DNA of 39,943 bases. It comes from Candidatus Bipolaricaulota bacterium. Lineage in GTDB: Bacteria > Bipolaricaulota > Bipolaricaulia > UBA7950 > UBA9294. Positions 1 to 39,943 of this stretch are shown here, one piece after another. The notes below the pieces were generated by a model, which saw only the letters and a program-made list of their open reading frames with translations, was not told where the DNA came from and searched no databases. Location of the stretch: the NCBI GenBank assembly GCA_022711155.1, contig JAKLFO010000002.1:1-39943 (forward strand), in the 5' to 3' direction. Position 1 is the first letter of the stretch; every line of letters begins with the position of its first letter. The translations under genes and the position numbers were made by a program.

Positions 1-305
1 TCCGTCTTTGTGGGCGCTGCCAGGGCTGTGCTTGCAGGCAAGCTCTCTGGCTGCGGGTTTGCGGCTGCTATTGTCTCACCCGCCAACCCGCGCGCGAGCG
101 CCGCATCGCCCGACGTGTCGACGACGAGCACCGTGGGCACGAGGCTGTCCAACCGTACGCGTTCGGTCTCTCCGAACTGCGACATCACGGCGACAACCAT
201 CGGGTAGAAGACGAGCGGGAAGATGACGGTCAAGAAGAACGTGCGCCGATCGCGGATCGCGCCAAGGAGTTCCTTGGCGAACAACAGGCGCACGTTCTTC
301 AGCAT
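1..305 (-). CDS. ABC-2 type transporter permease (NatB/NosY-like), N-terminal part only; runs off the window edge
   Basis: Not in the ORF track because there is no stop inside the window. My translation from ATG 305-303 gives MLKNVRLLFAKELLGAIRDRRTFFLTVIFPLVFYPMVVAVMSQFGETERVRLDSLVPTVLVVDTSGD... The KE..RDRRT motif, then a first TM helix, then an extracytoplasmic stretch is the usual ABC-2 permease N-terminus. The ATG lies 8 nt after the stop of the upstream gene. Confidence 0.6.
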   Translation of the reverse strand, partial: MLKNVRLLFAKELLGAIRDRRTFFLTVIFPLVFYPMVVAVMSQFGETERVRLDSLVPTVLVVDTSGDAALARGLAGETIAAANPQPESLPASTALAAPTKT

Positions 306-313
306 CGCGCGGC

Positions 314-2050
314 CTAGTCCGACGCCGGCTTCGTCGAGGACGAGGACGGTGTCGTCGTTGGCGACGTCGGCGTCGCGGGCACGGTCGTGGACGGCGTCTG
401 CGTCGTGGACGGCGTGGCCGTAGACGGCATGGCCGTAGACGGCGTAGCCGTAGACGGCGCCACCGTCGCCGAAGCGGTCTGCGTCGGCGTCGCCGGCGTC
501 TGCCCGAGCGCGGTCCCCGACAACTCGGCCTGCGTCGTCCCGTCCTTCGATCCCGTCGTCGCCGCGGGCACGGAGGTCGTCGATGCCGTCGAGGTGGTCG
601 ACGGAGTTGTCACGGTCGGCGTCGTTGCGGGCTTCGTGGTGGCGGGCGCCGTCGTCGCGGTGGACGCCGCCGGCTTCGTCGTGGTCGTGGCCGTGGTCGG
701 CGCGGTGACGGCCGGCGTCGTACTCGCGGGCTTGGTCGTCGACGTGGCCGCCGTCGTCGCGCTCGACGTTCCGGTGGTCGCGCCGGTCGGGGTTCCCGTC
801 GTCGCCCCGCGGCTCGCCGGCGGCGCGTCGTCCTTCAGGAGGACTTTCGTCTGCACGGCTTCGACGACGCCGGACGCGTTCTTGCTGTAGTACGAGATCG
901 ACCGCGCGCCGTCTTCGCCGGTGATGCGGAACGGGACGGAGTAGCGCAGCCAGCCGCCGTCGTTGATCCGGTAGTAGGTCTCAGCGCGCCCGTACGTCGA
1001 TTCCTGCGCCCGCCGCAACGTGATGAGCGACGACGACGTGATCCACGTGCCGCGCGAGTCAGTGTACTTGGGGTCGCCGATCTCGATCGCGGTCTGCGGA
1101 GCGTGGTTGTCGAGCAGGAACGACACGGTCCTCTTTGCCTCGGCGTTCCCCAGCTTGTCGATGCCGTAGTACGTGATCTTCCGCACGCCGTCGTCGCCCT
1201 TCAGCAGGATGGGCGAGCTGTAGGTCGTCCAGGCGCCGTTGTCGATCGAGTACTTGATCTCGGCGAGGCCGCTGCCCAGGTCGGCCGCGGTCAGGGTGAT
1301 CGGAGTCTGCGAGGTGACCACCAGCGATCCGTCGGGAGCCACGAGGTTCCCGGCGTAGCTCGGACCGGCGGGCTGGACGCTCGTCAGTTCGGCCGGAGCG
1401 GCCATGAGCGGCTTCGCGTCGTCGAGCGGGTAGTACGGCTCGTCGCCGATCCCGTCCTTGTTTGCGTCGGCGCCGTCGTAGTCGCTCCAGTAGTTGCCGC
1501 TCTTGCCTTCGTACCAGGTGTTCCACCCTTGCGGGTCGTACCCGGCGAGGCCGTTGTCGAGGAACGAGTTCCCTGTGACAACGTTCCCCTGCGACAGGGC
1601 GGCCATCATAACCCCGTAGCGGCACTCGGCGATCACGCTGTCCGCCACGCGGTTCATCCGCGAGTTGAGCAGGAAGACGGCCGTGTCAGACCGCCTCACT
1701 TGAATCTCCTCGATACGGCCGTTCTCGACGGAATTGAGGTAGACGCCGGCGACGCGCGCGCCTTCGACCACGCAGTCGCGAATCACGAAGTGCTTCGTCG
1801 TGTGGTCGATGTAGAACCCGTAATCGGCGTTCGCGGGCGCGATGCTCCACCCTTCGATGACGTACGGGTCGGTCTGCGTGCCGCTTCCCGACATCACGCC
1901 GTTCGCGTACGTGAAGTCCTCATCCCCGAAGATGTAGATTGGCTCGTGCGTTCCCCACCAGAGGAACCCTCCGACCTGCCCCCCCACCAGGCCGGCCGAT
2001 ACGACGGCGGTGACGACGAGCGCCAGCGCCCATCCGACCTTCCTGCCCAT
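314..2050 (-). CDS. N-terminally membrane-anchored surface protein: NosD-type right-handed beta-helix, two Ig-like (OmpL47/chitobiase-type) repeats, and a ~170-aa Thr/Pro/Ser/Ala-rich tail
   Basis: The track ORF 314..2770 overlaps the ATPase gene. The internal ATG at 2050 (MGRKVGWALALVVTAVVSAGLVGG, a TM helix) is preceded by AAGGAGG 5 nt upstream. It has PbH1-like repeats and the NosD hallmark GNYWSDYDGADANKDGIGDEPYYPL. Two ~75-aa repeats are present (IKYSIDNGAWTTYSSP.. and YYRINDGGWLRYSVP..). The TAG stop is at 314-316. Confidence 0.8.
   Translation of the reverse strand: MGRKVGWALALVVTAVVSAGLVGGQVGGFLWWGTHEPIYIFGDEDFTYANGVMSGSGTQTDPYVIEGWSIAPANADYGFYIDHTTKHFVIRDCVVEGARVAGVYLNSVENGRIEEIQVRRSDTAVFLLNSRMNRVADSVIAECRYGVMMAALSQGNVVTGNSFLDNGLAGYDPQGWNTWYEGKSGNYWSDYDGADANKDGIGDEPYYPLDDAKPLMAAPAELTSVQPAGPSYAGNLVAPDGSLVVTSQTPITLTAADLGSGLAEIKYSIDNGAWTTYSSPILLKGDDGVRKITYYGIDKLGNAEAKRTVSFLLDNHAPQTAIEIGDPKYTDSRGTWITSSSLITLRRAQESTYGRAETYYRINDGGWLRYSVPFRITGEDGARSISYYSKNASGVVEAVQTKVLLKDDAPPASRGATTGTPTGATTGTSSATTAATSTTKPASTTPAVTAPTTATTTTKPAASTATTAPATTKPATTPTVTTPSTTSTASTTSVPAATTGSKDGTTQAELSGTALGQTPATPTQTASATVAPSTATPSTAMPSTATPSTTQTPSTTVPATPTSPTTTPSSSSTKPASD
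401..460. repeat. Tandem 15-bp repeat (ggccgtagacggcrt x3 plus one degenerate copy) inside the Thr/Pro-rich tail coding region
   Basis: Read directly: 416-430 ggccgtagacggcat, 431-445 ggccgtagacggcgt, 446-460 agccgtagacggcgc, with a degenerate copy at 401-415. On the minus strand these encode PSTA(T/M) pentapeptide repeats. Confidence 0.8.
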
Positions 2051-2109
2051 GATGGCCTCCTTGTCTCTGCAGCGGTCAGAATACCACGCGGGGGGCTCGA
2101 TGGGAACCC

Positions 2110-2862
2110 CTAGCTTATGGCATCGCGGCCCACGGCCGTGAAGAAGATGTCCTCCAGGTCTTGATCCCCGTACGCCGCGGCGAGCTCGGCCTGCGTGCCG
2201 CACGCGTGCATCCGGCCGCGGTAGAGGATGGCGACGCGATCGCACAGCTTCTCCGCCAGCCTCATCACGTGCGTCGAGAGGAGGATCGTGCGCCCCTGCG
2301 CCCGGAACAGGGCCACCGTCTCCTCGACGCTCCGGGCGGCCATGATGTCTAGACCGAACGTCGGCTCGTCCAGGATGAGGACCGCGGGATCGTGAAGGAT
2401 GCTCCGCGCGAGCGACAGCTTCTGCCGCTCGCCGGTCGAGAAGGTGCCGACGCGACGGTCGGCGAGCGCGGTCATCTGGAGCATCTCGAATACGCCCTGG
2501 GAGCGCTTGGCGATCTCGGGGTCGGAGAGGCCGCTGATGCGTCCGAAAAAGCGCAGGGTCTCGCGAGCGCTGAACCGGTCGTACAGCCCCGTCTCGGTGG
2601 CGAGGAAGCCGATCCGCTCGCGGACTTGGTCTGGATCCTTCTGCGTGTCGAACCCGGCGATGGTCACGGTGCCCGACGTGGGACTGAGGATCGTCGCGAG
2701 CATGCGCAGCGTCGTCGTCTTTCCGGCTCCGTTGGGTCCGAGCAGGCCGAAAACCTCTCCGGCGCGGCACTCGAACGACACGTCGTCGACAGCGCGCAGG
2801 ACGCCGCGCCGCGTGCGGAACTCCTTCGTCAGGTTCTGCGCTACGACGAGGGCTTCCGTCAT
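2110..2862 (-). CDS. ABC transporter ATP-binding protein (ABC-2 / NatA-CcmA-NosF type)
   Basis: Walker A GPNGAGKTT, signature-like FSTGERQKLSLA, Walker B LILDEPTFGLD. Its ATG overlaps the serS stop (ATGA at 2859-2862). Confidence 0.9.
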   Translation of the reverse strand: MTEALVVAQNLTKEFRTRRGVLRAVDDVSFECRAGEVFGLLGPNGAGKTTTLRMLATILSPTSGTVTIAGFDTQKDPDQVRERIGFLATETGLYDRFSARETLRFFGRISGLSDPEIAKRSQGVFEMLQMTALADRRVGTFSTGERQKLSLARSILHDPAVLILDEPTFGLDIMAARSVEETVALFRAQGRTILLSTHVMRLAEKLCDRVAILYRGRMHACGTQAELAAAYGDQDLEDIFFTAVGRDAIS

Positions 2863-4118
2863 AGCGTGTCGAACCCGACCAGCGGGCGCAGCGCCTCGGG
2901 AACCACGATCGTTCCGTCGGACTGTTGGTTGTTCTCCAGGATCGACGCCACCAGGCGCGATGTCGCGAGGCCGGAGCCGTTCAAGGTGTGGACGAAGACC
3001 GGCTTGTCCTTGGGCGTGGGGCGGTAGCGGATGTTGCCGCGCCGCGCCTGGAAGGCCTCGCAGTTCGAGCAGGACGACACTTCGTAGTAGCGGTCCTGCC
3101 CGGGCAGGAACACCTCGAGGTCGACCGTCTTCGTCGCCTGCTGGGCCATGTCCTCGGTCGTCAGGAGCGCGACGCGGTAGTGCAGGTTGAGCGCCTGCAG
3201 CACGGACTCGGCGTCCGCGATCAGCTTCTCCTGCTCGTCGTACGACGACTCGGGCGTCGTGAACTTGAACAACTCGACTTTGTTGAACTGGTGGATGCGG
3301 ATGAGTCCGCGCTCTTGCTCGCCGTAGCCGCCCGCCTCGCGCCGGAAGCAGGGCGTGTAGGCGACGTACTTCTTCGGCAGTTCGTCGGCGGCCAGCGTCT
3401 CGCCGCGGTGCAGGTTGACGAGCAGGCTCTCCGCGGTCGGGTTCAGGTACAGGCCGTCCTTCTCGATCGCGTACACCTCGTCGGCGAACTTCGGGAACTG
3501 GGACGATACGAAGAAGCTCTGGGCGTTCGCGACGAACGGCGGCAGCACGGGCGTGTACCCGCGCCGGGCGTGGTGTGCCACCATGAACTGGATCAGCGCG
3601 AGTTCGAGCAGCGCACCCTTCCCGGTGTACATGGGGAACTTCGCGCCGGCGATCGTCGCGGCGCGCTTGAAGTCGAGCAGGCCCTTCTCTTCCGCGATGT
3701 CGAGATGGTGGCGCACGGAAAAACCGGCCTCGCGCCGCGTTCCGACGCTGCGGAGGATCACCTTGTCGTCCTTCGACCCGGTGGGGACCGAAGGATGGGG
3801 AACGTTCGGCAGTCGGCTGACGAGGTCCTCGATCCGGCGCTCGACGGCGCGCAGCTCTTCGTCCAGCTTCGACGCCCGCGACGAGATGTCGCTCAGTCTC
3901 TCCAAGAGGTCGTCGGCCGGCTGTTTCGCCTTCTTGCGCGCCGCCACTTCCTCCGATCCGCGATTCTTCTCCGCCTTCAGCTCTTCGACCTTGCCGATCA
4001 GCTTCCGCCGCGCGTCGTCAAGCTCGAAGATCGGAGCGAGATCGATCGACGGATCGCGCGACGCGAGCCGCGCCTGCATCTCCGTCGAGTGCTCCCGCAG
4101 TTCCCGAATGTCGAGCAT
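2859..4118 (-). CDS. serS: Seryl-tRNA synthetase
   Basis: The internal ATG at 4118 (MLDIRELREH..) is preceded by GGAGG. It has an N-terminal coiled-coil arm and class II core motifs (YTPCFRREAG, RIHQFNKVE, NGSGLATSR). The upstream 53 codons of track ORF 2859..4277 are Arg/Gly-rich non-coding read-through. Confidence 0.95.
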   Translation of the reverse strand: MLDIRELREHSTEMQARLASRDPSIDLAPIFELDDARRKLIGKVEELKAEKNRGSEEVAARKKAKQPADDLLERLSDISSRASKLDEELRAVERRIEDLVSRLPNVPHPSVPTGSKDDKVILRSVGTRREAGFSVRHHLDIAEEKGLLDFKRAATIAGAKFPMYTGKGALLELALIQFMVAHHARRGYTPVLPPFVANAQSFFVSSQFPKFADEVYAIEKDGLYLNPTAESLLVNLHRGETLAADELPKKYVAYTPCFRREAGGYGEQERGLIRIHQFNKVELFKFTTPESSYDEQEKLIADAESVLQALNLHYRVALLTTEDMAQQATKTVDLEVFLPGQDRYYEVSSCSNCEAFQARRGNIRYRPTPKDKPVFVHTLNGSGLATSRLVASILENNQQSDGTIVVPEALRPLVGFDTL

Positions 4119-4144
4119 CGTCTGGACCTCCGTTTCGCGCTGCG

Positions 4145-4173
4145 ATTCTAGGAGACGCTCCGCCCGCCGGCAA
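4145..4173 (-). promoter_or_regulatory. Putative sigma70-type promoter for serS: TTGCCG, 17 nt, TAGAAT
   Basis: Reverse complement of 4168-4173 is TTGCCG and of 4145-4150 is TAGAAT, with an exact 17-nt spacer. It lies about 27 nt upstream of the serS ATG. Confidence 0.45.
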
Positions 4174-4204
4174 ACGATGCGTCGCGACGGAGGTTCCAGA
4201 CTCG

Positions 4205-4233
4205 TTTCGCGACCTGCCCCCCCTGGGTATAAT
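4205..4233 (+). promoter_or_regulatory. Putative promoter for the MBL hydrolase gene: perfect -10 TATAAT with a weak -35 (TTTCGC)
   Basis: TATAAT at 4228-4233 stands out in GC-rich DNA. TTTCGC lies at 4205-4210 with a 17-nt spacer. The -35 is poor. Confidence 0.3.
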
Positions 4234-4311
4234 GGCGCCCCGCCGCCTGTCGACTCGCGGCCCGATAAGGCAGGCACACCGCGGCGGGCGCGGCGCAGGG
4301 AGGCCCACGGA

Positions 4312-5160
4312 ATGCGGATCCTGATGTACTCGAAGGCGCTCTACTCGAGCTGGTTGTACTACAGCCCCGACCGCGTCTTGTTCGACGCCGGCGAAGGCGC
4401 GAGCACGATCCTCGGCAACAAAGCGTTCGCGATTCGCCGCGTCTTCCTGTCGCACGGCCACGCCGACCACGTCGGCGGCCTCGTCGGCCTGGTCAACATC
4501 CGCAACAACGCGATGGGAGACAAGGAAAAGGAATTGTCGATCTACTACCCGCGGGACAACTACCTCGTGACGGAGATGATGGCCTTCCTGGCGCGGACGA
4601 ATCGCCGCCTGACGTACGCGCTCGAGTGGGTGCCGCTCGGCGCCGGCGACCGCGTTCCGCTCGAGGGCGGCGCGACGCCGCGCTACGTCGAAGCGTTCCC
4701 GACCGTCCACGTCCACAACGAGAAGTCGCTCGGCTACAACATCGTCGAGGTTCGCCATCGCCTCCGCCCGGAGCTCGCGGGCAAGTCGCAGGAGGAGATC
4801 GTCGAGGTCGTCCGGTCGCGCGGGAAGGAGGCGGTCACCGAGCACTACGAGCAGAAGCTCTTCTCATACGGCGGCGACTCCGTGCCGCTCAAGCCCGCGT
4901 ACATCGCCGACACCGAGATCCTCTGCCACGATACGACCTTCCTCGACGAGGAGGATCGCAAGGAGTACAAGCACGCGACGCTCGCAGAGGCGATCCAGGT
5001 CGCCCGCGACGCGCGCGTGAAGAAGGAACTGATCTGCTTTCACATCTCGAGCCGCTACAAGGCCAAGGTGAAGGAGATCGCCGCAGCGGGCGGGCACTTC
5101 GACGACCTGGACTGCCGCGTTACCTTGGTCCCGCCGGGGCGCGTCTTCCTCGCCGAGTAG
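4312..5160 (+). CDS. MBL-fold metallo-hydrolase, RNase Z/ElaC-like
   Basis: ATG at 4312 is preceded by GGGAGG. The HGHADH (HxHxDH) motif is present and the length is 282 aa. The track ORF 3415..5160 N-terminal part is antisense to serS. Confidence 0.8.
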   Translation: MRILMYSKALYSSWLYYSPDRVLFDAGEGASTILGNKAFAIRRVFLSHGHADHVGGLVGLVNIRNNAMGDKEKELSIYYPRDNYLVTEMMAFLARTNRRLTYALEWVPLGAGDRVPLEGGATPRYVEAFPTVHVHNEKSLGYNIVEVRHRLRPELAGKSQEEIVEVVRSRGKEAVTEHYEQKLFSYGGDSVPLKPAYIADTEILCHDTTFLDEEDRKEYKHATLAEAIQVARDARVKKELICFHISSRYKAKVKEIAAAGGHFDDLDCRVTLVPPGRVFLAE

Positions 5161-5224
5161 GCGGGTGGAGCCGCTGTTCCGGTCCAGCTACGATGACGCG
5201 GTGTCCCCATTCAGAGGAGGAGTC

Positions 5225-6550
5225 ATGGTACAACGCAAATCGACGCGCATCGTGACCGCGTTGCCGGGGCCGAAGTCGGCCGCCGTGCTCGCGAAGAAGG
5301 CGCAGTACGTCGCCGCACCCCTCGAGGCGTACGCCCCATTCATCATCCGCACGAGCCAAGGCGCCGTCATCGAGGACCTCGACGGCAACAGGTTCATCGA
5401 CTTCTCCGGCGGTTGGGGCTGCCTCGCCGTCGGCCAGCGCCACCAGCGCATCGTCGCCGCGCTCCACGACCAGGTCGACAGCTTCCTCCACACGGACTTC
5501 ACCGCCGTGCCGTACGCGCCGCTCGTCGATCTCGCGGAGGCGCTCTGCGCGCGCACGGCGATCTCGGGCGACAAGCGCGCCGCGTTCTTCAACAGCGGCG
5601 CCGAGGCGCTCGAGAACGCCGTGAAGATCGCGCGCGCGTACACGAAGCGGAAGGCCGTCCTCGTGTTCGAGAACGCCTTTCACGGGCGCACGCTCCTCGC
5701 GATGACCATGACCCACAAGGCGAAGCCGTATAAGACGGGCTTCGGGCCGTTCGCCTCGGACGTCTATCGCCTGCCGTATCCCTACGAGTACCGGAAGCGC
5801 GTGACCCCGGAGGAGATCGAGACCGCCCTCCTGTCGCTCGTCGACCCCGCGGAAGTCGCGGTCCTGGTCGTCGAGCCGGTCATCGGAGAGGGCGGCTTCC
5901 TCGTCCCGCCGGCGTGGTTCCTCCCGTTCCTCCGCACGCTCGCGGACAAGTACGGGTTCGTCCTCGCGTTCGACGAGGTGCAGTCCGGCATCGGACGCAC
6001 GGGCAAGTTCTTCGCGTTCGAGCACTTCGATGTGGAACCCGATCTCGTCTGCGCCGCGAAGTCCCTCGCCTCCGGCCTGCCTCTCTCGGCCGTCGTCGGG
6101 CGAGCCAAGGTCATGGATGCCCCGATCCCGAGCGCGATCGGCGGCACGTATGCCGGCAACCCGCTGGCCTGTCGCGCTGCGCTCGAAGTTCTGAAGACGA
6201 TCGACGACGAGGGCCTCCTCGCGCGCGCCAGCCACGTGGGCGACCGGATCCAGGCCCGGTTCCGCCGTCTCGCCGAACGCTTCGACGTCGTCGGCGACGT
6301 CCGAGGCCTCGGCGCGATGGTCGCGATCGAGCTCGTGAAGGACCGCACGACGAAAGAGCCGGCGAAGGACATCGCGTCGAAGATCGCGCAGACGGCGATG
6401 GCGAACGGCGCTATCTTCCCGACGGCCGGCCTGCAGGGCAACGTCCTCCGGGTGCTCGTGTCGTTCGTCATCACCGACGCGGAGATCGACGAAGGGATGG
6501 ACATCCTCGAGGACGCCTTCGCGACGGCGCTCGCCAAGACGAAGGGCTGA
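5225..6550 (+). CDS. gabT: Class-III PLP aminotransferase (4-aminobutyrate aminotransferase-like)
   Basis: ATG at 5225 follows AGAGGAGGAG. Motifs FDEVQSGIGRTGK and AAKSLASGLPLSAV (PLP lysine) are present. Substrate specificity is not determinable by eye. Confidence 0.8.
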   Translation: MVQRKSTRIVTALPGPKSAAVLAKKAQYVAAPLEAYAPFIIRTSQGAVIEDLDGNRFIDFSGGWGCLAVGQRHQRIVAALHDQVDSFLHTDFTAVPYAPLVDLAEALCARTAISGDKRAAFFNSGAEALENAVKIARAYTKRKAVLVFENAFHGRTLLAMTMTHKAKPYKTGFGPFASDVYRLPYPYEYRKRVTPEEIETALLSLVDPAEVAVLVVEPVIGEGGFLVPPAWFLPFLRTLADKYGFVLAFDEVQSGIGRTGKFFAFEHFDVEPDLVCAAKSLASGLPLSAVVGRAKVMDAPIPSAIGGTYAGNPLACRAALEVLKTIDDEGLLARASHVGDRIQARFRRLAERFDVVGDVRGLGAMVAIELVKDRTTKEPAKDIASKIAQTAMANGAIFPTAGLQGNVLRVLVSFVITDAEIDEGMDILEDAFATALAKTKG

Positions 6551-6696
6551 CGCGAGGATCCGTGCGACGGGCGGACGAGCTTCGAACGGCACGCGGCAAC
6601 GGCTGGGCGTTTCCGCGGAGCGCGCCCAATCAACGTAGGGAAGGGCGTTTCCCCGTCGCCGCGGCCCGAAACCGCCACACACACTGCGATCCGGAC

Positions 6697-6725
6697 TTGA
6701 CAAGCGAACCGTTCGTTGCCATACT
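6697..6725 (+). promoter_or_regulatory. Putative sigma70-type promoter for HU gene: TTGACA, 17 nt, CATACT
   Basis: A perfect -35 TTGACA sits at 6697-6702, followed by a 17-nt spacer and CATACT at 6720-6725. It lies about 32 nt upstream of the GTG start. Confidence 0.55.
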
Positions 6726-6757
6726 GGCATCAGATCCTCATACCTAGGGGGTACGAC

Positions 6758-7054
6758 GTGAACAAAGCGGAACTCGTCGAGAAGCTGGCGAAGGGCACCG
6801 GGCTCACCAAGAAGGACGCGCGGGCGGCGCTCGATGGCGTGGTCGATGTGATCACGCAGGCACTGGCGAAGAACGAGCCAGTCATCATCACCGGGTTTGG
6901 GAAGTTCGAGACCCGGAAGCGCAAGGCGACGACGCGGATGAACCCGCAGACCGGGCAGCGCATCAAGACCCCGGCCAAGGTCGTCCCGGCGTTCAAGTCG
7001 GGCAAGAACCTCAAGGACATCGTCGCCAAGAAGGCGGCGGCGACGAAGAGGTAG
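6758..7054 (+). CDS. hup: HU/IHF-family nucleoid-associated DNA-binding protein
   Basis: GTG at 6758 (VNKAELVEKLAK..) gives the canonical HU N-terminus. Motifs GFGKFETRKR and RNPQTG-like MNPQTGQRI are present. The TTG at 6716 in the track would add 14 non-HU residues. Confidence 0.9.
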   Translation: MNKAELVEKLAKGTGLTKKDARAALDGVVDVITQALAKNEPVIITGFGKFETRKRKATTRMNPQTGQRIKTPAKVVPAFKSGKNLKDIVAKKAAATKR

Positions 7055-7098
7055 GCCAGAAGGGCTCGCTGCCTGCGGGCAGCCTAAGGAATGAGGCA

Positions 7099-7128
7099 AG
7101 GGGAAGCTACGGCTTCCCCTTTTGTTTT
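7099..7128 (+). terminator. Rho-independent terminator after hup
   Basis: A 9-bp GC-rich stem aggggaagc / gcttcccct (7099-7107 with 7112-7120) has a 4-nt loop tacg, followed by tttgtttt. Confidence 0.8.
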
Positions 7129-7200
7129 GGGCTATCGTAGCCTGGACTCCCGGAGCCGGGAGCGAGGGACGGGCGGCGCCGGCCGCTCGAAGGAGCGGAC

Positions 7201-10107
7201 TTGGACCTCTTGAGCGATCTGAACCCGCGGCAGCTCGAGGCCGTTACGCACGCAGACGGCCCTCTCCTCATCGTCGCCGGCGTGGGTACCGGGAAGACCA
7301 CGGTGATCACGCGTCGCGTCGCGTGGCTCATCGCAGAGAAGCGGGTTCGCCCGGCGGAGATCCTCGCCCTCACGTTCACGGACAAGGCGGCGGCCGAGAT
7401 GGAGGAGCGCGTCGACCGTCTCGTGCCGTACGGCTACGTCGAAGCGAACATCGGGACGTTCCACTCGTTCTGCGATCGCCTGTTGCGCGAGAACGCCGTG
7501 CTCCTCGGCTTGGCCCCCGACTACCGCATTCTGACCGAGGCGGAGCAGGCGATCTTCCTCAAGGAGCACCTGTTCGACCTCCCGCTGCGCCGCTTTCGCC
7601 CCCTGGGAAACCCTCTTCACAGCCTGAACGCCATCCTCGCCCTGTTCTCCCGCGCCAAGGACGAGGACGTCACGCCCGGCGACTACGCCGCTTACGTCGG
7701 GGCGCGCGCGCACCAGGCTGCGGCCGCCGGAGCTGAGGCGGAGTTCGCCGACGAGACGGAACGCCAAGCCGAGCTGGCCGAGACGTACGCCGCGTACCAG
7801 GCGCTGCTCGCGCGGCACGGCTTCGTCGACTTCGGCGACCTCATCACGCTCTCGTTGCGCCTCCTCCGCGAGCAGCCGGGCGTCCTCGCCCGCGTCCAGC
7901 GCCGATACCGCGCGATTCTCGTCGACGAGTTTCAGGACACGAACTACGCCCAGTTCGAGCTGGTACGCCTCCTGGCTGCGAACAGGAACATCACGGCGTG
8001 CGGTGACGACGACCAGTCGATCTACAGGTTCCGCGGCGCGGCTATCTCCAACATCCTCGGGTTCCAGGACGCGTATCCCGACGCTGACCTCGTCGTGCTG
8101 GAGGAGAACTACCGCTCGACCCAGGAGATCCTCGACGCGGCGTATCGGCTCATCCAGAACAACAACCCGGACCGACTCGAGGTGCGAAGCTCGATCTCGA
8201 AGAGGCTGCGCGCCGCCTCGGGCGCGGGGCGCCCGCCCCGTCAGATCCACTTCGCGACCCAGGACGAAGAGGCGGACTTCGTCGCGGCGGAGATCCGCGA
8301 GCGCCACGACCGCGAGTCGCGCCGCTACTCGGACTTCGCGATCCTCGTGCGTTCCAACGCGGCAGCGACGAACTTCCTGCGCGCACTCAACATGTCCCAC
8401 GTCCCTTGGCGCTTCTCCGGGAGCCGCGGGCTCTACGACCAGGAGGTAGTCCGCGCGGCGATCGCCTTCCTGCGCGTGCTCGCCGACCCGCGCGACGACA
8501 TGTCGCTCCACTACCTCGCCAGCTCGCCCCTGTACAACCTCGACCCCGAGGTACTCGCCCGCGCCGCGGCCCACGCTCGGGGGCAGCACGTCCCTCTCCT
8601 CGACCTCCTGCGCTCGACGCGCGGCGGGCCGTCGCCGTTCCCCATCGGAGCGGACGACGACGCCACGGTGTCCCGTCTCGTCGGCGACCTATCCGCGATG
8701 ATCGCCGCGTCGACGCGCGAGCCGACCGGCGAGGTGCTGTACCAGTACCTGTCGACGCAGACGGGGACCATCGAGCGTCTCTCGAACTCGAGCGAGCCGG
8801 CCGACGCGCTCCGCGTCCAGCACCTGGCTCGTCTGTTCTCGGTCGTCGAGCGCTTCAGCGCCGTCGCCCGCTACGACCGCGTCGCCTGGTTCGTCGACTA
8901 CATGGACGCGCTGATCGAGGCGGGCGACAACCCGCCCGTCGGCGACGCCGCGCTCGAGGCCGACGCCGTCCCCGTCATGACCATCCATCAGGCGAAGGGG
9001 CTCGAGTTCCCTGTGGTCTTTCTCGTCGACCTCGTCGCCGGACGCTTCCCGTCGGCCGACCGTCACGATCCGTTGCCGCTTCCGGACGAGCTGCTCAAGG
9101 AGAAGTCGGCCGGCGGAGACTTCCACCGCCAGGAGGAGCGACGGCTCTTCTACGTCGCGATGACCCGGGCGCGCGAAGACGTCTACTTCACGAGCTCCCA
9201 AGACGTGGGCGGGAAGCGCGCGCGCAAGCCGAGCCTGTTCGTGTCGGAAGCGCTCGACCTCGACGCCAGCGAGTTGCGCCTTGCGGCAAGCGAGCCGCTC
9301 GCGCCGGTGAAGCGCCGCGAGCGGGCCACCGCGCCCGAGCCGACGCCCCCTCCTCGCGCCGACGATGGCCAGTTGTCTCTCAGCTTTCGCCAGGTCGACG
9401 ACTACCTCACGTGCCCGCTCCGCTACCGATACGCGCACGTTCTCCGCATCCCCGTGCGCCTGCACCACGCTCTCGTCTACGGGAACGCCGTCCACCAGGC
9501 GATTCGTCTCTACAACCTGAACGCGAGCTCCGGGCGCGCGACGCCGCTTGAGAGCCTCCACGAGGTCTTCCGCAGCCACTGGCGTTCCGAGGGCTTCCTC
9601 ACGCGCCAGCACGAGGAGCTTCGGCTGGCGGAGGGCCTCGAGGCTCTGGCCGCATTCCACGCCCACGAGGAGGCAGAGGCGATCACGCCCGACTACGTCG
9701 AGCGCCGCTTCTCGCTCGTCGACGGCGACCTGCGGCTCGTCGGCGCGTTCGACCGCATCGACCTGCTCGCGTCCGGCGGACGCCTGATCGACTACAAGAC
9801 GTCGTCGCCGCTGTCGCCCGAGGAGGCCGACGCGCGGACGAAGGACAGCCGACAGCTCGCGATCTACTCCCTCGCCTTCGCCCGCCTGTTCGGCCACCTG
9901 CCCGCTTCGGTGGAGCTTCGTTTCCTCTCCCCCACCCTCGTCGTCGGACACGCGACTCCCACGGATCGCACGGTCGACCGAGCGCAGACGGAGATCGATG
10001 AAGTGGCCCACGGGATCCGCTCGGCCGAGTTCCGCGCCGAGCCGACGTACCAGGCGTGCCGGTTCTGCCCGTACGCCGGCCTCTGCCCCTCCCGCCGCGC
10101 CGACTAG
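7201..10107 (+). CDS. UvrD/PcrA-type SF1 helicase fused to a C-terminal PD-(D/E)XK nuclease with a Cas4/AddB-type 4-Cys cluster
   Basis: TTG start at 7201 is preceded by AAGGAG. The N-terminus LNPRQLEAV..AGVGTGKTT carries helicase motif I, with DEFQDT and VMTIHQAKGLEF also present. The C-terminus has C-x(n), FDRID, IDYKTS (D-x-K), QLAIYSL and CRFCPYAGLC (CxxCx5C). Confidence 0.85.
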   Translation: MDLLSDLNPRQLEAVTHADGPLLIVAGVGTGKTTVITRRVAWLIAEKRVRPAEILALTFTDKAAAEMEERVDRLVPYGYVEANIGTFHSFCDRLLRENAVLLGLAPDYRILTEAEQAIFLKEHLFDLPLRRFRPLGNPLHSLNAILALFSRAKDEDVTPGDYAAYVGARAHQAAAAGAEAEFADETERQAELAETYAAYQALLARHGFVDFGDLITLSLRLLREQPGVLARVQRRYRAILVDEFQDTNYAQFELVRLLAANRNITACGDDDQSIYRFRGAAISNILGFQDAYPDADLVVLEENYRSTQEILDAAYRLIQNNNPDRLEVRSSISKRLRAASGAGRPPRQIHFATQDEEADFVAAEIRERHDRESRRYSDFAILVRSNAAATNFLRALNMSHVPWRFSGSRGLYDQEVVRAAIAFLRVLADPRDDMSLHYLASSPLYNLDPEVLARAAAHARGQHVPLLDLLRSTRGGPSPFPIGADDDATVSRLVGDLSAMIAASTREPTGEVLYQYLSTQTGTIERLSNSSEPADALRVQHLARLFSVVERFSAVARYDRVAWFVDYMDALIEAGDNPPVGDAALEADAVPVMTIHQAKGLEFPVVFLVDLVAGRFPSADRHDPLPLPDELLKEKSAGGDFHRQEERRLFYVAMTRAREDVYFTSSQDVGGKRARKPSLFVSEALDLDASELRLAASEPLAPVKRRERATAPEPTPPPRADDGQLSLSFRQVDDYLTCPLRYRYAHVLRIPVRLHHALVYGNAVHQAIRLYNLNASSGRATPLESLHEVFRSHWRSEGFLTRQHEELRLAEGLEALAAFHAHEEAEAITPDYVERRFSLVDGDLRLVGAFDRIDLLASGGRLIDYKTSSPLSPEEADARTKDSRQLAIYSLAFARLFGHLPASVELRFLSPTLVVGHATPTDRTVDRAQTEIDEVAHGIRSAEFRAEPTYQACRFCPYAGLCPSRRAD

Positions 10108-10445
10108 ACGGACGCGCCGGCGAGCGGCACGATGTGGTCGGCCCACAGGGAGTCGATGTCGTAGAAGCTGCGCGCCTCCCGCTCGAAGACATGGATCACG
10201 ACGTCGCCGTAGTCGAGGATGATCCAGCGCCGCTCGTTCAGCCCCTCCGTGTGGGCGGGGCGCTCGGGCAGCGCCTCACGCAAGGCGGTGACGAGCGCTT
10301 TGGCGTGGACGGGATTGTCGGCCTCCACAATGAGGAAGTAGCTCGTCGGGATCGACACGTCACGTAGGTCGATCGCCACGATTCCCTCGCCCTTCTTGTC
10401 CTCCAAGACGTGGGCCGCACGATGCAGCAACGACACCTCGCTCAT
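10104..10445 (-). CDS. rsfS: Ribosome silencing factor RsfS (iojap family)
   Basis: Motifs GIVAIDLRDVSIPTSYFLIV.., WIILDYGDVVIHVF and R.FYDIDSLW are present. I prefer ATG 10445 (GGAG 8 nt upstream, ATGA overlap with the upstream stop) over the GTG at 10454 in the track. Confidence 0.9.
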   Translation of the reverse strand: MSEVSLLHRAAHVLEDKKGEGIVAIDLRDVSIPTSYFLIVEADNPVHAKALVTALREALPERPAHTEGLNERRWIILDYGDVVIHVFEREARSFYDIDSLWADHIVPLAGASV

Positions 10446-11587
10446 CCGTTCCACTCCATTCCCGCGCCGACCACGAGCACAAGATCGGTTCCGACAGGCA
10501 CTTTCGCTCGCAGCGCCTCATAGTGCGTTCCGAATTCCGCCTGTGTGACGACCTTCGCCGCGCCGGGCAACGTATCGCGAAGGATCCACGCCTTCGCCTC
10601 GTCCGTCAAACGCACGATCGTCGTCAGAGCGTACGTGAAAACGTCGGCGTTGCCGACGGCCATGATCTGGAACCCCCGCGCTTCCAGGTACTGGGCCGCC
10701 TTCGTCGCAACCAGTCGGGCGCCGCTCCCGTTGAACACGGCCACCGAGATCGCCTCGGGAGTCAGGAGTTCCTTCGCTCGAATCGCCTTCGCGACGAGCT
10801 GCCGCGTCTCCACGGCGAGGGCGACGCGCCTCCCAACCCCGTCGCGCACGATGACGCTCGTCGGGACTTCCTCCACCTTGAGCGTGTCGCGGCACGCCGT
10901 GAGCCGTCGCCAAAGGCTCACGAGCTCGCTCCGCGGGAGACTCGACCCGACGCGTCGGAAGGCCCGCGCGGAGGTCTCCTCGCCCGCAGCCTCGGCCAAG
11001 AGCGCGCGCAGTCCGCGCTCGCTTCGCTCGGCCGCGGACTCCTTCTCTGATGCCCCGGCAACGTACGCGAGGAATGTGGCTCCGCCTAGCTCCTGCTTGC
11101 CGCGCCCGACGACCAGCGGCTCTTCGACGCCCGCCGCGCGGTACGTGACAACGCCGGGAATCTCGACGGGGATCGGGCCGAACGCATCACAGAACGCCTC
11201 CGCATCGCTCCAGCGCAGCGTCGCGTACCCGGAGACGCGGACCCCGAGGATACTCTCGACGGCGTCGCAGCACGCCGCCCAACCTCGAGACGCGCCGAGG
11301 TCTCCCAGCTCCACGAGCCGGCCGTCGGAGCCCTTGACGGAGAGGTCCGTCGGAATGAGCAAGAAGCAGGCCCCCGTCGCAGCGAGGCTGACGACGCCGA
11401 GGGCGCGGGCTCCGACTCCATCGGGCGTCTCGCCCTGCACGGCCCACAACAGGACTCCGTCTCCGTCCAGCGGCCAGCTGGTTCGGTCCGTGCTCGCAGC
11501 GAAGGCCCATACGAGAAGGCCGGCGACACAGAGAATGGCTCCGGCTGCTCCGTAGAGAACAGTCTTCCGAACCGGGTTTCCCCTCAT
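10442..11587 (-). CDS. Membrane-anchored LCP-like protein with C-terminal LytR_C domain
   Basis: The internal ATG at 11587 (MRGNPVRKTVLYGAAGAILCVAGLLVW, a TM helix) follows GGGGAGGGGG. The C-terminal ISVAVFNGSGARLVATKAAQYLEARGF..VGNAD is LytR_C-like. The central domain assignment is weaker. Confidence 0.7.
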   Translation of the reverse strand: MRGNPVRKTVLYGAAGAILCVAGLLVWAFAASTDRTSWPLDGDGVLLWAVQGETPDGVGARALGVVSLAATGACFLLIPTDLSVKGSDGRLVELGDLGASRGWAACCDAVESILGVRVSGYATLRWSDAEAFCDAFGPIPVEIPGVVTYRAAGVEEPLVVGRGKQELGGATFLAYVAGASEKESAAERSERGLRALLAEAAGEETSARAFRRVGSSLPRSELVSLWRRLTACRDTLKVEEVPTSVIVRDGVGRRVALAVETRQLVAKAIRAKELLTPEAISVAVFNGSGARLVATKAAQYLEARGFQIMAVGNADVFTYALTTIVRLTDEAKAWILRDTLPGAAKVVTQAEFGTHYEALRAKVPVGTDLVLVVGAGMEWNG

Positions 11588-11606
11588 CCCCCTCCCCCTC
11601 GTGTCG

Positions 11607-11635
11607 ACCCTATCACAAGAAGCTCCGCGTGTCAA
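11607..11635 (-). promoter_or_regulatory. Putative promoter for the LCP-rsfS operon: TTGACA, 17 nt, TAGGGT
   Basis: Reverse complement of 11630-11635 is TTGACA and of 11607-11612 is TAGGGT, with a 17-nt spacer. It lies about 20 nt upstream of the ATG. Confidence 0.45.
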
Positions 11636-11651
11636 CTGAAGAGCTCTTCCC

Positions 11652-13046
11652 ATGGCCTTTCCGCGCCCGATGGAAAGCCCGCTCGCGTCCGGTATGCTTG
11701 GGACCATGCGCGGGAACAGCGTTGCACGAGTTGTCCCACCCGGCGCGGGCCGCGGCCGACCTCGCGTTTCGTTCCTCACGCTCGGTTGCCGGGTCAACCA
11801 GTACGAGACGGACGCCATGCGAGCCCAGCTCGGCGCGACGTGCGACATCGTCGACGAGGGCGCCGACGTCTACATCGTCAACGGCTGTTCGGTGACGAGC
11901 CTGGCGGAGAAGAAGGCGCGTCAGGCGGTGCGACGGCTTCGCGCATCCGCCCCGAGCGCGCTCTTTCTCCTCACCGGCTGTCTTGCCGATGCGGTGCTGC
12001 AGGGCATGAGCTCGTTCGAAGCGATGGACCTGATCGCCGCGAGCTCGTGGAAGGTCCGCATCGCGGAGGTCGTCGCCGCGGCGTGGGCCGGACGACGCGG
12101 CGCCCTCGGTCCGCGGGCCGCGGCGCCGCTCGACCTGGAGTCGTCGGCCGGCCCCGCCGACCGTGTCCGCACCCATCTCAAGGTGCAAGACGGCTGCTCG
12201 GGCGCCTGCTCGTATTGCCGCGCTGTTCAGCTTCGCGGCGCCTCGCGCAGCAAGACCCTTACGGCGGCGGCGGCCGAAGCGGACCGCCTGGTCGGCCTCG
12301 GGTACCCCGAACTCGTCGTGACGGGCATCAACCTCGCCGAGTACGCCGCCGGCGACGCACGCCTTCCCAACCTCCTGGCCCGCCTCCTCACTGTGCCCGG
12401 CCTCGTTCGCCTGCGCCTCGCTTCGCTGAATGTGACGGGCATCACCGATGCGCTCCTCGACGTCTTCGCCGCGGATCCGCGGCTGTGCCCACACTTCCAC
12501 ATTCCCCTGCAGAGCGGCGACGACGGCGTGCTCCGCGCGATGCGCCGTCTCTACAGCGCGCGCGACTACTGCCAGGCCGTCGCACGGATACGCAGACGGC
12601 TGCCCGGCGCCACGTTCGGGTCGGACGTGATCGTGGGGTTCCCCGGCGAGGACGAGCGAGCGTTCGCCCGGACGTGCCGGGTCGTGGAGGAGGTGGGCTT
12701 CTCGAACCTCCACATCTTCCGCTTCTCGCCGCGCCGCGGCACCGAGGCCGCCGACCTCCCGGGAGTCGTGTCCGAGTCGGCGAAGCGCGAGCGCGCGCGC
12801 GAGCTGTCTCGCGTGGGGGACGAGCAGCGCAAGAGGATTCTTGACGCCCACGTAGGCAGCGCAGAAGATGTCCTCGTGGAAGGGCAGCTCGGCGGCCGCT
12901 TCCACGGCCACAGCGCGGGCTACCTCAGGGTGCAGTTCACTTCACGTCGACTACTCCCCGAAGGCGCGCTGTGCCGCGTGCGCTTCTTCCGCGCCGCGCA
13001 GGACGGACTCGAAGGAGTACATGACGATCAACACGGTGCAGACTGA
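11652..13046 (+). CDS. mtaB: Radical-SAM methylthiotransferase, MtaB-like (MiaB/RimO family)
   Basis: Motifs FLTLGCRVNQYE, ADVYIVNGCSVTSLAEKKARQ and the radical-SAM GCSGACSYC are present, plus a C-terminal TRAM-like domain. The start is uncertain: ATGs at 11652, 11670, 11694 and 11706 all lack a clear SD. Confidence 0.8.
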   Translation: MAFPRPMESPLASGMLGTMRGNSVARVVPPGAGRGRPRVSFLTLGCRVNQYETDAMRAQLGATCDIVDEGADVYIVNGCSVTSLAEKKARQAVRRLRASAPSALFLLTGCLADAVLQGMSSFEAMDLIAASSWKVRIAEVVAAAWAGRRGALGPRAAAPLDLESSAGPADRVRTHLKVQDGCSGACSYCRAVQLRGASRSKTLTAAAAEADRLVGLGYPELVVTGINLAEYAAGDARLPNLLARLLTVPGLVRLRLASLNVTGITDALLDVFAADPRLCPHFHIPLQSGDDGVLRAMRRLYSARDYCQAVARIRRRLPGATFGSDVIVGFPGEDERAFARTCRVVEEVGFSNLHIFRFSPRRGTEAADLPGVVSESAKRERARELSRVGDEQRKRILDAHVGSAEDVLVEGQLGGRFHGHSAGYLRVQFTSRRLLPEGALCRVRFFRAAQDGLEGVHDDQHGAD

Positions 13047-13995
13047 GATCACATTCCGCGATGACGCGGAAGCCGCCGCCCTCTTCGGCCAGTACAACCG
13101 CAATCTCAAGGAAATCGAGAAGGCGTTCGACGCGAAGATCGTCGCGCGCGGCGAGACGGTCCGCATTCAGGGCCTGCCAGACGAAGTTGAGAGGGTCCGC
13201 GGCCTGTTCGAGAAGCTCATCGCGCTCGTCGAGAAGAATCACTGCCCGTCGGTGTCCGACGTCCGGTACCTGATCGAGCAGGTCAAGGCCGGCGTCGGCG
13301 TTCAATCTGTCCTCTCCGACGTCGTGCGGGTCACCCATTGGGGCGAGGAGATCCGCGCGAAAACGGTGGGCCAGCACCGCTACGTCCAGGCGGTTCGCGA
13401 CAGCGACGTTGTGTTCGCAATCGGCCCCGCCGGCACGGGAAAGACGTACCTCGCGGTGGCGCAGGCGATCGACTACCTGAAGCGCGAGAAGGTGAAGCGG
13501 ATCATCCTGACGCGGCCGGCCGTGGAGGCCGGCGAGGAGCTCGGCTTCCTGCCAGGGGACATTCAAGCGAAAGTGAGTCCGTACCTGCGGCCGCTCTACG
13601 ACGCCATGTTCGACATGATCCCGGCCTCCGAGTTCGAGAAGCTCACCGAGTACGGAAAGATCGAGATGGCGCCGCTCGCCTTCATGCGCGGGCGGACGCT
13701 CAACAACAGCTTCGTCATCCTCGACGAGGCCCAGAACACGACCTCGACGCAGATGAAGATGTTCTTGACGCGCCTCGGATTCAACTCCAAGGCAATCATC
13801 ACGGGGGACATCACCCAGGTCGACCTCGAGGAACACGTGTCGGGACTCATCTCTGTCCAGGCCGTGCTCCGCGGGATCGACGGCATCTCGTTCGTCTACT
13901 TCGACAAGACGGACGTCGTGCGTCACCCGCTCGTGGCGCGCATCATCGAGGCGTACGAGCAGCACGAGAAGCAGGCCCAGGGTGGCGCGTCCTAG
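13021..13995 (+). CDS. phoH: PhoH-like ATPase (YbeZ family)
   Basis: ATG at 13021 follows GAAGGAG. Walker A GPAGTGKTY and FVILDEAQNTT are present. It overlaps the mtaB 3' end by 26 nt. Confidence 0.9.
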   Translation: MTINTVQTEITFRDDAEAAALFGQYNRNLKEIEKAFDAKIVARGETVRIQGLPDEVERVRGLFEKLIALVEKNHCPSVSDVRYLIEQVKAGVGVQSVLSDVVRVTHWGEEIRAKTVGQHRYVQAVRDSDVVFAIGPAGTGKTYLAVAQAIDYLKREKVKRIILTRPAVEAGEELGFLPGDIQAKVSPYLRPLYDAMFDMIPASEFEKLTEYGKIEMAPLAFMRGRTLNNSFVILDEAQNTTSTQMKMFLTRLGFNSKAIITGDITQVDLEEHVSGLISVQAVLRGIDGISFVYFDKTDVVRHPLVARIIEAYEQHEKQAQGGAS

Positions 13996-14024
13996 CCGGC
14001 GCCTCGCCACGGGAGGGGAGGCTC

Positions 14025-15065
14025 ATGTTCTCGATTCGTGAGGCTGTGCCCGACGACAACGACGCGCTGTTGCGTCTCGAGGCCGCGAGCCCTCAAGGCA
14101 CGGGAATCTCCATCGTCATCGACCGCGCCGACTACTTCTATCGGTCGCGCATGCACGATCGCGCCCGCGTCCTCCTCGCCACGGAGAACGACCGCGTCGT
14201 CGGGATCATGGCGTACGCCGTGAAGGACGTCCTGATCGATGGCGTGCCGGAGCGCGCCGCGTACTTCTACGACCTCCGCGGCGACGCGGAGTATCGGCGA
14301 AGCATGAAACGCGGCCTGCTACGGCTCTGGAACGCCGCGCACGACGAGATGAAGGCCGCTGGAGCCGTTTTCGTCTACGGGCACGTGAAGTGCGACAACT
14401 TCGATTCGATGAACATCGTCACGCGCCTCGGAGCGCGTCCCGCGGCGTCGTCCAACATCCTGACCCTGCCGTCGCTGCGGGGGCGCGCGGCCCCACTGGA
14501 TCCGCACCTCGACTCGCTCGACAAGGAAGTGGCGCGGATCGATCGGGCGGTCGGCGAGCGCTCACTGAAGCCCGTCCACTTCGCCGCGGCCTACACGCGC
14601 GGCGCCGAGCTGGGATACCTGAAGGGGATCTACCGTCTTGAGGAGGGAGCATCCTCCGCGCAAGTCAGCGCGTGGGATCTCTCGGGGATCTATCGCGGGC
14701 GCGTCACGCACATGCCTCTCTCCCTGCGAACCCTCGGGACCTTCTTGAACCCGATTGCGCGCGTCCTGCCGACGCCGCGGATCCCCGTGGTGGGACAGAG
14801 GATCGCCTACCTGCAGCTCTTCGACCCCGTGTGCACGGGCCCCAGTGGCCACGCGCTCCTGAAGTCGCTCATCAGCCGGATTCGGCGGCTTGCGTTCGCG
14901 GACGGGATCGACATCCTCACTGTGTTCGCCTACGCCGACGACCCCCTCGTTCGCCTGCCGCGGTACTTCCCGCAGACCGTCCTCCACTACCACACGATGA
15001 TCTTCCCGATCCGCCGCGACGATCTTCCGCAGGGGCCGTTCTACCTCGACATCCGCGACGTCTAG
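14025..15065 (+). CDS. GNAT-family N-acetyltransferase with a ~190-aa C-terminal region of unknown function
   Basis: ATG at 14025 follows GGGAGGGGAGG. The N-terminal ~150 aa has GNAT-like topology (..VVGIMAYAVKD.., RRSMKRGLLRLW..). The C-terminal half carries no motif I recognise. Confidence 0.65.
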   Translation: MFSIREAVPDDNDALLRLEAASPQGTGISIVIDRADYFYRSRMHDRARVLLATENDRVVGIMAYAVKDVLIDGVPERAAYFYDLRGDAEYRRSMKRGLLRLWNAAHDEMKAAGAVFVYGHVKCDNFDSMNIVTRLGARPAASSNILTLPSLRGRAAPLDPHLDSLDKEVARIDRAVGERSLKPVHFAAAYTRGAELGYLKGIYRLEEGASSAQVSAWDLSGIYRGRVTHMPLSLRTLGTFLNPIARVLPTPRIPVVGQRIAYLQLFDPVCTGPSGHALLKSLISRIRRLAFADGIDILTVFAYADDPLVRLPRYFPQTVLHYHTMIFPIRRDDLPQGPFYLDIRDV

Positions 15066-15751
15066 ACCGCGAGGCGGTACCCGAACCCTCGCACGGTCAG
15101 GACGATCTCGGGGTTCGTCACGTCGGCCTCGATCTTCTTGCGCAGGAGATAGACGTACTTCTGAGCGTCCTGTCCGGTCGCGTACGAGGTGTGCCCAGCG
15201 GCGAGCAAGGGCTCGGTCCACAACGCGTCGACGATCTCCTGGCTCGAAAACACCCGTCCTGGAGCCGAAGCGAGGAGCGACAGGAGCGCGTACTCCTTGG
15301 GAGAAAGGGTGACGCGGCGTTCGGCGATCCAGACCTCCTTGCGCTCGTCATCGATGACGAGGCGAGGCCGATGGAGTTCCGGGAAGATGCGCCGCAACAC
15401 GGAGCGGACTCTCGCCCGCACTTCCTCGACATGAAAGGGCTCTTGAATGACGTCGTCCGCTCCGAGATCGAGCGCGCGAACGCGATCACCCAGCCGAGCC
15501 AGGGACGTGAGGATGACGAGGCCCGGCGTCCCGTCCCGTTCGCCCAGCCACTCGAGCAGGTCCCATCCGCCCCGATGGGGGCCGCGGACCGCGAGCTCGA
15601 GCAGCACGAGGTCCGGCTGCAGCGCGGCGATCCGCTCGCGCGAGTCTTCGTCCCACGGGAGGCTCTCGACTCGGTGGCCGTCCTCGGTCAGCCCGCGGAC
15701 GAGCGCATCGTGCGGGTTCGAGTGGCATAGGACGATCTGGGCCGTCTCCAT
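15062..15751 (-). CDS. OmpR/PhoB-family response regulator with an atypical (Asp-less) receiver domain
   Basis: The C-terminal winged helix is canonical (LSPKEYALLSLL.., TVRGFGYRL). In the receiver, the acidic pocket reads CHS instead of DDD, the phospho-acceptor reads LLELA instead of LLDL, and the conserved Lys reads IQEPF instead of KPF. AAGGAG lies 9 nt upstream and overlaps the ftsZ stop. Confidence 0.85.
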   Translation of the reverse strand: METAQIVLCHSNPHDALVRGLTEDGHRVESLPWDEDSRERIAALQPDLVLLELAVRGPHRGGWDLLEWLGERDGTPGLVILTSLARLGDRVRALDLGADDVIQEPFHVEEVRARVRSVLRRIFPELHRPRLVIDDERKEVWIAERRVTLSPKEYALLSLLASAPGRVFSSQEIVDALWTEPLLAAGHTSYATGQDAQKYVYLLRKKIEADVTNPEIVLTVRGFGYRLAV

Positions 15752-15764
15752 AGGGGTCGACTCC

Positions 15765-17114
15765 TTACGGTGCGTCCTCGTTGTCCCGCTCGCGGCGGAG
15801 GAAGGTCGGCACGTCCAGGTTCGCGTCGCGAGAGACGCGCTCGCGGCGCACGTGCCGCTTCTCCTCGCGGCCCACGGCCTCCGCCGCCTGGAAACTCGCG
15901 GCGATGATCGTGATCTCGATCTCGCGCCCGGCGTCGGGGCGGACGACGGCCCCGAAGATCAGGTCGCACTCCGTCGCGGTCGCGCGCCGCACGTGATCCG
16001 CAGCCTGGGTCACCTCGCCCAGGGTCAGGTCCTCTCCGCCCGTCACGTTGAGGATCATCTTCCTCGCGCCGCGGATCGAGTCCCCCTCCAAGAGCGGATT
16101 CGTGCTGGCGGCCTTCGCCGCGGCCAGGGCTCGCCCCGGTCCGGAGGCGTGTCCCATGCCCATCATCGCTTCGCCGGCGTTGGCGAGCAGGCTTCGAATG
16201 TCGGCGAAGTCGAGGTTGATCATGCCTCGCACCGTGATGAGATCCGAGATCCCACGGACGCCCTGGTGCAGGATGCCGTCCGCCAGCTCAAACGCCTGGG
16301 TCATCGGCATTCCGCGCGCCGCCGTCTGGAGCAGGCGATCGTTCGACACGACAATCAGCACATCGGCCGCGGCGCGCAACGAAACGAACCCGCGCTCCGC
16401 GTTCGCCGTGCGCGTGGCCCCCTCGAAGGCGAAGGGGCGCGTCACGACGCCGATCGTGAGAGCGCCGGCTTCGCGCGCGATCTGCGCGATGACCGGAGTT
16501 GCGCCCGTCCCTGTCCCGCCGCCAAGCCCCGCCGTCACAAAGACGAGGTCCGTGTCATGCAGAAGCTTGGAGATCTCCCAGCGCGACTCTTCCGCCGCCC
16601 GCGCGCCCTTCTCGGGGCTGCCGCCGGTGCCGCGTCCCGCCGTGATGTCGACCCCAATCTGAAGCTCCTCGCGCGCCGCCGCCGCCTGGAGAACCTGCTT
16701 GTCCGTGTCGACTGCGACCAATCGGACTCCCGACAGGCGCTCTTCGCGCATCCGCGTGACGGCGTTGACGCCGCCCGCGCCCACGCCGAGCACGACGATG
16801 CGCGCGTGCCCTCCACGTTCCACGGCCTCGCCTCCCCTGGCTTGCTGGACCAGCGGCCGATCTCCCATGACGACTTCCCGATCGCCCAGGACCCGCTCGA
16901 CGACTTCCTGGATCTTGTCAAGCTTGCGAAGGCAGTACTCCTTACGGAAGTCGCTGTCAACCGCGATGTAGAACTGCACCCCGTCGTCGCTCACCGCGCC
17001 GGCATCGATCGGCAAGCAGGCGCGAAGCACGTGGTCCGCGATCCCGTCACGAATCGCCCGCCACGCTCCATGCAGAGGACTCTCGCGCGCCCCGTCCGAT
17101 CGCGTCTCGGCCAT
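15765..17114 (-). CDS. ftsZ: Cell division protein FtsZ with a ~100-aa N-terminal extension
   Basis: Motifs GVGAGGVNAV, the tubulin signature GLGGGTGTGATP, and the C-terminal peptide DVPTFLRR are present. ATG at 17114 has GGGAG 6 nt upstream and a promoter just beyond. The extension shows GC3-rich codon usage like the rest of the gene. Confidence 0.9.
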   Translation of the reverse strand: MAETRSDGARESPLHGAWRAIRDGIADHVLRACLPIDAGAVSDDGVQFYIAVDSDFRKEYCLRKLDKIQEVVERVLGDREVVMGDRPLVQQARGGEAVERGGHARIVVLGVGAGGVNAVTRMREERLSGVRLVAVDTDKQVLQAAAAREELQIGVDITAGRGTGGSPEKGARAAEESRWEISKLLHDTDLVFVTAGLGGGTGTGATPVIAQIAREAGALTIGVVTRPFAFEGATRTANAERGFVSLRAAADVLIVVSNDRLLQTAARGMPMTQAFELADGILHQGVRGISDLITVRGMINLDFADIRSLLANAGEAMMGMGHASGPGRALAAAKAASTNPLLEGDSIRGARKMILNVTGGEDLTLGEVTQAADHVRRATATECDLIFGAVVRPDAGREIEITIIAASFQAAEAVGREEKRHVRRERVSRDANLDVPTFLRRERDNEDAP

Positions 17115-17134
17115 CACGCACTCCCGATCGAGCC

Positions 17135-17163
17135 ATTCTGTACGCGAACCGGAGCCAAGTCAA
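17135..17163 (-). promoter_or_regulatory. Putative promoter for ftsZ: TTGACT, 17 nt, CAGAAT
   Basis: Reverse complement of 17158-17163 is TTGACT and of 17135-17140 is CAGAAT, with a 17-nt spacer. It lies 20 nt upstream of the ATG at 17114. Confidence 0.5.
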
Positions 17164-17308
17164 CGCGCCCGCGCCGGCCGGCGGCCGCGCGACGACCGGA
17201 AGAGAAGCACGCTCCGCCGGCAAGGGAAACGGGGGGCGTGAAGGAGCCGCAGCGCGGCCTAGTCCCTCCCCGCCGGGGAGAGAAGACCGCCCGTGGGGCC
17301 AAAGGCGA

Positions 17309-17330
17309 GAGCGGGAGACGACTCCCGCTC
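17309..17330 (-). terminator. Second hairpin downstream of rpmF (possible back-up terminator, weak U-tract)
   Basis: 9-bp stem gagcgggag / ctcccgctc with loop acga. On the minus strand it is followed by tcgcctttgg. Confidence 0.35.
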
Positions 17331-17363
17331 GGGCAAAAGAAAAGCGGGAGAGAACTCCCGCTT
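17331..17363 (-). terminator. Rho-independent terminator after rpmF
   Basis: The minus strand reads aagcgggag-ttct-ctcccgctt followed by ttcttttg. It begins 16 nt after the rpmF stop. Confidence 0.7.
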
Positions 17364-17379
17364 CAGGTCTCAGTCGACC

Positions 17380-17571
17380 CTATTCCGACGCTGGCTTCTG
17401 CGAGACGATCTCCATCCCGTTGTAGAAACCGCAGCTAGAGCAGACGCGGTGTGGAAGCTTCGGCTCGTGGCAATGCGGGCACTCCGTGGACGGCACCGGG
17501 TCCATCTTGCGCCAGTGATTGCGCCGCATGCGCACCTTGGATCGTGAAGTTCGATATTTCGGTACAGCCAT
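17380..17571 (-). CDS. rpmF: 50S ribosomal protein L32 (zinc-ribbon form)
   Basis: [17 protein letters not shown].. with CPHC...CSSC. AGGAGG lies upstream. Confidence 0.95.
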
Positions 17572-17619
17572 TTCTCCTCCTGGGTGGAGACACCGCTCGA
17601 CTCGAGCGTGGAGCGAAGT

Positions 17620-18078
17620 CTACCCTTGCCGCTGGGGAGGCGCAAGCTCGAGGAGGAGCGTCACCGGTCCGTCGTTCACGAGATCGACCAGCATGTGCGC
17701 GCCGAAACGGCCTTCCCGCACGGTCGCGCCCTCCGCGCGCAACGCCGCGACGAAGGCGTCGAACAGCGGGCGCGCAACCTGCGGCGGCGCGGCGTCGGCG
17801 TAGCTCGGGCGCCGCCCCTTCCGCGCGTCACCGTACAGGGTGAACTGCGACACAGCCAGAATCTCGAGCCCAAGGTCGCGCAGCGACAGGTTCATCTTGC
17901 CCTCGGCGTCCGAGAAGACCCGAAGCTCGACCACCTTGCGCGCTGCGGCCGCCATGTCGAGCGGTCCGTCGTCCCCACCGATTCCCACGAGGAGCACGAG
18001 CCCGCGCTCGATGGACCCGACTTCTTCTCCGTCGACGCGCACCGAGGCGCGCAGGACGCGCTGGAGGACGATCCGCAC
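17620..18078 (-). CDS. dtd: D-aminoacyl-tRNA deacylase
   Basis: MRIVLQRV.. and SQFTLYGD are present, and the C-terminus carries NDGPVT. GTG start lies 1 nt after the upstream stop. Confidence 0.9.
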   Translation of the reverse strand: MRIVLQRVLRASVRVDGEEVGSIERGLVLLVGIGGDDGPLDMAAAARKVVELRVFSDAEGKMNLSLRDLGLEILAVSQFTLYGDARKGRRPSYADAAPPQVARPLFDAFVAALRAEGATVREGRFGAHMLVDLVNDGPVTLLLELAPPQRQG

Positions 18079-18079
18079 G

Positions 18080-18601
18080 CTACCCCGCGTCCTCGAGACG
18101 TTCGGCGTACTCGATCAGCTTCCGCATGCTGTCCTCATTGAGCGATGCCGCGCGGGAGAGGAGGAGCATCTCGAGGCGCTCGTGGGACATCTGCGCCTGA
18201 AGGTTGCGATGGAAGGCCTGTTCGACGAGCCGCGGCGCGCGGTGATGCGCGCGCTCGTCGACGAAGTTGACCCGCCACTGCGGCAGCTGGTTCAGAAGGG
18301 CGATCGCGCGCTCGATGAGGTGTTTGATGTGCGGCTCGCGCGTCTCGAACACGCCGTTGATGTGATTCGCCAGCCGCTGGTTGTCGGTGAAGAACACGAC
18401 GGACTGCGGCTTGTAGGCAATCACGCGCCGACACGCCTCGAGCAGCGCGCGGTACTCGGCGACCTCCGTCGTCGAGCGGCCGATCAGCTCGGAGATCTCC
18501 TCCACGACGTTCCCACGCGCATCCGTGATGGCCACGCCGATCCCGGCCTCGCCGGGCTCGGAGCGCGCACCTCCATCGACGTACACGAAGAGCTTGTCCA
18601 T
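18080..18601 (-). CDS. RNase H-like (type 1 / archaeal-type RNase HI fold) protein with a C-terminal helical extension
   Basis: VYVDGGAR (Asp), EVAEYRALLEA (Glu) and FFTDNQ (Asp) are present. The expected C-terminal N..AD.LA reads HHRAPRLV. The ATG lies 4 nt after the tRNA 3' end. Confidence 0.65.
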   Translation of the reverse strand: MDKLFVYVDGGARSEPGEAGIGVAITDARGNVVEEISELIGRSTTEVAEYRALLEACRRVIAYKPQSVVFFTDNQRLANHINGVFETREPHIKHLIERAIALLNQLPQWRVNFVDERAHHRAPRLVEQAFHRNLQAQMSHERLEMLLLSRAASLNEDSMRKLIEYAERLEDAG

Positions 18602-18605
18602 GCTG

Positions 18606-18677
18606 TGGGTCCACCAGGCTTCGAACCTGGGACCAACCGGTTATGAGCCGGCTGCTCTGCCTCTGAGCTATGGACCC
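18606..18677 (-). tRNA. tRNA with CAU anticodon (elongator tRNA-Met, or tRNA-Ile2 if lysidinylated); CCA not encoded
   Basis: Folded by hand on the minus strand: acceptor GGGTCCA/TGGACCC, D stem GCTC/GAGC, anticodon stem GCCGG/CCGGT with loop CTCATAA, variable TGGTC, T arm CCAGG-TTCGAAG-CCTGG, discriminator A. Total 72 nt. It lacks the three G-C pairs expected in an initiator anticodon stem. Confidence 0.9.
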
Positions 18678-18690
18678 GCCTCGTGCACGG

Positions 18691-18720
18691 AATATACGTA
18701 CGCGTCTGGACTTCTGTCAA
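18691..18720 (-). promoter_or_regulatory. Putative promoter for the tRNA: TTGACA, 18 nt, TATATT
   Basis: Reverse complement of 18715-18720 is TTGACA, which overlaps the stop of the upstream nitroreductase gene. Reverse complement of 18691-18696 is TATATT. The tRNA 5' end lies 13 nt downstream of the -10. Confidence 0.55.
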
Positions 18721-19508
18721 GCAGGCGAACTCCCGCCCTCTCGTCGCTCCGGCACCCGGCCGACCTCGAAGCCGCAGGCGCGCAACGGGCCGAGGAGGTC
18801 TTCGGCGTCGGCCAGCCACTGGCCCCACTTGCGCCCCATGTGTTCGGTCCACGAGTAGGTGTGGCGCGAGTACGTCTCGCGTCGCCCGCCGTCGAGAGGG
18901 ATCACGTAGTCACGGTAGTAGTCCTGCGCCAGATACCCCTCGTCCATGGCGGCCATCGCGCGCTCGACGTCGGCCTCGCTCGGCTCGCGGTAGCGGTCCT
19001 CATGGAGGGTGAACGAGAGGGGATAGCGCGGCCGCGGACGCGGGCGCGACGCCGGGTAACCCATAGCGAGCTGCACGAACGGGAAGACGCGCGGCGGGAG
19101 TCCGTAGTCGGCGCGGATCTCCTCCGCCGCGAACGCGGCCCCTCCTAGGTAACAGCTTCCCAGACCGAGGATCTCCCCCGCGATCACAAGGTTCTCCGCC
19201 ATGTACGCCGCATCCTGGATCGCGAAGAGGAGGACGGCTGCATCGCTCGTGATGCGCGTCCAGCCGCGCCTCTCGAGGACGCGCTCGAGTCGGTGCACGT
19301 CGGCGCAGACGGTGAACAAGAGAGGGGCCCCGAAGGGGTTCCGCTCCCTGTCCCTGCGCAGGAGGAGGCTCCCGAGTTGCGCGGCGAACGGGGCCTGTTG
19401 TCCGGCGCGCACGACCGCCTCGACGGTCTCGCGCGTCGGCTCTTGCTCGGTGTACTCGCGCACCGAGGCGCGCTCCATCAAGACTCCGACCATCCCTTCA
19501 CGATCCAT
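18717..19508 (-). CDS. Nitroreductase-family protein with a ~100-aa C-terminal extension
   Basis: RASVREYT is an N-terminal nitroreductase-type motif and there is a GSCYLGG region. ATG at 19508 follows GGGAGGG. Confidence 0.65.
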   Translation of the reverse strand: MDREGMVGVLMERASVREYTEQEPTRETVEAVVRAGQQAPFAAQLGSLLLRRDRERNPFGAPLLFTVCADVHRLERVLERRGWTRITSDAAVLLFAIQDAAYMAENLVIAGEILGLGSCYLGGAAFAAEEIRADYGLPPRVFPFVQLAMGYPASRPRPRPRYPLSFTLHEDRYREPSEADVERAMAAMDEGYLAQDYYRDYVIPLDGGRRETYSRHTYSWTEHMGRKWGQWLADAEDLLGPLRACGFEVGRVPERREGGSSPA

Positions 19509-19605
19509 GCCATCCCTCCCGCCGCCGCAGCGGATGGACGAGCATAGCCTTTCGCGCGCCGGCCCGTCAGGGTATGCTCGCCCGCCGGGCGGAGGTGGAG
19601 CTGGA

Positions 19606-21000
19606 ATGGAGAGGATCCTCGAGGACCTGGTCGGACGCTCGTCCGACTGGCTCGAAGCGCGCTACCAGGAGCGCCGGTCCCTGACGCTGTCCGTGCGCAA
19701 CGGCCACTTCGAGCAATGTTCGAGCGTCCGGACGCGTGGAGTCGGTCTGCGCGCACTCGCCGCGAGCGCGTTCGGATTCGCCAGCACGACGGACTTGTCG
19801 AAGCGGGGCCTCGCAGATGCGGCCCGGGCCGCCGGAAAGCTGGCGGCGGCTGCCGCCGCGGAGACGCACCGCCCGCCCGTCCGGCTCGCTCCGGTGCCGC
19901 CGGCTCGCGGCGTCTTCCGCGTGCAGACCGCTGACCCGGTCGACGCGCACTCGCTCGAGGAGAAGATCGAACTCGTCCTGCACCTCGACGCGCGGGCCCG
20001 CCGCGCGTCCGCGCGCATCACGGCGTCGTCGGTAACCTACTCGGAGACGTGCGAGGACCGGATCCTCGCGACAACCGAGGGAACGCTCGTGCGCGTGATC
20101 GACGCCAAGCCGAGCCTCCGCATCCTCGCGGTCGCCGCCTCTCACGGCGAGCAGGCGATGGGCGTGCAGACGGCCGGCGTGAGCGGCGGCTGGAGCGAAC
20201 TCGCGAACGCTCGCAGTCCCGAGGCTCTCGTCGACGAGGCCGTGCGCGTCGCCGTCGATCAGCTATCCGCGCCGCACGCGCCGGGAGGCGTCGCCACCGT
20301 CGTCTTGGATCCGGAACTCGTCGGCACGCTGTGCCACGAGGCGATCGGACACACCGTCGAGGCGGACATCGTCTTGGGAGGGGCCGTCACGGCAGGGAGA
20401 CTCGGCACCCGCGTCGCGTCGGACCTGGTGACCATGGTGGATTCGGGCCTTCCCCCCAGCGGACCCTACGTTGTCGGCTGGCTGCCGATCGACGACGAGG
20501 GCACACCGGCGACGCGCACGGCCCTGATCGAGCGCGGCATCCTTCGTTCGTACCTGCACAACCGGGAGACCGCGTCCCACTTCGGAGCGGCTCCGACGGG
20601 GAACGCGCGAGCGTTCCTGTACAGCGACGAGCCGATCATCCGCATGACGAACACGTACATCGAGCGCGGGGAGACCCCGGTCGACGAGATGCTCGCGGGC
20701 ATCGAGTCAGGCTACTACCTGCGCGGGTTCGCGATGAGCGGGCAGGCTGACTCCAGCGCGGAGTTCATGTTCGGCGTGCGCGAGGCCACGCGCATCGAGC
20801 GCGGTCGCAGCGCAGGGCTCGTGAAGGGCATCACGATCTCCGGCAACGCCTTCGACGTGCTGCAGTCCGTCGACGCGGTGGGCAACGACTTCGCCTGGGA
20901 GAACGGCGCGGGATTCTGCGGCAAGGGCCAGCCGGCCAAGGTGGACGCCGGCGGCCCCCACCTCCGCTGCCGCATCACGTTAGGAGGGCTCCAGCCATGA
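19606..21000 (+). CDS. tldD: Metalloprotease TldD (peptidase U62)
   Basis: ATG at 19606 follows GGAGGTGGAG. The HEAIGHTVEAD zinc motif is present. The track ORF 19201..21000 N-terminal part is antisense to the nitroreductase gene. Confidence 0.9.
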   Translation: MERILEDLVGRSSDWLEARYQERRSLTLSVRNGHFEQCSSVRTRGVGLRALAASAFGFASTTDLSKRGLADAARAAGKLAAAAAAETHRPPVRLAPVPPARGVFRVQTADPVDAHSLEEKIELVLHLDARARRASARITASSVTYSETCEDRILATTEGTLVRVIDAKPSLRILAVAASHGEQAMGVQTAGVSGGWSELANARSPEALVDEAVRVAVDQLSAPHAPGGVATVVLDPELVGTLCHEAIGHTVEADIVLGGAVTAGRLGTRVASDLVTMVDSGLPPSGPYVVGWLPIDDEGTPATRTALIERGILRSYLHNRETASHFGAAPTGNARAFLYSDEPIIRMTNTYIERGETPVDEMLAGIESGYYLRGFAMSGQADSSAEFMFGVREATRIERGRSAGLVKGITISGNAFDVLQSVDAVGNDFAWENGAGFCGKGQPAKVDAGGPHLRCRITLGGLQP

Positions 21001-22331
21001 GCGACCACGCTTGGCTCGAGATGTGTCTCGAGGGCTGCGCCGCAGCGCGTGCTGCGGGGGCGACCGAGGCCGAGGTGTTCGCGCAGCACGCGGTGGAGAC
21101 GTCCGTCACGATCGAGAAGGGCGACCTTCAGCTCGCCCGCTCGAGCACCGAGTCGACGTTCGGAGTGCGCGCACTCGTCGGCGATCAGCTCGGGTTCGCG
21201 AGCACGAACGCGGCGAGCGACTTGGCCGCCGCGTGCCGGGACGCCGTGATCCTCGCCCGGTCCGCTCCGGGCGATCCGCACAACCGCCTCCCGGAGCCTC
21301 GCCGCGCCGAGCCGGTCGCCGGCCTCGACGACCCGAACTGGGAGGAGTTCACGGCCGCGGATGCCGTTCGGTGCGCGGTCGAGATGCTGCGTGTCTCCGC
21401 CGCGTTCGACAAGAGAGTCATCGTCGGAGACGCCGGCGTCTCTTCCGTGCGCCTGACGCGCGCCATCGCCAACACGCGCGGCGCCGCGGCCGCGGAAACC
21501 GTCAGTCTCTTCAGCCACCACATCCTCGTCACGGCGCGAGAGGACGAGCGGGTATCGAGCATGGACTTCCAGTACGGCGCCTCTCGACGCGCGAGAGAGA
21601 TCGACGTCGCGCCGACGGTGATCCTCGCCTGTCGCAACGCGGTGGACTCCCTCGGCACGGGCAAGGGCCGCACGTTCCGGGGGGTCGTCATCCTCTCACC
21701 GAGCGCCGCGCTCGAGATTCTCGTGTCCCCCCTCCTCTTTCAGGTGAACGCCCGGAACGTCCTGCGCGGCCTCTCGCGCTGGGACGGATCGCTCGGAGCG
21801 GAGATCGCCGCACCGACCGTGTCCGTCGCCGACGACGGCACTGCGCCCGGCGGCATCGCGAGCTCGTCGTTCGACCGCGAGGGCACCCCGCGGGCGCCGC
21901 TCACGCTCATCGAGCGAGGTCGCCTCGCCTCCTTCCTTCACAACGCGTACTCGAGTTCGGCGTCGACCGCCCCCAACACGGGGCACGCGGCGGGGCCGGC
22001 GAGTTCTCCCCCGATGATCGGCCCGACGAACCTCACGTTCGCCCCCGGCGCGCCATCGCTCGAGGAGCAGATCGCGGACACCGAGCTGGGCCTCCTCGTG
22101 GGCCGCTTCTCGGGGAACGTGGACCCGATCTCCGGCGACTTCTCGGGGGTCGCCAAGGCGGCGCACCTGGTGCAGCGCGGGCGGCGCGCCGCGGTCTCGG
22201 AAACTCTCGTCGCGGGCAACGTGTTCGACGCGCTGCGAGCCGTCCTCGACACGTCGAGCGACGTGCAACGGATCTTCGGGTTTGCCCTGCCCTATGTGCG
22301 CCTCGACGGGATCTCCGTGACCGCCGGCTGA
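20997..22331 (+). CDS. pmbA: TldE/PmbA (peptidase U62 partner subunit)
   Basis: It is paired with tldD by an ATGA overlap at 20997-21000. It has a PmbA/TldD-fold C-terminus (GLLVGRFSGNVDPISGDFSG) and lacks the HExxxH motif. Confidence 0.85.
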   Translation: MSDHAWLEMCLEGCAAARAAGATEAEVFAQHAVETSVTIEKGDLQLARSSTESTFGVRALVGDQLGFASTNAASDLAAACRDAVILARSAPGDPHNRLPEPRRAEPVAGLDDPNWEEFTAADAVRCAVEMLRVSAAFDKRVIVGDAGVSSVRLTRAIANTRGAAAAETVSLFSHHILVTAREDERVSSMDFQYGASRRAREIDVAPTVILACRNAVDSLGTGKGRTFRGVVILSPSAALEILVSPLLFQVNARNVLRGLSRWDGSLGAEIAAPTVSVADDGTAPGGIASSSFDREGTPRAPLTLIERGRLASFLHNAYSSSASTAPNTGHAAGPASSPPMIGPTNLTFAPGAPSLEEQIADTELGLLVGRFSGNVDPISGDFSGVAKAAHLVQRGRRAAVSETLVAGNVFDALRAVLDTSSDVQRIFGFALPYVRLDGISVTAG

Positions 22332-22345
22332 CTTCGCGCGGAAGA

Positions 22346-23008
22346 CTAGGGCGCGATGGGCGCGGGCGGGGCCGGCGGCGTCGGCCCCACAAGCTCGACA
22401 GGCGCCGAGGCTGCCCCGTCGACCGCGGGAAGGTCGATCGGCTCAAGCCCTATCGGAGCCGACGAGTCGAGCGGCGCGAGTTCGAGCGCGCGGAACCCGC
22501 CCTCGATCCGCGCCATCCCCTCTTCCACGCGCGCTGGCAGATCGACGGCCGCGGCGCGCCGACTCCACAGCACGAGCGCCGAGTCGCCCAAGAGGAGAAC
22601 GACGGCTCTCGATGTGCGCCCTTCGGCGTCCGGCGCGAGGACGAGCACGGCGCCGTCTCGCCCACCGCCGACCGGCGACGACGAGACAGCGGCCGGCAGC
22701 GCGCAGGACGAGCACGGGTCGATCGCCTCCCACGCGGCGGCGACGGCTTCGTCGGCCGACTTCGCGACCACGCGCACCGCCCAGGCCTCGATCCCGGCCA
22801 CGGGGGGGAGGAAGACGCCGGCGGCATCGGTCGGCTGGAACGCCCATCCTGCCGGCAGCGGGAACGAGACTCCGCGTAGGTCGTCGACCGTCTCGACATC
22901 GCCCGCCCGTTCGACCTGCATCATCCGATCCGGCGGCAGGTAGACGACGCCGTAGGCGAAGAGAATGATCCCGACCCAGATGCCGACCAAGAACAGCGCG
23001 TTCTTCAT
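22346..23008 (-). CDS. Hypothetical N-terminally anchored protein (220 aa)
   Basis: MKNALFLVGIWVGIILFAYGVVYL is a TM helix. GGAGGTG lies 5 nt upstream and a TAGAAT promoter lies beyond it. No motif is recognised. The tail is Pro/Ala-rich. Confidence 0.55.
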   Translation of the reverse strand: MKNALFLVGIWVGIILFAYGVVYLPPDRMMQVERAGDVETVDDLRGVSFPLPAGWAFQPTDAAGVFLPPVAGIEAWAVRVVAKSADEAVAAAWEAIDPCSSCALPAAVSSSPVGGGRDGAVLVLAPDAEGRTSRAVVLLLGDSALVLWSRRAAAVDLPARVEEGMARIEGGFRALELAPLDSSAPIGLEPIDLPAVDGAASAPVELVGPTPPAPPAPIAP

Positions 23009-23043
23009 GCTCGCACCTCCGAAGCTGTCTTCATCCCCGCGCC

Positions 23044-23072
23044 ATTCTATGGAAGCGGCGCACCGCGGCCAA
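23044..23072 (-). promoter_or_regulatory. Putative promoter for the 220-aa gene: TTGGCC, 17 nt, TAGAAT
   Basis: Reverse complement of 23067-23072 is TTGGCC and of 23044-23049 is TAGAAT, with a 17-nt spacer. Confidence 0.45.
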
Positions 23073-23082
23073 GTGCTGCGAG

Positions 23083-23111
23083 TTGCCGCTCCCCCGGCTC
23101 CTCCCTACAAT
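23083..23111 (+). promoter_or_regulatory. Putative promoter for the CDP-alcohol phosphatidyltransferase-like gene: TTGCCG, 17 nt, TACAAT
   Basis: TTGCCG at 23083-23088 and TACAAT at 23106-23111, with a 17-nt spacer. The ATG lies 17 nt downstream. Confidence 0.45.
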
Positions 23112-23128
23112 CGAACGCGGGTGACGAG

Positions 23129-23641
23129 ATGAAACGGGTGCCGGACCTCCTCACGTTGTCGCGTGGCGTCATCGGACTCGCCATCTTCTCCCTCGGCTTC
23201 GTGGGGAAGGCAGCCCTCGAGGCGGTCGTCGTCCTCACAATGATCGGCTGGACGACGGACATCTTCGACGGAAGGCTGGCCCGCAAGTACAACAAGCCTC
23301 CCACGTGGGTCGGCAATCGGGAGTTCCTCTTCGATATGGTCATGGTGTTCTCCGCCCTCTGTTACCTCACGATGGCGGAATACATCGGGCTCGCGATCGC
23401 GCTCCCGTACGTGCTCGTCGCCGCGGCGTGCGTGGCCTTCTTCCGCTCGAAGTCGGTGATGATGTCGTTTGCGTTCCCCGTCGTGGCCTTGCCGCTGTTC
23501 GTGTCGTTCTACGCGGCGCCGCGCGCCGCCCTTCTCTACGGAATCTGGATCGTCGCCGCGCTTGCGCTCGATTGGTCGCGGTTCAAGGGCGTCGTGCGCG
23601 AGTTCATCGCAAACGCCCGCAAGATCGGGCGCCGGACCTAG
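23129..23641 (+). CDS. Small polytopic membrane protein, CDP-alcohol phosphatidyltransferase-like
   Basis: [26 protein letters not shown] resembles D-x2-DG-x2-AR...G-x3-D-x3-D, but the distal part reads G-x2-E-x3-D. Several hydrophobic helices are present. Confidence 0.55.
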
Positions 23642-24642
23642 AGCAGTCTGCCGGTCTGGGTCTTCCCGAGGTGTGCGTAAGCGCGGTCGGTCGCGACGCG
23701 GCCCTGCGGCGTCCGCTGCAGGAAGCCTTCCTTGAGGAGAAACGGCTCGACAACATCGGCGATCGTGTCCTTCTCCTCCGACAGGCAGGCCGCCAGCGTC
23801 TCGAGCCCCACGGGTCCGCCATCGAACTTGTCAACCAGCGCCGAGAGGACGAGACGATCGAGGTCGTCCAGTCCTGCCGAGTCGATCCGCAGCAGGTCGA
23901 GCGCCTTACGCGCCGTGCCAGCGTCGATCGTCCCTTCGCCACGGACCTCGGCGTAGTCGCGCGCTCGGCGCAACAACCTGTTGGCGATGCGTGGCGTGCC
24001 ACGCGCTCGCTTGGCCAATTCGTCCGCCCCCTCGCCGGTGATCGCGACGCCGAGCAGCTTGCCGGACCGCGCGACGATGTCCGTCAACTCGCGGTGCGTG
24101 TAGAACCCGAGGCGGAAGGAGACCTCGAACCGGTCGCGCATCGGCGCCGAGATGAGGCCCGAGCGGGTCGTCGCTCCGACGAGCGTGAACGGCGGTAGGT
24201 CGATGCGCAGAGACTGCGCGTTCGGGCCCTCCCCCAAGACGATGTCGATCTTCCCATCCTCCATCGCGGGGTACAGGATCTCCTCGACGTTGTGGCGAAG
24301 TCGGTGGATCTCGTCGATGAAGAAGACGTCTCGCGGGTGGAGGTTCGTGAGGATCGCGGCGAGATCGCCCGCCTTCTCGATCGCCGGCCCCGAGCTGACG
24401 CGAAACCCGACTCCCATCTCCGCAGCGATGATCTGAGCCAACGTCGTCTTGCCCAGTCCCGGTGGGCCGGAGAGGAGCACGTGATCGAGTCGCTCGTCGC
24501 GACGACGCGCCGCCTCGATGTAGATCCGCAGCTTCTCCTTCACGTCCTCTTGGCCGACGAACTCCGAAAGGGAATGCGGTCGCAACGTCGCAAACGCGGC
24601 GTCTTCCTCGAGCGGTGCCCCGGCGAGATGTTCCGTCCTCAT
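23638..24642 (-). CDS. ruvB: Holliday junction branch migration helicase RuvB
   Basis: [29 protein letters not shown] and the C-terminal winged helix are present. No ruvA or ruvC is adjacent. Confidence 0.95.
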
Positions 24643-24651
24643 CAGAGGCGC

Positions 24652-24681
24652 ATTCTACGAGGCAGGCCGGCGCGTCTCCAA
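24652..24681 (-). promoter_or_regulatory. Putative promoter for ruvB giving a (near) leaderless mRNA: TTGGAG, 18 nt, TAGAAT, 9 nt, ATG
   Basis: Reverse complement of 24676-24681 is TTGGAG and of 24652-24657 is TAGAAT. Only 9 nt separate the -10 from the ATG at 24642, and there is no SD. Confidence 0.45.
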
Positions 24682-24734
24682 GTCGGATGCAGCGCCCTCT
24701 GGCGCGAAGTACGATCCCGCCGGAGCGTGGGCGC

Positions 24735-25652
24735 ATGCGGCATGACGCGGTGGCCATAGGGACGTTTGACGGAGTGCACGTAGGACATCAAAGCCTCCTC
24801 GCGGCGGCGCAGCGCTCTGCGCGCGCCGCGGGCGGCCGGGCCATCGCCTACGCGTTCGACGTGCCCCCGCGCGCGCAGACCGGGCAAGAGGACGCGAGGC
24901 TTCTCCTCGATCCGGCCATGAAGCGCGTGATCCTGGGCGGCTGGGTCGATCGCATCGTCGAGGCGTCGTTCCCCGCAGTGCGCGACGTGAGCGCGGAGTC
25001 GTTCGTCCGGGACGTCCTGCGACGCGACCTCCAGGCGCGGTCCGTCGTCGTCGGAGCGTCGTTCCGGTTCGGGAAGGATCGCTCGGGAGACGTCGCGACG
25101 CTCGTCGATCTCGCCCTCGATGTCGACATCGACGTGGTCATCGTCCCTCCCGTCCTGCGCGACGGAGTCGCGGTGAGCAGCACGCGGATTCGCGACCTCC
25201 TTCTCGCCGGCTCCGTGCCGGAGGCCGCGTCTCTGCTCGGCCGCGCTCCCGCGTTGCGCGGCGCGGTGGTCTCGGGAGACGCGGTCGGGCGAACGCTCGG
25301 GTTTCCGACGGCCAATCTGGCGCTCGACCCGCGCGTCCTCCTTCCGCTCCACGGGGTCTACGTCGCGGCGGCGTTCGTGGGTGGCCGCCGCTACCCCGCG
25401 ATGTGTTACGTCGGCCGTCGACCCACGCTCGCCGGGACCGCCGTGCGGTGCGAGGTGCACCTGCTCGAGTCCCCTACCGCCGAGTTGCGCGGCTTGGTTC
25501 TCGAAACGCACGTGTACCGCCTTCTCCGGCCCGACCGAGCCTTCGCATCGCTCGCCCAACTCCAAGCCCAGATGGAGGACGACCGACGCGCCGCCCTCGC
25601 CGCCTCCGACGCGTGCCTGGAGGCGATGGATCCCCTTCCGTTCGGCGGTTGA
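24735..25652 (+). CDS. ribF: Bifunctional riboflavin kinase / FAD synthetase
   Basis: ATG at 24735 gives MRHDAVAIGTFDGVHVGHQ. GFPTANL and the C-terminal kinase domain are present. Confidence 0.9.
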   Translation: MRHDAVAIGTFDGVHVGHQSLLAAAQRSARAAGGRAIAYAFDVPPRAQTGQEDARLLLDPAMKRVILGGWVDRIVEASFPAVRDVSAESFVRDVLRRDLQARSVVVGASFRFGKDRSGDVATLVDLALDVDIDVVIVPPVLRDGVAVSSTRIRDLLLAGSVPEAASLLGRAPALRGAVVSGDAVGRTLGFPTANLALDPRVLLPLHGVYVAAAFVGGRRYPAMCYVGRRPTLAGTAVRCEVHLLESPTAELRGLVLETHVYRLLRPDRAFASLAQLQAQMEDDRRAALAASDACLEAMDPLPFGG

Positions 25653-25686
25653 AACACCTTCGCCGCTCGCCTACACTACCGCCAGC

Positions 25687-26328
25687 ATGCTGGTCGTCGG
25701 TCTGGATACGTCGGAGTCCCCAGGCGGCGTCGCCCTTCTTGACGAGACGGGGCTCGCGGCGGAACGCGCGCTTCCGGAAGGGCTCCGTCACGCCGAGCAC
25801 CTCCTATCGACGCTCGATGCCCTGCTCGATGCATGCGGGCGCACGCGCGAAGAGATCGGGAGGCTCTGCGTCAACTTGGGTCCTGGGTCGTTCACGGGAC
25901 TCCGCATCGGCCTGTCCGCCGCCAAGGGCATGGCTCAGGCGCGAAAGGCTGAGCTCGTCGGCGTCGACGGGACGCTCGCGTACCGCGAGCGGGCCGGGGA
26001 CGAGCCGCGAGTCTGCGTGATCCTCGCGAGCCGGCGCGACCTCGTGTACGCTCGGTGGTTCTCGGGCGCGCACCCGAGAACGGACACGGTGATGCTTCGC
26101 GACGCCGAGCTCGCGACCAAGTTGCGCCTCGACCGAAGGCCGCTGTGCCTGGTCGGAAGCGCAGCGCAGCGCGTTGCCTCGCAGATCGGCGGCGAGGGCG
26201 GCGCGTTCCTCGGGCCCGAGCAGGCGCTGGCGCCTTCGGCGCTGGCTGTGGCGAGAATGGGCGCCGGCCTACGAGCGGCGCGACTGCATGAGATAGAGCC
26301 GATCTACGTCGAGCCGATTCTGGCGTAG
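25687..26328 (+). CDS. tsaB: tRNA t6A biosynthesis protein TsaB (YeaZ)
   Basis: MLVVGLDTSE.., GPGSFTGLRIGLSAAKG. Confidence 0.85.
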   Translation: MLVVGLDTSESPGGVALLDETGLAAERALPEGLRHAEHLLSTLDALLDACGRTREEIGRLCVNLGPGSFTGLRIGLSAAKGMAQARKAELVGVDGTLAYRERAGDEPRVCVILASRRDLVYARWFSGAHPRTDTVMLRDAELATKLRLDRRPLCLVGSAAQRVASQIGGEGGAFLGPEQALAPSALAVARMGAGLRAARLHEIEPIYVEPILA

Positions 26329-26355
26329 TCGGAAGAGGACGAGAGGTGAGTTCTG

Positions 26356-26547
26356 ATGTCGAGAGTCTGTAGCATCTGCGGCAAGCGCCCCCTCGCGGGG
26401 AACATGGTGAGCCACTCGCTGCGTCACACGCGGCGCGTGCGCGCCCCGAATCTCCAGCGGGTCCATGCCATCATCGACGGTCGTCGTTCGTGGATTCGGG
26501 CCTGCACGCGCTGCATCAAGTCCGGCCGCATCGTCAAGGCGTCGTAG
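26356..26547 (+). CDS. rpmB: 50S ribosomal protein L28 (zinc-ribbon form)
   Basis: MSRVCSICGKRPLAGNMVSHS..R....PNLQ.. with CTRC. Confidence 0.95.
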   Translation: MSRVCSICGKRPLAGNMVSHSLRHTRRVRAPNLQRVHAIIDGRRSWIRACTRCIKSGRIVKAS

Positions 26548-26581
26548 AGGCCGTCCGCTCGGGAACGAAGAAGGGGACCCG

Positions 26582-26998
26582 GTGAACGACAAGGTCACGC
26601 TGTTCGGCGAGGTCATCGACGCCGGCGGGGGACGCATCGAAGTGCGTCTCGACGGCGATGAGGTCGGCGTCCTGCGCGACGGCGTCGAGCCGCTTCCCGT
26701 CGTCGGCCACCGCGGCGAGTTCGTCGTCGAGGGGCGTGCCGCCGATGGGCGGGCGATCGTCGCCCCCGCGCGCCCATCGGGCAACGCGGCCGAGGCCGCG
26801 GCGTTCGACCTCGAGTTCGACCGCCTGCAGAGCGCTCTCGCCGGACGCCCCACCGCCCCGCGCGCGCAACTCCCTCGTACGGCGTCGCGATCGATCCACG
26901 AAGAGCAGATCCGCGACTGGGTACGACGCGTCGACAGCACGCTCTCCCAGTTGCGGAAGCACCGAGCCAAGCGATTGAGCGAGAACGACGAAGCCTAG
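26582..26998 (+). CDS. Hypothetical protein (138 aa)
   Basis: GTG at 26582 follows GAAGGGGA. Codon bias looks coding. The N-terminal ~55 aa has an OB/S1-like beta pattern ([28 protein letters not shown]) and the tail is basic and helical. No confident family. Confidence 0.5.
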
Positions 26999-27008
26999 AG
27001 GAGGTTTC

Positions 27009-27233
27009 ATGCCCCGCGGAGTTGTTGTCGTCGACGTCGAGCGGTGCAAGGGGTGCGGCCTCTGCGTCGCGGCCTGCCCGCAGAAGGTGCTCGCCCAGTC
27101 CGGCACGCTGAACCGGAGCGGCTACGACGTCGTGCACGCGCAGAACCCCGACGCATGCGTCGGGTGTGCGTTCTGCGCCCTCACGTGCCCAGACACCGCC
27201 TTGACCGTCTTCCGAGAGAAGACGGCCCCCTAA
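27009..27233 (+). CDS. 2-oxoacid:ferredoxin oxidoreductase delta subunit (2x[4Fe-4S] ferredoxin)
   Basis: [12 protein letters not shown] and [12 protein letters not shown] are present. GAGGAGG lies upstream. Confidence 0.85.
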
Positions 27234-27242
27234 GGAGACCCC

Positions 27243-28298
27243 ATGGGAGAACGCAGGCTATTGCGCGGGAACGAGGCAATCGCGGAGTCGGCGATTCGCG
27301 CCGGCTGCCAGTGCTATTTCGCGTATCCGATCACTCCTCAGGGCGAGCTCGTCGAGTACATGGCTCGACACATGCCGCGGCTTGGTCGGACGTTCATCCA
27401 GGCCGAGAGCGAGGTCGCGGCAATCAACATGGTGTACGGAGCGGCCGGCGCGGGCGTCCGCACCATGACGTCCTCGTCTTCGCCCGGGATCTCCCTGAAA
27501 CAGGAGGGAATCTCCTACCTCGCCGGCTCGAACCTCCCGGCCGTCATCGTCAACGTCGTTCGCGGCGGACCCGGCCTCGGCAACATCGCCCCGTCGCAGT
27601 GCGATTACTTCCAGGCGGTGAAGGGCGGCGGCCACGGCGACTACCACATGATCGTCCTCGGCCCGTCGACGGTCCCGGAGGCCGGCGAACTGACGATGCT
27701 GGCGTTCGACTTGGCCGACCGCTACCGGACGCCCGTGATGATCCTCGCCGACGGGCTCCTCGGTCAGATGATGGAGCCTGTCGAGCTGCCCGAACCGATC
27801 GACGTCTCCCAGCTCCCGCCCAAGCCGTGGGCGGCCACCGGAGCACGGGGGCGTGAGCCGAACATCATCCTGAGCTTCGACCTCGGACCCGAGAACCTGA
27901 AAAAGATGAACCTCGATCTCCAGGCGAAGTACGACCTGATCCGCAAGCACGAGGTGCGGTACGAGGAGACGCAGACGGCCGACGCGGAGATCATCGTCGT
28001 CGCCTACGGCACGATCGCGCGCATCGCGAAGACGGCGATCGACATGGCGCGCGCCGAGGGCATTCGGGCCGGCCTGTTCCGCCCGATCACGCTGTGGCCC
28101 TACCCGTACGACGCGCTGCGAGCCGTCGCCGACCGCGTGAAGACCGTGCTGACCGTCGAGATGAGCGCAGGACAGATGTGGGAGGACGTTCGCCTGGCCG
28201 TCGCGGAGCGGGCGAAGACCCCGTTCTACGGCGAGATGGGAGGAATCGTCCCGACCCCCAAAGGGATTCTGAGCGAGGTGAAAAAGCATGCCCGTTGA
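27243..28298 (+). CDS. 2-oxoacid:ferredoxin oxidoreductase alpha subunit
   Basis: The N-terminus is typical (LLRGNEAIAESAIRAGCQCYFAYPITPQ) and the length is 351 aa. The 2-oxoacid substrate (2-oxoglutarate, pyruvate or branched-chain) cannot be decided by eye. Confidence 0.9.
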   Translation: MGERRLLRGNEAIAESAIRAGCQCYFAYPITPQGELVEYMARHMPRLGRTFIQAESEVAAINMVYGAAGAGVRTMTSSSSPGISLKQEGISYLAGSNLPAVIVNVVRGGPGLGNIAPSQCDYFQAVKGGGHGDYHMIVLGPSTVPEAGELTMLAFDLADRYRTPVMILADGLLGQMMEPVELPEPIDVSQLPPKPWAATGARGREPNIILSFDLGPENLKKMNLDLQAKYDLIRKHEVRYEETQTADAEIIVVAYGTIARIAKTAIDMARAEGIRAGLFRPITLWPYPYDALRAVADRVKTVLTVEMSAGQMWEDVRLAVAERAKTPFYGEMGGIVPTPKGILSEVKKHAR

Positions 28299-29049
28299 CA
28301 CCGCTCGCATGACCAAGGTCTTCAGCCGGCCCCAGAGCCTGACGGAGGCGCGGCTCACCTACTGCCCCGGCTGCCACCACGGCATCATCACGCGCATCAT
28401 CGGGCAGACGCTCGATGAGCTCGGCCTGACCGAGCGGACGATCGGCATCGCGCCCGTGGGCTGCGCGGTGTTCGCTTACCTGTGGTACCGCTGCGACGCT
28501 CTGCAGGTCGCGCACGGGCGCGCGAGCGCGGTGGCGACGGGCGTCAAGCGAGCGCGCCCCGATCGCATCGTGTTCTCGTACCAGGGCGACGGCGACTTCG
28601 CCAGCATCGGCACGGCGGAATCGATCCACGCCGCGAACCGCGGCGAGAACATCACAGTCATCTTCGTGAACAACCAGATCTACGGCATGACCGGCGGGGA
28701 GATGGCCCCGACCACGCTCGTCGACCAGCGGACCACGACCACGCCCGAAGGAAGGGACCCGTTGCTCTGCGGGTACCCGATTCGGTTCTCCGAGCTCATC
28801 GCGCAGCTCGAGGCGCCCGTCTACGTAACGCGCCAGGCGCTGTACGACACGCGACACATCATGGATTGCACGAAGGCGATCAAGAAGGCTTTCCAGAACC
28901 AGGTCGACGGCAGGGGATACTCCCTCGTGGAGGTCCTGGCGACGTGCCCGACCAACTGGCACATGTCGCCCGTGCAGGCGAACCAGCACGTGGCGAACAC
29001 GGTCACGAAGGTCTTCCCGCTCGGCGATCTCGTGAACAAGGGGGCGTGA
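28288..29049 (+). CDS. 2-oxoacid:ferredoxin oxidoreductase beta subunit (TPP-binding)
   Basis: YCPGCHHG and the TPP motif GDGDFASIG...VNNQIYGMTGG are present. Confidence 0.9.
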   Translation: MPVDTARMTKVFSRPQSLTEARLTYCPGCHHGIITRIIGQTLDELGLTERTIGIAPVGCAVFAYLWYRCDALQVAHGRASAVATGVKRARPDRIVFSYQGDGDFASIGTAESIHAANRGENITVIFVNNQIYGMTGGEMAPTTLVDQRTTTTPEGRDPLLCGYPIRFSELIAQLEAPVYVTRQALYDTRHIMDCTKAIKKAFQNQVDGRGYSLVEVLATCPTNWHMSPVQANQHVANTVTKVFPLGDLVNKGA

Positions 29050-29588
29050 TGGAGCGTTCGGTCGTCATTGCCGGATTCGGCGGACAAGGCGTGATCCTCG
29101 CGGGCAAGATCCTCGCCCAGGCGGGAATGAGCCATGGACTCGAGGTCACTTGGCTCCCCTCCTACGGACCGGAGATGCGGGGAGGGACCGCCAACTGCAC
29201 CGTGATCCTCTCGGACCGCACGATCGGCTCGCCCATCGTGGACAACCCGACTGCGGTGATCGCCCTCAACCTCCCGTCCCTCGACAAGTTCGAGCCGACT
29301 GTCGCGCCCAAAGGAATCCTCGTCGTGAACGGCTCGCTCATCGGGCGCAAGGTGGAGCGAACGGACGTCCAGGCCCACGTCGTGCCGATCAACGAGATCG
29401 CGACGAAAGTCGGGAACTCGCGAACGGTGAACATGGTCGCCTTAGGCGCCTACGTCAAGGCGACGGGCGCCGTTCCGCTCGAGGTCGTCAAGCGGACGAT
29501 GGCCGAGGCGATGCGCGAGGGCGGCAAGGAGAAGCTCGTCGAGCTCAACGAGCGGGCCCTGGACGCTGGATACGCGGCGCTCCCGTAA
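29049..29588 (+). CDS. 2-oxoacid:ferredoxin oxidoreductase gamma subunit
   Basis: The internal ATG at 29049 gives MERSVVIAGFGGQGVILAGKIL.., SYGPEMRGG. It overlaps the beta subunit stop (TGATG). The delta-alpha-beta-gamma gene order matches the OorDABC type. Confidence 0.9.
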   Translation: MERSVVIAGFGGQGVILAGKILAQAGMSHGLEVTWLPSYGPEMRGGTANCTVILSDRTIGSPIVDNPTAVIALNLPSLDKFEPTVAPKGILVVNGSLIGRKVERTDVQAHVVPINEIATKVGNSRTVNMVALGAYVKATGAVPLEVVKRTMAEAMREGGKEKLVELNERALDAGYAALP

Positions 29589-29594
29589 GCCGCG

Positions 29595-32444
29595 CTAGAG
29601 CGCTTCTTCGTTATCCTCAGGACGACTCGTGAGGATCAGGCACTCCCAGGCCGCCAGGTCGATCTCCAGGGCACCCGCCTGGATCGCACACGCGCGCCCG
29701 GTGAGCCGGTCGGCGGCTGGTCCGTCGGGCAGCGGCACGCGCGCGACGCGCGCTCTCGCCGGCGCGTCGGACGGGTTCGCGACGACGACCACAGCTCTGT
29801 GGCCGTCGGTTCGCGCATAGGCCACCGGCGCGCCGCCGTCCACCGCGAGAACGCGGAACGAAGAGGGATCCGAGTTCGTCACGAGATCGGCCAGTTCCAA
29901 CCGCACGTCGAGGCTGCGCCGGACCGTCTCGAGCGGGCGGGACGCGCGACTCCAGTCGCACGCCCACGGCGCGGTCAAGGGCAACGATTCCGTCGGGTAT
30001 CGGAGCAACTCGTCCGCGGCGAAGTCGAGCCCGGTGTTCACGGGCTGCGTCTCGCCGAGCTCGAACCCCGCGTGCACGAACGGCATCCCGGGAAGGAAAG
30101 CTCCGAGGACCCAGGCGAGACGTGAACGAGCGACTCCTCCCGAGCGCGCCGCGCAACGCGGCGTGTTGTGGGTTTCCGGGGTGGCGAAGAACGGCAGCGC
30201 AGGGCCGACCTGCGCGAACTGGTCGAGGCCGGCGAGAAACTCGGCGGGGCGGTGGATCGTCCACCACACGCTGCCCATGGCGGCGTTGTACCCCTCCGCG
30301 CGCGACTCCCCGCGCAAGGCGAAGTCCTCATCCCAAAAAGCGAAGTCCGGAGCGACGCTCCGCGTGCCTTCGATGATGCGCCGCTTCAGCTCGCGCGGCA
30401 GCGCGTGTCCCATGTCGATCATCGCCCCATCGATCCCGTACTCGCGCGCGTAGTGCGGCAGTATCCCCGCAACGCGGTCCCACAGCGCGGACACCACGCG
30501 TTCCGGCGTCGCGAGCCGCGCGTCGTACATGCGCACGGTGTTGTAGGCGATGTAGTCGAAGTCCGGATGCGCATAGAGGCGCAGATACGTCACGTCCGAC
30601 CACGGCGGCTGCGTGTCGTCGGGCGGCCAGTCCGCGAACGCACCTGGAATCCTCACGTCCGCGCCTCCCGGCGCGGTGCCAAGATAGCGGACTCCGTCGA
30701 CGCGGATCGTCGATGCCGCCGGAGCCGACAGGAACAGCCGGCGGTACGCGGCGTGCGGCGGCAACAGCTCACCGTAGTCCCCTCGCCCGACCAAGTTCTT
30801 GATCCGCGCGAGTTCGTCGGGCTCGAAGAGCGGGCTCCCGTAGAGCGACTCGTCGGAACTCCCGCCCGGGCGATCACCGGCGTCGGCGCGAACCCAGTAG
30901 AACCAGTCCGGATGCTGCGGCACCCACGCCGAGTCCTTCGCCGCCGTCCGGAACACGAACTCGAGCACCACGCGAATGCCCAACCGGTGCGCGCCCTCGA
31001 CGAAGGCGCGAAGCTCGGCGTCCGGCCCGAGGCCGAGGAGCGGCTCGGCCAGCGTCTCGTCAAGCGAGTATGGATCGCGCATCGCATAGGGCGACCCGAG
31101 CTCTCCCTTCCGCCCGTCCCGCCCGATCGACGCGACGGGTAGGAGGTGGATGACGTTGCAGCCGAGGCTTCGGATGTACGGCAGGAGGGCGATCATCTTG
31201 AGAAACGTCCCCGTCTCCCGCGGCCGGCCGGGCAGACTCGCGAGGGCTCCGTCGCCGTCGTGGTCGAACGCCGCGGCCACGCGCACGAACGCGTTGTAGG
31301 CCAGCGAGTCTCGCGTCCACTCCCCACGATCGCCTGCCACGCGCTCCTCGTGGGGTGAACGCAGGACGCGGTCCACCGCCTCCCGCCAGAAGTCCACGGC
31401 GTCCGTCTCGACGACGCCCGTGCCGCGACCGTAGGGATCGGCCCAGAGCTGGGGAACCCTGTACGAAGCCGCGATGCCCGACCGTTTCATTCGGGCCAGG
31501 CGGTCCGCCACGCGCCGCAGCGCTGCCGTATCCTTCCTCTGCTCGCGCCACGCCGCTACCGGCTCTCTCCCGCGCATCCGCCCCTCCAGTTCGCTCATCC
31601 ACTTCACCCACGCGGGCGTCTTCCTCATCTCCACGAAGTCCCGCACCGCCGTTGAGAACTGCACGTCCTCGCCGAACTCCTCGCGCAAGTAGTAGAGGTG
31701 CTCGACCACCCAAGCGTACAGGTCCGCCTCCGTCCGCCCGGGGAAGGCGCGCAACAGGTTCTCCTCGCGGAAGATCTCCGTCAGCGGACGATAGACGTGG
31801 TCGTACCACGAGACGACCGCCTCGGGATACGCCACGCTCCGCTTCTCCTCGAGGCCGAGATAGTAGCGGTGCACGTCGATGTGCTCGAGAAGCTTCGCGT
31901 AGCCGCCGGGCGACGAGAACTCGATGCGGGCCGCCGGCCGCCGCTCGTCGAGGCGCGTCCGCCGCAGGAACTCGCCGTACTCCGCCTTGGCGAGGAGCGA
32001 CGCGGCGTCCGTCGTCTCATCAATCGGCACTCCGGTGTGGAAAGCGATCACCTCCGCTTCGATCGCCTTCATCCCGAGCTGGCGCGCCACGGACACGCGA
32101 TGATTCCCGTCAAGGACGAAGTAGGCCTCGCCGATCTTGTAGACGCGAATCGGAGCGAAGCCGGAGCCCTCGTCAAACGATCTGCGCACGTGCGCCCAAC
32201 GCTCGCCGAGCGCCCACCGCCTCGGCAGGAACCGCCTGTCGAAATCGTGGTAGCGGTTCACGCTCCCAATGATGTGGTCCAGCGGGATCTCGTGGATCCC
32301 GTCATAGGCCGACGACCCGATGCCGAGCGCGCGCTGCACGAGCGAGAACGGGAGGAGCAGGCTCGGCTTGCCTGTGATGAAGGACATCACGCGGCCCCAT
32401 GCCGCCTTGTGCCATGCGCGCTCGAAGTCGATGTCGCCTGTCAT
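29595..32444 (-). CDS. Fusion protein (949 aa): N-terminal ParB/Srx-like domain, DUF4032-like region, C-terminal GH13 (GlgE/maltosyltransferase-like) alpha-glucan-active domain
   Basis: ATG at 32444 overlaps the upstream stop (ATGA). The ParB-like part is HEIPLDHIIGSV..YFVLDGNHRVSVARQLG (about 32040-32312). The middle part is HRYYLG..VSWYDHVYRPL (about 31620-31997). The GH13 part is VIHLLPVASIGRDGRKGELGSPYA.., LEFVFRTAAKDSAWVPQHPDWFYW, GAMIDMGHA, FWDEDF, FFATPETHN (about 29598-31307). Confidence 0.8.
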   Translation of the reverse strand: MTGDIDFERAWHKAAWGRVMSFITGKPSLLLPFSLVQRALGIGSSAYDGIHEIPLDHIIGSVNRYHDFDRRFLPRRWALGERWAHVRRSFDEGSGFAPIRVYKIGEAYFVLDGNHRVSVARQLGMKAIEAEVIAFHTGVPIDETTDAASLLAKAEYGEFLRRTRLDERRPAARIEFSSPGGYAKLLEHIDVHRYYLGLEEKRSVAYPEAVVSWYDHVYRPLTEIFREENLLRAFPGRTEADLYAWVVEHLYYLREEFGEDVQFSTAVRDFVEMRKTPAWVKWMSELEGRMRGREPVAAWREQRKDTAALRRVADRLARMKRSGIAASYRVPQLWADPYGRGTGVVETDAVDFWREAVDRVLRSPHEERVAGDRGEWTRDSLAYNAFVRVAAAFDHDGDGALASLPGRPRETGTFLKMIALLPYIRSLGCNVIHLLPVASIGRDGRKGELGSPYAMRDPYSLDETLAEPLLGLGPDAELRAFVEGAHRLGIRVVLEFVFRTAAKDSAWVPQHPDWFYWVRADAGDRPGGSSDESLYGSPLFEPDELARIKNLVGRGDYGELLPPHAAYRRLFLSAPAASTIRVDGVRYLGTAPGGADVRIPGAFADWPPDDTQPPWSDVTYLRLYAHPDFDYIAYNTVRMYDARLATPERVVSALWDRVAGILPHYAREYGIDGAMIDMGHALPRELKRRIIEGTRSVAPDFAFWDEDFALRGESRAEGYNAAMGSVWWTIHRPAEFLAGLDQFAQVGPALPFFATPETHNTPRCAARSGGVARSRLAWVLGAFLPGMPFVHAGFELGETQPVNTGLDFAADELLRYPTESLPLTAPWACDWSRASRPLETVRRSLDVRLELADLVTNSDPSSFRVLAVDGGAPVAYARTDGHRAVVVVANPSDAPARARVARVPLPDGPAADRLTGRACAIQAGALEIDLAAWECLILTSRPEDNEEAL

Positions 32445-33079
32445 CCGATCTCCAGCACCTCGTACCCGTAGATCCCCCGCACTTCCGTGTGCCCACAGCA
32501 GACGGGACGCAGATCGATCCCGTACGACGGGTGAATGTGCCCGTGCAGCCACAGCCTGGGGCGCTCTTTCCTGATGAGGTCGACGAACGACTCGAATCCC
32601 CGGTGGCATGGGTCCGCCGCGTCGTGCACGCCTCGCGGGGCGGCGTGGGACACGACGACGCCCAAGCGGGCCCGCTCGGCCAGACCGAGCCAGCGCAGCC
32701 GGGCGCGGGCCCCGCGGACGCGGCGTCCCATCTCCCTCTCGCTGTGCTGGTGGACGCCCCCGCCGTACGCCGCGCTCCCGCCGAAGCCGGCGATCCAGAT
32801 GTCGTCGCCTCTTCGGCCGCGGACGCGCACGACGCGCCCGTCGATCGACCGACCGCCCTCCGGTCCATCACTCACACGCCCATCGGAGCGCATGAGCGCC
32901 CCGTCGTGGTTGCCGAGCACGTACAAGAGCGGCACGCCGAGGCACGTGACGATGTACTCGAGGTACTCGTACGGCAAATCGCCGCATGAGAGGACGAGTT
33001 CCACGCCGGCGCATACCGAACGGATCTCGCGCGAGTAGAGGACCTCGCTCACCGCGTCGCTCACCACGAGCGTCTTCAT
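32441..33079 (-). CDS. Calcineurin-like metallophosphoesterase
   Basis: SCGDLP, GNHDG, SHAAP and GHIHPS motifs are present. The first motif reads SDAVS (Asp present, His absent). There is no SD; the -10 lies 6 nt upstream of the ATG. Confidence 0.8.
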   Translation of the reverse strand: MKTLVVSDAVSEVLYSREIRSVCAGVELVLSCGDLPYEYLEYIVTCLGVPLLYVLGNHDGALMRSDGRVSDGPEGGRSIDGRVVRVRGRRGDDIWIAGFGGSAAYGGGVHQHSEREMGRRVRGARARLRWLGLAERARLGVVVSHAAPRGVHDAADPCHRGFESFVDLIRKERPRLWLHGHIHPSYGIDLRPVCCGHTEVRGIYGYEVLEIG

Positions 33080-33085
33080 GCGCAG

Positions 33086-33114
33086 ACTCTAGGCTAGGCC
33101 GAGGCCCGCGTCAA
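33086..33114 (-). promoter_or_regulatory. Putative promoter giving a leaderless mRNA for the metallophosphoesterase operon: TTGACG, 17 nt, TAGAGT, 6 nt, ATG
   Basis: Reverse complement of 33109-33114 is TTGACG and of 33086-33091 is TAGAGT, with a 17-nt spacer. The ATG at 33079 falls where a transcription start would be expected. Confidence 0.5.
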
Positions 33115-33145
33115 TACTTGCCTGCCGATCAGCGTTTCCCCCCTC

Positions 33146-33175
33146 TTGACGACGCGCGGAACGCCAGTCTATACT
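33146..33175 (+). promoter_or_regulatory. Putative promoter for the ROK regulator operon: TTGACG, 18 nt, TATACT
   Basis: TTGACG at 33146-33151 and TATACT at 33170-33175. The GTG start lies 31 nt downstream. Confidence 0.5.
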
Positions 33176-33177
33176 GA

Positions 33178-33204
33178 CTTAGTTTCTTCTCGGAAGGAAG
33201 TAAG
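33178..33204. promoter_or_regulatory. AT-rich imperfect inverted repeat (12-3-12, 10/12 matches): candidate operator or SD-sequestering hairpin
   Basis: cttagtttcttc-tcg-gaaggaagtaag. The right arm contains the SD (GGAAGGAAG) of the ROK gene. It starts 2 nt after the -10. Confidence 0.4.
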
Positions 33205-33206
33205 CG

Positions 33207-34364
33207 GTGCGACTCCAGAAGGGCGATCAGGACCTCATTCACCGGCAGAACCGCGCCATCATCATCAACCTATTGCGGCTGAACGGCCCTCTCTCCCGAA
33301 CGGAGATCGCCGAGCGCGCGGGGCTCGCGCCGTCTTGCCTCACCCGTCTCGTTCGCGAGCTCTTGCTGGAAGGCATCGTCGCCGAAATCGGCAAGTCGGG
33401 CTCCAACGGCGGCCGACCGGCCGTGCTCGTCGCCTTGGATCCGAACTACGCCCACACGATCGGGGTGAAGGTCGAACGACGCAGGATCCTCGCCGCGAGC
33501 GTCGATATGAGCGGCACGATCTCCGGGCGCGCGGAAACGCGATTCGAGCAGACGCCGACTCCGAGCGAGGCCATCGCGGCGATCGCGGACCTCACCAGGC
33601 GTCTGAGCGTGGGACGAACCCTGGGGCTCGGCGTGGCCATCTCGGGTTTCGTAGATCCTGTGACGGGCGTCGACCTCTACTCTCCCATCCTCGGGTGGGA
33701 GAACACGCCCTTGCGCGACCCGCTCGCCGCGCAGCTGTCTCTTCCGGTCTGGGTCGAGAACGACGTCAACGCGCTCGCGCTGGCGGAACGCTGGTACGGC
33801 GCAGGACGAAGCTTCCAGCACTTCGTCTGCATCACGGTCGGCGAGGGCATCGGAGCCGGCGTCGTCATTCAGGGGGAGATCTACCGCGGAGCGTTCGGCG
33901 GCGCCGGCGAGCTCGGCCACATCACAATCGACCCCGACGGCCCCGTCTGCCGGTGTCAGGAGCGGGGCTGCCTTGAGGTCTACGCGTCGGATCGATTTCT
34001 CCTCGAGGAGGCTCGTCGCCTCCGTTTCGACGGCATCCCCGAGCTGGCCGCCGCGGCGCGCAACGGCGGAAACGGAGCGCGAGACGCCTTCGCGAGGATG
34101 GGCAAGTTCCTCGGGTTCGGCGCCAAGAACCTGGTCAATCTGCTGAACCCGGAAGCTGTCGTGCTCGGCGGCGAGCGCATGGAGGAAGCGGACCTGTTCC
34201 TGCCTTCCCTGGAAGAGGAGGTGTGCCGACATAGCTTCCCCGCCGAAGCGGAGAAGCTGTGCATCGTCCCCGCAGAGCTAGGTGCCGATGGCTTCCTCAT
34301 CGGCCCTGCCACGCTCGTCGCCGCGGACTTCTTCCGGCTCCCGGCGCGAGGAGGTCTCGGGTGA
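33207..34364 (+). CDS. ROK-family transcriptional regulator (N-terminal wHTH + sugar-kinase-like domain)
   Basis: HTH LSRTEIAERAGLAPSCLTRLVRELL, the ROK zinc motif GHITIDPDGPVCRCQERGCLE, and glycine-rich GEGIGAG are present. Confidence 0.85.
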   Translation: MRLQKGDQDLIHRQNRAIIINLLRLNGPLSRTEIAERAGLAPSCLTRLVRELLLEGIVAEIGKSGSNGGRPAVLVALDPNYAHTIGVKVERRRILAASVDMSGTISGRAETRFEQTPTPSEAIAAIADLTRRLSVGRTLGLGVAISGFVDPVTGVDLYSPILGWENTPLRDPLAAQLSLPVWVENDVNALALAERWYGAGRSFQHFVCITVGEGIGAGVVIQGEIYRGAFGGAGELGHITIDPDGPVCRCQERGCLEVYASDRFLLEEARRLRFDGIPELAAAARNGGNGARDAFARMGKFLGFGAKNLVNLLNPEAVVLGGERMEEADLFLPSLEEEVCRHSFPAEAEKLCIVPAELGADGFLIGPATLVAADFFRLPARGGLG

Positions 34365-36469
34365 CCCTGCGCATCGACATCGACAGCAACGACGCCCTGT
34401 CGGTCCAGAGCGGCGAGGCCGTGCGCGTGACGGACGTCGGCGTCGCGTTCGGCTTCGGCTGCAGCGAGAGCGCCTTGCGGGCCTCACCTTGGGAGGGCTT
34501 TGCGGGATCGGGTGCGAGTGAGGCCCGCTGGACGTTCTCGCGCGCCGTGCGCGATGAGGTTGGAGCCCTGGCGCGGCTGGGGGTTCGCCAGGAGGACGAC
34601 GTCGCGTGGGTGTCCGTGGAACTCGAGAGGGATCTCCACGGACTCGCGGTCGCCGACTCGTTCGATCTGTCCGGCGTCGCCGCGCCGCGTCTGGGCATTC
34701 CCCCCGGATTGCGCGCGCTGTCCGTCAGCTACGGCCTCGGACGCTCCGGCGACGGGCAGATCGGCGGATACTGGCCGGCGGGGCACTCCTCGGCCAGCCA
34801 GTCCCTCCCTCCCGGCGCCTGCGCGCCGCTCGTCCTCCACGATGGCCACGCCGCACTCGCCATCGCTCCTGCCAACCTCTTCTTGACCAGCGCGCTCCTT
34901 CCCACGCAAGGCGGGATCGCCCGCACGCTGCACGGCAGCGTCGACGCGCTTCCAGCGGGAACGCGGATCGAGACGGCCCTCGCGGCCGGCCAGAGCGTCG
35001 AGGAAGCGCTATGGCGTCTCGGAGACGCGCTTCTCGCGCGAGCCGGAAAGGCGCGGCCGTCGCCGGGCGACTCGACGCTCACCTCGACCTTGGGCTGGTG
35101 GAACGCCTACGGGGGCTACTACACGGAACCGATCCGTCCGCTGGACGAGTCACGCCTCGTCGAGGTCATCGAGGCCCTCCGCCGCCAGGCCGTCCCCATC
35201 GGCTACGTCGGGCTTGATCTCTGGTACCCGTACCGCGTGATCGGCCAGGCGTTGCGTTTCGCGCCCGACCGTCGGAAGTACGCGCGCGGCTTCCGCGAGA
35301 TCGCAGAGCAGAGCGGGCTCGGCTTCGTCCTCCACCTCTCGGCTCTGTCCGCGGACAACGAGTACCGCACCTCCGGAGACGATGCGTCGTTCTACACCGA
35401 AGTCGCCGCGGAGATCCGCCGCCAGGGGGGGATCGCTGCGTGGCACGACTGGCTCCGCACGCAACAGCACTTGACGCCGACCCTGCGCTCCGATCCAGCG
35501 GCCGCCGAACGCTGGTTCGGCGGCATGTCGACGGCCCTCGAGCGCGAAGGCCTCGAGCTTCTCCTCTGCATGCAGACGATGGGCATGGTCCTCGCAGCGA
35601 CCGCGCGGCCGAACATCGTCGCCGCGCGGACGGCGATCGACTACTTGTTCGGCCAACCGGAAGCGCTCGACACGCTGGAGACGCTCGGCTTTGGCGGGTT
35701 CAAGGCTGATGCGACGCCGATCGGCCAGCTGCGGCGGCAGAACCTCCTCTTGGGCTCCGTGCTCCAGTCGCTCGGCCTGCTCCCGTTCCACGACCTCTTC
35801 TTGACGCGGCCCCAGGAGGGCCTCGGAGGCGCGAGCCCGCGCGCCGAGGCGGTCTTGCGCGCCCTCTCCTGTGGGCCCGTGGGCATCGGCGACGGCCCGG
35901 CCGGCACGGACACGGATCTCATCGCGAGCCTCGTGTCGAGGCGGGGCAAGCTCCTGCACCCGGACCACGCGCCGTTCCCGACGCCCGACTCGCTCGGGCT
36001 CGACGTGGAGATCTACGAGACAGCGCGCGTCGCCGACGCCGAGCGCTGGCGGTACGTCGTGGCGCTGAACACGAGTGCTCGCGCCGCTTCGTTCTCCGTC
36101 CCGCACGAACGAGAGGAATCCGTCATCTGGGACGCCTTGGGCAGGCGGATCGTCCCCACGATGGAGGGCGCCCTGGCTCCGGGGGAGATCGCGTACTACG
36201 TGGTCGCTCCTCTGCGAGGCGGAATCGCCCCCATCGGCCTCACGGACAAGCTGGTCCCCGCCCCGGCGGGCGTCCTGACGTCGGCTGAAGCTGACGGGGT
36301 CTGGCGTCTCGCTCTGGACGCGCCCGGCGAACGCTTCGCATTCTGGTCAAAGGAGACTCCGGAAGTGCGCGCGGACGGGCGTCACGTCCTGCCCACGCGC
36401 AGGGAGTCGGATCTGTGGATCGTCGAAGTCCCGCAGGCGGCCTCGCTGTCGGTGGCCGCCGGGAGGTGA
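34361..36469 (+). CDS. Uncharacterised 702-aa protein, distantly GH36 / raffinose-synthase (Sip1)-like TIM barrel (clan GH-D) by block order
   Basis: GTG at 34361 (GTGA overlap with the ROK stop) has GAGGAGG upstream. The blocks run LGWWNAYGG, VGLDLWY, GIAAWHDW, LLLCMQ, AIDYLF, LPFHDLF, AEAVLRALSCGPVGIGD, GKLLHPD..PTPD. This order mirrors GH36/Sip1 conserved blocks as I remember them. There is no signal peptide. Confidence 0.55.
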   Translation: MTLRIDIDSNDALSVQSGEAVRVTDVGVAFGFGCSESALRASPWEGFAGSGASEARWTFSRAVRDEVGALARLGVRQEDDVAWVSVELERDLHGLAVADSFDLSGVAAPRLGIPPGLRALSVSYGLGRSGDGQIGGYWPAGHSSASQSLPPGACAPLVLHDGHAALAIAPANLFLTSALLPTQGGIARTLHGSVDALPAGTRIETALAAGQSVEEALWRLGDALLARAGKARPSPGDSTLTSTLGWWNAYGGYYTEPIRPLDESRLVEVIEALRRQAVPIGYVGLDLWYPYRVIGQALRFAPDRRKYARGFREIAEQSGLGFVLHLSALSADNEYRTSGDDASFYTEVAAEIRRQGGIAAWHDWLRTQQHLTPTLRSDPAAAERWFGGMSTALEREGLELLLCMQTMGMVLAATARPNIVAARTAIDYLFGQPEALDTLETLGFGGFKADATPIGQLRRQNLLLGSVLQSLGLLPFHDLFLTRPQEGLGGASPRAEAVLRALSCGPVGIGDGPAGTDTDLIASLVSRRGKLLHPDHAPFPTPDSLGLDVEIYETARVADAERWRYVVALNTSARAASFSVPHEREESVIWDALGRRIVPTMEGALAPGEIAYYVVAPLRGGIAPIGLTDKLVPAPAGVLTSAEADGVWRLALDAPGERFAFWSKETPEVRADGRHVLPTRRESDLWIVEVPQAASLSVAAGR

Positions 36470-36474
36470 GTCGC

Positions 36475-39399
36475 GTGAAGAAGTGGGTGGTCGTCTCTCT
36501 CAGCGTCGTCCTCGTGGGCCTCGGCCTCTCGCAGCCCGGCTTCGCCGCCGGAGCAGACAAGGCGCCGCTCAATCTGGCCATCGTCTGGCACCAGCACCAG
36601 CCGCTCTACTGGAACCGACTGACGAGCGAGTACGAGCTCCCGTGGGTCCGCGTGCATGCCGTACAGGAGTACATCGACTCGGCCCGCATCTCCGCCGAGT
36701 ACCCGGACGTGCATGTCACGTTCAACCTCCAGCCCAGTCTGCTGTGGCAACTTGAGGACTACGCCTCGATCCGCCCCGAGGAAGCGTCGCGCGGCGGGCT
36801 CTACGAGATCGTGGGCGCCGTCGACAACCACCTCCGCTGGGTGTGGGCACTCGCCCACGATCCCGCCGCGCTCTCCGCGGAAGATAGGGCACGGTTGGAG
36901 GATCAGGATTTCTGGATCAACGGCTACATGCTCGCCGACACCGCAGCCGACCCCTATTTCGATGGACGGTATGCAGAACTGAACCGGCTTCACAACGAGC
37001 GCGACCTGACAGACCAGGAGCTCCTCGACGCATCGGCCCTCTTCCTCTTGTGGCAGATCTCGCCGGAGCTCCACGAGGAGCTCGGCCTCCTGCGCTATCG
37101 CTCGCACACTGGGTTCACGTGGGACGACGTCGCGGCGCTCCTGCGCGGGCAGATGACCGTGATCGGCCGCGTCGTTGATGCGTACAAGATGGCAAGCGAC
37201 CTGGGGAACGAACTCATCACGAGCCCGTTCTATCACCCGATCCTTCCCCTTCTCGCGGCGCGCGGCTACGAAGCGGACGCCCTCGGGCAGATGGAGCAGG
37301 CGCAGGCACAGCACGCCGAGCTGCTCGGAGCCCGCGCGACAGGAGTCTGGTCTCCAGAGCAGGCGGTGTCCGACGGGTCGCTGGCGCTGCTCGCGCAGGC
37401 CGGCTTCCGCTGGACGTCGGCCGACGAGGGCATCCTCGCTCAGGCCCTCGGGCACACGCCGACGCTGGCCGAGCTGACGCAGATCTACGAGAGCCAGGGC
37501 ATGAACGTCTTCTTCCGCGAGACAGGCGTCTCCAACGACATCAGCTTCGCGTACGGCAACAAGGGCACCGACGTCGCGGTCGCCGACTTTCTGGCCAAGC
37601 TGCGCGTCGCATACGACGAGCTCGACGACCCATCCCAGCACGTCTTCACGGTGGCGGTCGACGGCGAGAACTGGATGTTCATGGCCGGGTACCCGAACAA
37701 CGGCCGCGACTTCCTCCGCGCCCTCTACACCGCCATTGCCGCCTGCGATTGGGTGAAAACCGTGACGCCGACGGAAGCGCTCGCGACGATCGAGGCGCGG
37801 GCGCACATCGCCTCGATGCCGACGGGATCTTGGGCGGGCGACCTCTCCACCTGGTCGGGCGAGGTCGAAGAGGACCAGGCGTGGGAGGAGCTCGGGCTGG
37901 CGCGCTCGGCCGTGACCCGCGCCGGCGACCCGGCCTCCGCCCTCGACGCGATCTACGCCGCGGAGGGCTCCGACTGGTTCTGGTGGTACGGGACCGACCA
38001 AGACTCGAACACCGACGACATCTATGACTGGCTCTTCAAGGCGCATCTCGTAGGCGCCTACGAAGCATCGGGTACGCCGGAGGCCGACGTCCCGGACGTC
38101 CTTTCGTTGCGGCTCGTCTTGCCGGCCCCGGCCAGCCTCGGCGAGGTCGCGCCGGCCGTAGACGGCGTCGTGGCGTCCGGGGAAGGTTGGGCGGACGCCG
38201 CGACGGTCTCCGGATCGGGCGACCTGGTCTCCCTCTCGGTGGGCTACAAGGAGACGAACCTCTACGTGCTGGTGACGACTGCCTCCGCCCCGTCGAGCTG
38301 GATCGGACAGGATCTGTACTTGACGCTCTACGCGTCCGGACAGCCCGGCGCGGCCGCCAACGTGGCCACCAAGCTGACCGGCACGTCGCTCGGGTTCGCG
38401 CTCGCGTCGGCGATGCAGTTCAACTTCTCCAAGCTCGACGCGCAGGGCGTCGGCGTCGTTTCCAAGTACGCGGCCGACGGACACGGCGGATGGACGTACG
38501 CATCGAGCATCCGCACGACGGGCGATCGTCGGGCCGCAGCCGCGACGCACATCGAGTTCTCGGTCCCGTTCTCGGAGCTTGGCGTCGAGCCCGGCAAGAC
38601 GGTCACCTTGGCCGCCGTGCTCGAGACGAAAGACGCCTTGCTCGGTCGGGCTCCCGCACGGCCGATGCTGGCATCCATCCCGACGCTGATTCGCGGCGTC
38701 GAGCGCTTCGTCGTCGCCGACCCGGCGGGCGACGACCATGGCGCGGGCACGCTGACCTACCCGACGAACGCCGTCTTCTCCACCGAAGGGATCTTCGATC
38801 TCCAGAGCTACAGCGTCTACGACGCCGGCACGGCTTGGCAGATGGCGTTCGACTTCGCCGCCCTTCCGAACCCTTGGACGGGCCCGCTCGGATTCAGCTT
38901 CCCGCTCCTCTACCTCTACTTCGACGTTGCCGAGGGCGGCTCCGCCGCCTCGCACCCGGAGGGAGAGGCCGCGCAGGTCGCCTTTGCGCCGCAACACGCG
39001 TGGGATGCGTTTGTGCGCGTCGCCGGGTGGCCGGCCTACGGCCGCCACATGTGGACCGCGGCCGGAGAAGGCCCCTTCCTTGTAGAGGTCGCGAGCGACC
39101 CGAAGCGCGGGCGGATCATCGTTACGATTCCCAAGTCGCTCCTGCCGGAGATCGAGGGCTGGCACTACGTCCTCGTCGGCTCGCAGGACGGCTACGGACA
39201 GAACTACCTTCGCTCCGTCGGGGCGACGGCTGGAGAGTGGGTCGGAGGCGGGAGCCCCGCCCCCGGGTGGGCCCCGGCGATCTACGACTACATCGCGCCA
39301 GACGGGGCGTCGCAGGAATCGATCCTCGCGTCGTTCAACGCGGCCGCGGGAGCGTACGCGGAGCTGCAGCCAATCCATGTCACATTCGACTCGCCATAG
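36475..39399 (+). CDS. Secreted GH57-family alpha-glucan hydrolase (amylopullulanase-like) with middle beta-rich module and C-terminal glucodextranase-type domain
   Basis: GTG at 36475 follows GGGAGG. The signal peptide reads VKKWVVVSLSVVLVGLGLSQPGFAA|GADK. GH57 motifs are WHQHQPLYW, TFNLQPSLL, WSPEQAVS (Glu), VAVDGENW (Asp) and SDWFWWYG. The C-terminal DPAGDDHGAGTLTYPTN..FDL..Y resembles glucodextranase domain C. Confidence 0.85.
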   Translation: MKKWVVVSLSVVLVGLGLSQPGFAAGADKAPLNLAIVWHQHQPLYWNRLTSEYELPWVRVHAVQEYIDSARISAEYPDVHVTFNLQPSLLWQLEDYASIRPEEASRGGLYEIVGAVDNHLRWVWALAHDPAALSAEDRARLEDQDFWINGYMLADTAADPYFDGRYAELNRLHNERDLTDQELLDASALFLLWQISPELHEELGLLRYRSHTGFTWDDVAALLRGQMTVIGRVVDAYKMASDLGNELITSPFYHPILPLLAARGYEADALGQMEQAQAQHAELLGARATGVWSPEQAVSDGSLALLAQAGFRWTSADEGILAQALGHTPTLAELTQIYESQGMNVFFRETGVSNDISFAYGNKGTDVAVADFLAKLRVAYDELDDPSQHVFTVAVDGENWMFMAGYPNNGRDFLRALYTAIAACDWVKTVTPTEALATIEARAHIASMPTGSWAGDLSTWSGEVEEDQAWEELGLARSAVTRAGDPASALDAIYAAEGSDWFWWYGTDQDSNTDDIYDWLFKAHLVGAYEASGTPEADVPDVLSLRLVLPAPASLGEVAPAVDGVVASGEGWADAATVSGSGDLVSLSVGYKETNLYVLVTTASAPSSWIGQDLYLTLYASGQPGAAANVATKLTGTSLGFALASAMQFNFSKLDAQGVGVVSKYAADGHGGWTYASSIRTTGDRRAAAATHIEFSVPFSELGVEPGKTVTLAAVLETKDALLGRAPARPMLASIPTLIRGVERFVVADPAGDDHGAGTLTYPTNAVFSTEGIFDLQSYSVYDAGTAWQMAFDFAALPNPWTGPLGFSFPLLYLYFDVAEGGSAASHPEGEAAQVAFAPQHAWDAFVRVAGWPAYGRHMWTAAGEGPFLVEVASDPKRGRIIVTIPKSLLPEIEGWHYVLVGSQDGYGQNYLRSVGATAGEWVGGGSPAPGWAPAIYDYIAPDGASQESILASFNAAAGAYAELQPIHVTFDSP

Positions 39400-39478
39400 G
39401 GAGGTGGTGTAGAAGAGAGTCAGTCGTCGTCGTGGGTCGGACGGAAAGGCAAGAGACAGTATCAAGGAGGAATCGACC

Positions 39479-39943
39479 ATGAAGCGAGTAACGGTACTAG
39501 TCCTCGGGCTCCTGCTCGTCGCAGGGCTCGCGGCAACGGCCAGCACGGCGGGCAAGCTGTTGATCTGGGCGGACGACACGCGGTTCCCGATCATGCAGAC
39601 GGTCGCGGCGCAGTTCACGGCGGCCTACGGCGTCGAGGTCGAGGTGCAGCAGGTCGGATTCGGCGACATCCGCGGTAACCTCGCGACCGCCGGACCGGCC
39701 GGCGAAGGTCCGGACATTCTGATCGGCGCCCACGACTGGCTGGGCGAGCTCATTCAGAACGGGCTCATTGAGCCGATCGTTCTCCCGACCTCGATGGTCG
39801 CCGCGTTCGACCCCGTGGCGATCGACGCGGCGAGCGTGGACCTGGTGCGCGCGGCGCCCGTCGCGCGCGGCTCGGCGCTGGAGGGGAAGGCGGGCGAGGG
39901 CGACGACAAGTTCGCCGCCCTGCACCCGGAGAGCCGCGGGGAG
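39479..39943 (+). CDS. ABC transporter substrate-binding protein, MalE/maltodextrin-binding-like; 5' part only (runs off the window)
   Basis: Not in the ORF track. ATG at 39479 follows AAGGAGG. My translation is [100 protein letters not shown].., which parallels the MalE N-terminus. The last ~35 residues look less SBP-like. Confidence 0.7.

Follow-up and report, generated by a model that had tools for sequence, protein, structure and literature searches.

A conserved N-terminal extension of Bipolaricaulota FtsZ contains a predicted DnaA_N-like domain

The FtsZ protein encoded in the window (the whole 40-kb stretch of DNA analysed, 39,943 nucleotides) from an uncultured Bipolaricaulota bacterium carries an N-terminal extension that comparative analysis confirmed to be a genuine translated part of FtsZ, in frame and under constraint. 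The evidence supports the assignment of its folded portion to the DnaA_N-like (DANL, KH-like) superfamily, as a distant relative of DnaA domain I. We consider it reasonably probable, taken jointly with the mechanism proposed below, that the protein consists of four parts (a disordered leader, a DANL domain of about 73 residues, an acidic linker and a canonical FtsZ); the full protein would be made from the ATG at 17114 and its architecture would be ancestral to the phylum. FtsZ is among the most studied bacterial proteins, and to our knowledge nearly every addition described in particular lineages is a disordered linker or a short peptide.

The features are collected in Table 1. The ftsZ open reading frame extends over 15765-17117 (-), with a GTG at 17117 directly preceding the ATG, and a database protein (P0001) identical to the FtsZ of this stretch begins at the ATG. 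Pfam assigned residues 106-265 to Tubulin (150 bits for a cut-off of 33) and residues 315-409 to FtsZ_C (86.4 bits for a cut-off of 27), and the NCBIfam model TIGR00065 (ftsZ) matched residues 97-428, numbered from the GTG, with 355.7 bits for a cut-off of 295.2. The initial annotation had placed the start of the core near residue 105 instead of near residue 10, and the Tubulin match, beginning at 106, agrees with a start at about 104-105. The signature GGGTGTG and the T7 synergy loop NLDFAD are both present and invariant in 54 relatives. In the C-terminal peptide, where a helix is predicted at residues 437-444, positions D434, P436, F438, R440 and R441 were invariant in 54 sequences; in other FtsZs, membrane tethers and regulators bind to this peptide. 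Judged from its sequence, the protein is otherwise canonical besides the extension and linker, with an intact C-terminal peptide. Its GTPase core belongs to FtsZ by curated cut-offs, and GTP-dependent polymerisation and Z-ring formation are predicted for it.

Table 1. Features of ftsZ and its surroundings, in positions of the window.
Feature	Position	Strand	Basis or remark
ftsZ coding sequence	15765..17114	(-)	449 aa + stop, ATG 17114; Pfam Tubulin + FtsZ_C, TIGR00065
Residues 1-11, leader, variable, predicted disordered	17082..17114	(-)	pLDDT <50 (residues 2-11)
Residues 12-84, predicted DnaA_N-like (DANL) domain	16863..17081	(-)	AF2, hhalign, Pfam clustering, Foldseek
Residues 85-103, acidic flexible linker	16806..16862	(-)	pLDDT <50 for residues 87-103
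Residues 104-416, canonical GTPase core and C-terminal subdomain	15867..16805	(-)	GGGTGTG, NLDFAD
Residues 433-441, LDVPTFLRR, conserved C-terminal peptide	15792..15818	(-)	invariant positions in 54 sequences
OmpR-type response regulator	15062..15751	(-)	Pfam; 13 nt downstream of ftsZ, same strand
Shine-Dalgarno-like GGGAG	17121..17125	(-)	6 nt before ATG; read from sequence
Promoter-like TTGACT-17 nt-CAGAAT	17135..17163	(-)	one site, against 0.1 expected
Terminator-like hairpin past rpmF, parting rpmF from ftsZ	17341..17364	(-)	

The initial annotation regarded the additional N-terminal domain of about 100 amino acids as real and proposed an alignment of orthologues. The extension is conserved in four genome loci, in 120 protein clusters together with a second clade of about 85, and in an alignment of 198 non-identical N-termini. 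About 200 non-identical FtsZ named Bipolaricaulota or Acetothermia retain the extension, which was kept in every full-length close relative examined. W18, D27, L30, P35 and K64 are invariant in all 198 aligned sequences, and F56 is found in 192 of them, the remainder having Tyr. Purifying selection was apparent from pN/pS values of 0.29-0.54 in the domain, against 0.18-0.32 in the core, at pS of 0.56-0.83, where synonymous sites approach saturation; values of about 0.3-1.4 for leader residues 1-11 indicate weak constraint. The linker, of about 20 residues, has a median net charge of -2 and is predicted to be disordered. It starts with a motif E85-P-P87-L88-x-E90, conserved at E85 (180/198), P87 (195/198), L88 (164/198) and E90 (166/198) and reading DRPLVQ in the window.

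These data bear on the possibility that the extension is an annotation artefact, the true start being Met83 or a later codon and the 100 upstream codons a chance-open untranslated leader. A weak Shine-Dalgarno-like GGGAAG does precede Met83 (at -11 to -6), contrary to the initial annotation, which saw no such signal at the internal Met, and the domain of the window gave no Pfam match when searched alone. However, the position of Met83 is occupied by I, V or L in 191/198 sequences and by Met in only three, that of the window included. The GGGAAG is thus moot, orthologues do not start at the internal Met, and Met83 was rejected as a start. Conservation at the protein level over about 200 sequences with the five invariant residues, the purifying selection, a confidently predicted fold and a detectable homology to a known domain all stand against the artefact, which we regard as effectively refuted and as having next to no probability.

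The signals expected upstream of the ATG at 17114 were also as initially annotated: GGGAG was seen six nucleotides before it (17125-17121), and the promoter-like element (17163-17135) was the sole such site in 15000-18200, where shuffled sequences gave 0.1 +/- 0.4. The codons of the extension proved GC3-rich like those of the core (0.78 and 0.88, respectively). Rfam and tRNA scans gave no matches in the rpmF-ftsZ spacer. RNA-derived contigs from four runs matched 16813-17083 exactly, within the extension, at low depth, and were missing over 17140-17353; two of the runs (X25 and X26) are RNA-Seq libraries filed as metagenomic source, of uncertain type, and run X31 has no library on record. Tryptic peptides expected from the N-terminal part of FtsZ include AIRDGIADHVLR and ACLPIDAGAVSDDGVQFYIAVDSDFR.

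The initial annotation speculated, by eye, on a likeness to DnaA domain I and suggested structure prediction followed by Foldseek. AF2 predicted a fold with pLDDT of 77-87 for residue blocks spanning 12-84 and the topology a-a-b-b-a-b (a1 13-24, a2 28-33, b1 41-43, b2 47-50, a3 55-76, b3 80-83), which is that of DnaA domain I. Aligned by hhalign with six DnaA_N sequences, the domain alignment gave a probability of 95.6% (E 1.1e-8, 65 columns), and the 198-sequence domain alignment gave 95.9% against DnaA_N, whereas reversed or shuffled controls reached at most 2.5%. A search of 1.84e9 proteins with the domain profile recovered P0135 (E 8.5e-4), in which Pfam recognises two DnaA_N domains (9.5e-16) and which provides a reciprocal link to DnaA_N. 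Among 54 members searched against Pfam, DnaX_C was matched by 14 (best E 4.4e-5), DnaA_N-like_STI by 12 and DnaA_N by 10, every other family being matched by at most two; the domain of the divergent clade matched DciA (E 2.6e-4) and DnaX_C (E 6e-4). The agreement of hhalign, the Pfam clustering, the recovery of P0135 and the AF2 topology upholds the likeness to DnaA domain I.

The structural comparison pointed the same way without reaching significance. DnaA domain I was among the top Foldseek matches and gave the best ones over the whole domain, with 4tps_D/B (TMt 0.59-0.60, rmsd 3.5 A over 80 columns; best DnaA E 0.21), 2jmp (TMt 0.52) and 2e0g at rank 4. The DnaA domain I matches had E-values of 0.2-0.8 and probabilities of 0.66-0.72, with other small alpha/beta folds interleaved and no match of any kind reaching 1e-3; the query included about 30 disordered residues, which depressed the scores. 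The list of matches also held the KH-type domains of NusA, RbfA and ribosomal S3. A profile search of PDB sequences gave nothing significant (best 3hrp at 0.087, through a chance 'YCLRKLD' string). When only the N-terminus served as query, a word-indexed search of proteins gave no matches, reflecting the insensitivity of the index and not an absence of relatives, since the full-length query found hundreds.

All the Pfam matches were sub-threshold, with 12-22 bits for cut-offs of 24-27 among the members shown individually; DnaA_N in particular reached at most about 14 bits in these members, against a gathering threshold of 24.6. The 105-residue N-terminus of the window itself gave only noise in Pfam and NCBIfam (DUF6866_C at 0.09). 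Because the matches fall below the gathering thresholds and the domain of the window has none, the domain is a new family of the superfamily and not DnaA_N, DnaX_C or DciA proper. In databases these proteins go under the name 'cell division protein FtsZ', and the only domains annotated in them are Tubulin and FtsZ_C; the N-terminal domain thus merits a family definition. The domain profile search of 1.84e9 proteins found no stand-alone copy: P0125-P0128, P0130 and P0132, considered as candidates, are pieces of FtsZ cut off at contig ends or derive from chimeric reads, and P0129 is a 14-fold tandem-repeat ORF matching the 'DRVLRAC' string alone.

The domain is predicted to share with DnaA domain I (PF11638; 2E0G, 4TPS, 2JMP) the same a1-a2-b1-b2-a3-b3 KH-like topology. 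Both also have the helix-1 Trp (W18 of FtsZ, aligned with W6 of Escherichia coli and W8 of Bacillus subtilis DnaA) and the helix-3 start 'x-S/N-x-F-x-x-E/D-Y/W', in which F56 aligns with E. coli F46 and B. subtilis F49, and Y60 with E. coli W50 and B. subtilis W53. The linker that follows the FtsZ domain recalls the flexible domain II that follows domain I in DnaA. The two differ in their hosts, an AAA+ initiator with a DnaA-box binding domain in one case and FtsZ in the other, and in the conserved motif D-R-I-L-R-A-C-L-P proper to the FtsZ domain. The latter moreover lacks three residues that DnaA has between helix 2 and strand 1, and the second DnaA Trp (E. coli W25, B. subtilis W27) falls in this deletion, whereas the position of E. 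coli E21 is Cys33. The helix-2 partner-binding residues of DnaA (E21/W25 in E. coli, T26/W27 in B. subtilis) are therefore absent. Domain I of DnaA is characterised by homodimerisation and by the binding of DnaB, DiaA, HobA, SirA or DnaD. In E. coli DnaA, W6 serves in dimerisation and F46/W50 form a partner-binding patch, and W25/W27 are part of the partner-binding hot spot of domain I (PMC5448010, PMC5720831). With the counterpart of W25/W27 deleted, the partner surface of the FtsZ domain would not be that of DnaA, and its conserved aromatics could be structural instead of forming an interface. A redox or metal pair Cys33-Cys61 was considered and rejected, C61 being Val in 63/198 sequences and both residues being lost independently.

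DciA (PF05258), DnaX_C (PF20964) and DnaA_N-like_STI (PF23007), the families matched best and most often, if always below threshold, offer a second comparison. They too are small docking modules of DnaA_N-like type that have been added to another protein, and a conserved aromatic of the DciA DANL is functionally critical (PMC5720831). These families occur in replication factors and the present domain in the division tubulin; in DciA, DnaX and STI the domain is C-terminal or forms the whole protein, whereas it is N-terminal in FtsZ. Among FtsZ additions, heterocyst-forming cyanobacteria have an N-terminal peptide that is reported to affect polymerisation and division in Anabaena (PMC6175996). 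That addition is likewise lineage-specific and conserved. The cyanobacterial, plastid and haloarchaeal FtsZ extensions are, as far as we know, either short peptides (about 50 residues) or targeting sequences, and no globular fold homologous to a known domain has been reported in them. Unlike them, the Bipolaricaulota addition would consist of a folded domain of a recognisable superfamily followed by a linker. The cyanobacterial division factor Ftn6/ZipN, reported to have an N-terminal DnaD-like domain (PMC2736966), is a precedent for the reuse of a replication-initiation type of domain in a divisome protein, except that its fold is DnaD-like and not DnaA_N-like and that its host is a partner of FtsZ and not FtsZ itself.

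The local gene order is RNase H-like, dtd, rpmF, ftsZ, response regulator, GNAT, phoH and miaB-like, and was identical around ftsZ on the 886-kb contig of a relative. No dcw genes were found within the 40-kb window, in line with the non-dcw context, between rpmF and a response regulator, noted initially. The response regulator is probably co-transcribed with ftsZ, and the pair is kept in 5 of 7 related loci. The receiver domain of this regulator is atypical, with the phospho-acceptor Asp replaced by Glu in the subclade of the window.

The DANL fold serves as a protein-protein docking module in DnaA, DciA and DnaX, and the N- and C-termini of FtsZ exit opposite faces of the protofilament. N- and C-terminal membrane attachment of FtsZ are reported to bend membranes in opposite directions (PMC9111741, citing Osawa 2008/2009). 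If the C-terminal peptide is anchored at the membrane, the flexible tether would leave the domain on the side of the Z ring that faces the cytoplasm. There, the helix-1 face with W18 may engage in self-association and so tie neighbouring filaments together, in the manner of a built-in Zap-type bundler, and a conserved helix 2/3 patch (D27, R31, C33-L34-P35, S54, F56, K57, Y60, R63 and K64) may bind a specific partner. We infer this orientation on the filament, as well as the self-association and the partner binding; the domain probably mediates interaction with other proteins or with itself, on the filament face that points away from the membrane.

The partner could belong to the replication machinery: the domain would bind DnaB, DnaA or some component of the replisome or of the loader and tie the assembly or placement of the Z ring to the state of chromosome replication. 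All characterised fold relatives (DnaA_N, DnaX_C, DciA, STICHEL) act in replication and theirs are the sole families matched, and the presence of invariant charged residues on the surface of the domain points to a specific partner with which it co-evolves. DnaB is contacted by DnaA domain I as well as by the DciA DANL (PMC5448010, PMC5720831), and the E. coli F46 with which F56 aligns is needed for DnaB loading. However, the loss of the W25/W27 counterpart and the change of E21 to Cys do not favour such a partner, and no replication gene adjoins ftsZ in any locus examined. This is a docking fold of a generic kind, whose ancestry need not determine what it binds. We hold a replication partner to be rather unlikely. 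It is unlikely, too, that throughout the phylum the FtsZ domain would, by analogy with its relatives, bind helicase, DnaA or the replisome as a direct replication-division checkpoint, one that would be built into FtsZ instead of acting via separate nucleoid-occlusion or Min-type factors.

Two further possibilities were considered. The domain might bind ssDNA or RNA through its KH-like fold, and so tether filaments to the nucleoid or sense it. The KH-type NusA, RbfA and ribosomal S3 domains among the Foldseek matches point in this direction, as does the ssDNA binding of the KH-like DnaA domain I, which is however weak and of doubtful relevance (PMC5448010). The sequence contains no GXXG-type KH loop, and the linker is acidic. 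The domain itself carries little net charge (median 0, from -4 to +3, with a median pI of 6.5), which speaks against specialised binding of nucleic acid; a dedicated DNA-binding role was judged unlikely from this charge, and nucleic-acid contact of any kind seems highly improbable. Such contact would amount to a built-in nucleoid-occlusion or positioning device. Alternatively, the domain, or the E-P-P-L-x-E motif bound to it, might dock on the core and gate polymerisation until a signal arrives. The conservation of this motif in a linker predicted to be disordered would fit, as would a conserved basic cluster (R31, K57, R63, K64) on the helix 2/3 face together with the acidity of the linker, and the conserved pairing of ftsZ with the response regulator, from whose pathway the release signal might come. 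Nevertheless, the full-length AF2 model gives a low-confidence linker with no reported docking, and no FtsZ with a comparable arrangement is known. Such intramolecular regulation appears distinctly improbable.

Literature searches that combined FtsZ with Bipolaricaulota or Acetothermia, with DnaA_N or with N-terminal extensions yielded no account of this architecture. An N-terminal domain that is folded, occurs throughout the phylum and shares homology with the docking module of DnaA, DciA and DnaX would represent a new FtsZ architecture and, within the literature on FtsZ extensions and DnaA_N, the first case found of a DANL fold outside replication proteins. It opens concrete tests, by means of one small domain suited to heterologous expression, of the long-standing questions of replication-division coordination and of the organisation of Z-ring filaments without the accessory proteins of model organisms. 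If the domain did bind the replication machinery, the Z ring of these bacteria would be physically wired to it.

The window gene matched the NCBIfam ftsZ equivalog model with 355.7 bits (cut-off 295.2), displays every sequence-level defining feature of FtsZ that was testable here and, judged by these features, is a bona fide FtsZ. Since the NCBIfam match begins only near residue 97 and the Pfam Tubulin domain at residue 106, about 103 residues lie ahead of the core, as the initial annotation had proposed. We also recovered the other elements that it had reported, namely the SD-like GGGAG 6 nt upstream of the ATG, codons GC3-rich in the extension (0.78) as in the core (0.88), and a sole promoter-like element (TTGACT-17-CAGAAT), which was the single site in 3.2 kb versus 0.1 in shuffled sequence.

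A tblastn search in one genome per species retrieved four relatives, from MAGs labelled Bipolaricaulota or "uncultured Thermotogae", with matches beginning at query residues 2-16 and thus including the extension. The full-length protein search returned 120 FtsZ clusters (445-494 aa, query coverage 93-100%) named, where a name was given, Candidatus Bipolaricaulota, Bipolaricaulia or Bipolaricaulis. All exhibited the motif W-x8-D-R-I-L-R-A-C-L-P ... V-D-S-E-F-K-K-E-Y-C-x-R-K except P0075, a 5'-truncated database entry beginning at LRACLP. Searching with P0131, the most divergent member, added about 85 clusters of equal architecture, which form a second clade (Bipolaricaulaceae, Bipolaricaulis, Acetothermia). 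In 198 non-identical N-termini, W18, D27, L30, P35 and K64 were invariant, and R31, C33, L34, F56, K57, Y60 and R63 were more than 96% conserved. Bipolaricaulota-type FtsZ with the N-terminal domain also occurred under the names "uncultured Thermotogae bacterium" (loci L002, L003 and L004) and "Caldiserica bacterium" (protein P0211), labels that are probably wrong or placeholders.

Compared codon by codon with the four loci, the window gave pN/pS values of 0.29-0.54 for residues 15-80, 0.18-0.32 for the core and about 0.3-1.4 for the variable leader, with synonymous sites near saturation (pS 0.56-0.83). Internally, Met83 is the sole other candidate start; 191 of the 198 sequences have I, V or L at this position and three have Met, the window's own among them. 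RNA-derived contigs from a metatranscriptome and an RNA-seq run matched positions 16813-17059 and 16882-17083 exactly, although at very low depth, and none covered the spacer 17140-17353; this thin transcript evidence fits a transcript from the predicted promoter. Family-wide conservation, low pN/pS, the replacement of Met83 and the RNA contigs thus bear out the earlier claim that the extension is a real part of FtsZ. On the same grounds, its reading as an untranslated leader is excluded for practical purposes, and an annotation artefact is extremely improbable.

AlphaFold2, run on a 54-sequence alignment of the domain (A2), predicted a compact domain at residues 12-84 (block pLDDT 77-87) with disorder on both flanks. 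The same domain recurred in the full-length model, where it was followed by a low-confidence linker (87-103), an FtsZ core predicted with confidence and a short helix at the C-terminal peptide. Structures of DnaA domain I were among the best Foldseek matches and the best full-length superpositions: 4tps_D/B (TMt 0.59-0.60, rmsd 3.5 A over 80 columns, probability 0.66-0.72), 2jmp (TMt 0.52) and 2e0g (rank 4). They were interleaved with the KH-type folds NusA, RbfA and S3, and no PDB match reached E <= 1e-3, so that the structural likeness is not statistically significant alone.

The sequence evidence for kinship with DnaA_N was stronger. When all 54 members were compared with Pfam at a permissive threshold, 14 matched DnaX_C (best 4.4e-5), 12 DnaA_N-like_STI (8.2e-4) and 10 DnaA_N (4.5e-3), and no unrelated family was matched by more than two members; the divergent-clade domain matched DciA (2.6e-4) and DnaX_C (6e-4). 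The A2 HMM retrieved only 15 sequences from 1.84 billion representative proteins: FtsZ proteins or fragments, one tandem-repeat artefact, and P0135 (E 8.5e-4), which has a bona fide tandem pair of DnaA_N domains (Pfam 9.5e-16). This 343-aa protein, with a long unrelated N-terminal region and without an AAA+ or DnaA-box-binding part, is another non-initiator use of the DnaA_N fold. For comparison with A2 we assembled a small DnaA_N alignment of six sequences: that of B. subtilis (confirmed to match 4TPS and 8BTG at 100% identity), three chain segments taken from PDB search output (E. coli, T. maritima and 10xo) and the two P0135 repeats. The hhalign probability was 95.6% (E 1.1e-8, 65 columns), rising to 95.9% with the 198-sequence alignment and falling to 89.7% with the second clade alone, against at most 2.5% in controls (reversed and 80 column-shuffled). 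The resemblance to DnaA domain I, initially speculative, was thereby substantiated. By these comparisons the domain constitutes a new family within the DnaA_N-like (DANL) superfamily, one specific to FtsZ; it remained below the curated Pfam thresholds of all existing families.

Dimerisation of domain I in E. coli DnaA depends critically on W6 of helix 1, and E21, W25, N44, F46 and W50 of helices 2/3 form the patch binding DnaB and DiaA; in other species SirA and HobA bind to the equivalent patch (PMC5448010; PMC5720831). The top-conserved residues of the FtsZ domain fall exactly in these two regions: W18 aligned with W6 (B. subtilis W8), C33 with E21, S54 with N44, F56 with F46 (B. subtilis F49), Y60 with W50 (B. 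subtilis W53) and G77 with the Gly ending helix 3. Unlike in DnaA, one hot-spot residue is missing, since a deletion of 3 residues takes away the W25/W27 counterpart, and the patch carries charged residues peculiar to it that are invariant or nearly so (D27, R31, K57, R63, K64).

DANL domains are protein-protein docking modules (PMC5448010; PMC5720831), and by analogy with its homologues DnaA domain I, DciA-DANL and DnaX_C, the FtsZ domain probably works likewise; it stays below the curated thresholds for these families, and the protein that carries it is an entirely different one. According to PMC9111741, citing Osawa et al., membrane attachment of FtsZ by its N- or C-terminal end produces opposite curvature, so that the two termini would exit opposite filament faces. 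The C-terminal peptide LDVPTFLRR being intact and invariant, membrane tethering is presumably conventional, and the domain would then hang by a 20-residue tether on the cytoplasm-facing side of the ring. There, the W18 face could self-associate and cross-link filaments, and the invariant helix 2/3 patch could recruit a specific partner. Such a built-in interaction hub, working by either or both routes, is the reading that we consider most likely, with moderate confidence.

That the partner is a replication protein, directly coupling replication to division as the kinship with DnaA might suggest, seems rather unlikely. Intramolecular autoregulation would involve the motif opening the linker, where E85-P-P87-L88-x-E90 is conserved despite predicted disorder (E85 in 180, P87 in 195 and L88 in 164 of 198 sequences); we give it a small chance, and the window's VMGDRPLVQQ (D-R-P-L-V-Q) is among the more deviant copies. 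Nucleic-acid binding is improbable, being disfavoured by charge: the domain, with a median pI of 6.5, is close to neutral, and the linker after it is acidic.

The 40-kb window contains only housekeeping genes, among them those for seryl-tRNA synthetase, AddA/UvrD-type helicase-nuclease, RsfS, an LCP protein, a MiaB-like enzyme, PhoH, GNAT, a response regulator, L32, Dtd, an RNase H-like protein, TldD/PmbA, RuvB, PFOR subunits and glycoside hydrolases. As first noted, ftsA, ftsQ and mur genes are all absent from it. The order RNase H-like (RVT_3), dtd, rpmF, ftsZ, response regulator, GNAT, phoH, miaB-like, LCP, rsfS, addA-like is identical on the 886-kb contig (L005) of a relative 78% identical; the separation of ftsZ from any dcw cluster is therefore stable in this lineage.

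The ftsZ-regulator pair was present in five of seven loci (window, L001, L002, L003, and L005/L006 counted once), the position being occupied by a PAS histidine kinase in L004 and a PKD protein in L007. The regulator of the window subclade is atypical, lacking the acidic pair after strand 1 (..VLCHSNP..) and having Glu for the phospho-acceptor Asp (DLVLLELAV); those of L002 and L003 are canonical (CEDD/CEDE, LLD). The two adjacent PmbA/TldD-family genes are likely a TldD/PmbA (TldE) pair. Several ORFs had coding-like GC3 (0.77-0.91) and no Pfam match at 1e-5. One encodes a 736-aa protein and is flanked by ROK-family and GH57/glucodextranase-like genes, and the codon statistics of the two long opposite-strand ORFs at 24.5-25.6 kb are alike and do not single out the coding strand.

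Coordinates of features in the window, in the predicted FtsZ and at related loci (L001-L005)
Feature	Position	Strand	Remark
ftsZ	17117 (GTG) or 17114 (ATG) to 15765	-	449 aa from ATG
Promoter-like element	17163-17135
Terminator-like hairpin	17364-17341		closes rpmF, upstream of ftsZ
Linker motif (V/I)-I-G-E-P-P-L-(V/I)-E-Q	16839-16868	-	residues 83-92
Predicted helices	residues 13-24, 28-33, 55-76 (long)
Predicted strands	residues 41-43, 47-50, 80-83
Tubulin/FtsZ GTPase domain	residues 106-265		Pfam
FtsZ_C	residues 315-409		Pfam
OmpR-type response regulator	15062-15751	-	13 nt downstream of ftsZ
ftsZ-linked regulators in relatives	L001 3992-; L005 11361-12050; L002 3011-; L003 7383-
Conserved ftsZ-region gene order	18080-18601 through 15062	-	L005 8658-12050
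tRNA-Met (CAT)	18605-18677	-	between nitroreductase-like and RNase H-like genes; sole Rfam/ARAGORN match in window
PmbA/TldD-family metallopeptidases	19201-21000; 20997-22331	+	adjacent, overlapping
ORFs without Pfam match	34259-36469; 387-890	+
ORF without Pfam match	22346-23008	-
Opposite-strand ORFs without Pfam match	24642-25565 / 24462-25652	- / +

To our knowledge, the N-terminal additions of FtsZ recognised so far are peptides, not recognisable domains. In heterocyst-forming cyanobacteria, for example, FtsZ starts with a conserved peptide of about 50 residues (PMC6175996), whereas here we observed a recognisable domain. Ftn6/ZipN with its DnaD-like domain (PMC2736966) is a loose precedent for the reuse of a replication-initiation fold in the divisome. 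Neither a DnaA_N-FtsZ fusion nor the FtsZ of Bipolaricaulota was described in anything that our full-text literature search retrieved, and database entries for these proteins list only Tubulin and FtsZ_C. The hosts are uncultured, and the architecture of their FtsZ is both solid and surprising.

Follow-up and report, generated by a model that had tools for sequence, protein, structure and literature searches.

A ParB/sulfiredoxin-fold and DUF4032 module fused to a maltosyltransferase-like GH13 enzyme in Bipolaricaulota

The window analyzed here, a stretch of 39,943 nucleotides from a Bipolaricaulota bacterium, contains a gene (29595..32444, minus strand) in which a ParB/sulfiredoxin (Srx)-fold domain, a DUF4032 unit and a linker precede a maltosyltransferase-like GH13 enzyme within a single 949-aa protein. 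As shown by comparison with relatives at the sequence level, the GH13 enzyme gained a pre-existing two-part module (the ParB/Srx-fold domain plus one DUF4032 unit) at its N-terminus in one clade of Bipolaricaulota. The explanation that we favor, with a probability of roughly 0.45, is that a nucleotide-dependent accessory or regulatory module was captured by a maltodextrin/glycogen transferase of the MmtA type and works with a metallophosphoesterase encoded by a coupled gene; supplying the transferase with its donor substrate does not appear to be a task of the module.

The open reading frame list and the translation give one unbroken frame that starts with the ATG at 32444 and ends with the stop codon at 29595-29597. 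The maximal frame reaches beyond this ATG, to 32609; the start of the 949-aa product is taken to be the right one because all homologues begin at the same point, GGAG lies about 8 nt 5' of the ATG, and the ATG shares the tetranucleotide ATGA with the TGA that ends the preceding phosphoesterase gene. Full-length homologues of 930-958 aa form 33 clusters with 52-99% identity and come from independent assemblies (NCBI, JGI, ENA, Logan), among them a MAG chromosome record of 1.7 Mb (CP070725.1). The single 949-codon frame of three parts reported in a preliminary description of this DNA is thus borne out by the frame itself, the homologues and the start-codon evidence. No N-terminal signal sequence is evident in the fusion protein, which is therefore probably cytoplasmic.

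The GH13 part (residues 313-949; 29598..31508, minus strand) yielded weak Pfam matches to Alpha-amylase and hDGE_amylase, along with C-terminal amylase domains. In a phmmer search against the PDB, residues 313-896 matched residues 6-606 of MmtA, the maltosyltransferase of Thermotoga maritima (1GJU/1GJW), over 584 residues with an E value of 1.4e-79, and the two proteins are collinear over about 590 residues, apart from the 310-residue N-terminal extension that MmtA lacks. The GH13 barrel proposed in the preliminary description is therefore real, whereas the "GlgE/maltosyltransferase pattern" assigned to it holds for the T. maritima enzyme and not for GlgE (GH13_3; PDB 4U33), to which the match is limited to about 106 residues (E 3e-8). 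GlgE likewise transfers maltosyl units and shares the RKG...GSPYA motif and the neighborhood of region I with the fusion protein, but the latter lacks full-length similarity to GlgE and the treS or pep2 context, and an NCBIfam search with it gave no GlgE family match. MmtA works on unphosphorylated maltodextrins, not on maltose-1-phosphate.

All the motifs quoted previously were found (RKGELGSPYA at residue 445, EFVFRT at 495, AMIDMGH at 674, WDEDF at 704 and ETHNTPR at 757), and alignment to solved structures allowed the active site to be read position by position. Region I indeed lacks the Asn-His pair, EFVFRT conforming to the xFxxRT of MmtA. The core of region II, M675-I676-D677 (30414..30422, minus strand), aligns with R383-L-D385 of 1GJU, so that the nucleophile is retained as Asp677 and Met675 does replace the otherwise invariant Arg; the general acid/base of region III, E706 (30327..30329, minus strand), aligns with Glu414. 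One earlier assignment has to be corrected: the third carboxylate is not the Glu of ETHN, since region IV, E757-T-H759-N760 (30165..30176, minus strand), aligns residue for residue with ETPD of 1GJU (Asp468) and ENHD of 4GKL, which places Asn760 at the position of the transition-state-stabilizing Asp. In canonical GH13 enzymes, the positions occupied here by Met and Asn touch the sugar in subsite -1, and GlgE retains the canonical Arg/Asp/Glu/Asp set.

Among the 120 closest homologues, Met is found at the Arg position in 119, and the nucleophile Asp, E706 and the His-Asn pair (H759-N760) are present in all 120; D677, E706, H680 and H759 are each kept in 119-120. Thus, the subfamily shares the region II Asp and His and the region III Glu with MmtA and differs from it by the invariant replacements of Arg383 by Met (in 119 of 120), Asp468 by Asn and Pro467 by His. 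Conservation also covers the residues by which the cleft is closed behind subsite -2; the MmtA elements that restrict transfer to maltosyl units, Lys151 and the stretch 314-317, have counterparts in K446 and PWSD of the fusion protein. Because 88 of the 120 homologues are stand-alone enzymes of about 640 aa that lack the N-terminal module and have the same Met/Asn active site, sequence comparison confirms that the substitutions are not peculiar to the fusion and mark a GH13 subfamily. Residues 313-949 most likely represent a candidate alpha-1,4-glucan transferase of the MmtA type, within a large uncharacterized sister subfamily of GH13.

The genomic context points to alpha-glucans. Divergently from the fusion gene, the plus strand of the window (33207..39943) carries, according to Pfam, a conserved block of alpha-glucan utilization genes: a ROK regulator (33207-34364), a conserved, uncharacterized protein of about 700 aa (ending at 36469), a GH57 protein with Glucodextran_C (36415-39399) and, from 39479 on, the first part of a solute-binding protein. 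These genes occur in the same order in three other loci (L003, L004, L005), and L007, a shorter contig, contains the 5' part of the block. In module-less relatives, the GH13 gene adjoins that for glycogen synthase (glgA), and the three stand-alone members of the subfamily whose neighborhoods were read lie in starch-utilization loci, beside secreted amylases, GH57-CBM20 proteins and ABC or MFS transporters. Given the locus context and the glgA-adjacent relatives, the fusion enzyme most likely would disproportionate imported maltodextrins or remodel glycogen.

The activity of the GH13 domain is uncertain because two residues normally needed for catalysis are missing. The domain could accordingly be catalytically dead and act as an alpha-glucan-binding anchor through which the ParB/DUF4032-phosphoesterase system would reach glycogen granules or maltodextrin. 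Inactive GH13 homologues exist, namely the heavy chains of amino-acid transporters, and two of the four classically invariant residues are gone (Arg to Met, Asp to Asn). However, the catalytic nucleophile and acid/base, the two His and the residues that close off subsite -2 are kept in 119-120 of 120 homologues, as are the substituting Met and Asn themselves, a pattern that indicates a selected active site rather than decay, and in the starch loci of their respective genomes, the three stand-alone members take the place of a maltodextrin-processing enzyme inside the cell. We consider a dead anchor unlikely.

The N-terminal domain (residues 1-136; 32037..32444, minus strand), which includes a conserved helix (residues 2-24), was assigned to the ParB/Srx fold from structure. 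The AlphaFold2 model (pLDDT 85.6) gave Foldseek matches to Noc, ParB, sulfiredoxin, SbnI and PadC; the top six matches had probabilities of 0.99-1.0, with TM scores of at most 0.67 (on sulfiredoxin). The fold named in the preliminary description is thereby supported by the model and Foldseek and not by profile searches, as Pfam ParBc did not match the fusion protein at E<=0.1, and profile matches to ParB, SbnI and Srx in the PDB were sub-threshold (E about 1), all aligning on the DGNHR motif. This motif (residues 112-116; 32097..32111, minus strand) corresponds to Box II, or the P-motif, GxxR being the phosphate-binding motif of the ParB fold (PMC12704722), and it aligns with GERR of ParB, DGVHR of SbnI and the sulfiredoxin motif. 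Across 53 sequences, there is no variation at D112, G113, H115 or R116, and N114 is conserved in at least 90%. A second, family-specific loop, GSVNRYHDFDRRFLP (residues 60-74; 32223..32267, minus strand), contains invariant G60, S61, R64, Y65, F68, D69, F72 and P74; altogether, the module has about 25 invariant residues besides GxxR, and these are kept in the fused proteins too. ParB folds serve as NTP-dependent switches that are often joined to other domains (PMC12704722), and the invariance of GxxR keeps a nucleotide-dependent role of the module plausible, nucleotide binding being predicted from fold and motif.

Although the GxxR motif and the ParB-CTPase/sulfiredoxin fold are common to the module and ParB, Noc, KorB, PadC, Srx, SerK and SbnI, the module lacks a helix-turn-helix (HTH), a dimerization domain and a ParA partner, has Asn in place of the catalytic Cys of sulfiredoxin, continues into the DUF4032 unit and pairs with a metallophosphoesterase. 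The ParB-like plus DUF4032 architecture is absent from a 2025 survey of ParB-fold fusions. The DUF4032 region proposed in the preliminary description proved to be a single all-helical unit (residues 147-275; 31620..32006, minus strand; model pLDDT 89.8), which matched PF13224 over residues 185-272 with 25.2-28.5 bits, above the cut-off of 23.8. We found no papers on DUF4032. The many invariant polar and aromatic residues of the unit (E187, H188, H192, R193, W213, D215, Y218 and D241) are suggestive of a site for ligand binding or catalysis. A linker modeled with low pLDDT (residues 276-312; 31509..31619, minus strand) follows; it is conserved among the fused homologues, and the translation starts of module-less relatives fall within this stretch.

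The module might instead be a localization or scaffolding device that, like ParB or Noc, engages DNA, membrane or a partner protein without chemistry relevant to the glucan enzyme. The DNA- or membrane-binding clamps Noc, ParB and KorB lead the Foldseek list, the N-terminal helix is conserved, and the C-terminal cargo of the module varies (universal-stress-protein, or USP, domains, hydrolase, GH13). Nevertheless, the fusion protein showed neither an HTH nor a ParB C-terminal domain, a PDB fold search with the helical unit found no relative (the best match, TetR, had an E value of 1.7 and a probability of 0.15), and both the putative ligand or catalytic site of this unit and the dedicated phosphoesterase point to chemistry, which makes pure scaffolding rather improbable.

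The module belongs to a family of 5,558 representative clusters, mostly from Chloroflexota. The 148 with the highest scores were classified: 88 contain tandem USP domains, 12 have extra DUF4032 units, two end in an unmatched C-terminus of about 350 residues (one, scanned by Pfam, is an alpha/beta hydrolase) and one combines phosphoesterase, module and USP in a triple fusion. Chloroflexota proteins annotated as "DUF4032 domain-containing" or "ParB-like nuclease family" (stand-alone, 410-455 aa) and their USP-fused kin (about 580 aa) are 40-47% identical to the fusion protein over residues 1 to about 280 and share its invariant residues and upstream phosphoesterase, but lie outside glucan loci and have, in place of GH13, a second DUF4032 unit, a tandem duplicate in the stand-alone forms, or tandem USP domains.

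The phosphoesterase gene of the window (32441..33079, minus strand) encodes 212 aa (Pfam Metallophos, E 1.7e-7) and is translationally coupled to the fusion gene through the ATGA overlap. The window and each of the six other loci that keep the module with GH13 (within L003-L007; L099, L101) have it directly upstream. In genome loci collected with the module, the phosphoesterase is adjacent in 37 of 63 assessable cases; of the assessable loci collected with the phosphoesterase, 44 of 64 have the module next to it (59-69%). No MmtA-like GH13 and no other recurrent neighbor was found in the 80 genome loci with the module; judging from these neighborhoods, its constant partner is the metallophosphoesterase, not a glucan enzyme. 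CGD, GNH, H145 and HGH are invariant in the phosphoesterase family alignment. With the calcineurin-like enzymes Dbr1, MPPED2 and LpxH, to which profile matches are weak (E 2e-3 to 0.1), the family shares the metal-binding motifs GD, GNH, H and GHxH; unlike in these enzymes, motif I lacks His, in 28 of 28 aligned members. Neither an NCBIfam match nor a close relative with a solved structure or a name was found for the protein.

A survey of orthologues, proposed in the preliminary description, shows that the fused form recurs in 33 clusters of one Bipolaricaulota clade, with the upstream phosphoesterase present in the window and the six other loci that keep the module with GH13. In L007, the module and GH13 genes are split, yet adjacent and overlapping, and close relatives (67-75% identical; L001 and L179 are among the module-less loci) have lost the module and kept an intact GH13 gene. 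By this comparison, the module is dispensable for the GH13 gene; its loss fits regulation and equally fits an unrelated, merely co-located function.

These observations bear on the earlier proposal that the ParB-like domain is a kinase making a phosphorylated donor, such as maltose-1-phosphate, with which a GlgE-like, non-hydrolytic GH13 domain elongates glucan. The Met and Asn at subsite -1 contacts could signal reliance on an activated donor, several homologues are automatically annotated at JGI as "starch synthase (maltosyl-transferring)", and ParB-fold small-molecule kinases are known in SerK (PMC5120207) and SbnI, whose DGVHR aligns with DGNHR. Against this, the similarity is to MmtA (584 residues, E 1e-79), with its unphosphorylated substrates, rather than to GlgE; the Met/Asn site recurs without exception in the 88 stand-alone enzymes, which have no kinase-like module; close relatives dispense with the module, which is promiscuous and mostly USP-fused or alone, far from any GH13; and a co-transcribed phosphoesterase would tend to reverse the kinase product. 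Furthermore, neither treS nor pep2 was found by the Pfam scan among the 22 main ORFs of the window, as the preliminary description had itself noted. There is no indication of a dedicated role as maltose kinase, and we regard the kinase proposal as quite unlikely.

By analogy with plant glucan-water dikinase and SEX4, or with laforin, the ParB-like domain might phosphorylate glucan and the phosphoesterase strip the phosphate again, giving the transferase access to glycogen or maltodextrin. The kinase-capable fold with its invariant GxxR, the dedicated, translationally coupled phosphoesterase and the physical joining of the module to a glucan-binding enzyme within a glucan locus would suit such a cycle. 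It is very doubtful, however, because the absence of MmtA-like GH13 near the 80 module loci implies that the core system is not glucan-specific, USP and alpha/beta-hydrolase fusions are unsuited to a glucan kinase, and the N-terminal part gave no match to a carbohydrate-binding module. An assembly or gene-calling artefact joining two genes, which the split and module-less versions might evoke, is effectively refuted by the 33 independent full-length clusters, the unbroken frame and the conserved linker, and by the existence of fused, split-adjacent and module-deleted forms in relatives.

Under the favored explanation, a captured nucleotide-dependent module, the module would bind nucleotide and perhaps turn it over and, together with the phosphoesterase, may form an accessory or regulatory switch that ties glucan transferase activity to the nucleotide, energy or stress state, possibly through NTP-driven engagement of the ParB-like domains within an MmtA-type homodimer. 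In the little-known phylum Bipolaricaulota, an unstudied, putatively nucleotide-binding module is joined to a probable starch- or glycogen-remodeling enzyme that lacks two supposedly invariant residues.

The fusion gene is an unbroken frame on the minus strand of the window that starts with the ATG at 32444, ends with the stop codon at 29595-29597 and encodes 949 amino acids. The maximal open reading frame extends to 32609; the start was placed at 32444 because the homologs all begin at the equivalent Met, a GGAG lies ~8 nt 5' of this ATG, and the ATG shares the tetranucleotide ATGA with the TGA that ends the 212-aa gene preceding it. The three parts that the preliminary description had read in this frame were all recovered, namely a ParB/sulfiredoxin (Srx) domain by Foldseek, a DUF4032 unit by Pfam and a GH13 domain by its match to the structure 1GJU. 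The G+C content of the window is even, about 0.67-0.71, its other genes include ordinary chromosomal neighbors (seryl-tRNA synthetase, FtsZ, RuvB, TldD/PmbA and 2-oxoacid:ferredoxin oxidoreductase), and the nearest relatives of the fusion come from Candidatus Bipolaricaulota MAGs. Two of the surrounding frames call for a remark. The FtsZ frame (15765-17117, minus strand) carries ~105 residues before the tubulin domain, probably a start codon over-extended by the mechanical ORF call, and the 968-aa protein at 7201-10107 (plus strand), an AddA/PcrA-like fusion of a UvrD-type helicase with a PD-(D/E)XK nuclease, appears unconnected with the fusion described here.

Profile searches did not reveal the nature of the N-terminal domain. 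Pfam placed the DUF4032 and Alpha-amylase parts above their cut-offs and gave no ParBc match: PF02195 hit none of the 26 scanned family members at E<=0.1 (one relative, P0153, bears a precomputed PF02195 match), and the NCBIfam HMMs found no ParB signature in the fusion. Therefore, the fold was established by structure prediction. In the AlphaFold2 model of residues 1-310, built from a 53-sequence alignment (pLDDT 85.6), an alpha/beta domain spanning residues ~1-136 is followed by an all-helical region. A Foldseek search of the PDB, a check suggested in the preliminary description, matched Noc (7OL9, E 2e-4), ParB (7BNK), KorB, PadC, sulfiredoxin (6KY4, target-normalized TM 0.67, rmsd 3.3 A), SbnI (5UJD) and the Pyrococcus ParB-like protein 1VK1, with probabilities of 0.99-1.0 for the best six matches. 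Residues ~1-136 are thus predicted to adopt the ParB-CTPase/Srx fold. A profile of the whole N-terminal module (the ParB/Srx domain plus the DUF4032 unit at 147-275) had no PDB match at E<=10, and a profile restricted to the ParB domain gave sub-threshold but mutually consistent matches to ParB, SbnI and sulfiredoxin (E about 1).

In these sub-threshold alignments, the DGNHR sequence of the module (residues 112-116) falls on GERR of ParB and DGVHR of SbnI. In the ParB-CTPase fold, phosphate is bound by the GxxR of Box II (PMC12704722); in the module this motif corresponds to G113-N-H-R116, and GxxR is invariant in the 53 sequences, including the fused proteins. From the predicted fold and this invariant motif, we infer that the module binds a nucleotide. 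The catalytic Cys of the sulfiredoxin GCHR motif is replaced by Asn114, which is at least 90% conserved; the free-serine kinases SerK/SbnI have the DGxHR motif in common with the module, although the overall profile match is weak (E about 1); and, unlike the canonical ParB DNA clamp, the module has neither an HTH nor a C-terminal dimerization domain according to Pfam. No parA gene was found in the conserved neighborhood of the module loci examined. A purely localizing role for the module is a less probable reading and conflicts with part of the evidence.

The second part of the module matches DUF4032 (PF13224, cut-off 23.8 bits) over residues 185-272, at 25.2 bits in the complete sequence and 28.5 bits in the N-terminus, and the match recurs in all 26 relatives scanned. 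Among its invariant polar and aromatic residues are E187, H188, H192, R193, W213, D215, Y218, D241, Y243 and W245. When the unit was modeled alone (residues 139-295, pLDDT 89.8), Foldseek detected no credible PDB relative (best E 1.7), so HTH, TetR, DinB-like and other known helical folds are unsupported for it. A literature search retrieved no publication that mentions DUF4032.

The GH13 part had been described as GlgE-like, an assignment that does not hold: in a phmmer search of PDB sequences, residues 313-896 of the fusion align with residues 6-606 of the Thermotoga maritima maltosyltransferase MmtA, also named maltodextrin glycosyltransferase (1GJU/1GJW), at E 1.4e-79, against a match to GlgE (4U33) confined to residues 411-516 at E 3e-8. 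The homology to MmtA is collinear over four domains. The barrel is also homologous to 4GKL and 3DHU (E 1e-15 to 1e-16), the Pfam Alpha-amylase model scores 27.1 bits (cut-off 22), and the Pfam and NCBIfam matches are weak and confined to the first third of the barrel, with no GlgE model among the latter. As the preliminary description had stated, treS and pep2 are absent from the scanned ORFs of the window. The MmtA structure as published reportedly has Lys151 and residues 314-317 closing the cleft after subsite -2; Lys151 is kept as K446 (in RKG), and T314-W-D-D317 aligns with P614-W-S-D617.

The 120 best homologs of the GH13 part comprise 32 fused proteins and 88 stand-alone ones of ~640 aa, the latter from Bacteroidota, Chlorobiota, Verrucomicrobiota, Lentisphaerota, Chloroflexota and others. 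The nucleophile Asp677 of region II (Asp385 of 1GJU) and the acid/base Glu706 of region III (Glu414) are kept in all 120. By contrast with 1GJU, where the 'invariant' Arg383 stands two residues before the nucleophile, the fusion has Met675, as noticed earlier from the sequence; the position is Met in 119 homologs and Leu in one. Region I contains no Asn-His in either the fusion (EFVFRT) or the T. maritima enzyme (DFIPRT). The third carboxylate, previously read as a Glu followed by HN, is instead to be placed at Asn760, because Glu757-Thr-His-Asn760 of region IV aligns with Glu465-Thr-Pro-Asp468 of 1GJU and Asn760 also with the D of the canonical ENHD of 4GKL; hence, the transition-state-stabilizing Asp of NHD is replaced by Asn, and His-Asn is found in 120/120 homologs. 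Judging from this alignment, the Met/Asn active site is not special to the fusion but extends throughout the subfamily. The loci of three stand-alone members that we read also contain adjoining genes for secreted alpha-amylases, GH57-CBM20 proteins, solute-binding proteins with ABC permeases, and MFS transporters. Given the conservation among the homologs and these surroundings, the GH13 part can be assigned, on sequence grounds, to a large uncharacterized subfamily, sister to MmtA, that experiences strong selection and resides in alpha-glucan loci; we found no characterized member in the literature. Two of the four residues held invariant in GH13 are missing from this subfamily, and a dead GH13 domain that serves as an anchor is a less probable reading, in conflict with part of the evidence.

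Three states of the gene can be distinguished within Bipolaricaulota. The fused state is represented by 33 clusters of relatives that are 52-99% identical. In the window and loci L003-L005, genes for a solute-binding protein, a GH57/Glucodextran_C protein, an uncharacterized ~700-aa protein and a ROK regulator are followed, in divergent orientation, by the phosphoesterase and the fusion. In the split state, seen in the relatives' locus L007, the phosphoesterase, a 300-aa module and a 636-aa GH13 protein are encoded by consecutive, overlapping genes; six clusters of ~300-aa modules show 57-62% identity to the module of the window. The truncated state characterizes a sister lineage with 67-75% identity, whose GH13 gene begins inside the linker and lies directly after genes for glycogen synthase (GT5) and a GalT-like protein. 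Between the glycogen synthase and linker-started GH13 genes of one such locus (L001:7788-8054), a degenerate piece of the DUF4032 tail, interrupted by an in-frame stop, can still be recognized, and it is within the fusion gene that the locus has been rearranged in the sister-lineage MAGs. Another locus (L179:5001-7085) has the same order as L001, namely GalT, glycogen synthase, N-terminally shortened GH13 and POR. The existence of these three states excludes an assembly artifact joining separate genes. The fused and split states show that this clade of Bipolaricaulota retains module and GH13 as a pair, and the truncated state that the GH13 gene survives where the module has gone. The preliminary description had asked whether orthologs conserve the fusion and the upstream phosphoesterase: the phosphoesterase stays with the loci combining module and GH13, and the fusion is present in the 33 clusters and absent from the split and truncated relatives.

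The other genes of the window's glucan locus include the ~700-aa protein (34259-36469, plus strand, start probably near 34379), which has neither a Pfam match at E<=0.001 nor a PDB sequence match. All Bipolaricaulota loci examined conserve it in the interval that separates the ROK and GH57 genes. One ortholog gives a faint Raffinose_syn (GH36-like) match, and the protein may be an uncharacterized glycoside hydrolase of the locus. The following gene (36415-39399, plus strand) encodes 994 aa with a GH57 catalytic domain and a Glucodextran_C (SLH-like) module, probably a cell-surface starch-degrading enzyme that supplies the locus, and precedes a solute-binding protein gene that starts at 39479.

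The constant partner of the module is a metallophosphoesterase. In the window, it is the 212-aa product of the gene upstream of the fusion (32441-33079, minus strand), a predicted calcineurin-like protein (Pfam Metallophos, 32.3 bits, cut-off 21.5) in which motifs II-V are invariant (CGD, GNH, H145 and HGH), and motif I (DxH) keeps the Asp and lacks the His in all 28 aligned sequences. Its nearest solved relatives, all weak, are the RNA-lariat debranching enzyme Dbr1, MPPED2 and LpxH; a PDB sequence search yielded nothing useful. In the window and 6/6 other loci that combine module and GH13 (L003-L007, L099, L101), the gene directly upstream of the module encodes a member of this family, and a homolog also lies upstream in stand-alone loci of Chloroflexota. 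Of 63 assessable loci in a genome sample, 30 have the phosphoesterase directly upstream and 7 have it just downstream in convergent orientation; adjacency is 30/39 for forms of the module protein without USP domains and 7/24 for those with them. Conversely, a search seeded with the phosphoesterase found the module adjacent in 44 of 64 assessable metagenome loci.

Beyond the fusion, 2,417 proteins match query residues 1-300, most of which stand alone, measure 410-455 aa, come chiefly from Anaerolineales and consist of the ParB domain and two tandem DUF4032 units. An exhaustive profile search expanded the family to 5,558 clusters at 50% identity; it is encoded in at least 596 species genomes, overwhelmingly of Chloroflexota, including the cultured Bellilinea caldifistulae, and some of Bipolaricaulota. 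Architectures were classified for the best-scoring 148 of 150 listed clusters. Tandem USP domains, in five variants, follow the ParB domain and unit(s) in 88 of these; 36 have the ParB domain and a single unit alone, and 12 have two or three units. A triple fusion of phosphoesterase, ParB domain with unit, and USP occurs once (P0343), and two clusters (P0365 and P0376) carry a ~350-residue C-terminus unmatched in the classification, which Pfam identifies in P0365 as an AXE1/DLH-like alpha/beta hydrolase (P0376 has the same layout and the source annotation 'dienelactone hydrolase'). The remaining nine are fragments without the ParB domain or have other unmatched C-terminal extensions. The only GH13 fusion among the 150 listed clusters, P0005, is outside the 148 classified. 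In the 80 genome loci examined, no MmtA-like gene lies near the module, and all-against-all ORF clustering disclosed no recurrent neighbor besides the phosphoesterase, the next family being present in at most 7 of the 80. Judged by its sequence relatives, the module exists independently and is promiscuous in its fusion partners.

In two Chloroflexota loci (L008 and L009), the stand-alone cassette of phosphoesterase and module lies near genes for cell-envelope polysaccharides (LytR_cpsA_psr, Polysacc_synt_3, Bac_transf, LMW phosphatase and GFO_IDH_MocA), an association that the clustering of the 80 loci did not bear out as general. An anti-phage defense role was also considered and rejected: PADLOC produced a trivial GlgB-like match to the GH13 part and a weak PDC-S10 match to the phosphoesterase, and no match to the stand-alone module proteins.

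Collectively, these observations suggest that the module and the phosphoesterase form a self-contained nucleotide-dependent system, which in this clade of Bipolaricaulota would have been joined to a maltodextrin/glycogen transferase in an accessory or regulatory capacity. A more specific proposal casts the two as a nucleotide-dependent phosphotransfer/phosphohydrolase pair that in Bipolaricaulota reversibly phosphorylates glycogen or maltodextrin, with the Met/Asn site of the GH13 enzyme adapted to the modified substrate; such a glucan-phosphorylation cycle conflicts with part of the evidence, and we consider it quite improbable. The idea of the preliminary description that the module provides a GlgE-like enzyme with a dedicated kinase step is disfavored by the kinship of the GH13 part to MmtA, the wide and promiscuous occurrence of the module elsewhere and the persistence of GH13 relatives without it.

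What is new here is a ParB fold with a novel partner and fusion, an architecture that is absent from a 2025 PF02195-based survey of ParB-fold fusions, together with a GH13 enzyme with a non-canonical catalytic set. The ParB-CTPase/sulfiredoxin fold thereby gains a fusion to a metabolic enzyme and a large, phylum-wide family that the Pfam ParB model misses, and this family comes with a testable partner, the dedicated phosphoesterase, often plus USP domains. The fused, split and module-deleted forms occur within one clade and therefore constitute a natural experiment on the effect of the module on the enzyme. If a glucan-phosphorylating pair did exist, it would represent the first counterpart in bacteria to the glucan-phosphate cycle of plants and animals. 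The Met/Asn GH13 subfamily is widespread in the starch and glycogen loci of several phyla: active members would mean that the catalytic requirements given in textbooks for clan GH-H need to be qualified, and inactive ones that many metagenomic annotations as 'alpha-amylase' or 'GlgE' are wrong.
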